Position numbers and translations under genes: made by a program. Of a DNA stretch of 64,000 bases, positions 1 to 64,000 are shown piece after piece; positions within the stretch are counted from its first letter, which is position 1, and every line of letters begins with the position of its first letter. The notes beneath the pieces were generated by a model. The model saw nothing but the letters and a program-made list of their open reading frames with translations, had not been told where the DNA came from and searched no databases. The DNA comes from a bacterium (GTDB lineage Bacteria; Joyebacterota; Joyebacteria; Joyebacterales; Joyebacteraceae): NCBI GenBank assembly GCA_025782395.1, contig JALGZD010000219.1:205560-269559 (forward strand). Direction: 5' to 3'.

Positions 1-1382
1 GTCAGGTAGACAACCGGAAGCCGCACCTTCCCATCCACTATACGCCTGCCCAGACACTCTCCCATCCAGGCGCCCCCCCGCTTCTCCGCGGGCCGTGAGT
101 ACGCATCCAGATAGAAGAAGGCTATCGGTGTCCCGTCCTCATTGGAGACTTTGAAATAGCGCACGTCCTCGTGCCAGACCGAAGTCTCACCGTCGGCCGG
201 CTCGATCACGATTCCCAGAAGTCGTTTCGAGAGCGAGAAGAGCCCGTCCAGAACTCCCGGCATCGGGAAATACGGCCTCAGCTGATCGTCGGTGTAGTCG
301 AAGCGCGACTCCCTCAGCCGCTCGGACCAGAATGCGACATCCCAGTGCTTGAGATCACCATCATGACCGTTCTTTCCAGCGAGTTCCTTCAGGTCTTCGA
401 GGTCCTTCTGAGCCCGGGGCTTCGAAGCCTCCACAAGCGCACTGAACATCACCTCGACGGCGTCCACCTTCGATGCCATCTTCTCCGAAAGACTGAGATC
501 GGCGTACGTGTCGAACCCCAGGAGCTTTGCCTTCTCGAGCTTGAGCTTGAGCATCGTGCTGACGATCTCGGTGTTGTCCCACTCACCTTCGGATGCGCGC
601 GTCATATGTGCACGATAGAGTTTCTCACGCTGAACACGGTTCCTGCTGTGCTGCAGAAATGGACCGAAACTCGGGAAGTCCAGAGTGATGCGCCAGGGAC
701 CGCCGTCCGCGGTCGACGCCTCGTCGTCGGGATTGGCCTGGCTCCACGACTGTGAGGCGAGCTGCTTCAGTGTCTCCGGCCATCCCTCGATGTCGGCCTG
801 GTCCGTAATGATCAGTTCGAATGCCTTAGTTGCGTCGAGGACGTGATTCTGGAAATCGCTCCCCAGCTGCGAGAGCTTGCTTTCAATGGCCTTGAAGCGC
901 TCGCATTCGTCCCCATCGAGCCCGACACCTGCGTGCTCAGCATCTCTCAACCGAAGCTCGACCGCCCGCCGCTGTGCGTTATCCAACGACTTCCATTCGT
1001 CACCGTCCTTGAGCGCGCGAAGCGCATCGTAGATCGGCCTGCTCTGTTTGACACGGAGCCTGATCTGAACGACGTCAGACAACATGGCGTCGTGAGCTTC
1101 CCGGAGCTCCGGCGAGTTCTTGACGCTCATGAGGTGCTTGACGGGATCCCACGCATGCTCCATCGGGATCTCAAGGGCCTCTAGCGGAGCCATGACGCCG
1201 TCCCACGTGGGTTCGAGCATCGCTTCGAGTTCGCTGAGTCCTTTCCCAACGGCATCGAGGACGTGCGTCACCGCAGGGACCACGTGCTCCGCTGCGATCT
1301 CATCGAATCGCGGGATACCATCGGTTCTGAGTAGTGGGTTGCTCTCAAGGGCGGCGCTCAAGGATGCTTTGGCTTGGCTCAT
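1..1382 (-). CDS. prlC: Oligopeptidase A / M3-family metallo-oligopeptidase, N-terminal ~460 aa; the gene runs off the window start.
   Basis: Manual minus-strand translation from the ATG at 1382 gives MSQAKASLSAALESNPLLRTDGIPRFDEIAAEHVVPAVTHVLD...VKHLMSVKNSPELREAHD...FQNHVLDATKAF... with no stop down to position 1. It is colinear with the E. coli PrlC N-terminus (PEHVVPAV, HLNSVKNSPELREAY, NNVLDAT). It is absent from the ORF track only because the frame is open at the window edge; the HEXXH zinc motif would lie outside the window. Confidence 0.8.
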   Translation of the reverse strand, partial: MSQAKASLSAALESNPLLRTDGIPRFDEIAAEHVVPAVTHVLDAVGKGLSELEAMLEPTWDGVMAPLEALEIPMEHAWDPVKHLMSVKNSPELREAHDAMLSDVVQIRLRVKQSRPIYDALRALKDGDEWKSLDNAQRRAVELRLRDAEHAGVGLDGDECERFKAIESKLSQLGSDFQNHVLDATKAFELIITDQADIEGWPETLKQLASQSWSQANPDDEASTADGGPWRITLDFPSFGPFLQHSRNRVQREKLYRAHMTRASEGEWDNTEIVSTMLKLKLEKAKLLGFDTYADLSLSEKMASKVDAVEVMFSALVEASKPRAQKDLEDLKELAGKNGHDGDLKHWDVAFWSERLRESRFDYTDDQLRPYFPMPGVLDGLFSLSKRLLGIVIEPADGETSVWHEDVRYFKVSNEDGTPIAFFYLDAYSRPAEKRGGAWMGECLGRRIVDGKVRLPVVYL

Positions 1383-1502
1383 GCTCTTTCCCTCTCTGGG
1401 TAGATGTGCAGGATGCGTCTGCGGCCCCCTGATCGGAGGCCACGCGCGGTCTACTGATCAATGCTACTACGCCGGAGACCAGGGGACAACCCGGGAGGAA
1501 CG

Positions 1503-2246
1503 CTAGAACTCGAAGCCGGCGCCGAGCCCGATGATCGGGGCATAGCCCAGCTCCCCATGGATCCGGCCGGCCAGCTCCACGCCTATCTCGGGCCGCAGGT
1601 AGAAGATGCCCAGGTCAAGTGACGGTGCGACGATAATCCCTAGCCTGTGGAGGAATCCTGTTTCACCGATGTCCTCCAGGGGCGATTCCGCCGGAAAGGC
1701 AATGGCCACGGAGTCAAAGCTGTATCTGACAACGCCGGTAATGCAGAATACGTCGTTGAAGCGATGCGTGACGATGACCGGGATCTCAACACCGAACGTC
1801 TTCACTTCGGCAATGTAGTCATCGAGCGACTCATCACCATCGTCGTCGGATTCCGTCGTGACGAACGTGAGACCGGGGGCCACGGCCCACGATGTCCCGG
1901 CGCCCCTCTCGGTGAGCGCGTGCTTCGCGTAGAGCTTCCCCCCTATTCCTCCGATCGAAACCCAGAACCGGGCGTTGAGTTCCGTGCGATCCGTGACGCC
2001 GATGCCGAATCTGACGCCGTACGTCTCGCCCACCATCAACTCTGTCGCTGTGAATGTTTCGCTGGTATCGTCCTCCAGAAAGACGGTCGAGGTGATATCG
2101 AGTCCCATGTTGTACTCGGCGCCGAGTTTCAGATGGCCGGCCTCGACGGTCTCGGCCGTCTCCATCATCGATGTGTTCATGACTGCGCACCCGGCGAGGG
2201 TCGCAAGTGCCAACGCTCCCAGAACGATTCCCAGAAACCGTGCCAC
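1503..2246 (-). CDS. Outer-membrane beta-barrel (lipo)protein, 247 aa.
   Basis: The signal peptide has a lipobox (LATLAGC). The sequence shows alternating aromatic/hydrophobic beta-strand periodicity, is Gly/Tyr-rich and has a C-terminal Phe (..GLGAGFEF), typical of small OM barrels. Confidence 0.55.
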   Translation of the reverse strand: MARFLGIVLGALALATLAGCAVMNTSMMETAETVEAGHLKLGAEYNMGLDITSTVFLEDDTSETFTATELMVGETYGVRFGIGVTDRTELNARFWVSIGGIGGKLYAKHALTERGAGTSWAVAPGLTFVTTESDDDGDESLDDYIAEVKTFGVEIPVIVTHRFNDVFCITGVVRYSFDSVAIAFPAESPLEDIGETGFLHRLGIIVAPSLDLGIFYLRPEIGVELAGRIHGELGYAPIIGLGAGFEF

Positions 2247-2283
2247 CCCATATCCCCCAGATTCTACGCTTCATTGCAGACTG

Positions 2284-2790
2284 CTACGTCTCACTCTCTT
2301 CCGGTTCGCCGCGATATCCCCTCACTCCCTGCTTCCGCGCGCTCTCCTCATTTACATCATCCTGCCATCCGGAGTGTGCGTCCTCACGGGAATCGAATCG
2401 GAAGATGTAGGGTTTGATATCCAGAAGCGGGGTGCCGTCCAGGATGTCCACGTCCTCGACGTGCAGGATGTTCCCCTCGACGCTGATGAGTTTGACGAGG
2501 CTCACACCGATCGGGTTGGGTCGCCTGGGTGACCGCGTAGCGAAGACGCCCCTGAGGTGATCCTGCATGAACGGGACTACCTCCAGACTCGCCGGACCGG
2601 CCTTGTGAAAACGATAGATGAGATAGATATGGGAGAACCCGGAAAGATCCCTGAGTCCCTGAGCGTACTCGGCGAGAAGCTCGACGCGTCCCCCTATGCC
2701 TTCGGCGTAGGCGGGCTGAACGGGCGTGTCCTCAGGCTGCTTGTGCGGCGTCCTGATGATGCCGATCGGTGTAAATGAAACTGCGTCCAC
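2284..2790 (-). CDS. tsaA: tRNA (adenine37-N6)-methyltransferase TsaA / YaeB-family SAM-dependent methyltransferase.
   Basis: The N-terminus FTPIGIIRTPHKQPEDTPVQP matches the TsaA/YaeB signature (IG.I.TP...P.QP). Length and the LVKL...L.V...DILDGTPLLDIKPY motif also fit. Confidence 0.7.
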   Translation of the reverse strand: MDAVSFTPIGIIRTPHKQPEDTPVQPAYAEGIGGRVELLAEYAQGLRDLSGFSHIYLIYRFHKAGPASLEVVPFMQDHLRGVFATRSPRRPNPIGVSLVKLISVEGNILHVEDVDILDGTPLLDIKPYIFRFDSREDAHSGWQDDVNEESARKQGVRGYRGEPEESET

Positions 2791-2848
2791 ACGCCACCTC
2801 CCAGGAACCCGGGCTCAGAGTACCAGCTTCACTTCGGGGTGGCGCCGC

Positions 2849-4213
2849 CTACTCCACCAGGTCGTACAGGAAATGCACGAGTGCCATCGTTCCCTTCTCC
2901 CATGTCGGGAGATGCAGCTTTTCGTTCGGCCCGTGGATGTGGTCACCAGGCAGAGAGAAGCCGGTAAGAAGCGAGTGCGCCCCGAGGATCTCCTTGATCT
3001 GTCCCACCGCTCCGATGCTGCCGCCGCTCGGGTAGTACGCCGGGCGGACACCCCAGATGGTCTCGAAAGCTTTGAGTAGTGCCGCTACCCCCGGCGCGTC
3101 TCGTTCGGTCAGCGTAGCGGGGAAGCCGCTCCAGTCGAGAATCTCCCACTGAACTGTCGATGGCGTCTGTGTCTCAAGGTAGCTCACGAGCTGCTTTCTA
3201 ACCTCGTCCGGATCCTGGAACGGCGCGAGACGGACAGTCACCAGCGCCTGCGCATCAACTGGAATGGCCGCCTTCGGGCTGCCGGCATCGATCTGAATGA
3301 CGTCGAGCGCAGGGCGCACGCCCTGGCGCTCGAGCGGCGTGAAACCAGGCTCTCCCCACAACCTGGAAACTCCCGACTGCTCGATGAAGCTCGCCTCGTC
3401 GAGCGGCAACGCCGCCATCTCGTCATGCTCCTCGGGCGTCATTTCGCGCACGCTGTCGTAGAAACCGGGCCACGTGACGCGACCATCCTTGTCATGCATA
3501 CCGGCAACGAGCTCGCAGAGTGCGTGGATCGGGTTGTGGATTACTCCACCGTATCCTCCCGAGTGAAGATCGCTCGTCGGCCCGGTCACGCGAAGGATGA
3601 ATCGGCACATTCCCCTGAGACCGTAGACCAGCGTGGGAGTGTCGGGTCCGAGCATTCCCGCGTCGGTGTTGAGCACGAGATTGCATGCGAACTCACCGCG
3701 GTGGTCCTTGAGGCACTGCCCGAGACTCGGAGATCCGATCTCCTCTTCGCCTTCGAAGAGGAACTTCACACTGACAGGCAGTGGTCCCGTGGTGTAAATA
3801 GCCTCGACCGCGGCGATCATTGCCATTATCTGTCCCTTGTCGTCCGACGATCCGCGCGCGAAAAGGTTGTAGCCATGAATGACCGGCTGGAAAGGATCCG
3901 TGTCCCAGGATCCCAGCGGCTCTGGAGACTGGACGTCATAGTGCCCGTAGAGAAGGACTGTAGGAGCAGATGGATCCGGACAGAGGATCTCGCCGAAGAC
4001 GACCGGATGCCCTTCGGTCTCGAAAATATCCACACGGTCGGGTTTGAGCAACTTGAGCCTGTCAACGAGCCACTCAGCCGCCCTTCGCATTTCCCCCTTC
4101 GAATCCGGATCGTCTGAAATGGACGCAATGGTCAGGAAATCTCTGAGCTGAGCGAGAACCTCATCGCGGTTCTCCCTCGTGTGCTGCAGCGCATCTTTCA
4201 GGTGCTGTGACAT
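2849..4213 (-). CDS. M20-family dipeptidase (ArgE/DapE/CPG2-like).
   Basis: Contains HYDVQ..., GSSDDKG and FEGEEEIGS motifs that fit the M20 metal-binding residues. The 454-aa length fits M20A dipeptidases. Confidence 0.8.
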   Translation of the reverse strand: MSQHLKDALQHTRENRDEVLAQLRDFLTIASISDDPDSKGEMRRAAEWLVDRLKLLKPDRVDIFETEGHPVVFGEILCPDPSAPTVLLYGHYDVQSPEPLGSWDTDPFQPVIHGYNLFARGSSDDKGQIMAMIAAVEAIYTTGPLPVSVKFLFEGEEEIGSPSLGQCLKDHRGEFACNLVLNTDAGMLGPDTPTLVYGLRGMCRFILRVTGPTSDLHSGGYGGVIHNPIHALCELVAGMHDKDGRVTWPGFYDSVREMTPEEHDEMAALPLDEASFIEQSGVSRLWGEPGFTPLERQGVRPALDVIQIDAGSPKAAIPVDAQALVTVRLAPFQDPDEVRKQLVSYLETQTPSTVQWEILDWSGFPATLTERDAPGVAALLKAFETIWGVRPAYYPSGGSIGAVGQIKEILGAHSLLTGFSLPGDHIHGPNEKLHLPTWEKGTMALVHFLYDLVE

Positions 4214-4254
4214 GTGCCCTCTCCCGGACTCTCGTCCGATTTCCGATTCCCGGG

Positions 4255-5406
4255 CTACTCAGATTCCTCGAAGAGGAGTTCCCCCTCAGCATAGACTCTA
4301 GCAGGGTAACACGCCACGTCGAACGGGTCACCATTCCAGCACAAGAAAGACGCCCATTTGCCCTTCTCGAGCGTGCCGAGTATACTGGTCACACCGAGGA
4401 TCTCGGCGTTCTTTCTCGTGATGAGCTCGATCGCCTGCTGCTTGCTGTAGCCGCAACGCACGAACCAGCGAGTCTGAAGAAGGAGCGTCCTCGCAGGTGT
4501 TACGGGATGGTCGGTCATGAACCCGCACTTGACACCGGACTCGATCAGGTATCTGACGTGGCGCCACGATTCATGCTTGAGCTCGACCTTGTACGCAAGA
4601 GCATCTATTGGTCCGTAGATCACAGGGATCTTCCGCTTCTTGAGCTCGTCGTAGATCTCGGGCTGGTGAACGTCACCCGCGTGCTCGACCGTCACCTTGA
4701 GACCGAACTCATCCACCACGCGGAGAAGAGACGCGATGTCGTCTATCTTGTGCACGTGGACCCTGAGTCGCTCCTTGCCGACGAGCAGGTCCTTCAGCAC
4801 GGCTTCTTCCGCCGTGAACGTGATCTCATCCCTCTTTTTCCCCTTGGCCTTCTTTTGCTTCGCCATCTTCTGCTTCACCTTGTCGAGCTTCGCGCGGAGG
4901 ATGGCGAGGGCTCCCATTCTCGTGCTCGGACGCTTTCCCTTCCACTCAACAGTGGACATCGGGTTGTATCCAAACGCCGCCTTGACGCCGGCGCGAGAGA
5001 TAAGAGCGTCGGTCGTGTTCTTCGCGTAGTTCCTGATAAAGGCCGAGTGGCCGCCTATGATGTTTCCGCTTCCCGGAAGAACGCACGAGTAGAGGACTCC
5101 CTGCTCGACCGCGTCACGGAACGCCCCATCGTCCATCTGCACGGAGTCGAGCGCGTCTGGGAGAGTCATGAGTGAGTCCATCTGCTCATTCGCCTCTGCC
5201 TCCTGTATCGGTTCCCCGGAACGCACCATCCCGATGTGGCTGTGCGCGTCTATGAGCGCCGGGATGACGACCGGGAACTTGCCCAGGAGCTTCCCCTTCT
5301 TCGTCCTGGACACGCCGACGATCTTCCGGCCATCAAAGACGAGATACGCGTTCTCCACGATTTTCTTGCCGGTGTAGATGGTCTTGCCATGGATGCAGCT
5401 CTGCAT
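4255..5406 (-). CDS. Amidohydrolase-superfamily metal-dependent hydrolase.
   Basis: Carries the PALIDAHSHIG metal-binding motif and an HxH...H...D TIM-barrel hydrolase pattern. The likely start is the internal Met (MQSCIHGKTIYTG). An unusual Lys-rich insertion (KLDKVKQKMAKQKKAKGKKRDE) is present. Confidence 0.7.
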   Translation of the reverse strand: MQSCIHGKTIYTGKKIVENAYLVFDGRKIVGVSRTKKGKLLGKFPVVIPALIDAHSHIGMVRSGEPIQEAEANEQMDSLMTLPDALDSVQMDDGAFRDAVEQGVLYSCVLPGSGNIIGGHSAFIRNYAKNTTDALISRAGVKAAFGYNPMSTVEWKGKRPSTRMGALAILRAKLDKVKQKMAKQKKAKGKKRDEITFTAEEAVLKDLLVGKERLRVHVHKIDDIASLLRVVDEFGLKVTVEHAGDVHQPEIYDELKKRKIPVIYGPIDALAYKVELKHESWRHVRYLIESGVKCGFMTDHPVTPARTLLLQTRWFVRCGYSKQQAIELITRKNAEILGVTSILGTLEKGKWASFLCWNGDPFDVACYPARVYAEGELLFEESE

Positions 5407-5809
5407 CGCACTCTTCTCCTTCCGGTGACGGAATCCGAATACTCCGTGAGCCTGCGGACAAGAATAGCCCCCTACGGCCACTGCGCAAATCTCTGTCGAG
5501 CCTGTTTCGCCGCAGCAAGGCGTTGTTTCAGAAGTGGAATGGAAAGAAAAGCGAGTGTCAGAGCCCAGGTGTAGTTCAGAAGCTGTGCAACCTGCGCGGG
5601 CAGAAGCTCGTACGCCAAAACAGAAGCTGCCCGTAGTCCAGATAACGAAGCGTCAGCTTGAAAGCCGAAGCCACGGTCGACCAGAGAAGCACCGTCGTCA
5701 GGCCGGCGGCATATGTCTTTGCCTCACGCCACAAGGACACCCTCCCACACGTCCACCCACTCGGGCAGGGATTGGAGCGCGGCTATGCGGCCTGCCTCAT
5801 TCACTTCCC

Positions 5810-6232
5810 CTACTTGATGAACCGGAACTTGAACGGATAGGTGTAGTGCACACCCTCCTTCGCCTTGACGGACGCGATGATGGTGAAGACGATATCACCG
5901 ATGAGGATCACCGGCAGGAGAACAAACCCGACGAAGACGAAGCAGAGAAACGCCGAGACGATGATGGCTATCAGCATCGTGATCTGGAAGTTCACTGCTT
6001 CTTTGCCCTGTTCGTCGATGAACGGATGATCGTCCTTCTTGATGAGCCAGGTGATCAGCGGACCCAGAACGAATCCGATGCCCGGAACGATAAGACCGGA
6101 AAGCGCCATGAGGTGGCAGGCCATTGCCCAGCTGCGTGCCTGTTCCGGAATGCTCTCTCCCGGCGCACCGGTCGGCTCACTTTTCGGCTCCTCGGGCTTC
6201 TGCGGTTCCTGGCCCTGGATTTCCTTTTCCAT
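5810..6232 (-). CDS. DUF4870-family small membrane protein.
   Basis: Two TM helices and the C-terminal YTYPFKFRFIK signature of DUF4870. The likely start is MEKEIQ. Confidence 0.6.
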   Translation of the reverse strand: MEKEIQGQEPQKPEEPKSEPTGAPGESIPEQARSWAMACHLMALSGLIVPGIGFVLGPLITWLIKKDDHPFIDEQGKEAVNFQITMLIAIIVSAFLCFVFVGFVLLPVILIGDIVFTIIASVKAKEGVHYTYPFKFRFIK

Positions 6233-6391
6233 GCTGCTCCTCCTGTCTGAGCGCACTGCCCGTTCCCGATTGCAGTCTAGCAGTCGAGCGGCGACGTGGC
6301 AAGTATGCCGTGGCCGCGCAGGCCGGCGTCATGTGACCCGGGGAATACGGGGGCGGTAAACGTAACTCGCCGGCCCACCAGATATCATTAC

Positions 6392-6420
6392 TTGGTTAAC
6401 ATGTATTCACGTGCTATGAT
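6392..6420 (+). promoter_or_regulatory. Sigma70-like promoter candidate TTGGTT-N17-TATGAT upstream of the 6477 gene.
   Basis: TTGGTT at 6392-6397 and TATGAT at 6415-6420 with 17-nt spacing, about 55 nt upstream of the start codon in an AT-richer intergenic stretch. A GGAGG RBS lies at about 6461. Confidence 0.3.
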
Positions 6421-6476
6421 GGATTTGAGGTTGTTGCCCCTCCCCCGATGATCCGCTCCCCACCGGAGGAACAACT

Positions 6477-9200
6477 GTGAGAATGCTCAGGTTATTGTCC
6501 ACTTGCGCCCTGTCCATGCTGATTCTGGTCTACGCGGGCGCGGCCCACGCGGACGTCGTGGCCCGTCTCATTGATGATGAGGCTGATCTCTTCACCGGTG
6601 AGGCCGCCGACGGTCAACTCGGCGATTTTCTTATGTCGAACGGTGCGATTGCGGTCATCGTCAGTGGACAGACCCACACCGTGGGGTCGAGCGAGTCCGG
6701 CGGCAACATCATCGATGTCGCCCCGAAAGCGACACTGATGGATGAGTTCGAGTATCACCTTACGCTTCTGGTCGACTACCCTCGGCAGGCAGTCTACGAC
6801 TCGGTCAGCGTGGAGAGTGATGGCTCGATGGGTACGGCGGTGATACGAGCCGTGGGGTGGGACTCGGGTAACGGCAACCTCAGGATCGTCACGCGCTATT
6901 CCCTGAACGAGTCCCTGCGCCACGTGAGTATCGAAACATCGATCGAGAATCTGGGTGGGACCGTGGTCGGCTACGAGGCCGGAGATGTACTCGACTGGGG
7001 AAACACGCTGCACTTCGTCCCCGGCTATGGCACGGATGTCTCGGGTACGACGACCCAGACCGAGTGGACGGCCGGGAAGGGTGGAAGCACATGCTACGCG
7101 TACACCAAGGCGACGGGCTCATTTAGCGTCTCGCACGGTAGCTCTTGGTCGGATCCCGTCGTGTTCACGTCGGATATCCCGGCCGGCGAGATCGTCACAT
7201 TCACCCGCTACATGGCCGTGGGGCAGCCGGATCTTGCAGCTGTCTCGGACGCCGTGCACGAGATCAGAGGGCTCAGTACCGGGCTCCTCGAGGTGTCTCT
7301 ACTGGACGACTCCACCAGCCTGGGCATCGAAAACGCCCTCATCCCGCTTGCGGTGAACGGCGTAGCCCCCTACACCGAGGTCATCTCGGGACCGGGCGGC
7401 GTTTCTGACCTGACATTGCCGCAGGCGAACTTCCAGCTTGAGGCCTCACCTCCCGGCTACTTCCCCGGCGAGGAAAACGTATTCGTGATCGCCGGAGTGA
7501 CGACGGAGGTCGAGTTGCGTCTCATTCCGACACCCTCCTCCGAAGGGCGTGGCGACACGCTTACCGTTGTCATGCGTCCGATCATGTCGGTGCCGGCCAT
7601 CACAACGGCGGGTTCGAGCTTTGCGATCGAGGCGATCGCTCCAATATCGACCACGAGCTGGTCGGCTCACCTGACGCACGGGTCGAACGAGTATCCGCTT
7701 GGCATCTGGAACAACAACTATGATTACGGATACGAACGTTGGTTTATGAGCGCGTCGGTGCCGACGGGTGTCCCAGCCGAGGTGTACGACCTCGTCGTCG
7801 AGGCATCGGGCGGGATCTCGGACACGATCGCCCACGCGGTGGCCGTGAAGTCGGCAATAGAGGACGATTTCTACTTCATCCACGTCACCGATACGCACCT
7901 GCCAACTCACAAGTTCCACTACCAACAAGGCGCAGATTCAGACACAACGGAGATGGACGACTACAGAGCCGTCATTGATGACGTGAACATCATCAATCCT
8001 GCCTTCGTGATTCACACGGGCGACCTTGTGAACGAGGGCGAGCTTGAAGACTACCTCGGGTGGCACGTTTTCACGAGGGCGCACCGCATCTCCTGCGAGC
8101 TCGACGTCCCCGTGTTCATCGTCGGCGGCAACCACGACCTCGGCGGATGGGACGACACGCCTCCATCGGACGGCACTGCCAGGCGCGACTGGTGGAGCTT
8201 CTTCGGCTGGCGCTATCTGGCCGATCCACCGCCCGACGAGTACATCTTCACGCAGAACTACTCGTTCGACTACGCCCAGGCGCATTTCACGGGGATGGAG
8301 GCGTACGACAACTACGACAGCTGGCGCTACTGGATCTACGGTCCGGACAGCTTCACAAGCCGCCAGATGAACTGGTTGTACGATGATCTTGCACTCGCCG
8401 ACCCGAGCGCGGCCAAGATTCTGTTCTACCACTATGACTTCTCGGGGCAGATCGATCTCGAGGCCCTCGGCGTCGACTGCGCCCTTTGGGGACACATCCA
8501 CTCGACTTCGGGATCGATAACCCAGCACCCGTACGATCTCTCATGCGAGGCAGCCTGCGACGGCGGTCGCGCATTCAGACTCATGAGGGTCTCGGGCAAC
8601 ACGATCATCCCGTCCGAGCCACTCGCGGCGGGCGACAATGGCGAGGAGCTCAAGGTCACGTACTACCCCGAGAATGACGGCACCACGGCGATCATGGGAG
8701 CCGTCATCCTGAACGACTATCCGGAGTCATTCGAACACGCGATGATCAAGTTCCACGTGCCTGCCGATTCGATACCGTACGCCGTTGACAACGGCACACT
8801 GGCCCAGACTATCGTGGACGGCGACGTGGCTACTTGCTACGTCAACATCCCGCTCTCCGGCAACAGCACGGAGTACATCAATATCGCACCGACTACGGAC
8901 GTGCCCGATACAACGGAGATATCGGTGCTCGCGCTTGCTCGACCCTACCCGAATCCTGCCCGCACTCGCTCTTCTCTTTCGTTTGTGATACCCTCCGTGT
9001 CGGTGACGAGGCTCGAGATCTACGATCTCACCGGGAGGAAAGTTCGCACGCTTCTTGATGAAGTGCTTGAGCCGGGGCTGCGCGAAGTGGTCTGGAATCT
9101 TGAGAACAGCGCCGAGGGCCGCGTGGCGGCAGGAGTTTACTTCTGTCGTCTCGAGGCCGCAGGCGAGTCCATCACAAGAAAACTGATCGTTCTGAAATAG
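6477..9200 (+). CDS. Secreted calcineurin-like metallophosphoesterase with a T9SS C-terminal sorting domain.
   Basis: Signal peptide present. Metallophosphoesterase motifs are HVTDTHL, HTGDLVNEGE, GGNHD and WGHIHS. The C-terminal ~80 aa (YPNPA...GVYFCRLEAAGESITRKLIVLK) matches the Por_Secre_tail T9SS CTD. Confidence 0.7.
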   Translation: MRMLRLLSTCALSMLILVYAGAAHADVVARLIDDEADLFTGEAADGQLGDFLMSNGAIAVIVSGQTHTVGSSESGGNIIDVAPKATLMDEFEYHLTLLVDYPRQAVYDSVSVESDGSMGTAVIRAVGWDSGNGNLRIVTRYSLNESLRHVSIETSIENLGGTVVGYEAGDVLDWGNTLHFVPGYGTDVSGTTTQTEWTAGKGGSTCYAYTKATGSFSVSHGSSWSDPVVFTSDIPAGEIVTFTRYMAVGQPDLAAVSDAVHEIRGLSTGLLEVSLLDDSTSLGIENALIPLAVNGVAPYTEVISGPGGVSDLTLPQANFQLEASPPGYFPGEENVFVIAGVTTEVELRLIPTPSSEGRGDTLTVVMRPIMSVPAITTAGSSFAIEAIAPISTTSWSAHLTHGSNEYPLGIWNNNYDYGYERWFMSASVPTGVPAEVYDLVVEASGGISDTIAHAVAVKSAIEDDFYFIHVTDTHLPTHKFHYQQGADSDTTEMDDYRAVIDDVNIINPAFVIHTGDLVNEGELEDYLGWHVFTRAHRISCELDVPVFIVGGNHDLGGWDDTPPSDGTARRDWWSFFGWRYLADPPPDEYIFTQNYSFDYAQAHFTGMEAYDNYDSWRYWIYGPDSFTSRQMNWLYDDLALADPSAAKILFYHYDFSGQIDLEALGVDCALWGHIHSTSGSITQHPYDLSCEAACDGGRAFRLMRVSGNTIIPSEPLAAGDNGEELKVTYYPENDGTTAIMGAVILNDYPESFEHAMIKFHVPADSIPYAVDNGTLAQTIVDGDVATCYVNIPLSGNSTEYINIAPTTDVPDTTEISVLALARPYPNPARTRSSLSFVIPSVSVTRLEIYDLTGRKVRTLLDEVLEPGLREVVWNLENSAEGRVAAGVYFCRLEAAGESITRKLIVLK

Positions 9201-9257
9201 GAGCGGCGGCGCGCAAGCGTGTGCGCGGCCCGGCGCTCCCCCGATGAGGAGGCGCTT

Positions 9258-9353
9258 ATGCCGGCATCGACCGTCTTCTGGTTCATTTTCCCACCTGCAG
9301 TTCTGATCGCACTCGCGATCATCTACTTCCTTACCTCGAAACGGAGGAGCTAG
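9258..9353 (+). CDS. 31-aa single-TM peptide (MPASTVFWFIFPPAVLIALAIIYFLTSKRRS), apparently translationally coupled to the downstream symporter.
   Basis: AGGAGG RBS 6 nt upstream of the ATG. A hydrophobic core plus basic C-terminus. The stop TAG lies 2 nt before the symporter ATG and its last codons supply the symporter RBS (GGAGG). It is below the ORF-track length cutoff. Confidence 0.35.
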   Translation: MPASTVFWFIFPPAVLIALAIIYFLTSKRRS

Positions 9354-9355
9354 AG

Positions 9356-10798
9356 ATGGACCCGATCCTGCTTGGTTTCATCGGATACCTCCTCGTGGTC
9401 GTGGTCGTAGGCTTCATCACTTTCCGCTACACCAAGACGCTCGCAGACTTCCTGCTGGGAGGTCGTCGGCTCGGAGCGTGGGTCGTCGCGATCAGCGAAC
9501 GAGCCAGCGGTGAGAGCGCGTGGCTCCTGATCGGTCTTCCCGGCCTCGCTCTGGTCTCGGGATTCTCAGCTGTCTGGTCGGCGATCGGTTGCGCTGTAGG
9601 AATCCTCGCCTCGTGGACGCTGGTGGCGCGGCGACTCAGGATCCAGACCGAGCGCCTCGGCGCCCTGACGCTCCCCGACTACTTCGAGGCTCGCTTCGAG
9701 GACAGCTCGCACACTCTCCGCATTGTTTCGATGGCCGTCATCGTCTTCTTCTTCACGTTCTACGTCTCGGCCCAGTTCCTGGCCGCCGGCAAGGTGCTCC
9801 ACGCAACCTTCGGCCTCGAACCGATCCACGGCATGATAATCGGGGCTGTGGTCATCCTCTTCTACACGATAATGGGAGGGTTCCTCGCGGTGGCCTGGAC
9901 CGATCTGGTGCAGGGCATCCTGATGGCGGCAGCCATGATCGTTCTCCCCGTGGCCGCTTTCATCATGCTCGGGGGCGTCGCCGGAGTGGCCGAGAGGATC
10001 GGTGCGATCGACCCCAACCTCCTCCTCGTGACCGGAGGGAAGACCGGCCATGCCTTGGTGATGGGACTGATCATAGGTAGCCTCGGCATAGGATTGGGCT
10101 ACGTCGGACAACCGCATCTGCTCACCCGGTTCATGGCTATCCGCAAGCCGGACGAGCTTCGCAAGGGCACGCTCATCGCGATGAGCTGGGTTGTTGTCGC
10201 GTTCTGGGGCGCCGTTCTGGTCGGTATCGCCGGGCTCGCGAAGTTCGGCATCGACGGACTCGCCGACGCAGAGCACGTGATGCCGGAGCTGGCGCTCTGG
10301 GCGCTTCCCATGGGCGTCGCCGGCATCGTCATCTCGGCAGCCATAGCCGCGATGATGTCTACGGCCGACTCACAGCTCCTCGTGGCCACGTCCGCCCTTT
10401 CCGAGGATATCTACCACCAGCTCATCAACCCGAAGGCCTCGCAGAAACTCCTGGTCGCCCTGAGCCGCGTCGGGACGATCGCCATCGGCATCATCGCGTT
10501 CGTGCTCGCTACGCGTGCGTCCGAGAGGGTCTACTGGTTCGTCCTCTACGCCTGGGCCGGACTCGGCGCCGCGTTCGGACCGGGGATGATTCTGTCGCTC
10601 TGGTGGAAGAGAACAACGAAGTGGGGAATCTTGGGCGGCATGATCGTCGGTTCGGTAGTGACCGTTGTGTGGCACAACGTCCCGGTACTCAAGGGATTTG
10701 TGTACGAACTCGTTCCAGCCTTCATACTGGCTCTGGTGACTGTCGTGGTGGTCAGTCTCATGACCGAACCACCCTCCGACGTCGTCCTTGATCACTGA
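9356..10798 (+). CDS. putP: Sodium:solute symporter (SSS family, PutP-like).
   Basis: 480 aa with about 13 TM segments. The N-terminus LGFIGYLLVVVVVGF...LGGRRLGAWV..SE.ASGESAWLLIGLPG matches SSS/PutP. Confidence 0.8.
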   Translation: MDPILLGFIGYLLVVVVVGFITFRYTKTLADFLLGGRRLGAWVVAISERASGESAWLLIGLPGLALVSGFSAVWSAIGCAVGILASWTLVARRLRIQTERLGALTLPDYFEARFEDSSHTLRIVSMAVIVFFFTFYVSAQFLAAGKVLHATFGLEPIHGMIIGAVVILFYTIMGGFLAVAWTDLVQGILMAAAMIVLPVAAFIMLGGVAGVAERIGAIDPNLLLVTGGKTGHALVMGLIIGSLGIGLGYVGQPHLLTRFMAIRKPDELRKGTLIAMSWVVVAFWGAVLVGIAGLAKFGIDGLADAEHVMPELALWALPMGVAGIVISAAIAAMMSTADSQLLVATSALSEDIYHQLINPKASQKLLVALSRVGTIAIGIIAFVLATRASERVYWFVLYAWAGLGAAFGPGMILSLWWKRTTKWGILGGMIVGSVVTVVWHNVPVLKGFVYELVPAFILALVTVVVVSLMTEPPSDVVLDH

Positions 10799-10816
10799 GA
10801 ACGAAAGAGGGAAAAG

Positions 10817-11965
10817 ATGCGGATGCTGATCCTCGGCGGTGGCATGATGGGAAGGGCGGCCGTCTACGACATGGTCAGGCAGGATGACGTTGAGGAGGTC
10901 ATCGTTGCCGATGTCGATCGCGCCGTGGCTGAGGATGCCGCGCGTTTCGCGGGCTCAGAAAAGGTCCTCCCTCAGGTTCTCGATGTCACCGACCGTGACG
11001 CAGTTCTCGGAGCGATGGAGACGGTCGATGCCGTCTTGAGCGCGGTCAGTTACAGGTTCAATCTGGAGCTGGCGCGACTCGCAATCGAGGCGGGCGTCCA
11101 CTTCTGCGACCTGGGTGGGAACAACACTGTGGTCGAGGGCGAATTGGCTCTCAGCCGCGACGCCGAGGAGAAGGGCATTACGCTGATACCCGACTGCGGG
11201 CTCGCGCCGGGCATGGTGAGCCTCCTTGCGATGGCGGGTATGAACCAGCTCGACACGACCGACAGAGTGCGGCTGCGGGTCGGCGGCCTCCCCGTCCACC
11301 CCGAGCCGCCTCTCGACTACACGATCGTCTTTTCGGTGCACGGACTCATCAACGAGTACATCGAACCGTGCCTCGCCATTCGCGATGGGAAGACTGTGAC
11401 TATCGATCCTCTGACTGAAGTGGAGGAGATCGAGTTCCCCGAGCCGCTTGGTATCCTCGAGGCGTTCCACACTTCCGGCGGATCGTCCACGCTGCCGACG
11501 ACGCTTCTGGGAAAGGTGCGCGACCTCGACTACAAGACCATCCGGTACCCGGGGCACGTGGCGAAGATGAAGGCCATGCTGGAGATCGGCCTCGCGAGCG
11601 AAGTGCCTGTCAACGTGGGGGCCGTGTCGGTGGCGCCGCGTGGTATTCTGGAGACATGTCTTGAGAAGAACCTCTCCGGCGATGATGACGACCTCGTGGT
11701 CCTCAGAGTCACCATCGAGGGGACGAAGGACGGGGATCACGCCGTCGCCGTCTACGAGATGATAGACTACGCCGACAGCAAGACGGGGCTTTCGGCCATG
11801 ATGCGGGGAACGTCGTTCCCCGCGTCCATCATCACCCTCATGATGGCACGCGGGGAGACGCCTGCTGGAGCTATTCCACAGGAACTCGCCGTCGACAGCG
11901 AGAGATTCATCGAGGAGTTCCTGAAGCGCGATATGCCGCTCACGGTCTCGCTCGCTACACCGTAG
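10817..11965 (+). CDS. Saccharopine-dehydrogenase-like NAD(P)-binding oxidoreductase.
   Basis: N-terminal Rossmann ILGGGMMGRA and length/architecture fit the Sacchrp_dh family. The substrate cannot be assigned. Confidence 0.6.
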   Translation: MRMLILGGGMMGRAAVYDMVRQDDVEEVIVADVDRAVAEDAARFAGSEKVLPQVLDVTDRDAVLGAMETVDAVLSAVSYRFNLELARLAIEAGVHFCDLGGNNTVVEGELALSRDAEEKGITLIPDCGLAPGMVSLLAMAGMNQLDTTDRVRLRVGGLPVHPEPPLDYTIVFSVHGLINEYIEPCLAIRDGKTVTIDPLTEVEEIEFPEPLGILEAFHTSGGSSTLPTTLLGKVRDLDYKTIRYPGHVAKMKAMLEIGLASEVPVNVGAVSVAPRGILETCLEKNLSGDDDDLVVLRVTIEGTKDGDHAVAVYEMIDYADSKTGLSAMMRGTSFPASIITLMMARGETPAGAIPQELAVDSERFIEEFLKRDMPLTVSLATP

Positions 11966-12022
11966 TCCTCGGACTCCTGGAGCTGGGCCTTCTTAGACCT
12001 TCTCTGAGTCAGGCTCCGAGAG

Positions 12023-13579
12023 CTAGACCTTCTCTGAGACCGACTTGCCCTGCATGAAGAGCAGCAGGTAGTCGCGGCTTCCGGCCTTCGAGTCGGTACC
12101 GGACATGTTGAACCCGCCGAACGGATGCACGTCGACAAGAGCTCCCGTACACTTCCGGTTGAGATAAAGATTGCCGACGTGGAATTCCCTTCTCGCGCGG
12201 TCGAGCTTCTCTCTGTTCGCCGAGTAGACGGCGCCCGTGAGACCATACTCCGTGTCGTTGGCAATCCTCAAGGCGTCGTCGTAGTCCTGAGCCTTGATGA
12301 CGGCGCAGACCGGACCGAAGATCTCCTCCTGCCCGACGGTGTCGCGCGACTTGACGTCGGCAATGACGGTCGGCTCGACGTAGAAGCCATCGCCAGCACC
12401 CTCAGCCGGCTTGCCGCCGCACATCACACGCCCGCCTTCCCTTTGAGCGATCTCGATGTACTTGAGGATCGAGTCCATCGCCTTCTGGTTGATGACGGGG
12501 CCCATGCAGTTGGAGAGATCCTTGACAGGACCGACCGTGATTCTCTTGGTTTCGGCGACGAGCTTCTCGAGGAATTCGTCGTAGACATCGGCGTCCACAA
12601 TGGCGCGTGAACAGGCCGAGCACTTCTGGCCCTGGAAACCGAATGAGGCTATGGCCGTGCCCTTGGCCGCCGCATCAACGTCAGCCTCGGAATCGACGAT
12701 GATGGCGTCCTTGCCGCCCATCTCGGCGACGACGCGCTTGATCCAGATCTGCCCCGGCGCCGTTTTCGCAGCGAGCTCGACGATGTGGAGACCGACCTCG
12801 CGGGAACCCGTGAAGGAGATGAACCTCGTCCGCTGGTGACCGACGAGCGTGTCACCTACCGCTCCACCACGACCCGTGAAGAAGTTCACGACGCCGGCCG
12901 GGAGCTTCACCTCTTCGAGGACCTCCATGAACATGTGGCCGAGCAGAGGTGAGTCGCTCGACGGTTTGAGCACGACGGTGTTGCCCGAAACGAACGCCGC
13001 CGTGGTCATTCCGACCAGGATGGCGAGAGGGAAGTTCCACGGTGGAATGACAACACCGACTCCAAGGGGAATGTAGAAGTAGGAATTCTCTTCTCCCGGG
13101 AACGGCGTCAGCCCCTGGTCCTTACCGTAGCGAAGCGCCTCTCGCGCGTAGAACTCCAGAAAATCCAGCGCCTCGCAGAAATCCCCATCGGCCTCGATCC
13201 AGTTCTTACCTTCCTCGAGCACCATTGCAGCGACAAACTCCAGCCTCCGCCGTCTCATGACCTCCGCAGCTCTGAAGACATACTCGGCGCGCTCCTCCGG
13301 TAGCTTTCTACTCCACTGCTCGAACGCGTAGTCGGCGGCCTTGATGGCCTTGTCCGCGAGTTCGGGCGTGCCCCTCTGGAAGCGGCCGAGCACGATGCTC
13401 TTGTCGGAAGGGTTGATCGAGTCGAACGTGCCATCGCCCTTCATGTGCTCGCCACCGATGACGAGGTCGTATTCCTTCCCCGCTTCCGCCTCCAGCTTGG
13501 CTATTGCCGCCGTCATCTGCTTCTTGAGGGAATCATCCTCGAATGTGTAGACAGGTTCGTTCCTGAACTCCGGTCTCAT
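12023..13579 (-). CDS. pruA: 1-pyrroline-5-carboxylate (L-glutamate-gamma-semialdehyde) dehydrogenase.
   Basis: 518 aa, colinear with Bacillus RocA/PruA (EADGDFCEALDFLEFYAR, FTGSREVG, KRVVAEMGGKD, EEIFGPV, HVGNLYLNRKCTGALVDVHPFGGFNMSGTDSKAG). Confidence 0.85.
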   Translation of the reverse strand: MRPEFRNEPVYTFEDDSLKKQMTAAIAKLEAEAGKEYDLVIGGEHMKGDGTFDSINPSDKSIVLGRFQRGTPELADKAIKAADYAFEQWSRKLPEERAEYVFRAAEVMRRRRLEFVAAMVLEEGKNWIEADGDFCEALDFLEFYAREALRYGKDQGLTPFPGEENSYFYIPLGVGVVIPPWNFPLAILVGMTTAAFVSGNTVVLKPSSDSPLLGHMFMEVLEEVKLPAGVVNFFTGRGGAVGDTLVGHQRTRFISFTGSREVGLHIVELAAKTAPGQIWIKRVVAEMGGKDAIIVDSEADVDAAAKGTAIASFGFQGQKCSACSRAIVDADVYDEFLEKLVAETKRITVGPVKDLSNCMGPVINQKAMDSILKYIEIAQREGGRVMCGGKPAEGAGDGFYVEPTVIADVKSRDTVGQEEIFGPVCAVIKAQDYDDALRIANDTEYGLTGAVYSANREKLDRARREFHVGNLYLNRKCTGALVDVHPFGGFNMSGTDSKAGSRDYLLLFMQGKSVSEKV

Positions 13580-13833
13580 GGTTCGCTCCTTGAGGGTAGC
13601 GTCCTGCGGTTGATGTGATCATGGCAAGAGGACCCCGCACGCGACGTCATCAGCGTCGCGCACAGAGGTCAAGAGTCAACCTCTGATGGTACACGAGCGG
13701 AGGGGGTGTTTCAAGGGTAAGTCAGGGCTGCGTGGGTGCCTGCGCGGCAGGGAAGAGGAGCGCCCGCGGGGCAGGCAGAACTCACTGTGGGGCCAGTCCT
13801 GTCCGGCTCTTCTGAACCTCGATTGTGGCGATG

Positions 13834-15372
13834 CTACTTCAGAAGCACGAGCTTCTGCTGCCTCGATTCGGCTCCGGGGTCGCGTTCGGCAGCATCGTGG
13901 CCGGCCGTCGTCATTCTGATGAAGTAGACACCGCTCGCCGCGCGGGTGCTCGCGTCGGTCGTGCCGTCCCACAGGATCTCGTACTCCCCAGCCTCGTGTG
14001 CACCGTCCGCGAGCGTGCGAACAACACGACCAGCGAGGTCGTAGATCCGCACCGTCACGTGTCCTGGCGAACCGACCGCGTATCTCACGGTCGTCGTCGG
14101 ATTGAAGGGATTCGGACTCGGAGCGAGGAGGCGTGTCACAAAGACGGGCCCATCGGGCACCTGCGTCGCCAGCGGAAGGCCGACGCGGAAGCGGTCGATC
14201 ATGACGCCAACGCCGTGCCACCCCGGCTCCGAGTTGAAGGCGCGGAAGCCCGCCTTCAACCACCCGTTCCCGGTGTAGACATCCCAGTCCTCTTGGCCAA
14301 AGTAGACGAAAGGGCCGCCATAGAGCCCCGGGGCGACCCAATCCGAGAACTCGATACACTCCGGGACGTCACCAGAGCCGGCGGCGACGGTGAAAATGTC
14401 ATTCAACAACGGCATGTCCATCCACATGCACCACTTGGCAACCACGGCATCCGCGCCGGCGATGTCGATGGGCGGCGAGACGAGACAGGACTTCTGGCCG
14501 TCCACCATCACGCCCGTGCTCTCGTCGTAGGCGACCATCATCCAGCGCGGGTCACCCATCACGGCCTCGAGCGAGCGCCGGAACGCGACGCCGGTCTGAC
14601 CGACTGCCGGGATGTCCGGGTGCTGCCAGCCGTTGTCGCCGGGCGATTCGCAGTCATCGAGCCAGATTCTCTCGCCGTTCACCTTCCATTCGATGTTGTC
14701 CAACTGCCAGGCGCCGTCTGTCACGGAGTACCAGGGAGGATTCTCGTACTCGTCCTGGCACGAATACGCACCGTCGGATTCGAACCGGAAGCGAAGCCGC
14801 ACGTCGCTATGTGCGTACGCCGTCAGGGTAAGTAGCGGATGCGAGTAGTGCTCGTGGTCCCAGTCGGGCGGTATCCCGGGCTTGCCTGCGAAGCCGGGGT
14901 TGTCGTAGGATGCGAGCGTGTCCCAGGTGAGTCCGCCGTCGCTGGAGACCTCCACGTAGCCGTAGTCGTAGTCGTTCTCCATCGCGAACCGCTGGTCCCA
15001 CTCAAGCGTCACCTCGTCGCCGGGTTCGCTCCACTCCGAGAGCGGGAAGTCGCGCCACATCAGTTGATACCAGTCATTCCCGTACCCGCGCGGCTGGCAC
15101 CAGCACGGGTTGACGGCCCCACACCACCAGGTCGAGTCACCCAGATGCTCGAATGCGCCTATGCGGATCGTATCCTTGTGCCAGTAGTTCTCGTGACCAA
15201 GAGTGCCCGAGTGGTCCTCCGACACCCAGCCGGCATTGTCCCCCTCGAGATCCTCGAAGTCCGCATCGAAGATCCAGAGCGTCTCGGAACGGGCCTCGAC
15301 CGCTCGCGTCGGTGAGGCTGCAAGGAGAATGAGGAGCACAAGGAGTCCGGCCATCACCCGTGGTGCCCGCAT
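13834..15372 (-). CDS. Secreted protein of unknown function with a T9SS C-terminal sorting domain; paralog of the 51668..53419 protein.
   Basis: Signal peptide, C-terminal SPNPFNP...GVYFIRM...KLVLLK. The N-terminal domain shares TLWIFDADFE..WCG..GYG.QW.QL.WRD..DYGYVE motifs with the 51668 protein. Confidence 0.6.
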   Translation of the reverse strand: MRAPRVMAGLLVLLILLAASPTRAVEARSETLWIFDADFEDLEGDNAGWVSEDHSGTLGHENYWHKDTIRIGAFEHLGDSTWWCGAVNPCWCQPRGYGNDWYQLMWRDFPLSEWSEPGDEVTLEWDQRFAMENDYDYGYVEVSSDGGLTWDTLASYDNPGFAGKPGIPPDWDHEHYSHPLLTLTAYAHSDVRLRFRFESDGAYSCQDEYENPPWYSVTDGAWQLDNIEWKVNGERIWLDDCESPGDNGWQHPDIPAVGQTGVAFRRSLEAVMGDPRWMMVAYDESTGVMVDGQKSCLVSPPIDIAGADAVVAKWCMWMDMPLLNDIFTVAAGSGDVPECIEFSDWVAPGLYGGPFVYFGQEDWDVYTGNGWLKAGFRAFNSEPGWHGVGVMIDRFRVGLPLATQVPDGPVFVTRLLAPSPNPFNPTTTVRYAVGSPGHVTVRIYDLAGRVVRTLADGAHEAGEYEILWDGTTDASTRAASGVYFIRMTTAGHDAAERDPGAESRQQKLVLLK

Positions 15373-15473
15373 GGTGGCTTCCTCTCTGGGGCGTGTCCTT
15401 CGGTTCGTTCTCCGTCAGGATGGGAAGTGGCGCTCAGACACCACGCCCCATCAGCATGATCGGCGTCGGGCGG

Positions 15474-17042
15474 CTAGCGGATGAGCACAAGTGTAGTCCG
15501 GCTCACCTCGTCGCCGCACGTTGCCCGCACGAAGTAGCCGCCTGCGGCGGCCCTGGTCCCGTTCGTCCCGCACCCGTCCCAAGTCACCTCGTGACGGCCT
15601 GGCCCCAGCGGCATCGCGGTCAGGCGGCGTACGAGCGCTCCTCGGGCATTGTAGATCGAAATCTTGACCGAACACCCGACTATGGGAACGTCGAACGCCA
15701 GTGAGAATGGACCGCACGACGGGTTCGGAGTCGGACGGTGGAGGCGGAAGCTCGCCTGCAGCGGCTCCTCAGCGGGAACATCTGTGCCGCAACCTCCCGC
15801 GCCAAGCGCCCCGATCGAGACGCCCCAGGGATTGCCGCCCGGCAGGCATGGCGAGTCGTCGCGGAGCGTAAGATCGCCGCCCCCAAGATCACAGAATAGA
15901 GGGTCGACGAAGAGGTTGTCGTAATGATGACCCGGCAAGCTGTCGCCGCCGGCGTTGCCGAAGACACAGGAGTGCGTGATCGTCAGTGCATCACCTACAT
16001 CGTTACGGACGGCCCAGTCGTTGAACGCGAGAATGGTGCGCTCGATGCGTGTGGCATCACCGCTCCAGGCCCATATGCCTCCCCTACCGCCGACGATAGT
16101 CACATCGGCAATGTTCAGGGTGTCAGCGGCAGTCCGTATGTCCTCGCTCGCGAAGTTACTGTAGAAGACCACGTTTCGGATCTCAAAGACGCTGGTACCA
16201 AGATTGAAGTGATCCAGATACACGAGTCCTCTGTCATTGAGCCCCCAGCCGGAATTGAATACGAACGCTGCTCCGTCAAGTACGCCCGCGCAGCAATCAG
16301 CATAGAGCCCGTGACCGAGTCCGCCGAAGGCGCTCATTCCCATGCAGTTCTCGACCACGATGTCGCGGATGTCAACTTCCGAGTACTCGCAGTAGATGGC
16401 AGCTCCGTAGACGTATCCGGTGACCCAGTTGAAGACGGCTCCCCGCACAACCACCGAGCTCGACGTCACGGCCAGGCCCCCCAGGACGCTCTCGAACCGG
16501 CAGTCTATCACGCGGATCCCCGGCAGCCCCTCTGCCCAGACTCCTTTGTGGTCGGTCCCGAACGTCTCGCCCGCGAATACCGAGCCCTCGATCAAGGCGC
16601 CCGAGCGGATCGCGCGCACGGCCCTCCTGCAGTACTCCGTTCTGCAATCCAAGAGCTTCGCGCCGGCGTCCTCCAGGAAGAAGCCACACCCGGCAGTCTC
16701 CACGGTGAACCCATCGATGAGCGCCGTCGTGTCCTCGCCGGAGTGCAGGAAGAAGCAGGTGTCAGTCCCGGTGCAGACGATCGTCGTCGCAGCGCTTCCA
16801 CCTGACGACGTGAGAACAAGGTTCACTCCGCCAAAGTCGATGTTCGTGTTGCCGGCACCTTGATAGATGCCCGGCGCCACGAGCACGGTGTCGCCCTCCG
16901 CCGCGAGGTCGACCCCGGCCTGGATCGTAGGGGCCTCCAGTGGTACTTGGATGACATCCGCCGACGCACTGCCTGCAACCGCAGCGAGTGCCGCTGCCAC
17001 AAGCGCGCACGTCCCCCACTTCTGCCACTTGACGTGCCTCAT
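15474..17042 (-). CDS. Secreted right-handed parallel beta-helix repeat protein with a T9SS CTD.
   Basis: Signal peptide (MRHVKWQKWGTCALVAAALAAVAGSASA), repeated G-x-containing beta-helix rungs, and the C-terminal PTPNPSCGPF...GGYFVRAT...TLVLIR T9SS-like domain. Confidence 0.6.
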   Translation of the reverse strand: MRHVKWQKWGTCALVAAALAAVAGSASADVIQVPLEAPTIQAGVDLAAEGDTVLVAPGIYQGAGNTNIDFGGVNLVLTSSGGSAATTIVCTGTDTCFFLHSGEDTTALIDGFTVETAGCGFFLEDAGAKLLDCRTEYCRRAVRAIRSGALIEGSVFAGETFGTDHKGVWAEGLPGIRVIDCRFESVLGGLAVTSSSVVVRGAVFNWVTGYVYGAAIYCEYSEVDIRDIVVENCMGMSAFGGLGHGLYADCCAGVLDGAAFVFNSGWGLNDRGLVYLDHFNLGTSVFEIRNVVFYSNFASEDIRTAADTLNIADVTIVGGRGGIWAWSGDATRIERTILAFNDWAVRNDVGDALTITHSCVFGNAGGDSLPGHHYDNLFVDPLFCDLGGGDLTLRDDSPCLPGGNPWGVSIGALGAGGCGTDVPAEEPLQASFRLHRPTPNPSCGPFSLAFDVPIVGCSVKISIYNARGALVRRLTAMPLGPGRHEVTWDGCGTNGTRAAAGGYFVRATCGDEVSRTTLVLIR

Positions 17043-17337
17043 TCCCAGCATCCCTCTCCCATTTCCAGACGAGCCCGTCCTCGTCGACAGTCCAATTTTC
17101 CAGCGCATACAGGATACCACCCCAGGTACATTCCATCAAGATCAAAATGACTGAGACACGGTAACGCACAGATGCCTCGTCGCGCACGCAGCAGGGCGAG
17201 GCGCGATGTGCGCATGCGTTACCTGAGGCCGGCCTCTTTCCGCTCGCCGTCCCGCGTTCGCCGTCGTAGAATGGCGGCCACAGACCCTCACACGAACACG
17301 CGCGGCCCAGCCGCAGCAGTATCCCACAGGAGGCATC

Positions 17338-18354
17338 ATGCGCATCCTCGTCACCGGCGGCGCCGGCTTCATCGGCAGCAACTTCATCCGCATGTATCTG
17401 GCGCGTCACCCGGACTCCAAGATCGTCAACCTCGATAAGCTAACGTACGCGGGTAACCTCGAGAACCTGAAGGAGATCGAGAAGGACTCGCGCTACTCGT
17501 TTGTCCGGGGGGACATCTGCGACGCCGGCGTGGTCAATGATGTGATGCAGGGCGTGGACGCCGTCGTGAACTTCGCCGCCGAGACCCACGTGGATCGCTC
17601 GATCGGCGATCCGGATGCCTTCCTCAAGACGAACGTCCTCGGAGTCCACGTTCTCCTGGAAGCTGCCGGGAAACACGATGTCGGACGATTCATCCAGATA
17701 AGCACCGACGAGGTCTATGGCCCGGCCCCCGACAAGCCGTTCAGCGAAGGCGACGTCCTGACCCCCAGGAACCCATACTCGGCGAGCAAGGCCAGCGGCG
17801 AGCTCCTCGCACGGTCGTACTTCATCACGTATGGCTTCCCCGTCATCATCTCGCGCGGGGCCAACAACATCGGACCGAACCAGTACCCGGAGAAGGTCAT
17901 CCCTCTCTTCGTGACGAACGCCATCGAGGACAAACCTCTCCCCCTCTACGGAGACGGCAACCAGGAGCGCGACTACATGCACGTCCTCGACCATTGCTCC
18001 GGACTGGAGATCCTGCTCGAGAAGGGTAAGCCCGGCGAGATATACAACATCGGCGCGGGCAACCACATGCGGAATATCGAGATGGCGAAGCTCGTACTCG
18101 ATGAGCTCGGGAAACCCGAGAGCCTCATTACCCACGTCAGAGACCGCGAGGGCCACGATGTCCGATACGCCATCGACTCATCGAAGATGAGGGCGCTCGG
18201 CTGGGAACCCGAGTTCGGCACCAAGGCGGCCATCCTTGACGCCGTCCACTGGTATTCGGCCAACCGCGACTGGTGGGAGCCGATCAAGTCGGGCGAGTTC
18301 CGCGAGTTCTACGAGCGCCAGTATCGGTCCCGGCTCGAGGAGGCCGGAGCCTAG
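17338..18354 (+). CDS. rfbB: dTDP-glucose 4,6-dehydratase.
   Basis: MRILVTGGAGFIGSNF, the YxxxK catalytic motif region and 338 aa, colinear with RmlB. Confidence 0.85.
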   Translation: MRILVTGGAGFIGSNFIRMYLARHPDSKIVNLDKLTYAGNLENLKEIEKDSRYSFVRGDICDAGVVNDVMQGVDAVVNFAAETHVDRSIGDPDAFLKTNVLGVHVLLEAAGKHDVGRFIQISTDEVYGPAPDKPFSEGDVLTPRNPYSASKASGELLARSYFITYGFPVIISRGANNIGPNQYPEKVIPLFVTNAIEDKPLPLYGDGNQERDYMHVLDHCSGLEILLEKGKPGEIYNIGAGNHMRNIEMAKLVLDELGKPESLITHVRDREGHDVRYAIDSSKMRALGWEPEFGTKAAILDAVHWYSANRDWWEPIKSGEFREFYERQYRSRLEEAGA

Positions 18355-18520
18355 GAAACCCGATTCCGGCCCTCCTCGCGAAACACCTTGAACATCCAGG
18401 CCCGCGACCATACTATGTCGGCGAAGCTCGGTCCGGGGTTCATCGACCTCTTCTATCTACGATCGACACACGACACGACTGACACGGGGAACCGCCCTGG
18501 CGCGGAAGGAGATATGCTCG

Positions 18521-19837
18521 ATGACGAGAGATGACGTGCTCGCCAAGGTTGAGGAGCGTGGAATTGGATTCGTACGCCTGCTTTTCGCTGATATCGCCGG
18601 CTTCCCCAAGTGCGTGTCGATACCCAGCCGCGAGCTCAAGGAGGCGCTCGAGAACGGCAAGGGCTTCGACGGCTCGTCGATCGAGGGATTCACGCGAATC
18701 CACGAGAGCGACATGATCGCAATGCCCGATCCTTCCACGTTCAAGATGGTCCCGTGGGACGGCAAAGATGAGGAGGCGATACTCTTCTGCGACATCCTTG
18801 TTCCGGACGGCAGTCCGTATCCAGGGGACCCGCGATTCGTGCTCAAGCGCGTTCTCGAAGGAGTTGAAGAGCGCAAGTGGACGTTCAACATCGGCACGGA
18901 GATCGAGTACTTCTATTTCAGAAGTTCGGAGTATCCGGAGGTTCTCGATCACGCCGGCTACTTCGACCTCACGCCGCCGGACCTCGGTGAGGAGCTTCGG
19001 AAGAAAACCATGATGACGCTTCACTCGCTCGGCATTCCGGTCGAGTACTCGCACCACGAAGTAGCACCCAGCCAGCATGAGATCGATCTCAAGTACAAAG
19101 ATGCCCTGGCGATGGCCGACGACACTATGCTCTGCAAGCTGGTCGTCAAGGAGGTCGCGCGGAAAGAGGGCGTCTACGCCACGTTCATGCCAAAGCCGAT
19201 ATTCGGCGAGAACGGAAGCGGAATGCACACTCACCAGTCGATCTTCGACGGTGACAGGAACCTCTTCCACGATAAGAGCGACCCGCAGCATCTCTCATCC
19301 ACGGCAAGAGCCTACGTCGAGGGAATCCTCAGGCACGCGAGAGAGATCGCGATCGTCACCAACCAGTGGGTGAACTCGTACAAGCGTCTTGTGCCCGGAT
19401 ATGAGGCGCCCGTCTACGTCTCGTGGGCGCAGCGCAATCGCTCCACGCTCGTCCGTGTCCCTCAGTACAGGCCGGGCCACGAGCTCTCGACAAGGATCGA
19501 GCTCCGATGCCCCGACTCGGCCTGCAATCCGTATCTGGCCTTCGCGGCCATGCTCGCCGCAGGTCTCGAGGGAATCGAGAAGAAGTATGAACTGAGAGAC
19601 GGCGTTGAAGCCAACATCTACACGATGACGTCAGATGAGCGGAACGAACGGGGCATCGGCGTGCTTCCGGGCAGTCTTGGCGAAGCGATCGGGGCAGCCA
19701 GGAAGAGCGACATCCTCCGTGAGACTCTCGGGGACGAGACGTTCGAGAAGCTTCTCAGAAACAAGACGGCGCTCTGGGACGACTACAGGAGCATCGTCAC
19801 ACCGTACGAGATGGAGAAGGACCTGCCGGTACTGTAG
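18521..19837 (+). CDS. glnA: Glutamine synthetase, type I.
   Basis: N-terminal beta-grasp (FVRLLFADIAGF...FDGSSIEGF) and catalytic-domain motifs; 438 aa. Confidence 0.85.
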   Translation: MTRDDVLAKVEERGIGFVRLLFADIAGFPKCVSIPSRELKEALENGKGFDGSSIEGFTRIHESDMIAMPDPSTFKMVPWDGKDEEAILFCDILVPDGSPYPGDPRFVLKRVLEGVEERKWTFNIGTEIEYFYFRSSEYPEVLDHAGYFDLTPPDLGEELRKKTMMTLHSLGIPVEYSHHEVAPSQHEIDLKYKDALAMADDTMLCKLVVKEVARKEGVYATFMPKPIFGENGSGMHTHQSIFDGDRNLFHDKSDPQHLSSTARAYVEGILRHAREIAIVTNQWVNSYKRLVPGYEAPVYVSWAQRNRSTLVRVPQYRPGHELSTRIELRCPDSACNPYLAFAAMLAAGLEGIEKKYELRDGVEANIYTMTSDERNERGIGVLPGSLGEAIGAARKSDILRETLGDETFEKLLRNKTALWDDYRSIVTPYEMEKDLPVL

Positions 19838-19896
19838 TGCTGCAGGTGAGTGGTCCCAACCGCGCCAAGGGATCGCTCCCTGCTCTGCACATAATT

Positions 19897-21081
19897 ATGG
19901 GGGAACCCGCGAGGAGGTGGATTTTGACACGCAAGCTTGCACTCCTTACCGTGGCAATCGTCCTGAGCTCGCTTCTGGCCTCCTGCGGCGGAAGTGACCC
20001 TGCCGGGATTGATCCGGACGACACACAGCCCCCGACGGTCATCGCGACGAGCATCGCTGACGGCGCCACGGATGTGAGCCTGATCGAGAGGATTGAATTC
20101 ACCTTCTCCGAGAACATGGACCCGGCGACCATCAACGATACGACCATCCTTGTCGCCGGACGCACACCACATGGCATCGTGGAATATGACACCTCCTCCC
20201 GCACTGCCAGTATCGTTCCAGACACGCTCTACAATGCGGAGATCTGGCACTCGGCGAAGGTGACCGTGGGAGCGACGGACGCCGCAGGCAACCCCGCCGT
20301 CCCGGAGACTCTTTCGTTCCAGACTGGCACGCTCGACCGTGAGCACGTGGTGGACTGGATGGAGCCGAACGAGACTGTGGCCGAGGCAGCACCGGTGAGC
20401 CTGGATGTGCTGTACCACACACTCTCCGGATGTGACACCGACGATGACTACTACGAGTTCATGTTGACCGAGCCGAAGAAGGTCACCGCCAGGACACCCA
20501 TCATCTATGCGCCGATCGTTGATCGAAGTCCGGGCTGGAACATACATTTCATTCGGGAAAACGACGATGCGTACTCAACCATGGGAACGTCCGCCTGTGC
20601 CGGGCAGACTCCCAGCTACTCCTATACATTTCTCCCCGGCACGTACTACGTGAGGATTTTCAACAGCTGCGGACTCGAAGACAGCGGCTTCATTCTGTAC
20701 GACCTGGAGCTAGAGACCGGGATTCCGTGCCAGGACGACGCGTACGAAGACAATGACTTTGAGGACGAAGCGGTGGCGCTGGCAATAGGGCAGCATGATG
20801 GGCTCAGAGGTTGCCACTGTGATGTCGACTATTTCACCTTCGAGATGGCGGCAGGAGACACGCTGACTGTCACGGTGGATGCGTCCTTCCCCCCGGATGC
20901 CTGGGAGCACAGGCGAATTTACCTATGGCCACCAGACGGTGGTGACAGCGGATATTACCAGGGAACCGACAACCCGAACACACTCAAGGTGACCTCGACA
21001 GCTGCCGGACCGGCCAGGTTCAAGCTCAGGTTCTGGGTTGACGACGTGGAATACTCGCTGGATGCGGCCATCTCCAGGTGA
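19897..21081 (+). CDS. Lipoprotein with an SbsA-Ig-like (Big_5) N-domain and a PPC (pre-peptidase C-terminal) domain.
   Basis: Lipobox LLASCGG; PPTVIATSIADGATDV...FTFSENMDPATI (Big_5-like); C-terminal DAYEDNDFEDEAVAL...DVDYFTF (PPC signature). Confidence 0.55.
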   Translation: MGEPARRWILTRKLALLTVAIVLSSLLASCGGSDPAGIDPDDTQPPTVIATSIADGATDVSLIERIEFTFSENMDPATINDTTILVAGRTPHGIVEYDTSSRTASIVPDTLYNAEIWHSAKVTVGATDAAGNPAVPETLSFQTGTLDREHVVDWMEPNETVAEAAPVSLDVLYHTLSGCDTDDDYYEFMLTEPKKVTARTPIIYAPIVDRSPGWNIHFIRENDDAYSTMGTSACAGQTPSYSYTFLPGTYYVRIFNSCGLEDSGFILYDLELETGIPCQDDAYEDNDFEDEAVALAIGQHDGLRGCHCDVDYFTFEMAAGDTLTVTVDASFPPDAWEHRRIYLWPPDGGDSGYYQGTDNPNTLKVTSTAAGPARFKLRFWVDDVEYSLDAAISR

Positions 21082-21284
21082 CAGGTGCGCCGTAGGCAGC
21101 ACTCCACGGCACCAAGTCCAATGCTGCTTTACATCCCTCTCGTGAGCCTATAAACTCATTGGGCTAACGCTTCTTTCCCAAATGCGATTCACAAAGGCTT
21201 GCGCCTTCCCTCTCACCGTACTGGTGAAGGCGCGTGGCAGAGTCCCGCCTGATTCAATCGAGCGGGCGCCGTTAAGGAGGCCGC

Positions 21285-23030
21285 ATGCGCGTTCTACTCT
21301 CAGGCAATGAGGCCGTGGCTCGCGGTTGCTACGAGCATGGTGTTAGGGTCGCCACGGCCTATCCGGGCACCCCCTCCACGGAGATCCTGGAGAACGTCGT
21401 CAAGTACAAGGACGATATCTATTGTCAGTGGTCGCCGAACGAGAAGGTCGCGTTCGAGGTGGCAATGGGCGCCTCGTTCGGTGGTGTCAGAACACTCGTG
21501 GCGATGAAGCACGTCGGGCTGAACGTCGCCGCCGACCCTCTCATGACATCGACGTCCGTCGGCGGAGATGGTGGGTTTGTGATCGTCACGGCAGATGACC
21601 CCGGCATGCATTCGTCGCAGAACGAGCAGGACAATCGCTACTATGCCAAGTTCGCTAAGATCCCGCTCGTCGAACCATCCGATTCGCAGGAGGTCCTGGA
21701 CTTCCTCGGCACCGCCTACGAGATCTCCGAGCAGTTCGGAACGCCCGTGCTCTTCCGACTCACGACCCGCCTCTCGCACGCGAAGACCCCGGTTGAGCTG
21801 GGCGAGCGCAAAGAAGTGGCACAGAAGGAGTACGTGAAGGACACATCCTTCCGCGTCGTCATCCCCGCACATGCCCGGAAGCTTCATGTCAAGGTTGAGA
21901 AGCGTCTCGAATCGATTCGGGAGTATGCCGAGACCAGCCCTCTCAACAAGGTCACTGAGGGCGACCCGAAGGTCGGTGTCATCTCGAGCGGTATCTCGTA
22001 CCAGTACGCGCGCGACGCCTTTCCAGAGGCCACATTCCTCAAGCTCGGTCTCAGCTATCCTTTTCCCATCGAGCTCGCGAGGAAGTTCTGCGAGCGGTTC
22101 GAGACCGTGTATGTGGTTGAGGAGAACGAGCCCTTCATCGAGGAGTTCCTCAGGTACGCGGGAATCACCAACATCCTTGGAAGAGAGAGGATCCCAAGCT
22201 GCGGAGAGTTGAACCAGCGGATAGTGCGCGACTCGATCTCCGGCGAGGACACTGCAGGTGAGAAGACCTCCGTATCGCCTCGCCCGCCGGTGCTCTGCCC
22301 GGGCTGCCCCCACAGAAGCACGTTCTACACTCTCAACCGCCTCAAGATCGGCTCGACGTCCGACATCGGGTGCTACACGCTCGGCGTCATGCCGCCGCTC
22401 GAGGGAATCGACACGTGCATCTGCATGGGTGCGTCGATCGGCAACTCCCTCGGCATGGAGAAGGCGATCGGCAAGGAATTTGCGAAGAAGATGGTCGCCG
22501 TCATCGGCGATTCGACGTTTGTGCACTCAGGAATGACAGGCCTGGCTGATGTGGCTTACAACAAGGGTTCCACAACAGTCATCGTCCTCGATAACTCAAT
22601 CACAGCGATGACGGGACACCAGGAGCACGCAGGAACAGGGACGACACTCATGGGCGAGCCGACCACCAAGCTCGACTACATCAAGCTCGCCGAGAGCGTG
22701 GGGATCGGGAATGCCAGACGCGTGGATGCCTTCGAGATGGAGGCCGTCAAGGCCGCCATCAAGGAGGCGACCGATAGCGACGAGGCAACCCTGCTCGTGA
22801 TGGAAGGCCCGTGTGCCCTGCAGGCTCGAAGCCAGTGGGGGCCGGCGTTCGTGGTCGATTCCGAGAAGTGCACGGCCTGTGGGCTCTGCCTGAGACTCGG
22901 TTGCCCTGCCATCAGCAAGGACGAGAACGGGAAAGCTACGATCAACCCGCTCTTCTGCGTCGGTGAGTTCTGCTCGATGTGCGCCCAGGTGTGCCCGGTA
23001 GATTGCATCGCGGTTCCTGACAAGTCCTGA
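21285..23030 (+). CDS. iorA: Indolepyruvate:ferredoxin oxidoreductase alpha subunit.
   Basis: N-terminus LLSGNEAVARGCYEHGV..AYPGTPSTEI, a TPP-binding region and a C-terminal ferredoxin-like Cys cluster (CTACGLC...CP...CSMCAQVCP). Confidence 0.85.
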   Translation: MRVLLSGNEAVARGCYEHGVRVATAYPGTPSTEILENVVKYKDDIYCQWSPNEKVAFEVAMGASFGGVRTLVAMKHVGLNVAADPLMTSTSVGGDGGFVIVTADDPGMHSSQNEQDNRYYAKFAKIPLVEPSDSQEVLDFLGTAYEISEQFGTPVLFRLTTRLSHAKTPVELGERKEVAQKEYVKDTSFRVVIPAHARKLHVKVEKRLESIREYAETSPLNKVTEGDPKVGVISSGISYQYARDAFPEATFLKLGLSYPFPIELARKFCERFETVYVVEENEPFIEEFLRYAGITNILGRERIPSCGELNQRIVRDSISGEDTAGEKTSVSPRPPVLCPGCPHRSTFYTLNRLKIGSTSDIGCYTLGVMPPLEGIDTCICMGASIGNSLGMEKAIGKEFAKKMVAVIGDSTFVHSGMTGLADVAYNKGSTTVIVLDNSITAMTGHQEHAGTGTTLMGEPTTKLDYIKLAESVGIGNARRVDAFEMEAVKAAIKEATDSDEATLLVMEGPCALQARSQWGPAFVVDSEKCTACGLCLRLGCPAISKDENGKATINPLFCVGEFCSMCAQVCPVDCIAVPDKS

Positions 23031-23055
23031 CCGACGTCACGTGGAGGAGACTCAG

Positions 23056-23631
23056 ATGGCGAACAAGACAACAGACGTTTTCATCTGCGGCGTCGGCGGG
23101 CAGGGAATCCTCCTTGCCAGCGAGATCCTGTCGGACGTGGCGCTCGCAAAGGGCCTCGACATCAAGAAGAGCGAAGTTCATGGAATGGCGCAGCGGGGCG
23201 GCTCTGTGGTTAGTCACGTCAGGTACGGTGAAGCCATCTATTCGCCCGTCATCACCGAAGGTCAAGCCGACATCCTCGCATCGTTCGAGAAGATGGAAGC
23301 GCTGCGCTGGATTCAGTTTGTGAAGCCCGGCGGCAAGGTCATCGTCAACTCGCAGGAGATTCTTCCCAGCGGGATGGAGACCTATCCCCCGACCATCGAC
23401 CGCAAGATCCGTGAGCGCGTTCCTGACGCTATGTTTGTTGACGCCCTCACGCTTGCCAAGGAGGCGGGTCACCTGCGTGCGGTCAACATCGTCATGCTCG
23501 GCGCGTTCTCCAACTTCCTCAAGTTCACCGAGGACGAGTGGAAGGCGGCCATCGAGGCGCGCGTGCCGAAGAAGACGATCGAGATCAATCTTGAAGCCTT
23601 CGAGCTTGGTCGCGCGGCCGTCTCCGGTTAG
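23056..23631 (+). CDS. iorB: Indolepyruvate:ferredoxin oxidoreductase beta subunit.
   Basis: VFICGVGGQGILLAS...EVHGMAQRGGSV is typical of IorB / the OFOR gamma-like subunit. It lies directly downstream of iorA. Confidence 0.8.
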   Translation: MANKTTDVFICGVGGQGILLASEILSDVALAKGLDIKKSEVHGMAQRGGSVVSHVRYGEAIYSPVITEGQADILASFEKMEALRWIQFVKPGGKVIVNSQEILPSGMETYPPTIDRKIRERVPDAMFVDALTLAKEAGHLRAVNIVMLGAFSNFLKFTEDEWKAAIEARVPKKTIEINLEAFELGRAAVSG

Positions 23632-23688
23632 CTGCTCGCGGCGAACAGGTGGACGGCCCGGCCCAGATGCGAGAATCGTGGAGATGCG

Positions 23689-24414
23689 ATGACAGGGAAG
23701 TCAGGCAGGGCCGGCGGCGCAAACGATGTGCTGGGGCCGTGGGATGAGAGCCCGGCTGACGTGCGAAAGCGTGCGCTCAGAATCCTGCGTTCCCTCAAGA
23801 AGGCATATCCCGATGCGCACGTTCCCCTCAATTACTCCTCCCCTCTCGAACTCATGGTCGCGACCATTCTATCGGCGCAGTGCACGGACAAGCGGGTCAA
23901 CGATGTCACCGCTCCTCTGTTCAGGAAGTACCGTGAGCCGATCGACTGGGCTGGCGCTTCGCAAGATGTTCTCGAGGATGAGATTCGGACGACGGGGTTT
24001 TTCCGCAACAAGGCCAGGGCGATCAGAGAGAGCACGGCCGACCTCATCGACAAGCACGGAGGCAAGGTGCCGAATACGATAGAGGAGCTGACCGCGCTCC
24101 GGGGCATCGGGAGAAAATCCGCCAATGTGCTCCTGGCCTATGCGTTCGATAGCCAGGGCATCATCGTCGACACGCACTTCAAACGCATCGCACGACGACT
24201 CGGCATGACGGCGGAGATGGACCCGGTGAAGATAGAGTTCGAGTTGCAGGTGGTTGTCCCGAAGCGCCGCTGGTCCGACTTCTCCCTCTTCGTGAACTGG
24301 CACGGGCGAGAAACCTGCTACGCACGGAAGCCTGAGTGCGGACGTTGTGCCATAGCCAAGGACTGCCCGGCGCGGGAGTCGCTCGGTGAGATCACCTGGA
24401 ACGTGAAGACATAG
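23689..24414 (+). CDS. nth: Endonuclease III (DNA glycosylase/AP lyase).
   Basis: HhH-GPD motif (LTALRGIGRKSANVLL), catalytic Lys/Asp region and C-terminal 4Fe-4S loop CYARKPECGRCAIAKDC. Confidence 0.85.
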   Translation: MTGKSGRAGGANDVLGPWDESPADVRKRALRILRSLKKAYPDAHVPLNYSSPLELMVATILSAQCTDKRVNDVTAPLFRKYREPIDWAGASQDVLEDEIRTTGFFRNKARAIRESTADLIDKHGGKVPNTIEELTALRGIGRKSANVLLAYAFDSQGIIVDTHFKRIARRLGMTAEMDPVKIEFELQVVVPKRRWSDFSLFVNWHGRETCYARKPECGRCAIAKDCPARESLGEITWNVKT

Positions 24415-24466
24415 CAACGGGGCCGGACATAGTCCGACCCCTCTCAATTTGCACCGTACATGCCAT

Positions 24467-24652
24467 CTAGTCTATCTCGATGGCCTCCACGGGGCAGCTC
24501 TCAGCCGCTTCTCTCGCGGCGTCCTCATCACCCTCAGGTACGACATCCACCTTGGTAATCGCTTTGTCGTCGTCCATTTCGAACACACTCGGGCAGATAT
24601 CAAAGCAGATGCCACATCCGATGCAGGTATCCTTGTCGACACTCGCCTTCAT
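24467..24652 (-). CDS. Small single-cluster ferredoxin (61 aa).
   Basis: CIGCGICFDICP...CP motif; acidic; the size is typical of Fdx-type ferredoxins. Confidence 0.7.
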   Translation of the reverse strand: MKASVDKDTCIGCGICFDICPSVFEMDDDKAITKVDVVPEGDEDAAREAAESCPVEAIEID

Positions 24653-24859
24653 ACACCCTCCTGTCCCCGTTGATACTCCGGTCAGTTGCTACAATCCGTG
24701 TAGTTTGATGCCATTCGGCCGCGATGGATTCACCGCTCTCCCAGCCAGCGCATTCGTGAACGCAGGCCGTAGAACATGGCGTCGATGCCCCGTCTCGCCG
24801 CTATTGTCTGCCGGGCGGCCTTGCAGTAGGATGGAAGATGTCGGCAGTGGTTCGTCGAC

Positions 24860-27800
24860 ATGAAGATGATCCTGCGCGAAGACGGCCAGGAGCCGTTTCC
24901 GCGCAGGTCGAAGCGCACCCCCCATCGGAAGTCCCGCAAGATGACGGACAAACAGAACCGAGCCCAGCCTGGATCGATGCTCATCACCGGTGAGTTCCAT
25001 TCGGGACTTGAGGATGCGCTTCTTACGCACCTCAAGGAAGCCCTGGAAGCCGCCCCACTCCACGCCAGCACCGTCGTTGTCCCAGGCAACCTTCTCGGCA
25101 TCAGGCTCTCGCGAGAGCTGGCCCGAGCAACCGGTGGCCACGCGAACGTGAGATTCGTCACGCTCAAGGACCTTGCCCTCTCGGTCTCCGCGAGTGCGGT
25201 GTCCGGCAACGCGGTGTCCCGGAACGTGATGCCCGGCAACGCGGTGTCCCGGAACGTGGTGCCCGGCAGCGCGGCGCCCCGGAACGCGGTGTCCGCGAGC
25301 GCAGCGTGCGGAGGACGGGCGCTTCTTCCGAAGCGGGGCGACGAGCTGATGATCCGTCGGCTCCTCGATGAGGGGATCGCCGACAACGGTTACTTCGCCG
25401 CGATCGCTGACCGGCCTGGCCTCGCCACGGCTCTGAGAGACGCCATTACGAGTCTCAAGGAGGCGGGCTACGAACCGAACTCGCTCAGCGAATCTGCGAA
25501 GCTCGCCCATCTGCCCGGCCGGTCGAAGTCGGGCAAAATCGCGGAGCTGACGAAGATATGGAAGGCGTACGAGCGCGAGCTCCGCGATGGCGGATGGATC
25601 GACCACGCCGATATGATGTCGGCGGCGGTGGACCACATCATGGCAGAGCCCGCAATCGCTCCTTCTCCTTTCACTCTCTACGGCTTCTACGACCTGAACT
25701 CGCTTCAGAGGCGATTGGTTGCCGCGTGCACTGCCGCGAGTAAAGCAACCGTTTTCTTCCCCTATCTCGATATCGAGGACTGGACCTACGCGCGACCGAC
25801 ACTCGACTGGTTTCTCTCACTCGGGTTCGAGCGGAGTTCGCTTCCCGAGGTGGGCGCGCGCGACGTTCCACTCCCAGCTGAGACTCTGATCATCTCAGCG
25901 CCGGGCGAGGCCAGGGAAGTAAGGGAAGACGTCCGAGCGCTCGCCGTCGAGCTGGACGGCTGCGGAGCGCCGTTCCAGGATGTCGCCATTCTCACACGCA
26001 CACCATCCCTCTACTCCGAGCTCTTTGCAGAAGAACTGGAGCTTCTCGACGCGGAGCCCTACGTCGAGACCCCGCGGCCGCTGGCGCGAACACGTCCCGG
26101 CATGAGTCTGGTCAGACTCATACGAGCCGTGGAGTCGGACTTTGCCCGGACTGAGATCATCGAGCTTCTGAGTGTGGCCGACTTCGACCCCGACAATGTC
26201 GCGTTCGAGGGCGATTCCGCGCCGGTCGGAGACTGGGCCAAGGCCGCTGCGCTCGCGGGCATCACCACTGGAGCAGCGTCCTGGACGAAAAGACTCCGCT
26301 CGCTGCTCTCTCGTGTGGAAGGAGCTCCACCAGGCAGCAGGTTCGGCGATAGACACGCTCACATGGGCGGCGCCATCCGCTCGTTTCTCTCTCTTCTGGA
26401 AGACCTTCTCCCCCAGCTCGAGGCCGTCCCCTCACGAGCCACAGTGGAGAGATACACCCATGCGTTCTCGAAAACGCTGACTGCCTGGACAAGGGACACA
26501 CGAGAGAGGGAATCCGTTCTCGCGACCATAGAGGGATTGAAGGCCCTGTCAAAGATCGCGGGCAGGATCACGCTCGCGCGCTTCGGCGAGCTTGTACGCG
26601 CGGCTCTCGATGAACCCGGTCCCCGCTCCGCGAGATTCGGTCAAGGTGGACCAACCGTTCTCAACCTCATGTCGGCCAGAGGGCTTCCCTATCCGGTTGT
26701 CATCGTTCCGGGCCTGGTGGAAAAGCAGTTTCCCCTTGGCCGCCGTCAGGATCCCATTCTGCTCGACCGCGAGCGTCTGGAACTGAACGCGGCCCGACAG
26801 AACGATCCCCTCCATCTCCTTCCCATCAAGGGAGAGGGCATCAGTGAGGAGAAGCTGCTCTTCCGACTCGCGGTCTCCGCCGCGACCGGGCTCCTCATCC
26901 TGAGCTACCCTCGTCTGGATCCGGCCACAGCCAGACCACGGATCCCGTCGGTCTTCATGCTGCGTACGCTTGAGGCGATGACGCACAAGCCCCAGGATTA
27001 CAGATCCTTCGAATCGAGTCCGCTTGTGACGAGGATCTCCCTCTCGAGGCGTTTCCCGAAGGAGCGAGCGCACGCCCTCACCGAGCACGAATTCGACGGA
27101 TGTTCGATCCTCAACGCTATGGAAGGCGCCGGAGCCGAGGAGATGGCGTACCTCATTCGCGAGGCGGGGCCGCTCCCGAGACGCATCGAGATGGAGACGA
27201 CACGGTGGACAACGCCGGGATTCACGAGATTCGACGGTGCGCTGGAATCGAAGGAGGCTCTAGCCGCGGCGCGCGAGCTCTCGGGCTTTCGAAGGGACGG
27301 ACTCGCGCCCGGAAAGCGCATCTCTCCGACATCGCTTGAGAGCTACGCATCCTGCCCGTTCAAGTACTTCCTTGAGCGTGTCCTCGATATCGAGCCGATA
27401 GACGAGCCCGAGGAAGCGCTTGAGCTCTCACCGCTCGAACGGGGCAGCCTCTACCATGGAATTCTCGAGAAGTTCATGAGGGGCCTGCGAGACTCAGACC
27501 GGCTCCCGCCCTCGGCGGGCAACCTTGAGGAACTCCTCCGGATAGCCCGGCAACTCCTGGAGGGGAGCGGACAGTACCTGTCTGGATATGCCGGAGCACG
27601 AGATCTGGAACTCAAGCGACTCAGGGTCAACCTGGCCCTGTGGCTGGCGGCCGAGTTGAGAGAGAACGGCGGCTTCGTGCCGACGTATTTCGAGACTCGA
27701 TTCGGCGGTGAACCGCGGCGCGGCGATGACCCCGAGCTTTCTCTCTCTGACGGCGTGCCTTTCGAGGCCTTCGGCGGAGTTAGAGTAGAGTTCAGCGGCA

Positions 27801-28273
27801 AGATAGACAGAATAGACATCGCTCCCCATACGGGAAAGGCCCGCGTCATTGACTACAAGACAGGCAAGAGGTGGTCGCGTGGCAAGAAGAACGCGAAGAT
27901 GCTCGAGCAAGGCAAGCGCCTGCAGCTTCCCATCTATGTCCTCGCCGCCCAGCGCATGCTCGCAGATGGAAGCCCCGGGACTAAGGTCGAGCTGGCCGAA
28001 TACCGCTACATCTCCTCCCCGGGAGGTGTCACTACAACTACCCTCACATCTGCGGAACTCGAAGAGCGCACGGAAGATCTCTCCAAGGCCATCGGTTTCA
28101 TCGTTCATTGCATCTCCCGCGGTCTCTTCTTCCCTTACCCCAGCGATGAACGACGGTGCAGGAACTGCGACTACGCGGACGCGTGTGCGTCCACGAGCCT
28201 CCCTTTGGCCCTCATGAAGAACGGTGACCCCAAGGCCGGGTCCTTCGTAAAGGGCTTGGGGGGAATCGATTGA
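24860..28273 (+). CDS. addB: AddB-type helicase-nuclease subunit B (PD-(D/E)XK nuclease with C-terminal Fe-S cysteines; degenerate ATP-binding site).
   Basis: 1137 aa immediately upstream of addA and overlapping it by 4 nt. C-terminal RecB-like nuclease with CRNCDYADAC. No Walker A. The likely true start is the internal MLITGEF. Contains a 30-bp in-frame tandem repeat at 25197-25301. Confidence 0.65.
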   Translation: MKMILREDGQEPFPRRSKRTPHRKSRKMTDKQNRAQPGSMLITGEFHSGLEDALLTHLKEALEAAPLHASTVVVPGNLLGIRLSRELARATGGHANVRFVTLKDLALSVSASAVSGNAVSRNVMPGNAVSRNVVPGSAAPRNAVSASAACGGRALLPKRGDELMIRRLLDEGIADNGYFAAIADRPGLATALRDAITSLKEAGYEPNSLSESAKLAHLPGRSKSGKIAELTKIWKAYERELRDGGWIDHADMMSAAVDHIMAEPAIAPSPFTLYGFYDLNSLQRRLVAACTAASKATVFFPYLDIEDWTYARPTLDWFLSLGFERSSLPEVGARDVPLPAETLIISAPGEAREVREDVRALAVELDGCGAPFQDVAILTRTPSLYSELFAEELELLDAEPYVETPRPLARTRPGMSLVRLIRAVESDFARTEIIELLSVADFDPDNVAFEGDSAPVGDWAKAAALAGITTGAASWTKRLRSLLSRVEGAPPGSRFGDRHAHMGGAIRSFLSLLEDLLPQLEAVPSRATVERYTHAFSKTLTAWTRDTRERESVLATIEGLKALSKIAGRITLARFGELVRAALDEPGPRSARFGQGGPTVLNLMSARGLPYPVVIVPGLVEKQFPLGRRQDPILLDRERLELNAARQNDPLHLLPIKGEGISEEKLLFRLAVSAATGLLILSYPRLDPATARPRIPSVFMLRTLEAMTHKPQDYRSFESSPLVTRISLSRRFPKERAHALTEHEFDGCSILNAMEGAGAEEMAYLIREAGPLPRRIEMETTRWTTPGFTRFDGALESKEALAAARELSGFRRDGLAPGKRISPTSLESYASCPFKYFLERVLDIEPIDEPEEALELSPLERGSLYHGILEKFMRGLRDSDRLPPSAGNLEELLRIARQLLEGSGQYLSGYAGARDLELKRLRVNLALWLAAELRENGGFVPTYFETRFGGEPRRGDDPELSLSDGVPFEAFGGVRVEFSGKIDRIDIAPHTGKARVIDYKTGKRWSRGKKNAKMLEQGKRLQLPIYVLAAQRMLADGSPGTKVELAEYRYISSPGGVTTTTLTSAELEERTEDLSKAIGFIVHCISRGLFFPYPSDERRCRNCDYADACASTSLPLALMKNGDPKAGSFVKGLGGID
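25197..25301. repeat. In-frame 30-bp tandem repeat (about 3.3 copies) inside addB, encoding AVSGN/AVSRNVMPGN/AVSRNVVPGS/AAPRNAVSAS.
   Basis: Read directly from the sequence: gcggtgtcccggaacgtgatgcccggcaac followed by gcggtgtcccggaacgtggtgcccggcagc, then a diverged third unit. Confidence 0.8.
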
Positions 28274-31200
28274 TGAATAGCAAAGCAACCACAGACGCGC
28301 GCGCTCGACGCCTCGCCTCCGGACTCGACGGAGGTCTCGCCCACACCTATCTCATCGAGGCCGGCGCCGGAACCGGCAAAACGAGCGTTCTCGTGGACCG
28401 ATTTCTTGCACTCGTTCGGACCGGTGTCAGAATCACCAGGATCGTCGCGATCACGTTCACAGAGAAAGCGGCCGGAGAGCTACGCATCAGGCTGCGCTCC
28501 GGGCTGGAAGAGGCGCTCGTGGCTGGATGCGACGAGTCGGAAGCTGGCGCCACGAGGTCCCGGCACGCGGAGGGCGATGAGAATGCCGGCGCACTCACCG
28601 CGGAAGAGCGAGAGCGGTTCCGGACCGCGCTCCACGAGATCGACCGCGCCCAGGTCTCGACCATCCACGGGTTCTGCACAGGCCTTCTGAAGGAACGTCC
28701 CGTTGAGGCGGCTGTGGACCCCAACTTCGGCGTCGCCGATGCTCTCAGACAGACAGTGCTACTGAATGAGGCATGGGAGGAATGGCTCCAGAAGGAACTG
28801 ACCGGGAGACCGCCGGATTCTGTAGGCCAAAGCCAGGCGCTCGGCCTGACGCTCTCCGGCATCAGAGATCTGGCGTTCATGCTCATTGAGAACAGAGACG
28901 TCATTGAGCTCGTGCCTGATCCAGTCACACCTCCGGACACAGGCGCCTTCCTCAGTGAACTGGCGACTACGGCTCGGGCGTTTCTCAATCTCTCGGAACG
29001 ACACTGCAAAGACCCGGACGACAAGGGTGCAGTCGCGATCCGCGCGTTCGCCCGGCAGGTCGATGAGCTCGGAATGCTGCCGGAGGAAGCAAGGGCTGTA
29101 CACGCTCTCAAGCACGTGAAGCTCTTCCCGAAAAGTGGCAAGGGAAGGAAGGACAACTGGGAAGATGACGTTCTTGCCACCCTTCGAGCGCGCTCGGCCG
29201 ACCTCGCAGAGAAGCGGGACGAGCTGCAAGAGGACATCTCTCACAACACCGCCGTCGAACTACTCGACTGGCTTGCGGGATTCATTGCCGCCTACGAGGC
29301 GAAGAAGAGAAGCTCCGGCGTCCTCGACTTCCAGGATCTTCTGACAAGAGCCCGCGATCTCATCAGAGACAACACCGAGGTCCGTAGTCATTTCAAGGAA
29401 GCGTTCGACAGAATCCTCGTGGATGAGTTTCAGGACACCGACCCGCTCCAGTGTGAGATCGCCTTCTTTCTCGCGGAGAAGAAGGGAACTCCCGCGCGTG
29501 ACTGGAGGAAAATCGAACTCGAGCCTGGGAAACTCTTCATAGTCGGCGACCCAAAGCAGTCGATCTATCGCTTCCGCCGAGCCGACATCGAGACGTACGA
29601 ACAGGCCAAGGAGATCGTGAGAGCTGCCGGCGAGGTTCTCGAGCTCGCGGAGAACTTCCGAACGCGACCGGCCATCATCGAGGGCGTCAACACCGTCTTC
29701 TCGGACATCATGAAGCCGCCCGACGATGGGCGCCGCTATCAGCCGGACTACGCTCCTCTTGTCCCGCACCGCCCGCCCGACACGGCAGGCGCAGGCGTTG
29801 TTGTACTCGGACCTGCCTCACCAGACGGCGAGAAACCGCTCGCGGACGAAATACGCGCTCTGGAAGCTGCGGCTGTGGCAGCATTCATCGAGCAGCTGCC
29901 TGCGAGCGGCGAGCTCGTCTATAGCAGGGACACTGAACAATGGCGCGCCCCCGAACTCAGGGACATTGCCATTCTCTTCAGGACCATGACCGCCCTCGAT
30001 GCATACGAGGATGCACTCAGTAACTACGGGATCGAGTACCGCATCCTCGGTGGGAAGAAGTTCTACATACGCCGCGAGGTTCAGGAACTGGCCACGGTGC
30101 TGACGGCTATCGAGGACCCGCACAATGCCGCGGCCATTGTCGGCGCTCTCAGAACTCCGTTCTTCGGAGTCTCCGACGATGCAATCGTCCTGCAGAAGTG
30201 GCAGACCGGGGCGTTGAGCTACCTCTCGCCTTCCGCGGACGGAGTCGCCGAGGTCGAGGAGGCCTTCGCGCTCTTGAGAGAACTGAATGCCGTCAGGAAC
30301 GCCGACGGCATCGTGCGTGTGATACTGAGGCTCTTTGATCAGACGTCGGCGCTCGAGCTGTTCCTCCTGAAGCCGTCGGGGGAGCAACGCCACGCGAACC
30401 TGCTCAAGGTCGTAGAACTGGCGACGTCGATGGAACGAGATGAGCTCATGTCGTTCGGCGGGTTCGTGAGGTGGCTTCGCGACATCTCGCAGCTCACACC
30501 CGAGGAGGCAGAGTCCCCCCTCTCTGAGGAGGGCGACAACTTCGTGCGTCTTCTGACGGTTCACAAGGCCAAGGGACTCGAGTTCCCGATCACGGTGCTG
30601 GCGGATCTCGGGCGATTCAAGGACAGGAGCGAAAAGGTCGTCATTGACCGCGGGACGGGGTGCATCGATCTTGGTATCGGAAGGAAGGATGACAAGTTCT
30701 GCACGAGAGGGTTTGCGGCTGCATCGAAGCTCGAGAAGCTCCGGCGTGAGGCTGAGCTCATACGGCTTCTCTACGTTGGAGCCACGCGGGCGCGCGATCT
30801 CCTGGTCGTTCCCTGGTTCACGAAGGAGGGGGACGACTCCGGCCTCCTGACGAAGCTCTCAGCTCTGAGAGAGATGGCCGGCGCGCCGGTTGGAGCCATA
30901 TCCGCCATCGCCGGTGACCCTGCCGTCGTAAGCTACGATATCGCTGAACTCGATCTCACGCGTGTGAGGCGCTCTGAAGTCCGGCTTGACCTTGACGCCG
31001 CAAAGGGCATCAACTACGAAAAGACCGAGGCGTTTCTGGAAAAGGAGCGCTGGCGGGATTGGCTTGCAGGCTACGCCGGGAAGCACCATTTCCCGCTTCG
31101 CACAGTCACACCGTCTTCGCTCGAGTACGTCAGTGGCGCCGCGCTCCTGCCCGTCGCTCCGGCACTCGCAGACACCCCAGACAGGTTCTCAGGGCGGGCG

Positions 31201-31731
31201 TTCGGCACATTGGTGCACCGTGTCCTCGAGCGGATCGATCTCCGAAGCCCGGTTGACGTGGCAGTGGAGGCTCGCGCTCTTGCAATGATGGAAGGGATCG
31301 ACAAGGACGAGGCAGAAGCTGCCGCGGCTCTCGTCGAACACGCGATGGGATCGGATGTGATGATCCGCGCCGGGAACGCCGATCTCGTCCTGAAGGAGGT
31401 GCCGCTCTGCCTCCCCCACGGTGACGGGTTCCTGGAAGGCTCGCTCGATCTAGTCTTCGAGGAAGACGGAGAGCTCATCGTCGTCGACTACAAGACCAAC
31501 CTCCTCGGCCCCGGCGGGCTCGACGCGCTTGAGAAGCACTATATGCCTCAGGCTCTCACCTATGGGCTCGCTCTCACGAAGATCCTCCGCAGGCCCGTCA
31601 AGGAAGTCATTCTGCTGTTCGTGCGAGGCGGCGAGAATGGCGAACCGGCGGAGCGATCGATCCCCATGGGAATCGACGCGATCTCCGCCGCCCGCAAGCT
31701 CGATACCAGACTGGGGAAGCTCCTTCCCTAG
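28270..31731 (+). CDS. addA: AddA-type ATP-dependent helicase/nuclease subunit A (UvrD-family helicase plus C-terminal RecB nuclease).
   Basis: Walker A AGAGTGKT, UvrD motifs (ITFTEKAAGELRIRL, TIHGFC, LVDEFQDTD) and C-terminal nuclease motif DLVFEEDGELIVVDYKT. Confidence 0.8.
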   Translation: MMNSKATTDARARRLASGLDGGLAHTYLIEAGAGTGKTSVLVDRFLALVRTGVRITRIVAITFTEKAAGELRIRLRSGLEEALVAGCDESEAGATRSRHAEGDENAGALTAEERERFRTALHEIDRAQVSTIHGFCTGLLKERPVEAAVDPNFGVADALRQTVLLNEAWEEWLQKELTGRPPDSVGQSQALGLTLSGIRDLAFMLIENRDVIELVPDPVTPPDTGAFLSELATTARAFLNLSERHCKDPDDKGAVAIRAFARQVDELGMLPEEARAVHALKHVKLFPKSGKGRKDNWEDDVLATLRARSADLAEKRDELQEDISHNTAVELLDWLAGFIAAYEAKKRSSGVLDFQDLLTRARDLIRDNTEVRSHFKEAFDRILVDEFQDTDPLQCEIAFFLAEKKGTPARDWRKIELEPGKLFIVGDPKQSIYRFRRADIETYEQAKEIVRAAGEVLELAENFRTRPAIIEGVNTVFSDIMKPPDDGRRYQPDYAPLVPHRPPDTAGAGVVVLGPASPDGEKPLADEIRALEAAAVAAFIEQLPASGELVYSRDTEQWRAPELRDIAILFRTMTALDAYEDALSNYGIEYRILGGKKFYIRREVQELATVLTAIEDPHNAAAIVGALRTPFFGVSDDAIVLQKWQTGALSYLSPSADGVAEVEEAFALLRELNAVRNADGIVRVILRLFDQTSALELFLLKPSGEQRHANLLKVVELATSMERDELMSFGGFVRWLRDISQLTPEEAESPLSEEGDNFVRLLTVHKAKGLEFPITVLADLGRFKDRSEKVVIDRGTGCIDLGIGRKDDKFCTRGFAAASKLEKLRREAELIRLLYVGATRARDLLVVPWFTKEGDDSGLLTKLSALREMAGAPVGAISAIAGDPAVVSYDIAELDLTRVRRSEVRLDLDAAKGINYEKTEAFLEKERWRDWLAGYAGKHHFPLRTVTPSSLEYVSGAALLPVAPALADTPDRFSGRAFGTLVHRVLERIDLRSPVDVAVEARALAMMEGIDKDEAEAAAALVEHAMGSDVMIRAGNADLVLKEVPLCLPHGDGFLEGSLDLVFEEDGELIVVDYKTNLLGPGGLDALEKHYMPQALTYGLALTKILRRPVKEVILLFVRGGENGEPAERSIPMGIDAISAARKLDTRLGKLLP

Positions 31732-31777
31732 GTGGCACGTCCCAGGAAAGCAGCAGCGCCCTCGCGCTGAAGCACAC

Positions 31778-34606
31778 CTACTTCAAAAGCAGCATCCTCT
31801 TCACCAGCACACCGTCACCCGTCTCGAGCCTGTAGAAGTAGACTCCGGAGGCGACGCGCTCACCGTCGTCAGCGCATCCATCCCAAGGTGTGGTGTGGCG
31901 TCCCGCCGACTTCATCGCCGCCCGCTCAAGCGTCCGGACGACTCGACCGCTGAGATCGTGCACGATAAGTGTCACATTCATCGGGTCGGGAAGCTCGTAC
32001 TGGATGAGTGTCACGGGATTGAACGGGTTCGGGTAGTTCCCGCGAAGTACCGTCTCTCGCGGCAACACGCCATCATCCGGCATCCCCGTCCACGTGCCTT
32101 CGATCACGTGGAGCATCTGGTCGACGGCCACGCCGACGGCCCGCTCCGTGATGCCTGATGGCCACAGGATCTCGAGCGTGTCGACGGTTGCCGTCGCCCC
32201 GAGGCCGAATTCAACTGGAAGCGAGCTCTGACTCATGTAGCCTGAACCGCCGGAGACCTCACGGATCTGTGAGATCCCTCCCGCGACCACCCTCACGCGC
32301 GCGCCTATCGCCGATGCGTTCGAGATGGTCCCTGTCAGCTCCACGTGCAGCCAATGATTGAAACCACCCGTGCTGTTCTCAAGCAACCTGTTCGCGGACC
32401 CATTCACAATGTGGAGGTCGTCGGTCCCGTCCCCGTTGAAGTCGCCGAACGCGAGACCCCACGTCGTGCGGCTGCAGCTCGCCGGCTTGATCGATGCATC
32501 GAAGAAGCTCCATTCTGGAGCACCCTCATTGCGGTACAGAATATTGGTCTCCCCGTAGCGCCCGACGTACAGATCCAGATCTCCGTCGTTGTCCCAGTCC
32601 GCCCACGCCACGCCGGTCCCGAGCCCTACGCTCCCGAGCGGCGTCGCAGTGGCGTCCACGAAAACGCCGTCGTCGTTGCGGAACAAGCGATCCGCGCTGT
32701 GCAGGTTCGCGATGAAGAGATCGAGATCTCCATCGTTGTCGTAGTCTCCCCAGGCGCACCCGATGGTGCTACCGCCGTCGTTGAGGGGCGCCACCGTCAC
32801 GTCCACGAAAACGCCGTCATCATTGCGGAACAGCCTGTTGGCACTTCCTCTATTGGCGACGTAGAGATCCGGATCGCCGTCGTTGTCGTAGTCCCCCCAG
32901 GCGGCTCCCTGCGAGTAGGCTGAAACGGCTGAAATCGCCCCGCCGACGGTCGTGAACCCCCACGATGGAGGACCTTCGTTTCTGAGAAGAACATTGACCC
33001 CGTTGTTTGCAAGAAAGAGGTCGACGTACCCGTCGAGATCGTAATCCGCCCACGCTACCGTCCAGCAGTCGCCGGCATCGGCGAGTGCGTCTATCGACGC
33101 GTCAATGAAAACGCCGCCTCCTTCATTCCTGAAGAGCTTGTTCGTCCCGTAGGAGGTCCCCACATAGAGATCCAGGTCCCCATCGTTGTCGTAGTCGGCC
33201 CAGGCGACACCGGTGTTGTACCCGGTATCACCAAGTGGAGGGGTTGTCGCATCAACAAAAACCCCGCCATCATTTCGATAGAGACTGCTCGCGGACTCGG
33301 TATCGGACACATAGAGATCGAGATCTCCGTCACCGTCGTAGTCGCCCCAGGCAACTCCTCCGTCCCTTGTGTTGGTTTCGAGAACCGGGTTCATAACCCG
33401 GATCCACGGCGCCTCTTCGCGTGAGATGACGGGGACTACCGTCACGGTCTCGTCACCCTGGAAGCGCATGCAGTTGTTGCTGCCGGCGCAGACCGGCCAG
33501 TCGGCGTTCGCCTGCTCGTAAGCGGCGCACACGGTCCAACCTTGGTCCATGTAGCTGAACAGAGAGGTCTGCCAATTGAGGGAGTAGCTCCAGCACGTGG
33601 CGCACTGCGGTTCCGACATGCCACAGTACCCGACGACGGAGGCGCCTTCTGAAGCGCCCTTGCGGAATTCGTTCGCGAAGGTGCCGTCTCCGACCGAGCA
33701 CATCCCGGCGCAGCTTCCGATGAACGCGAACGGCATCCGGCCATAGTTCTCGATCCACGCTTCAATGTTGTTCGCTGTCGTGTAGTGGATCGACACACCT
33801 CCATCACATCCACTTCCGAAGTAGTCGCTGCCACCGTGTGCAAGTTCATAGAAGAGCGTGACATCGTTGTCCTGGACGTGGCTTCTGACTTCAGCCTCCG
33901 TCGGCCAGATGATCTCCTCTGTGGGGTAGCCCATAGCCTCGAACCAGATCCTGGCGTTGCCTGACCAACTATCCCAGGCCCCGCTGCACGGCCCCTCTTC
34001 CCAAGGCCCTGTCAGCGAAAAACCGGTGGACGGTGGCGGTATCCCCGGACCTACGATGGCGCCTGTGATCGCATCGACCACCGACACCGTGCGGACGCCG
34101 CGGACGCTCACGCTGTGAACGACCCAGCAGGGGTTGGTGGGTGTCGGGTCGAGCGGGAAGACGTCCGATTCCGGAGAGATGACGAAGAGGTCGGTGAAGA
34201 GGATCTCACCCTCGATTACGGCCTCCGCATCGAGATCGGAAAGAGAGAGAGCCGGGAGCCTCGAGGGGAGATCATCGCGCCAGTGGCTCTTGCGGGCCAG
34301 AAGCTCCCCAGTGTGGCGGTCGAATTGGTAGACCACGTAGTCCTTCTCGACGATGGCGCCGTCGAGCATCCGCTGGTGAAAAAGAACAGCCAGATCTTCG
34401 CTGATGGCGATCCCATCGAAATGCCGGCCACCATCCCCGAACCGCTCCAGCAGGGACACCTGTGAAGCAACCGTCCATGGTTCGGCTCCCGTGCACGCCG
34501 GCCCAAGAGCCAGGACCGCCACAACAACAAGAGTGAAGACCAAAAGCGGCGATGTCGCCCGCTGGGGGAACCGATGACCGTCTGATCTCATTTGAGCGTT
34601 CTCCAT
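31778..34606 (-). CDS. Secreted multidomain protein: clan-CD (C25/gingipain-like) peptidase domain plus FG-GAP/VCBS repeats plus ASPIC/UnbV-like domain plus T9SS CTD.
   Basis: His/Cys dyad context (ELAHGGSDYF ... MPFAFIGSCAG) aligns to the gingipain NYTGHGSETAW ... FDVACVNGDF. At least six DYD.DGDLDLYV FG-GAP repeats; ASPIC-like region (IGARVRV...GSGY.SQ). C-terminal YPNPFNPVT...GVYFYRLE...RMLLLK. Confidence 0.6.
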   Translation of the reverse strand: MENAQMRSDGHRFPQRATSPLLVFTLVVVAVLALGPACTGAEPWTVASQVSLLERFGDGGRHFDGIAISEDLAVLFHQRMLDGAIVEKDYVVYQFDRHTGELLARKSHWRDDLPSRLPALSLSDLDAEAVIEGEILFTDLFVISPESDVFPLDPTPTNPCWVVHSVSVRGVRTVSVVDAITGAIVGPGIPPPSTGFSLTGPWEEGPCSGAWDSWSGNARIWFEAMGYPTEEIIWPTEAEVRSHVQDNDVTLFYELAHGGSDYFGSGCDGGVSIHYTTANNIEAWIENYGRMPFAFIGSCAGMCSVGDGTFANEFRKGASEGASVVGYCGMSEPQCATCWSYSLNWQTSLFSYMDQGWTVCAAYEQANADWPVCAGSNNCMRFQGDETVTVVPVISREEAPWIRVMNPVLETNTRDGGVAWGDYDGDGDLDLYVSDTESASSLYRNDGGVFVDATTPPLGDTGYNTGVAWADYDNDGDLDLYVGTSYGTNKLFRNEGGGVFIDASIDALADAGDCWTVAWADYDLDGYVDLFLANNGVNVLLRNEGPPSWGFTTVGGAISAVSAYSQGAAWGDYDNDGDPDLYVANRGSANRLFRNDDGVFVDVTVAPLNDGGSTIGCAWGDYDNDGDLDLFIANLHSADRLFRNDDGVFVDATATPLGSVGLGTGVAWADWDNDGDLDLYVGRYGETNILYRNEGAPEWSFFDASIKPASCSRTTWGLAFGDFNGDGTDDLHIVNGSANRLLENSTGGFNHWLHVELTGTISNASAIGARVRVVAGGISQIREVSGGSGYMSQSSLPVEFGLGATATVDTLEILWPSGITERAVGVAVDQMLHVIEGTWTGMPDDGVLPRETVLRGNYPNPFNPVTLIQYELPDPMNVTLIVHDLSGRVVRTLERAAMKSAGRHTTPWDGCADDGERVASGVYFYRLETGDGVLVKRMLLLK

Positions 34607-34614
34607 CAGGTGTT

Positions 34615-36210
34615 CTATTGTATGAACACGACCTTCTGCTGGTCTGTCCCCGTCTCTGTCACAAGCCTCGCGAAGTAGACGCCCGAAGACACGGACTCGC
34701 CGGCGAGATCTCTCCCCTTCCAGATGATCTCACCCTCACCCGTCGAGCTTGCGGTCGCGCTCATCCGGTCGATCAGCCGTCCCGAAACGGAGTAGATCTC
34801 TACAGTGATCGCACCTGAGACCGGAGCGATGAAGCTGATCGTCGTGCTTCCGCAGAACGGGTTGGGTGAGACCGAGCGGATCCCCGCCACGCGCGTTTCG
34901 GCATCGGGAATGCCGGTCCCGGTTGGCCAGAGTACCGCATCGAGTTCGGTCAGTCCGCGCGCACCGACCACGACATCGTAGAAGGTCTGCGTGTCATACC
35001 CGGCAGAGGAGAACTCAACCGTGTATGTTCCCTCAACCAGCATTCGCCAGTAGCGACCGTAGGTTGCACCGGTCAGTCTCGGCATGATCTCATCAGACGA
35101 GTTCTCAATGACCTCGACCTCGGCCACGAGCGGATCCCCGGTCGTGCCGTCGGTCACATGACCCGTGAGGCCCGGTCCGTAGACACGATCGAGCAGATAG
35201 TACGAGCCCAGCGACACTCTCTCACAGTACTCATCAACATCGGCCCCGGGCGGGATGCACATCTGGCTCATGATCTCCATCGTCAGGCCGATCGTGCCCA
35301 GCACTCCGTACTGCCAGTTCCGGGCCTTGCCGGCCGTCGCGTATCCATAGATGGCGGTGTAAGAGGTGTCGTCCAGCTTCGTTGTCTTTCCCGCCAGACC
35401 AAGCGCGATGCTGTAAACGACGTCGTAGTCAGGACAGAACCCGATCGTCGGCCAGTACCACGGGTAGTAGATGCAGTCCCCCATCGAGATCAGCGGGCTG
35501 TGATAGTTGAGCGCGAAGACAGGCTTCTCGGCTATGCACAGATCCCGCACGACCTGAGACTCGTTCTCGGAGAAGGGAGCAGTTCCTCGATAGTAGGGCG
35601 ACGTCCACTCTCCCGACCCGCCTTCGGCCCAATTGAAGTCGTAGTTGTAGTTTGGATCGACTCCGTCCAGGTCCAGTTCGAAGGTACCGTTCCCATTGTT
35701 GTCGTGGATGTTCTTTCGGTACGTCGTGTCCAGCCCCGATGTGACCACCCAGTGCCCATCCGGATTCAGGAGTGGAATGAACCAGATCTCGATGTCATCG
35801 ACCCACTGCGTGATCGAATCGACCACGCCGTAGTTGCTCGTGAGTTCATCGATCATCCACATGCAGACCTCAAGCCCCACCACTTCCTCTGCATGGTGCA
35901 GCCCATCGTAGAGCACGACAGGCTCATCCTCATCGATGTCCACATTATCGGAGATCTTGAGCCCCCAGATGGCCTGACCGTCCGTGGTGGAGTAGCCGAG
36001 TGTCTCGAGCCTTGTGATCTCCGGATAGGCCGCTGCCACTGCTGCAAGCTCAGCGCCTACCTCAGCATGGGTGTGGTAGCGCTCGTGCAACGCGAAAGCG
36101 TCTTGAGCGACACCGGCGACAACAAGGCACAGAACGGCCGAGATGACCAACGCCCTCCGCGCCACGATCGAACGGGTCTTGATGCCCGCTATCGTACTAT
36201 ACCGGTTCAT
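34615..36210 (-). CDS. M14-family zinc carboxypeptidase with a T9SS CTD.
   Basis: YHTHAEV...HHAEE (HxxE zinc ligands), N.DGH, carboxypeptidase-A-like fold motifs, followed by a Pro-rich/Ig-like domain and SPNPFCGST...GVYFARL...KVVFIQ. Confidence 0.7.
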   Translation of the reverse strand: MNRYSTIAGIKTRSIVARRALVISAVLCLVVAGVAQDAFALHERYHTHAEVGAELAAVAAAYPEITRLETLGYSTTDGQAIWGLKISDNVDIDEDEPVVLYDGLHHAEEVVGLEVCMWMIDELTSNYGVVDSITQWVDDIEIWFIPLLNPDGHWVVTSGLDTTYRKNIHDNNGNGTFELDLDGVDPNYNYDFNWAEGGSGEWTSPYYRGTAPFSENESQVVRDLCIAEKPVFALNYHSPLISMGDCIYYPWYWPTIGFCPDYDVVYSIALGLAGKTTKLDDTSYTAIYGYATAGKARNWQYGVLGTIGLTMEIMSQMCIPPGADVDEYCERVSLGSYYLLDRVYGPGLTGHVTDGTTGDPLVAEVEVIENSSDEIMPRLTGATYGRYWRMLVEGTYTVEFSSAGYDTQTFYDVVVGARGLTELDAVLWPTGTGIPDAETRVAGIRSVSPNPFCGSTTISFIAPVSGAITVEIYSVSGRLIDRMSATASSTGEGEIIWKGRDLAGESVSSGVYFARLVTETGTDQQKVVFIQ

Positions 36211-36230
36211 CCGTTCCTCCGTCGTCGGTG

Positions 36231-39200
36231 CTATTTGAGAAGCACCATCTTGGCTGAGCTCTCCTCGCCGAGCGCCGAGAACCTCGCGAAATAGACGCCG
36301 CTCGCAACCTTGTCGCCGGCCGAGTTCGTTCCATCCCACACGGTGTTGTGGTAACCGGCGTCGACCTCGCCCTCGAAAAGCATGCTCACAAGGCGCCCGG
36401 TCACGTCAAACACCTCAAGTTTGACGTTGGCCCTCTCGGGCACGCCGTAGTTTATCGTCGTGACGGGATTGAACGGGTTCGGCTGGTTGCCGGCCAGAAT
36501 CACAGCCCTCGGGACGATCGCTTCATCGGGAACGTCCGTAGAATCGTGTCCGTCCGGCAGGTCGGTTGTGAACTTGATGGCGCGCCCGCCCGCAAGCGTC
36601 GCTGCCGCGTCGTCGTATATGTTTGCATACGTGTAGAGTACGCCATCAGTCTGGGGATGGTTCTCAACCCCGACTGTGGCGTAGTTGGCGTTTGTGTCCG
36701 TGTTCGAGATCGTGTGGTACTGGAAGAGGATCTCACCATCACCGGTCTCCGTCGTGTAGACAGCCGGATCGAAGAGGATGATCTCGAAGGTCTCATTCGC
36801 GTACGGCTCGTACGCTGTCGGCACTCTGCTCCACTCGATGACGAACCTGCCGTCTCCCATGTTTCTATGCAGAACCTTGCCTCCTGCGGACGGATCCAGA
36901 TCATCCCAGAATCCGGCTATCATCGCGTCCGGTCCAGGAGCGCCAGGGATGAACCAGTTGCGGAATTCGTGATGGAACGGAGGAGTATCACCCATCCCGA
37001 TCCACCCGTTCGAGCAGACGCCTATCTCCGTGTAGTCATCGCCGTAGTAGGTGAATGTGAACGGGAGACCCACGGTCATCGTCTGGTCGTCGGCGATTCC
37101 CAGGTCAGTACCACTACCACCGTAACTTGGGTCGATCTCGACCCACGAGTACGTCGGGGCCTCATCGTACGCCGTGTCCGTGTCATCGTAGGCGTAGTAG
37201 CCGTAGTCATCCGGACCGATCGGGTCGTCGCTCGACGGGATTCCCACAGTCAACGGGAAGAGGATGAACTGCGAAAGGCCATTGTCTCCCGCCAGTTCGA
37301 GGATCATCGTGAACTCGTGTCCCACGGCCACGTCCGACTCGGCCTCCACCTGGAACGGATTCCCCGAATTCGAGGCCCGCTCGCCTGCCGCGACGGTCGC
37401 ATACGTTCCATCGCCGTCAAGAACAACCAGGCCAGACGTTGGCCCGACGAGGGTTCCCGTCACCGATGTCGCGTCCATCTCTCCACCGTTCGAAAGCGTC
37501 ACGACCAGTGTCGCGGTCTCGCCAGGGTCCAGAATGCCATCGCCACCGATCGCGAGCGAGTAGTACTCCAGACCAGGTGCGCCCACGACGATGCGGGCGA
37601 AGCTGACAGAGGTGGCCCGGCTCCCCTCGGTCACCGTGAATTCGAAGCCTATCTCCGTCCCGTTCGGACATCCGTCATCTACTGTGAAGACGAACGGATT
37701 TGAGCCGGATGCGACTGCGCCCGCGACCATCGTGCCGTAGCCGGCGGTCTGACCTGGCGTGATCGTTACCCATTCGCTGTTGGCTCTCGGCGGTCCGCTG
37801 TCGAAGCCTGCAGTCACGCCCGTCGCGGTCAGGAGACCGTAGTTCTTGAGGTCGACGTTGAGCTCGATCGTCTCACCGGGATTCACAACGCCGTCGCCAT
37901 TTCCGCTTGAGGCGCCCGAGCCATCGTCATCGATGCCCTGGCTGTTCCAGCCTACGAACTCATCTTCCTGGTCGACCGACACGTCACCCACGTAGGGCTT
38001 CATGTTGGTGGCCCAGACGGTGACATAGGCATCACCCTGTGTCGTCGCGCCAAGCGGCACGTCTACATTGTACCCGCCGCTGAGGGTCCGGATCTCGTAT
38101 ACCTCGTCGCCCTTCCAGATGATGACCTCGGCGCCGGGAACCGGACTGCCGTTCCCGTCCTCGACATGAACCGTGAGCATGTTCTGTCCGAACGGCACGC
38201 TTGCATCATGCGTGGCAACAATCGTCCCGGGCCGCTCAGTGCGGAGGACGAGTTCAGGATCGCCGATCAGATTGAAGACATTGAAGTAGAAGTCGACATT
38301 CTGCCCATCCTCGTCTGACGAGGCTGGGTCCACGTACTCGGGGAAGTTCAGATAGATCTCCATCTTGCCCCGCAAGAGAGACTGTCCGAAGTGCTCGATC
38401 CCCTCATTGAGGATGCCCTCGTAGATGCCTGTGTCTATGGCGTTGTTCCACTTGGTATGCGTCCAGAACTCGCTCGGCCCGATCATGGCCGGACCGCCCT
38501 TGAGAGCGAATGGGCTCCCGGCACGAATCCACGCCTCTCCGAAGCACGGGTCGGTCCCGCTGTCGAAGTTGCCCGTTCCACATACAATACTGGTCATGAC
38601 CGGCAGCATGCGGTTGTTCGAAAGCTGGTTGATGTGGTCCGTGTAGAACTGCGGGTAGTACCAGCCCGGCGCCCCACCCCAACCTCGGTAGTTCACAAAC
38701 GCAACTCCGGCGTTGATCGAATTCTGGATGTCCTCGGTCTGCGTTCTTGATCCGCTCTTTGCGTACGTCCAGAACACAGTGTCGACCTGGGTGTAGGCGT
38801 TCTCCATGAGCATCTCGCGCACGCGGAGCTTCGTCGTCCGGGGGGTAGTCGGTTGCGGGCTGCCACAGCAGTTCGCTGCAACCATAAGCGCATGTTCGTA
38901 CCAGTCGTCGGTCGGAGCATCGCAGTCGCGCTCGTAGACCTGAGGCTTCAGCGAAGCCACGACGGCGCCGGTCGGCGTGTCTACTGCCATCCTGCCGACC
39001 ATGACGTCGGGCAGGTAATCACTGCCCTCCAGCTCAGAGTACGGATGGTCCGTGACGTCGCCGGCGTGGAACCATGCGGGCATGTCTCCGTTGCTACCAC
39101 TGTCCCTATCGCCGATAAGACAGACGTAGTCCGGCGGATTGTCCCACGTGTCGTACGCGTTCTGGATGAAGTCCTTGATGTCCTGTGCCGAAGGACTCAC

Positions 39201-46830: not shown

Positions 46831-48243
46831 CTACTCCAGTTCGATCGACCGAACCTCTCCGAAATTCGAGAGCGGCTGATCGAAGGTATCCTCGTCCCCC
46901 ACGACCATGATCGCCAGGCCGTCCGGGTGCAGATATGTCGCGGCGGCCCGCCGGACATCCTCGAGAGTCAGCGCCGTTATCGTATCTATGTCGCGCTCTG
47001 GAGTGTCGAGCGGCCTTCCCTCCCACTTGAGATGGACCAGCTGGAAGACCGCGCGCGATTTCGAATCGTACTCGAAGACGAAGCTGTTGATGTAGCTGTC
47101 CCTGGCTCGCTCGAACTCCTCTTCGGTCGGCCCGTCATCCCGCATCTCACGGATGATATCGAGAATGAGGGTGATGGCTCTTCCCGCCGCATCCGCCCTC
47201 GTCTGAGATGAGGCGATGAACGTACCGAAGGTCCACGGATCGTCGCCGTAGCGCGAGTAGGCCGCGTACGCGAGCCCCTCATCGGTCCTCACCTTCTGCG
47301 TGATCCGCGATGAGAAACTGCCACCGCCGAGGACGTAGTTCATTATCTGCACCGCCATGCTGTCCTCGTTGCGGCTGTTGAGGCCCAAGTGGCCGATCAT
47401 AATAACGGCCTGGTTCAGGTCCTTGTACGCATAGCTTATGGACGGTTCGAACGAGAGTTCCAGGAGCGTATCCGGCTGCACGATCATGGTGGCCGGCTCC
47501 CATCCAACAAATGCCTCATCGAGCGCAGCCATGACCTCGTCACGAGTCACATCGCCTGAGATACCTATGATCGCGTTGTTCGGATGAAAGAAGTTGCGAT
47601 GAAACCTCACGAGATCGTCGCGCGTTATGGCAGCGACCGTCTCCTCGGTATTGTGCCAGGCCATCGGATGGTCTCCGTAGACGACCTTCCTGAACTCCCT
47701 GATCGCGATTCTGCGCGGCTCGTCATTCTCGCGCCTGATGTTCTCAAGCATCGTCGATCGTCTGAGTTCTATCTTATCCTCCGGAAAGCTTGGGCTCTTC
47801 AGAAGCTCTCCCAGAATCTCCAGGCAGAGATCGAGGTCCTTCTTGAGACAGTTGACGTGAACCATTGCCGTGAGAGCTGTGCTGTAGACCTCGACCCTCG
47901 CGGCGACAAACTCGAGTTCCTCATTGATTCTCTCCGCGGGCCACTCCTCGGTCCCCCCGTTTCTGATCACCCACGCGGCGAGTTCGTTCAGCCCGGTCTT
48001 GTCCCTCGGGGCTCTCGAAGTCGGAATGAGCATGTAGATATCGACGATCGGAACCTCGCGATCCTCGATGAAGAACCCGGTCATGTCGTTGTCGAAAGAG
48101 ATCTCCTCGTACTCGATGGGTTCGAGAGTGATATCATCGAACGTGAGCTTGCTCGGGTGCTTCACCCTGCCGGCATCGGCCTGCGCAGGAAGCAGGATGA
48201 TGACCGCCAGAAGAATCAGTGTGACTGCAAGTGGTCTCCTCAT
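46831..48243 (-). CDS. M16-family (pitrilysin/insulinase-like) peptidase subunit, probably the non-catalytic partner.
   Basis: Signal peptide; M16 N/C domain architecture without a clear HxxEH motif. Adjacent to the HxxEH-bearing M16 gene. Confidence 0.65.
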   Translation of the reverse strand: MRRPLAVTLILLAVIILLPAQADAGRVKHPSKLTFDDITLEPIEYEEISFDNDMTGFFIEDREVPIVDIYMLIPTSRAPRDKTGLNELAAWVIRNGGTEEWPAERINEELEFVAARVEVYSTALTAMVHVNCLKKDLDLCLEILGELLKSPSFPEDKIELRRSTMLENIRRENDEPRRIAIREFRKVVYGDHPMAWHNTEETVAAITRDDLVRFHRNFFHPNNAIIGISGDVTRDEVMAALDEAFVGWEPATMIVQPDTLLELSFEPSISYAYKDLNQAVIMIGHLGLNSRNEDSMAVQIMNYVLGGGSFSSRITQKVRTDEGLAYAAYSRYGDDPWTFGTFIASSQTRADAAGRAITLILDIIREMRDDGPTEEEFERARDSYINSFVFEYDSKSRAVFQLVHLKWEGRPLDTPERDIDTITALTLEDVRRAAATYLHPDGLAIMVVGDEDTFDQPLSNFGEVRSIELE

Positions 48244-48287
48244 CGTACGCTCCTTGATCTTGACGGTGGTCGGCCTGATCTCATGTT

Positions 48288-50183
48288 CTAGTTCGGATCC
48301 GCGTCGGTCTTCTCTCCGGCGCCCTGCTCATCCTGCATCCGCGCCCACAGTTCCTCCCCGAGCTTTTGTCTTTCCTGATCGCTCATGGACTGGAACTGCA
48401 TCATGAGATCGCGCTGTTCCTCCTCGGGAAGCGTGGTCATCACCCACTGCATGAGCACACGCATATCCACCTCGTCACCGCTTTCTCCTCCATCCTCGGA
48501 GGCGGTCTCCACGAGCCACCCAACCGTCCTGTTCTCTTCGGTGAGGTACTTGTTAGCGACGCGAACGATATCATCCGACGTCACCTGCTTCATGCGCTCC
48601 ACGTCCAGCAGAAGCTCGCGCCAGTCGCCGCGCAGCGCCTGGTACATACCGATACGAAACGCCAGTCCTATGTTCGAGCCGAGCGCCCGCACGAGTTCGG
48701 CTTCGTTGGAATTCAGCTTACGCTCGATTTCGCGCTCGGAGACACCCTCGGCCTTCATGAGTTCGATCTCCTCGTAGATGGCCGTCTCGACATCCAGGAG
48801 CGTATGCGGCTCCTGTGGCTCCGCGCCGATCTGGAAGATCGGATCCAGCCGGTTGCCGGGTCCGATGTAGGCGTACGGCGCGCCGCGCGTCAACCCCTTC
48901 TCATCGTAGATGGAGCGATAGAAACGGCTGGTGCGCCCGTTCGAGAGAATCGAGGCCAGCATCCCAAGCGCGTAGAAGTCGGGGTGCGGCGCCTTCGGCA
49001 CGTGATAGCCGATAGTGAGAACGGGCTTCGCGTCGAGCTTCACGACCACTCGCCGTTCACCTTGCTGTGCAGGCTCGATGTCCGTGATGTGAGGCAGCGG
49101 CTCTCCGGCGTCGACCTTCCCGAAGTATTTCTCGGCCAGCTTCTTCACATCATCGAAAGCCACGTCGCCCGTGATTACCACGGTCGCGTTCTGTGCTCCG
49201 TAGTGGCGCGCGTAGTACGCGGCCAGGTCCTTGCGCGTAATGTCCTCGATGTCGGTCATCCAGCCGAGCACGGGACTTCCGTACATGCAGGCGCTATAGG
49301 CGGTGGCCATGAACGCTTCATCAAGCACGTCTTCAGGCCTGTTCTCGCTCATGCGCCGTTCCTCCATGACCACATCCTTCTCCGAGTAGAACTCCCGGAA
49401 AGTGGAGTTGGCCATCCGGTCGGACTCCATCAGCATCCAGAGCTCGACCCTGTTCGAGGGAAGGTAGGCGAAGTAGAAGGTACCGTCGTACGAAGTTCCC
49501 GCGTTGAGCATGCGGGAACCGTTGTTCATGTAGGTCTCCCAGAACTCGTTGGAGATTATGAGCTCCCGGTGTTCGGCCATCGTGTCGTAGAGCTCCATCT
49601 CGAGCCCCAGGAGCTCCAGATAGCGATCGAAGTAGTCGACCTCGCCCTGCCTCACGAGTCCGAACACATCGAGCATCTCGTCTGTGGGTCCCACGGCGGA
49701 GAGCCTCTCAACGAGAAGCTCGAGTTCGAGCGCCCTGTCCGCCCCGAGCACCTCCCGGTCCCCCTCCGAAAACCCCGAGGTCACATCGTCGGTGAGACTC
49801 TGGAAGAACTCCAGCCTCCACGGTTCGAGTTCGCGTCTGAGATCCCGCGCCGCCTCAGCGAGCTCATCCTCGCGTTCGAGATACGGGATCTCTTTCTTGT
49901 AGTCGGTCGTTCCGATGGTCTCGGTCCCCTTGAAGAGCATGTGCTCAAGGAGATGTGAGATTCCCGTGATGCCGGGACGCTCGTAGACGCTACCGACCTT
50001 GAAGGCGACAGCGCCGAAGAAGACGGGCGCCTCATGGCGTTCAACGACCAGGAAGGTCATCCCGTTGTCCAGCGTGAATTCCTGGACCTTGTCTTCGATA
50101 GTCTGGGCATTCGCGACCGTCACGAGTGCGAGACACACGGACAGCGCAACCCAGAGGAAGCGAGAGCTCCCCCTCATCGGCAT
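48288..50183 (-). CDS. M16-family zinc peptidase (HxxEH).
   Basis: Signal peptide (MPMRGSSRFLWVALSVCLALVTVANA), inverted zinc motif ISHLLEHMLFKGTE and about 630 aa. Confidence 0.75.
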   Translation of the reverse strand: MPMRGSSRFLWVALSVCLALVTVANAQTIEDKVQEFTLDNGMTFLVVERHEAPVFFGAVAFKVGSVYERPGITGISHLLEHMLFKGTETIGTTDYKKEIPYLEREDELAEAARDLRRELEPWRLEFFQSLTDDVTSGFSEGDREVLGADRALELELLVERLSAVGPTDEMLDVFGLVRQGEVDYFDRYLELLGLEMELYDTMAEHRELIISNEFWETYMNNGSRMLNAGTSYDGTFYFAYLPSNRVELWMLMESDRMANSTFREFYSEKDVVMEERRMSENRPEDVLDEAFMATAYSACMYGSPVLGWMTDIEDITRKDLAAYYARHYGAQNATVVITGDVAFDDVKKLAEKYFGKVDAGEPLPHITDIEPAQQGERRVVVKLDAKPVLTIGYHVPKAPHPDFYALGMLASILSNGRTSRFYRSIYDEKGLTRGAPYAYIGPGNRLDPIFQIGAEPQEPHTLLDVETAIYEEIELMKAEGVSEREIERKLNSNEAELVRALGSNIGLAFRIGMYQALRGDWRELLLDVERMKQVTSDDIVRVANKYLTEENRTVGWLVETASEDGGESGDEVDMRVLMQWVMTTLPEEEQRDLMMQFQSMSDQERQKLGEELWARMQDEQGAGEKTDADPN

Positions 50184-50369
50184 CCCCTTTCCTGAGACCC
50201 GGGTCTCACGACCCGAAGCCGTCGGGTGTGGTGTGTGTGCGATGAGGATACACACCCGCGAGGGATGCGTCAAGAATGGGTAGGTAGACGCTGTGCATCG
50301 AAACGGGAAGCCCCTGGGAGAGCGAAAAGAACGAGCTCTGCGCCCCAGGAGCGCCGCCATGGCAACCGA

Positions 50370-51624
50370 TCAACGCCCTGCGGACCAGTACACCTCCAGC
50401 ACAGGAGGGTTCGACTGCTGGTCCACCGTCGTGATCGCGTGGCCGCACACAGCGGGAAGCAGGATGATCACGCCGTGGTTCTCGGTTTCGTCGCTCACCC
50501 ATCGCTGCACTACATGCGTGAGGTCAAGCGACACGGACATTGTCTCTGTGGCGTCACTGACGTACGTCGCACACGCGTGCTCGTTGAAGTCTCCGCCTGC
50601 CGTCTCCCAGTCGGTCGACCAACCGACGCTCTCAGCATCCCACGCCGTCGTCACGGGGTACGCTTCGATCACAACTGGCGGTAGAGACCCGACCTCGGGT
50701 AACGTGACCTCAGCGCGCATCCGGAGCCGCGCGAAGTCGATCGTGGCCCCATTCAGCACCTCAGGGATCTCGAACGAGACGAGGTAGCGTGGGATCACCG
50801 GGCCACACCAACACGGGCATCAGCCTGCAGCCGCCGCTGGAACCTCCGAGTGTCCCATCACCCCATCCCCCGGCAACACCGGCAACGCCGGTTCCGTTGT
50901 TGGTGATGGCATCAGCTATCCCTGCAACGCTCGTCCCGTGGTCACCCACAACCGAATAGACGTCACTGCTGTTGGCGTGGAAATCCCATCCATAGGGGTC
51001 ATCCATATAGCCGTTGCCATCATCATCGACATCATCCGAACCTCCGCCCTGCTCTGTCTCGGGCCAGTTCACCCAAAGAGCACGCTCAAGATCCTCGTGA
51101 TCGGAGAGGATGCCATCATCGATGACAGCGATGACAACTGCCGTATCCCCAGCGGAGATCTCCCATGCACTGCAGGCGTCCATATGGGATGGCTTCATGT
51201 CCCACTGACGACTGCTGTAGTACGTGTCATTTGGATTGGACGCCCACTTGGCTACAGGCACGAGTTCGGCGAGTTCCACAAGCGGGCTTCCGCAGTATGT
51301 GTCAAGAACATCGAGAGGATCCAGTGTGTCCGGATACGCAAGCACCGTGAGTCCTGAGCCGAACGTCACAAGCTCACTTGCAGTGACTGAGGAATTGAGG
51401 CTGTCGATCGAAGAGGCCGCTGCGTCCGGCTCGAACCGCACGGACATCCGGCCCGGCACGATCTCATAGAGCTGGCCGCGCGAAATCTGAAACAGAGTAT
51501 CTCCTGATGAGGTGAACCCCCTTCCGCAACACGTCTCTTCACTCCTCGACTCACTCGTAGCGCATAGAAGCACCGATATCGCGAGTATGATCAGGCATGC
51601 GCCGATCCTCACTCTCTGCCTCAT
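50370..51624 (-). pseudogene. Disrupted S8 subtilisin-like serine peptidase: the Asp and His motifs are present, the frame is lost after the His region and the Ser motif is absent.
   Basis: The 51624..50761 ORF has a signal peptide, AVIDDGI...HEDL (Asp) and GDHGTSVAGIA (His), but ends about 60 aa after His. The 50798..50370 ORF continues in another frame and lacks GTSMA. This is either a genuine pseudogene or an assembly frameshift. Confidence 0.45.
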
Positions 51625-51667
51625 TGCACCCTTCCCAAATCGCCGTGGCAGCCGCCAGCAAGACAGT

Positions 51668-53419
51668 CTATTCGAACACGATCGTCTTCCCTGCGGCCAC
51701 CGAGCTGCCGCACTTGGCTCTCACGAGATACACACCCCGCGTGACGGACCGACCTTCGTCGGTCAGACCGTCCCAGCGCACTTCCAATGCCCCGCCACCG
51801 TCGACATGGGTTTCAGAAAGATGTCTCACAAGTCTGCCTGCGGGGTCGAAGACATCCACAATCGTCGACCCATGCGCACCGCGAACGTGGCACAGCAGAC
51901 CGCCGGAGGCAAAGGGCGAGATTACAGCCAGCGACAGCTGCGCAGAACTGGTCGGGCTCTCGTTCGGCACCGACGTTCCAATCTCCTCGGTCGTGCCGAC
52001 GCGGAGGCGGTCAAGGAAGATGCCGCGAGCGGGAGTCCCCCCGGTCACTCCTCTCACCTGCTCGATGCAGAGTCTCATGTGCGATCCAGAGAGCACGGCA
52101 CCGACGTATTGCGGATCAAGCGGAAACGCGACCGTGTGCCAACCCTCGTCGAACATCGGCAGCGAGAGGGCCTCGCAGAAACTCGACCGAGAGCCCAAGC
52201 ACTCGACAGTCTCATCAGCAGATACTCTCATGGTTACGTAGGCCGGAGCATCACTCGGCAAGTCGAAGTACCCTGTGAGTTCAAGGACCATGGCGTCGTA
52301 ATCTGTGATGCCGGCCACGCCGAACGCGGGTGTTACGATCGACGCCCACTGCCCATCTGCAGTGAAGCCGGTTTCCGTATCAACCGCGGCGATGACCCAG
52401 TTCCCTACGATCCCCCGGGGGGGCGGCGCGACGAGCGAGTCGGAAGGAACCCTCCACCATGTGACCCCCGCCTGTTCACTCCCCCCATTCGAAGCCGTCC
52501 ATCCAATGTTGTCAGGGTTGAGCGAGTCCTCGAAATCAGCAGCGAAGACGAGTTGACCCTCGTTGCGGACTTCGACTTCGTCAATGTACCAGCCTCCGTC
52601 CGTGAACGCGGCATGCGTATTGCAGTGGCTCCATCGCTCAGACGAGTAGAACGCATCCGATTCAAGTCGCCATCTAATGCGAACCTGATGCCCTGCCCAG
52701 CTACCTATGTCAATCACAGGATGAGATAGCTCGGGGTCCCAGTAGTCCCAGTCAATGAGGACTCCTGGTGTTGATCCGAACGGGATATTCGAAATGCAGT
52801 AGATTGTCTCGAAGGTGTCCGGGGGGGCACCATCGATGACGGCGAGCTCGACATAGCCGTAATCGTACCCCGATTCAAGCCCGACCCTCTGGCGGAAGCT
52901 GAGCTCAAGCGAGTCAGCTGAAAAGGAGGTCAAGTCCACGTCTCGCCAGAGCAGCTGGCACCACTGGTCACCGTAGCCAGGCGTAGGCCAGCACGCATCA
53001 CTGCGCCCACACCAGAATGACCTGTCTGGAGGCTGCCCGTCCTGGAAGGCGCGGAACGTGTCGACGTGCCACTGTGGCTCTAGTGGAGGATGCTCGCTGA
53101 AGTCGAAGGTGAACCAGCCTGTCAACTCATCCCCCGGCTCACCAAGGTCTTCTGTTCCGGCGTTGCATCCGCCGAAGTTCTCGAAATCAGCGTCGAAGAT
53201 CCATAGCGTGTCGGCATCGCGGTCCGCAGTCGGATCAGACCACGTCCAAGGAGCAGAGTCAGCGATCGGGTCGCTCCCTCCTGCGGTTGAGATGAGAGGC
53301 ACGAGGAAGACCAGCAGAAGGACAGCCGCAATCGAGCCGCCAGCGTGTGTAGGGCTCGCGCACATCACAATCACCTCCTCTGGATGCTGCCAGATGAGTC
53401 CCACCCACTCAGGAGACAT
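51668..53419 (-). CDS. Secreted protein, paralog of the 13834..15372 protein, with a T9SS-CTD-like C-terminus.
   Basis: Shares TLWIFDADFE, WCG..D.CW..GYGDQWCQLLWRD and YDYGYVE motifs with the 13834 protein. The C-terminal ~85 aa Ig-like tail (GVYLVRAKCG...KTIVFE) is present. Confidence 0.55.
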   Translation of the reverse strand: MSPEWVGLIWQHPEEVIVMCASPTHAGGSIAAVLLLVFLVPLISTAGGSDPIADSAPWTWSDPTADRDADTLWIFDADFENFGGCNAGTEDLGEPGDELTGWFTFDFSEHPPLEPQWHVDTFRAFQDGQPPDRSFWCGRSDACWPTPGYGDQWCQLLWRDVDLTSFSADSLELSFRQRVGLESGYDYGYVELAVIDGAPPDTFETIYCISNIPFGSTPGVLIDWDYWDPELSHPVIDIGSWAGHQVRIRWRLESDAFYSSERWSHCNTHAAFTDGGWYIDEVEVRNEGQLVFAADFEDSLNPDNIGWTASNGGSEQAGVTWWRVPSDSLVAPPPRGIVGNWVIAAVDTETGFTADGQWASIVTPAFGVAGITDYDAMVLELTGYFDLPSDAPAYVTMRVSADETVECLGSRSSFCEALSLPMFDEGWHTVAFPLDPQYVGAVLSGSHMRLCIEQVRGVTGGTPARGIFLDRLRVGTTEEIGTSVPNESPTSSAQLSLAVISPFASGGLLCHVRGAHGSTIVDVFDPAGRLVRHLSETHVDGGGALEVRWDGLTDEGRSVTRGVYLVRAKCGSSVAAGKTIVFE

Positions 53420-53605
53420 TTGAGCCTCCCTTAAATCCTACGATATCCCCGGTCACTATTCAACATCCATCTCCACAACCTCGCTTCTTCGGAGATGCCG
53501 CTCTGTGCCTACCCGGTGCCTCAGCTACACCGATACTCTGCGCTCCCAAGACCGCCCACGGCATGCTATGATGGAGTTGTGGATTCGTCCTTGTCGAGGG
53601 TAACC

Positions 53606-54877
53606 ATGCGCGTTTCTTGCACCATTCCAGTTCGCATCGGTCTGGCACTTGCCTTGGTCGTTCTCTCCGCCGCCGGGGCGCCCGCCGAGACAATCCACGT
53701 CGACCAGGCCGGCGGCGGAGACTACCTGACCATCCAGGAGGGCATCGACGCGGCAACGTATGGGGACACAGTCCTAGTGTTGCCGGGTGTTTACTCCGAG
53801 CGTTTGGTGATGGGCGCGGACAAGGACGGGATCACACTGACGTCGAGGGGTGGAGCCGATTCCACATCGCTCTCGATGGGGGGCAGCGCCGGACTTCCTC
53901 TTCTCCACATAGAGGATGTCGGACCTGCAACGATTGTCTCGGGACTGACCTTCGAGGACAACCGGGCTCAGCGCCCGCAGCTCGGTGGTGGAGGAATCCT
54001 GGCGGAGGGATCCGGCGTCACCATAGAGGACTGCGTCATCCAGGACTGCTACGCGTCGTACCACGGAGGGGGACTGGCGATCCACGATCCCGCCGGGACC
54101 ACGATCCGAAGGAATGTCATCCAGCGGAACTCGGCCGGGGACGGAGGTGGAATGTGCCTTTGGGATTCGGGCTCAGCCACCGTGACGGACAACGTCTTCA
54201 GGGAGAACGCTGTCTCGGGCTGGTATACGGTGGGCGGAGGCGGCGCCCACATCTCCGGGGCAGCGGTCACGCTCACAGGCAATGCCTTTGAAGACAATGT
54301 CTGTCTCTTTGCTGGCAATGGGGGCGGAGCTCTACTGGCCGGGTCCGGAGCCGTGATCACCGCGGAATCGAACATCTTCGTCGGCAATGAGGGTAGTGGT
54401 GCAGTGATGTACCTGCGAAACGTCACGCTCCACGCGAGCGGCAACGTCATCTCGGGCAACGCACCCTCCGGCGCATGCATCAACCTCTCTGAGTTCCTCA
54501 GCTCCCCTGAGAACGACGTCACGTTTGCCGACAACATCATCCACGGCAATGAAGGTCCAATCCTGCGCGTCTGGAAGAACGTCCTTCCCAGCTTCGTGGG
54601 CAACAGCATCGACCCGAATGGTTACCTCGTGCTCAACGTCAGCGAGGGCGCTCATGCCGGTACCCTCGACGCATCCGGCAACTGGTGGGGAACAACCGAC
54701 CCGACAGAAATCGCCAGCCTCATCCACGACTGTGTCGACGACCCGGCAATTGACTCGTGCGTCGACTTCTCCGACTGGTGCACCGACCCCTCCTGCGACG
54801 GCCAGGTGACATCAGTCGAAGATCCGCCCGAGGCAGCCCCTGTGAGCTGGGGACGGATCAAGAGCCTGTACAGGTAG
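53606..54877 (+). CDS. Secreted parallel beta-helix repeat protein, copy 1 of a tandem pair sharing a near-identical C-terminal module.
   Basis: Signal peptide MRVSCTIPVRIGLALALVVLSAAGAPA; IHVDQAGGGDYLTIQEGIDAATYGDTVLV...; beta-helix rungs; C-terminal NWWGTTDP..DFSDWCTDPSCDGQVTSVEDPPEAAPVSWGRIKSLYR. Confidence 0.6.
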   Translation: MRVSCTIPVRIGLALALVVLSAAGAPAETIHVDQAGGGDYLTIQEGIDAATYGDTVLVLPGVYSERLVMGADKDGITLTSRGGADSTSLSMGGSAGLPLLHIEDVGPATIVSGLTFEDNRAQRPQLGGGGILAEGSGVTIEDCVIQDCYASYHGGGLAIHDPAGTTIRRNVIQRNSAGDGGGMCLWDSGSATVTDNVFRENAVSGWYTVGGGGAHISGAAVTLTGNAFEDNVCLFAGNGGGALLAGSGAVITAESNIFVGNEGSGAVMYLRNVTLHASGNVISGNAPSGACINLSEFLSSPENDVTFADNIIHGNEGPILRVWKNVLPSFVGNSIDPNGYLVLNVSEGAHAGTLDASGNWWGTTDPTEIASLIHDCVDDPAIDSCVDFSDWCTDPSCDGQVTSVEDPPEAAPVSWGRIKSLYR

Positions 54878-54878
54878 G
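54762..54878. repeat. Copy 1 of a ~117-bp duplicated segment encoding the shared C-terminal module of the two beta-helix paralogs; the second copy is at 56159-56276.
   Basis: gtcgacttctccgactggtgcaccgacccctcctgcgacggccaggtgacatc[a/g]gtcgaagatccgcccgaggca... is about 93% identical between the copies. The element aggcatctcacatccatga recurs at 54976-54994 and 56274-56292. Confidence 0.8.
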
Positions 54879-54990
54879 TCTGGCGCCAAGGCGTCTGTCG
54901 TCTGAGTGGAATCCGATGCGAGGAACCCGTGCTATGAGAGATACGGCGCCACACGTCGGCCCTCACTTGCTTGGCAGGCATCTCACATCC

Positions 54991-56274
54991 ATGAGCAGCC
55001 GTCGTTGTTGGTCCGCCCGGACGCTCCTTGCAGCTGCCCTGCTCGTGGCGGCCGCTGCCACCGCTTGTGCTCACATGATCCACGTCGACCTAGCTGGCGG
55101 CGGCGACTACCTCACCATCCAGGAGGGTATCGACGCCGCTTCGTACGGCGACACTGTCCTTGTGGCGCCGGGCACGTACTACGAGCATCTCTATATGGGA
55201 CCCACCGCAGACGGGGTGACTCTGCTGAGTGAGGCCGGCCCTGAGTCGACCGTCATCGACAACGAGGGCGTGTCCCACTACTCGGTTATCCACTGCGAGA
55301 ACGTGGGGGGCGACACACGGATCGAAGGGTTTGCGATCACGGGGGGAGACTCCTACTACTGGGGCGGCGGCATCAGAGCCGACAACGCCGATGTGCGGAT
55401 AGTCTCGTGCACGATCACAGGCTGCCGTGCCGCTCGGATGGAGGGAGGTGGCATCGGAAGCTCCGACTCTTCCATCGAGGTGAGCGGCTGCTGGATTGAG
55501 GGCAACCGCGGTGGTGACGGGGGCGGGATCGGCGTGTGGGGTGGTGAGGCAATCATCAAGGAGAACACGATCATCGGGAACGTGGCCGCCTCCTTTACCG
55601 CCAACCAGTCAGGTGGTGGCATCTACGCCTCCTGCAGTCATGCCGAGATCACCGACAATCTCATTGAGGGCAACTCCGCCCTCCACGGGGGGGGCATTGA
55701 GGTCTGGGGAGGCGACGACACATCCATCATCGGCAACAGGATCATGGGCAACTACGCAGGCTCCGTTGGTGGAGGAATCGCTCTCTACAACAGCGCCTGC
55801 TTCGCTAGCGGCAACACCGTTGCCGGTAACCACGCTAACCAGTTCGGCAGTGGAGCAGTGGACGTGCGAGACCCTAGTAGCTCGCCGCCACGAGCGCCAG
55901 CGCAGTTCATCAATAACGTCTTCTTCAACAATACGAGCGACGGGGACGAATCCGCCATCCGGATCCGCCAGGGCGGCCCCACCCCGATCTTCAACAACAA
56001 CTTCTTCGCGGACGATACGACCTACGAGGTTCTCGTAACCTCAACCCCATCCGCCGACACCATCGACTTCACAGGCAACTGGTGGGGAACCGATGATCCA
56101 GCCGAGATCGCCGCGAAGATCTACGACTGCAACGATGACCCCGGACTCCTCTGGTGCATCGACTTCTCCGACTGGTGCACCGACCCCTCCTGCGACGGCC
56201 AGGTGACATCGGTCGAAGATCCGCCCGAGGCATCCCCTGTAAGTTGGGGACGAATCAAGAGTCTGTACAGGTAG
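54991..56274 (+). CDS. Secreted parallel beta-helix repeat protein, copy 2 of the tandem pair.
   Basis: Signal peptide MSSRRCWSARTLLAAALLVAAAATACA; IHVDLAGGGDYLTIQEGIDAASYGDTVLV...; C-terminus NWWGTDDP..DFSDWCTDPSCDGQVTSVEDPPEASPVSWGRIKSLYR. Confidence 0.6.
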   Translation: MSSRRCWSARTLLAAALLVAAAATACAHMIHVDLAGGGDYLTIQEGIDAASYGDTVLVAPGTYYEHLYMGPTADGVTLLSEAGPESTVIDNEGVSHYSVIHCENVGGDTRIEGFAITGGDSYYWGGGIRADNADVRIVSCTITGCRAARMEGGGIGSSDSSIEVSGCWIEGNRGGDGGGIGVWGGEAIIKENTIIGNVAASFTANQSGGGIYASCSHAEITDNLIEGNSALHGGGIEVWGGDDTSIIGNRIMGNYAGSVGGGIALYNSACFASGNTVAGNHANQFGSGAVDVRDPSSSPPRAPAQFINNVFFNNTSDGDESAIRIRQGGPTPIFNNNFFADDTTYEVLVTSTPSADTIDFTGNWWGTDDPAEIAAKIYDCNDDPGLLWCIDFSDWCTDPSCDGQVTSVEDPPEASPVSWGRIKSLYR

Positions 56275-56276
56275 GC
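56159..56276. repeat. Copy 2 of the ~117-bp duplicated 3' segment.
   Basis: See the 54762-54878 entry. Confidence 0.8.
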
Positions 56277-56326
56277 ATCTCACATCCATGACCGGCCTCG
56301 ATGCTCCGCACGATGCTCCCCGTGAG

Positions 56327-64000: not shown

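Follow-up and report, generated by a model that had tools for sequence, protein, structure and literature searches.

Tandem beta-helix genes with a near-identical 3' end and a candidate C-terminal sorting or anchoring tag

Two tandem beta-helix genes and their neighbours

The window, meaning the whole stretch of 64,000 nucleotides that was analysed, contains two adjacent genes on the forward strand, here called copy 1 and copy 2 (Table 1). The predicted product of each gene is a secreted right-handed beta-helix protein. Both proteins matched the Pfam families Beta_helix/NosD (PF13229/PF05048) above the gathering score, with 66 bits for Beta_helix (copy 1) and 43-44 bits for NosD (copy 1 and copy 2). 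Sec-type signal peptides were found in both (copy 1, ...AAGAPA/ETIHVD; copy 2, ...AATACA/HMIHVD; the slash marks the predicted cleavage site), which suggests that both copies would be exported by the Sec pathway.

The AlphaFold model of copy 2 is a beta-helix with a mean pLDDT of 87.8. Foldseek matches of this model were polysaccharide lyases, with TM-scores of only 0.4-0.5 at 10-14% identity. The body fold is the same as that of right-handed parallel beta-helices of the NosD/polysaccharide-lyase type (RbmB, PL6 lyases), and copies 1 and 2 have in common with these proteins an Asn ladder and the N-terminal motif TIQ.GID.A..GDT..V.PG.Y. Unlike in the lyase-type beta-helices, catalytic residues were not identified in copies 1 and 2. 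A NosD function in N2O reductase maturation (TIGR04247) was rejected, with scores of 34-40 bits against a cut-off of 300 bits. The gene context was also against it, and no nos genes were present among the scanned ORFs of the window.

Members of the beta-helix family occur in several copies per genome and are often arranged in tandem. Copy 2 is the syntenic orthologue of proteins P0002 and P0008 (89% and 67% identity, respectively). The aromatic amino-acid lyase gene downstream is a conserved convergent neighbour of copy 2, and this synteny was found in a related metagenome-assembled genome (MAG), L001, and in L122-L124. A third beta-helix protein of the window, encoded at 15474-17120 on the minus strand, is a distant homologue of copy 2; the T9SS C-terminal domain (CTD) that an earlier note on this DNA had assigned to it was confirmed as FlgD_ig-type.

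Table 1. Features of the copy 1-copy 2 locus (positions are those of the window)
Feature	Position	Strand	Description
Copy 1	53606..54877	+	423 aa; ATG 53606, stop ending 54877; ORF call
Copy 1 signal peptide MRVSCTIPVRIGLALALVVLSAAGAPA	53606..53686	+	Read from sequence; cleavage site predicted by the A-x-A rule
Copy 1 beta-helix C-terminal cap	54677..54796	+	GNWWGT..DP.EI..IHDC.DDP...C.DFSDWC...C
Recombination/conversion tract	54762..54990	+	Last 117 bp of copy 1, stop and 113-bp spacer; copy-2-clade origin
Copy 1 terminal tag SWGRIKSLYR	54845..54874	+	Read from sequence
19-mer, occurrence 1	54976..54994	+	Spacer end and ATGA of copy 2 start
Copy 2	54991..56274	+	427 aa; ATG 54991, stop ending 56274; ORF call
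Copy 2 cap, aa 362-401	56074..56193	+	pLDDT ~90; predicted pairs C380-C389, C396-C401
Copy 2 linker DGQVTSVEDPPEASPV, aa 402-417	56194..56241	+	Predicted disordered, pLDDT 34-39
Copy 2 terminal tag SWGRIKSLYR	56242..56271	+	W and K invariant in beta-helix family
19-mer, occurrence 2	56273..56291	+	Overlaps last two bases of copy 2 stop codon
Unit-boundary remnant	56275..56320	+	Last 13 nt of spacer and ~30 nt of degraded 'b'-type gene start
Aromatic amino-acid lyase gene	56327..57979	-	Pfam Lyase_aromatic, E=5e-181; context only

Copy 1 is a chimera with a copy-2-type tail

The proteins encoded by copy 1 and copy 2 are 42% identical (BLASTP), and the two genes are therefore old paralogues. In the codon alignment, the nucleotide identity was 0.47 in the middle of the genes, 0.82 in the N-terminal stretch IHVD..GGGDYLTIQEGIDAA, and 0.94 over the last 39 codons (117 bp). 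The near-identical 3' end of about 117 bp described in the earlier note is thus real (about 93% DNA identity claimed, 94% measured), and its value of about 60% identity overall was somewhat high.

Residues with degenerate codons that are identical in the two proteins used the same synonymous codon in 30 of 35 cases in the tail, compared with 47 of 101 in the background (P=1.8e-6). The linker within the tail differs between orthologues, being EDPPEASPV in copy 2 and EEPEGTTQA in P0008. Since the linker is variable among orthologues, selection at the protein level cannot explain the identity of the copy 1 and copy 2 tails.

The body of copy 1 has an orthologue, P0143 (locus L125, a fragment), with 84% protein and about 90% DNA identity. 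The DNA identity to L125 remained at about 90% until approximately aa 388 and was 60-69% beyond it. The tail of P0143, GDASCSGHVTDVPEAAQRQVSWGRLKSLYR, differs from the copy 1 tail, and the DNA downstream of this orthologue is unrelated to the sequence downstream of copy 1. The copy 1 tail was 0.90-0.96 identical to all tails of the copy-2 clade, and the 113-bp spacer after copy 1 aligned with the spacer that separates the tandem copy-2-type genes L002a and L002b of a related MAG. The body of copy 1 thus groups with P0143/L125 but its tail and spacer group with the copy-2 clade, which is a phylogenetic incongruence. Gene conversion is expected to leave too many identical synonymous codons within the tract and to give the tract a different phylogeny from the rest of the gene. 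Both were found here, and copy 1 is a chimera of a copy-1-type body and a copy-2-type tail.

Together with the gene-spacer-gene unit of L002, this bears out the suggestion of recombination or gene conversion at a unit boundary, and such an exchange at the 3' end of copy 1 is supported by the sequence comparison. The copy 1 body would represent a divergent branch of the beta-helix family. The exchange, whether homologous recombination or gene conversion, would have taken place inside the conserved cap region, and a copy-2-type gene-spacer-gene unit would have supplied everything from about position 54762 onwards, namely the last 39 codons, the stop codon and the 113-bp spacer. An exchange that depends on homology is expected to begin in highly conserved sequence, and the tract does start where coding conservation is highest. 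As in concerted evolution of tandem families, a short tract of near-identity, including synonymous sites, lies inside diverged paralogues and runs on into the intergenic spacer. Compared with concerted evolution by gene conversion, the case of copy 1 shows nothing unusual.

The 19-mer AGGCATCTCACATCCATGA occurred exactly twice, at 54976 and 56273, in an exact search of both strands, in agreement with the earlier report of a 19-bp element. This 19-mer would correspond to the end of the spacer plus the start of the next gene, and its second occurrence, after the copy 2 stop codon, would be what is left of a downstream unit that was lost or converted. Similarity past the second occurrence continued for about 30 nt into the degraded start-like sequence that had been noticed there (local alignment score 25; none of 2000 shuffles reached it), but the part beyond ATGA alone was weakly similar (78 of 2000 shuffles reached its score). 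The orthologous boundary remnant was present in L001. The 'a-type' upstream element of L001 and L002 was absent from the window. The idea that the lyase gene truncated the array held up in part: the remnant after copy 2, kept in L001, speaks for it, but in the more distant relative L122 a single gene lies 9 bp from the lyase gene and no remnant is present.

Anatomy and distribution of the C-terminal tag

The shared tail consists of three parts, which are a structured beta-helix cap, a flexible disordered linker and a terminal decapeptide. In the AlphaFold model of copy 2, pLDDT was above 90 until approximately residue 400 and 34-39 over residues 402-427. The cap comprises an NWWG motif, a short helix and two predicted disulfides. 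In the alignment columns, C380 and C389 were both present in 28 sequences, both absent in 5 and never mixed, and C396 and C401 were invariant; the cap would accordingly contain the disulfides C380-C389 and C396-C401. The NWWG part alone, from the cap region of copy 1, was repeated up to 14 times in giant proteins. The linker is rich in acidic residues and proline, and its residues 409-417 vary between orthologues (column identity 0.24-0.55). The earlier note had spoken of a Cys-rich terminal module. A C-terminal tag does exist, but the Cys-rich part is the beta-helix cap and not the tag.

The tag consensus is [ST]WGx[IVL]K[AS][LM][YF]R at the C-terminus. The Ser of the tag is encoded by AGY in the window's own genes. 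The shared tail has no TM segment, and neither the tails of both proteins nor the isolated tails gave a Pfam or NCBIfam match at E<=1-10, while other proteins of the window do match T9SS CTD models. This is in line with the view that the tail lacks a TM helix and is unlike the T9SS CTDs elsewhere in the window.

About 60 cluster representatives (50% clustering) of the beta-helix family carried the whole tail. A word-indexed search with the 71-aa tail alone gave no match, which reflects a limit of sensitivity and not absence, since exhaustive and full-length searches both found the family. A degenerate DNA pattern covering the tag and a following stop codon found at least 119 genome loci, compared with about 26 expected by our own estimate. 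The pattern demands AAG and TAY and is therefore biased to GC-rich genomes and to Y over F. At least 132 unrelated ORFs that were recovered end in the decapeptide, and the extended context common to the 132 ORFs was C-P-[VT]-P-[VT]-[ER]-x-[ST]-[ST]-WG. Because the pattern itself demands W, G, K, Y and R, every member of this pattern-derived set has these residues, and the evidence for their conservation comes from the homology-derived sets. The module is thus not confined to the two genes; such confinement was the outcome that the earlier note had named as reducing it to a recent duplication.

A signal-peptide-like hydrophobic stretch was present at the N-terminus of 93 of 110 complete tag ORFs, as judged by a hydropathy heuristic. 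Among motif instances that were not selected by the pattern, 19 of 22 lay within 5 aa of the stop codon. Approximately 15-25% of the tags had 1-12 extra residues past the motif, and the tag therefore does not need a free carboxylate at a set distance from the motif. The labelled taxa of the tag loci were mostly Candidatus Eisenbacteria, Latescibacterota and Krumholzibacteriia.

The passenger domains were unrelated to each other and included Beta_helix, NHL, PD40, LTD, CBM20, MAM, CHRD and others; most passengers were without a Pfam match, and no T9SS CTD family was among the Pfam matches listed for tag-bearing ORFs. Tag passengers matched the NCBIfam families choice-of-anchor J and W, myxosortase- and rhombosortase-dependent M36 peptidases, ScyF PEP-CTERM protein and ExeM. 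These families are defined by carrying other sorting signals, which shows that the tag occupies a known sorting-signal position. Among homologues of the copy 2 beta-helix, some had the tag at the C-terminus, some a T9SS CTD and others a different ending. The tag is thus a short terminal element on unrelated proteins with signal-peptide-like N-termini in restricted lineages, as is typical of C-terminal sorting signals, and on homologous passenger domains it stands in for known sorting signals.

We found no Pfam model, NCBIfam model or paper describing the tag, and a literature search for the motif or for secretion and sorting in Eisenbacteria returned nothing relevant. Clustering of 576 neighbouring ORFs from the 119 loci revealed no candidate sorting enzyme recurring near the tag, and the largest cluster was held together by kinase/TPR/PD40 proteins.

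Candidate function of the tag

The tag was compared with known C-terminal signals. Like the T9SS CTD (Por_Secre_tail PF18962/TIGR04183; FlgD_ig-like PF13860), it is located at the extreme C-terminus of varied, Sec-exported passengers, and the two occur in the same lineages as mutually exclusive alternatives on homologous passengers. In contrast, the T9SS CTD is a beta-sandwich of 70-100 aa, whereas the tag has about 10-18 aa behind a disordered linker and no HMM match. A T9SS type A CTD was rejected, as neither the two proteins nor the isolated tails matched PF18962, TIGR04183 or PF13860, and residues 402-427, with a pLDDT of 34-39, contain only a short helix at 419-426 and no folded beta-sandwich. 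PEP-CTERM/exosortase, MYXO-CTERM, GlyGly-CTERM/rhombosortase and LPXTG signals are likewise modular, C-terminal, lineage-limited and found on choice-of-anchor passengers, and the P-V-E element of the tag followed by S/T superficially recalls the PEP motif of PEP-CTERM. Unlike the sortase-type tripartite signals, the tag has no TM helix and no trailing basic cluster. A tripartite signal of the PEP/MYXO/GlyGly-CTERM or LPXTG kind was rejected, with only 9 residues after S/T, no hydrophobic stretch and no NCBIfam match.

The decapeptide is probably a new, undescribed sorting or anchoring tag, judging from its sequence and distribution, and the suggestion in the earlier note of a distinct tag has held up in that it is C-terminal on more than 130 unrelated ORFs. 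On homologous passenger domains the tag would do the job of the T9SS CTD, PEP-CTERM, MYXO-CTERM or GlyGly-CTERM. Proteins carrying it would be exported by Sec and then fold in the oxidising periplasm, and the linker would present the basic terminal peptide to a putative envelope component, which would keep the protein on the cell envelope or hand it to the cell surface. Taken as a whole, the reading that copy 1 is a chimera formed by conversion, that the tail has three parts and that the tag is recognised by an envelope component seems to us reasonably probable. The chimera, the distribution of the tag, its C-terminal position and its modularity are observed in the data; export, disulfides, recognition in trans and destination are predicted from them. 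More tentatively, the tag, usually after C..P[VT]E, may be the signal of an undescribed sorting or surface-attachment pathway that is parallel to T9SS, has its own reader and is used across Candidatus Eisenbacteria, Latescibacterota, Krumholzibacteriia and neighbouring FCB lineages.

The tag could instead be a non-specific anchor that binds the membrane interface, LPS or peptidoglycan as a basic, aromatic and amphipathic peptide and needs no machinery. C-terminal membrane-targeting helices are known from MinD and FtsA, W, Y, K and R are typical interfacial residues, a helix was predicted at 419-426 with low confidence, the flexible linker would suit a tether, and no dedicated neighbour gene was found at the 119 loci. 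We consider this rather unlikely, because W, G and K vary little or not at all and S/T is conserved before W, which points to specific recognition; 9 residues are also short for a stable anchor, and the hydrophobic moment was not significantly above that of shuffles (mean muH 0.55 as helix, which 21% of shuffles reached, compared with 0.39+/-0.18 for shuffles; 0.50 as strand). It is improbable that the tag is a minimal T9SS signal in which K-[AS]-[LM]-Y-R mimics the last CTD strand and uses the same translocon, since no Pfam or NCBIfam T9SS model matched the tail, and the predicted fold leaves only about 26 residues at the end, without a predicted beta-sandwich. A folded CTD of about 60-100 aa is needed for T9SS secretion in P. 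gingivalis and F. johnsoniae. Such a signal would fit the ends of local FlgD_ig-type CTDs (...RKAVLLR, ...KMVLLK), which resemble the tag end, the PorU-like C25 peptidase encoded in the window, the richness of the window and related loci in T9SS CTD proteins, the FCB-group origin of most labelled tag loci, and the use of tag and CTD as alternative endings of homologous passengers.

We regard as very improbable a role within the protein or in translation, whether as an oligomerisation or autoinhibitory peptide, a degradation signal for periplasmic proteases or a nascent-chain element affecting termination. C-terminal peptides are commonly protease or PDZ ligands, and a conserved W some 9 residues upstream of the stop codon bears a superficial likeness to arrest peptides. 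Against such a role, dozens of unrelated folds carry the tag after a disordered linker whose length varies, and the tag takes a known sorting-signal position in choice-of-anchor families and tolerates short C-terminal extensions. Finally, the shared tail might have no wider significance, being either peculiar to a young pair of paralogues or the product of a mis-assembled repeat. The copies are adjacent and similar enough in nucleotide sequence for an assembler to be misled, but this explanation is hardly credible given an overall identity expected of old paralogues, the presence of the same gene-spacer-gene unit and remnant in independently assembled contigs of a related MAG, and the breadth of both the tail family and the tag.

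The gene-conversion result is less important than that on the tag. It implies that tandem families of tagged proteins swap 3' ends, by which the tag and linker are kept uniform among paralogues. As a sorting or anchoring signal, the tag would join LPXTG, PEP-CTERM, GlyGly-CTERM and the T9SS CTD, each of which led to the discovery of dedicated envelope machinery. Prediction of the surface proteome of uncultured bacteria depends mainly on C-terminal sorting signals, and to our knowledge the tag-bearing phyla have no cultured members. The tag marks many diverse exported proteins that are currently annotated as hypothetical, including polysaccharide-lyase-like beta-helices, propellers, CBM proteins, peptidases and nucleases. 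An HMM of the tag would improve the annotation of these genomes and would allow phylogenetic profiling for its partner.

The tandem gene pair and its neighbours

The window, with a G+C content of 60.8%, carries two tandem beta-helix genes, copy 1 and copy 2, followed by a convergent aromatic amino-acid lyase gene. Both proteins have a Sec-type signal peptide at the N-terminus and matched Pfam Beta_helix/NosD; identification as NosD was rejected because the score was far under the family cut-off. Foldseek searches with the beta-helix bodies returned polysaccharide lyases with TM-scores of 0.4–0.5, and these bodies are ordinary. There were no matches for the tails of either copy in Pfam or NCBIfam profile searches. 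Protein identity between the copies was 42%, and the codon alignment gave nucleotide identities of 0.94, 0.82, and 0.47 for the last 39 codons, a conserved N-terminal stretch, and the middle, respectively. The earlier note had described the pair accurately, except that its overall identity of about 60% was slightly high. The N-terminal stretch, IHVD..GGGDYLTIQEGIDAA..GDTVLV (53693–53790 versus 55078–55175), showed 82% DNA identity between the copies, and codon identity there was weakly raised (18/28, P=0.045), which may reflect a second, older exchange or simply strong constraint.

As the table shows, T9SS-CTD proteins are numerous in the window: its 64 kb encode seven of them, compared with two tag-bearing genes. 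The domains of the C25 protein are arranged as in gingipain-like T9SS cargo or the PorU signal peptidase.

Tandem pair, T9SS-CTD genes and a helicase-nuclease pair in the window
Feature	Position	Strand	Remarks
Copy 1 ORF	53606-54877	same as copy 2	423 aa
Copy 2 ORF	54991-56274	same as copy 1	427 aa
T9SS-CTD metallophosphoesterase	6477-9200	+	
T9SS-CTD MAM-domain protein	13834-15372	-	
T9SS-CTD beta-helix protein	15474-17120	-	
T9SS-CTD FG-GAP/ASPIC protein	31778-34606	-	
T9SS-CTD M14 carboxypeptidase	34615-36339	-	
T9SS-CTD C25 peptidase	36231-40028	-	1264 aa; Propeptide_C25, Peptidase_C25, FlgD_ig/Por_Secre_tail CTD
T9SS-CTD protein, type unassigned	51668-53419	-	
AddB/AddA-like helicase-nuclease pair	24860-31731	+	1137 aa and 1153 aa

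Related loci and the 3' end of copy 1

Some 37 proteins, about 420 aa long and with this architecture and tail, were recovered in a full-length search. P0001 was identical to copy 2 across 93% of its length, and P0027, with 100% identity over the body of copy 1, is copy 1. In a related MAG (GCA_030600655.1), contig L001 keeps the order M16 peptidases, single beta-helix gene (P0002, 89% identity), and aromatic lyase, without the content of window 50502–55077, namely an S8-like ORF, an FlgD_ig protein, copy 1, and the spacer. This 4.6-kb indel corresponds to 170 bp in L001 (5917–6087); the S8-like ORF of the window (286 aa) has only a partial Peptidase_S8 match and is possibly a gene fragment. 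A second contig of that MAG, L002, carries a tandem pair (P0004–spacer–P0003), and window 54677–56278 is colinear with it at 86%. A more distant relative likewise has just one gene, P0008 (67% identity), which converges on the lyase gene across a gap of only 9 bp. Conserved synteny downstream of the lyase (57927–62350, minus strand) comprises a Na/sulfate-type symporter, a LarC-like Ni-insertion protein, and a PP-loop ATPase (QueC/LarE-like), with an extra AIRC (LarB-like) gene in L001 and an extra LarA in L122 (8962–10206), the locus of a more distant relative; this neighbourhood looks like a lactate-racemase cofactor gene set.

At identical degenerate residues, copy 1 and copy 2 used identical codons in 30/35 cases in the tail and 47/101 in the middle (P=1.8e-6). 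The nearest relative of the copy 1 body, P0143 (84% identity over 140 aa), has a different tail, GDASCSGHVTDVPEAAQRQVSWGRLKSLYR. Its contig, L125, was about 90% identical to copy 1 DNA up to about aa 388 and 60–69% identical thereafter, and the DNA downstream was unrelated to the spacer between copy 1 and copy 2. The last 120 nt of copy 1 showed 0.90–0.96 identity to every copy-2-clade gene, and the spacer could be aligned with that of the L002 pair (L002a–L002b). Since the linker in the tail varies freely among orthologues, protein-level selection does not explain the tail identity. Taken together, these comparisons indicate that copy 1 is a chimera with a breakpoint near 54762–54775, within the conserved DFSDWC segment. 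The recombination or gene conversion at a unit boundary proposed in the earlier note was supported by the codon excess, the L125 tail and downstream mismatch, and the L002 spacer match; such conversion is textbook concerted evolution.

The 19-mer AGGCATCTCACATCCATGA occurs at two positions only, 54976 and 56273; it joins the last bases of the inter-unit spacer to the start codon of the unit that follows, and its counterpart in L002 is caggcatatcaagttcATGACC. Directly 3' of the copy 2 stop, the 19-mer sequence leads into some 30 nt of a degraded gene start, with a score reached by 0/2000 shuffles. An orthologous remnant is present in L001, gcatctcgcatccACGACCGG. The remnant lacks the initial 98 nt of the spacer, and it was looked for in L122 and found to be absent there. 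It may have originated by duplication followed by deletion, or by conversion from a paralogous array.

Cap, linker and tag in the shared tail

An exhaustive search with the 71-aa tail returned 312 matches in two classes. The first consisted of giant proteins in which the match is confined to NWWGT..DP.EI...IYD..DD and recurs as many as 14 times per protein, while the second held about 60 representatives of 350–430 aa whose alignment extends to the closing [ST]W[GSA]x[IVL]K..[YF][RK]; the ending therefore extends beyond the two genes. Alignment columns 409–417 were variable and columns 418–427 conserved. Given these two classes and this column pattern, the module described previously divides into three parts: cap, linker, and tag. 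The tag is the terminal decapeptide [ST]WGx[IVL]K[AS][LM][YF]R (SWGRIKSLYR in both copies). The giant proteins (P0121–P0141 and similar, 2000–5000 aa) are presumably strings of beta-helix modules, and many close with a conserved terminus of a different kind, ...Y[RQK]G.[LV].[LVI][YR][QRK].

An AlphaFold model built from a 33-sequence alignment predicted a confident beta-helix (mean pLDDT 87.8), and confidence stayed high as far as about residue 400, the NWWG cap included. For residues 402–427 pLDDT was 34–39, and the model places a short, low-confidence helix at WGRIKSLY. C380 and C389 were both present in 28 sequences, both absent in 5, and mixed in 0, and C396 and C401 were invariant; this pattern suggests that the protein forms two disulfides and lies outside the cytoplasm.

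Distribution and possible role of the tag

Some of the more distant beta-helix homologues of copy 2 are without the NWWG cap yet close with the tag (P0056 from Latescibacterota, P0069, P0071, P0074, P0075, P0090, P0104, and P0120); others have T9SS CTDs or other C-termini. A degenerate DNA pattern of tag plus stop codon, scanned in species-representative genomes, recovered both window genes and gave more than 119 loci among the matches listed, versus about 26 expected by our own estimate. Among the matches listed, 132 tag-ended ORFs gave the extended consensus C-P-[VT]-P-[VT]-[ER]-x-[ST]-[ST]-W-G-x-[IVL]-K-[AS]-[LMI]-Y-R, with a Cys 9–11 residues upstream of W in 52%, and a hydropathy heuristic found a signal-peptide-like hydrophobic N-terminal stretch in 93/110 complete ORFs. 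Motif instances outside the pattern selection lay within 5 aa of the stop codon in 19/22 cases. Contig labels were chiefly Candidatus Eisenbacteria, with Latescibacterota, Krumholzibacteriia, Fibrobacteraceae-labelled MAGs, Zixibacteria, Effluviviaceae, and Gemmatimonadota; a few short contigs with odd labels are probably mis-binned.

Most tagged passengers had no Pfam match; the others matched Beta_helix, NHL, PD40, LTD, CBM20, X25, MAM, CHRD, Cleaved_Adhesin, PPC, and pectate lyase, with no T9SS CTD families among the matches listed. Several matched NCBIfam families, namely choice-of-anchor J and W, myxosortase- and rhombosortase-dependent M36, ScyF PEP-CTERM, and ExeM. These families are defined by other sorting signals, whereas the homologous passengers here carry the tag, which is thus interchangeable with known sorting signals. 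Tandem arrays were frequent among tagged genes (e.g., n=4 in L035 and n=7 in L078). Arrays in L035 (63–3405), L078, L031, and L064 hold four to seven small paralogues of 190–340 aa, and all four in L035 carry both a signal peptide and a tag. An LTD-domain gene adjoining the L002 pair (2996–3583, minus strand) is also tag-ended (...SPVDQLTWSSIKALYK), so tagged genes of different families cluster.

The tag is almost always C-terminal, behind a variable-length linker predicted to be disordered, on unrelated ORFs, most of which begin with a signal-peptide-like stretch. Together with its interchangeability, this fits a putative tethered short linear signal read in trans. Clustering of the genes neighbouring tag loci gave no recurrent partner. 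Among three alternatives, direct binding of the tag to the envelope is the likeliest, a minimal T9SS signal comes next, and an intrinsic or regulatory role is the least likely.

The tag is not represented in Pfam, NCBIfam release 20, or the full-text literature searched. While the conversion and the beta-helix bodies are already familiar, the novelty lies in the tag, an undescribed form of a known type of element, with a putative function.
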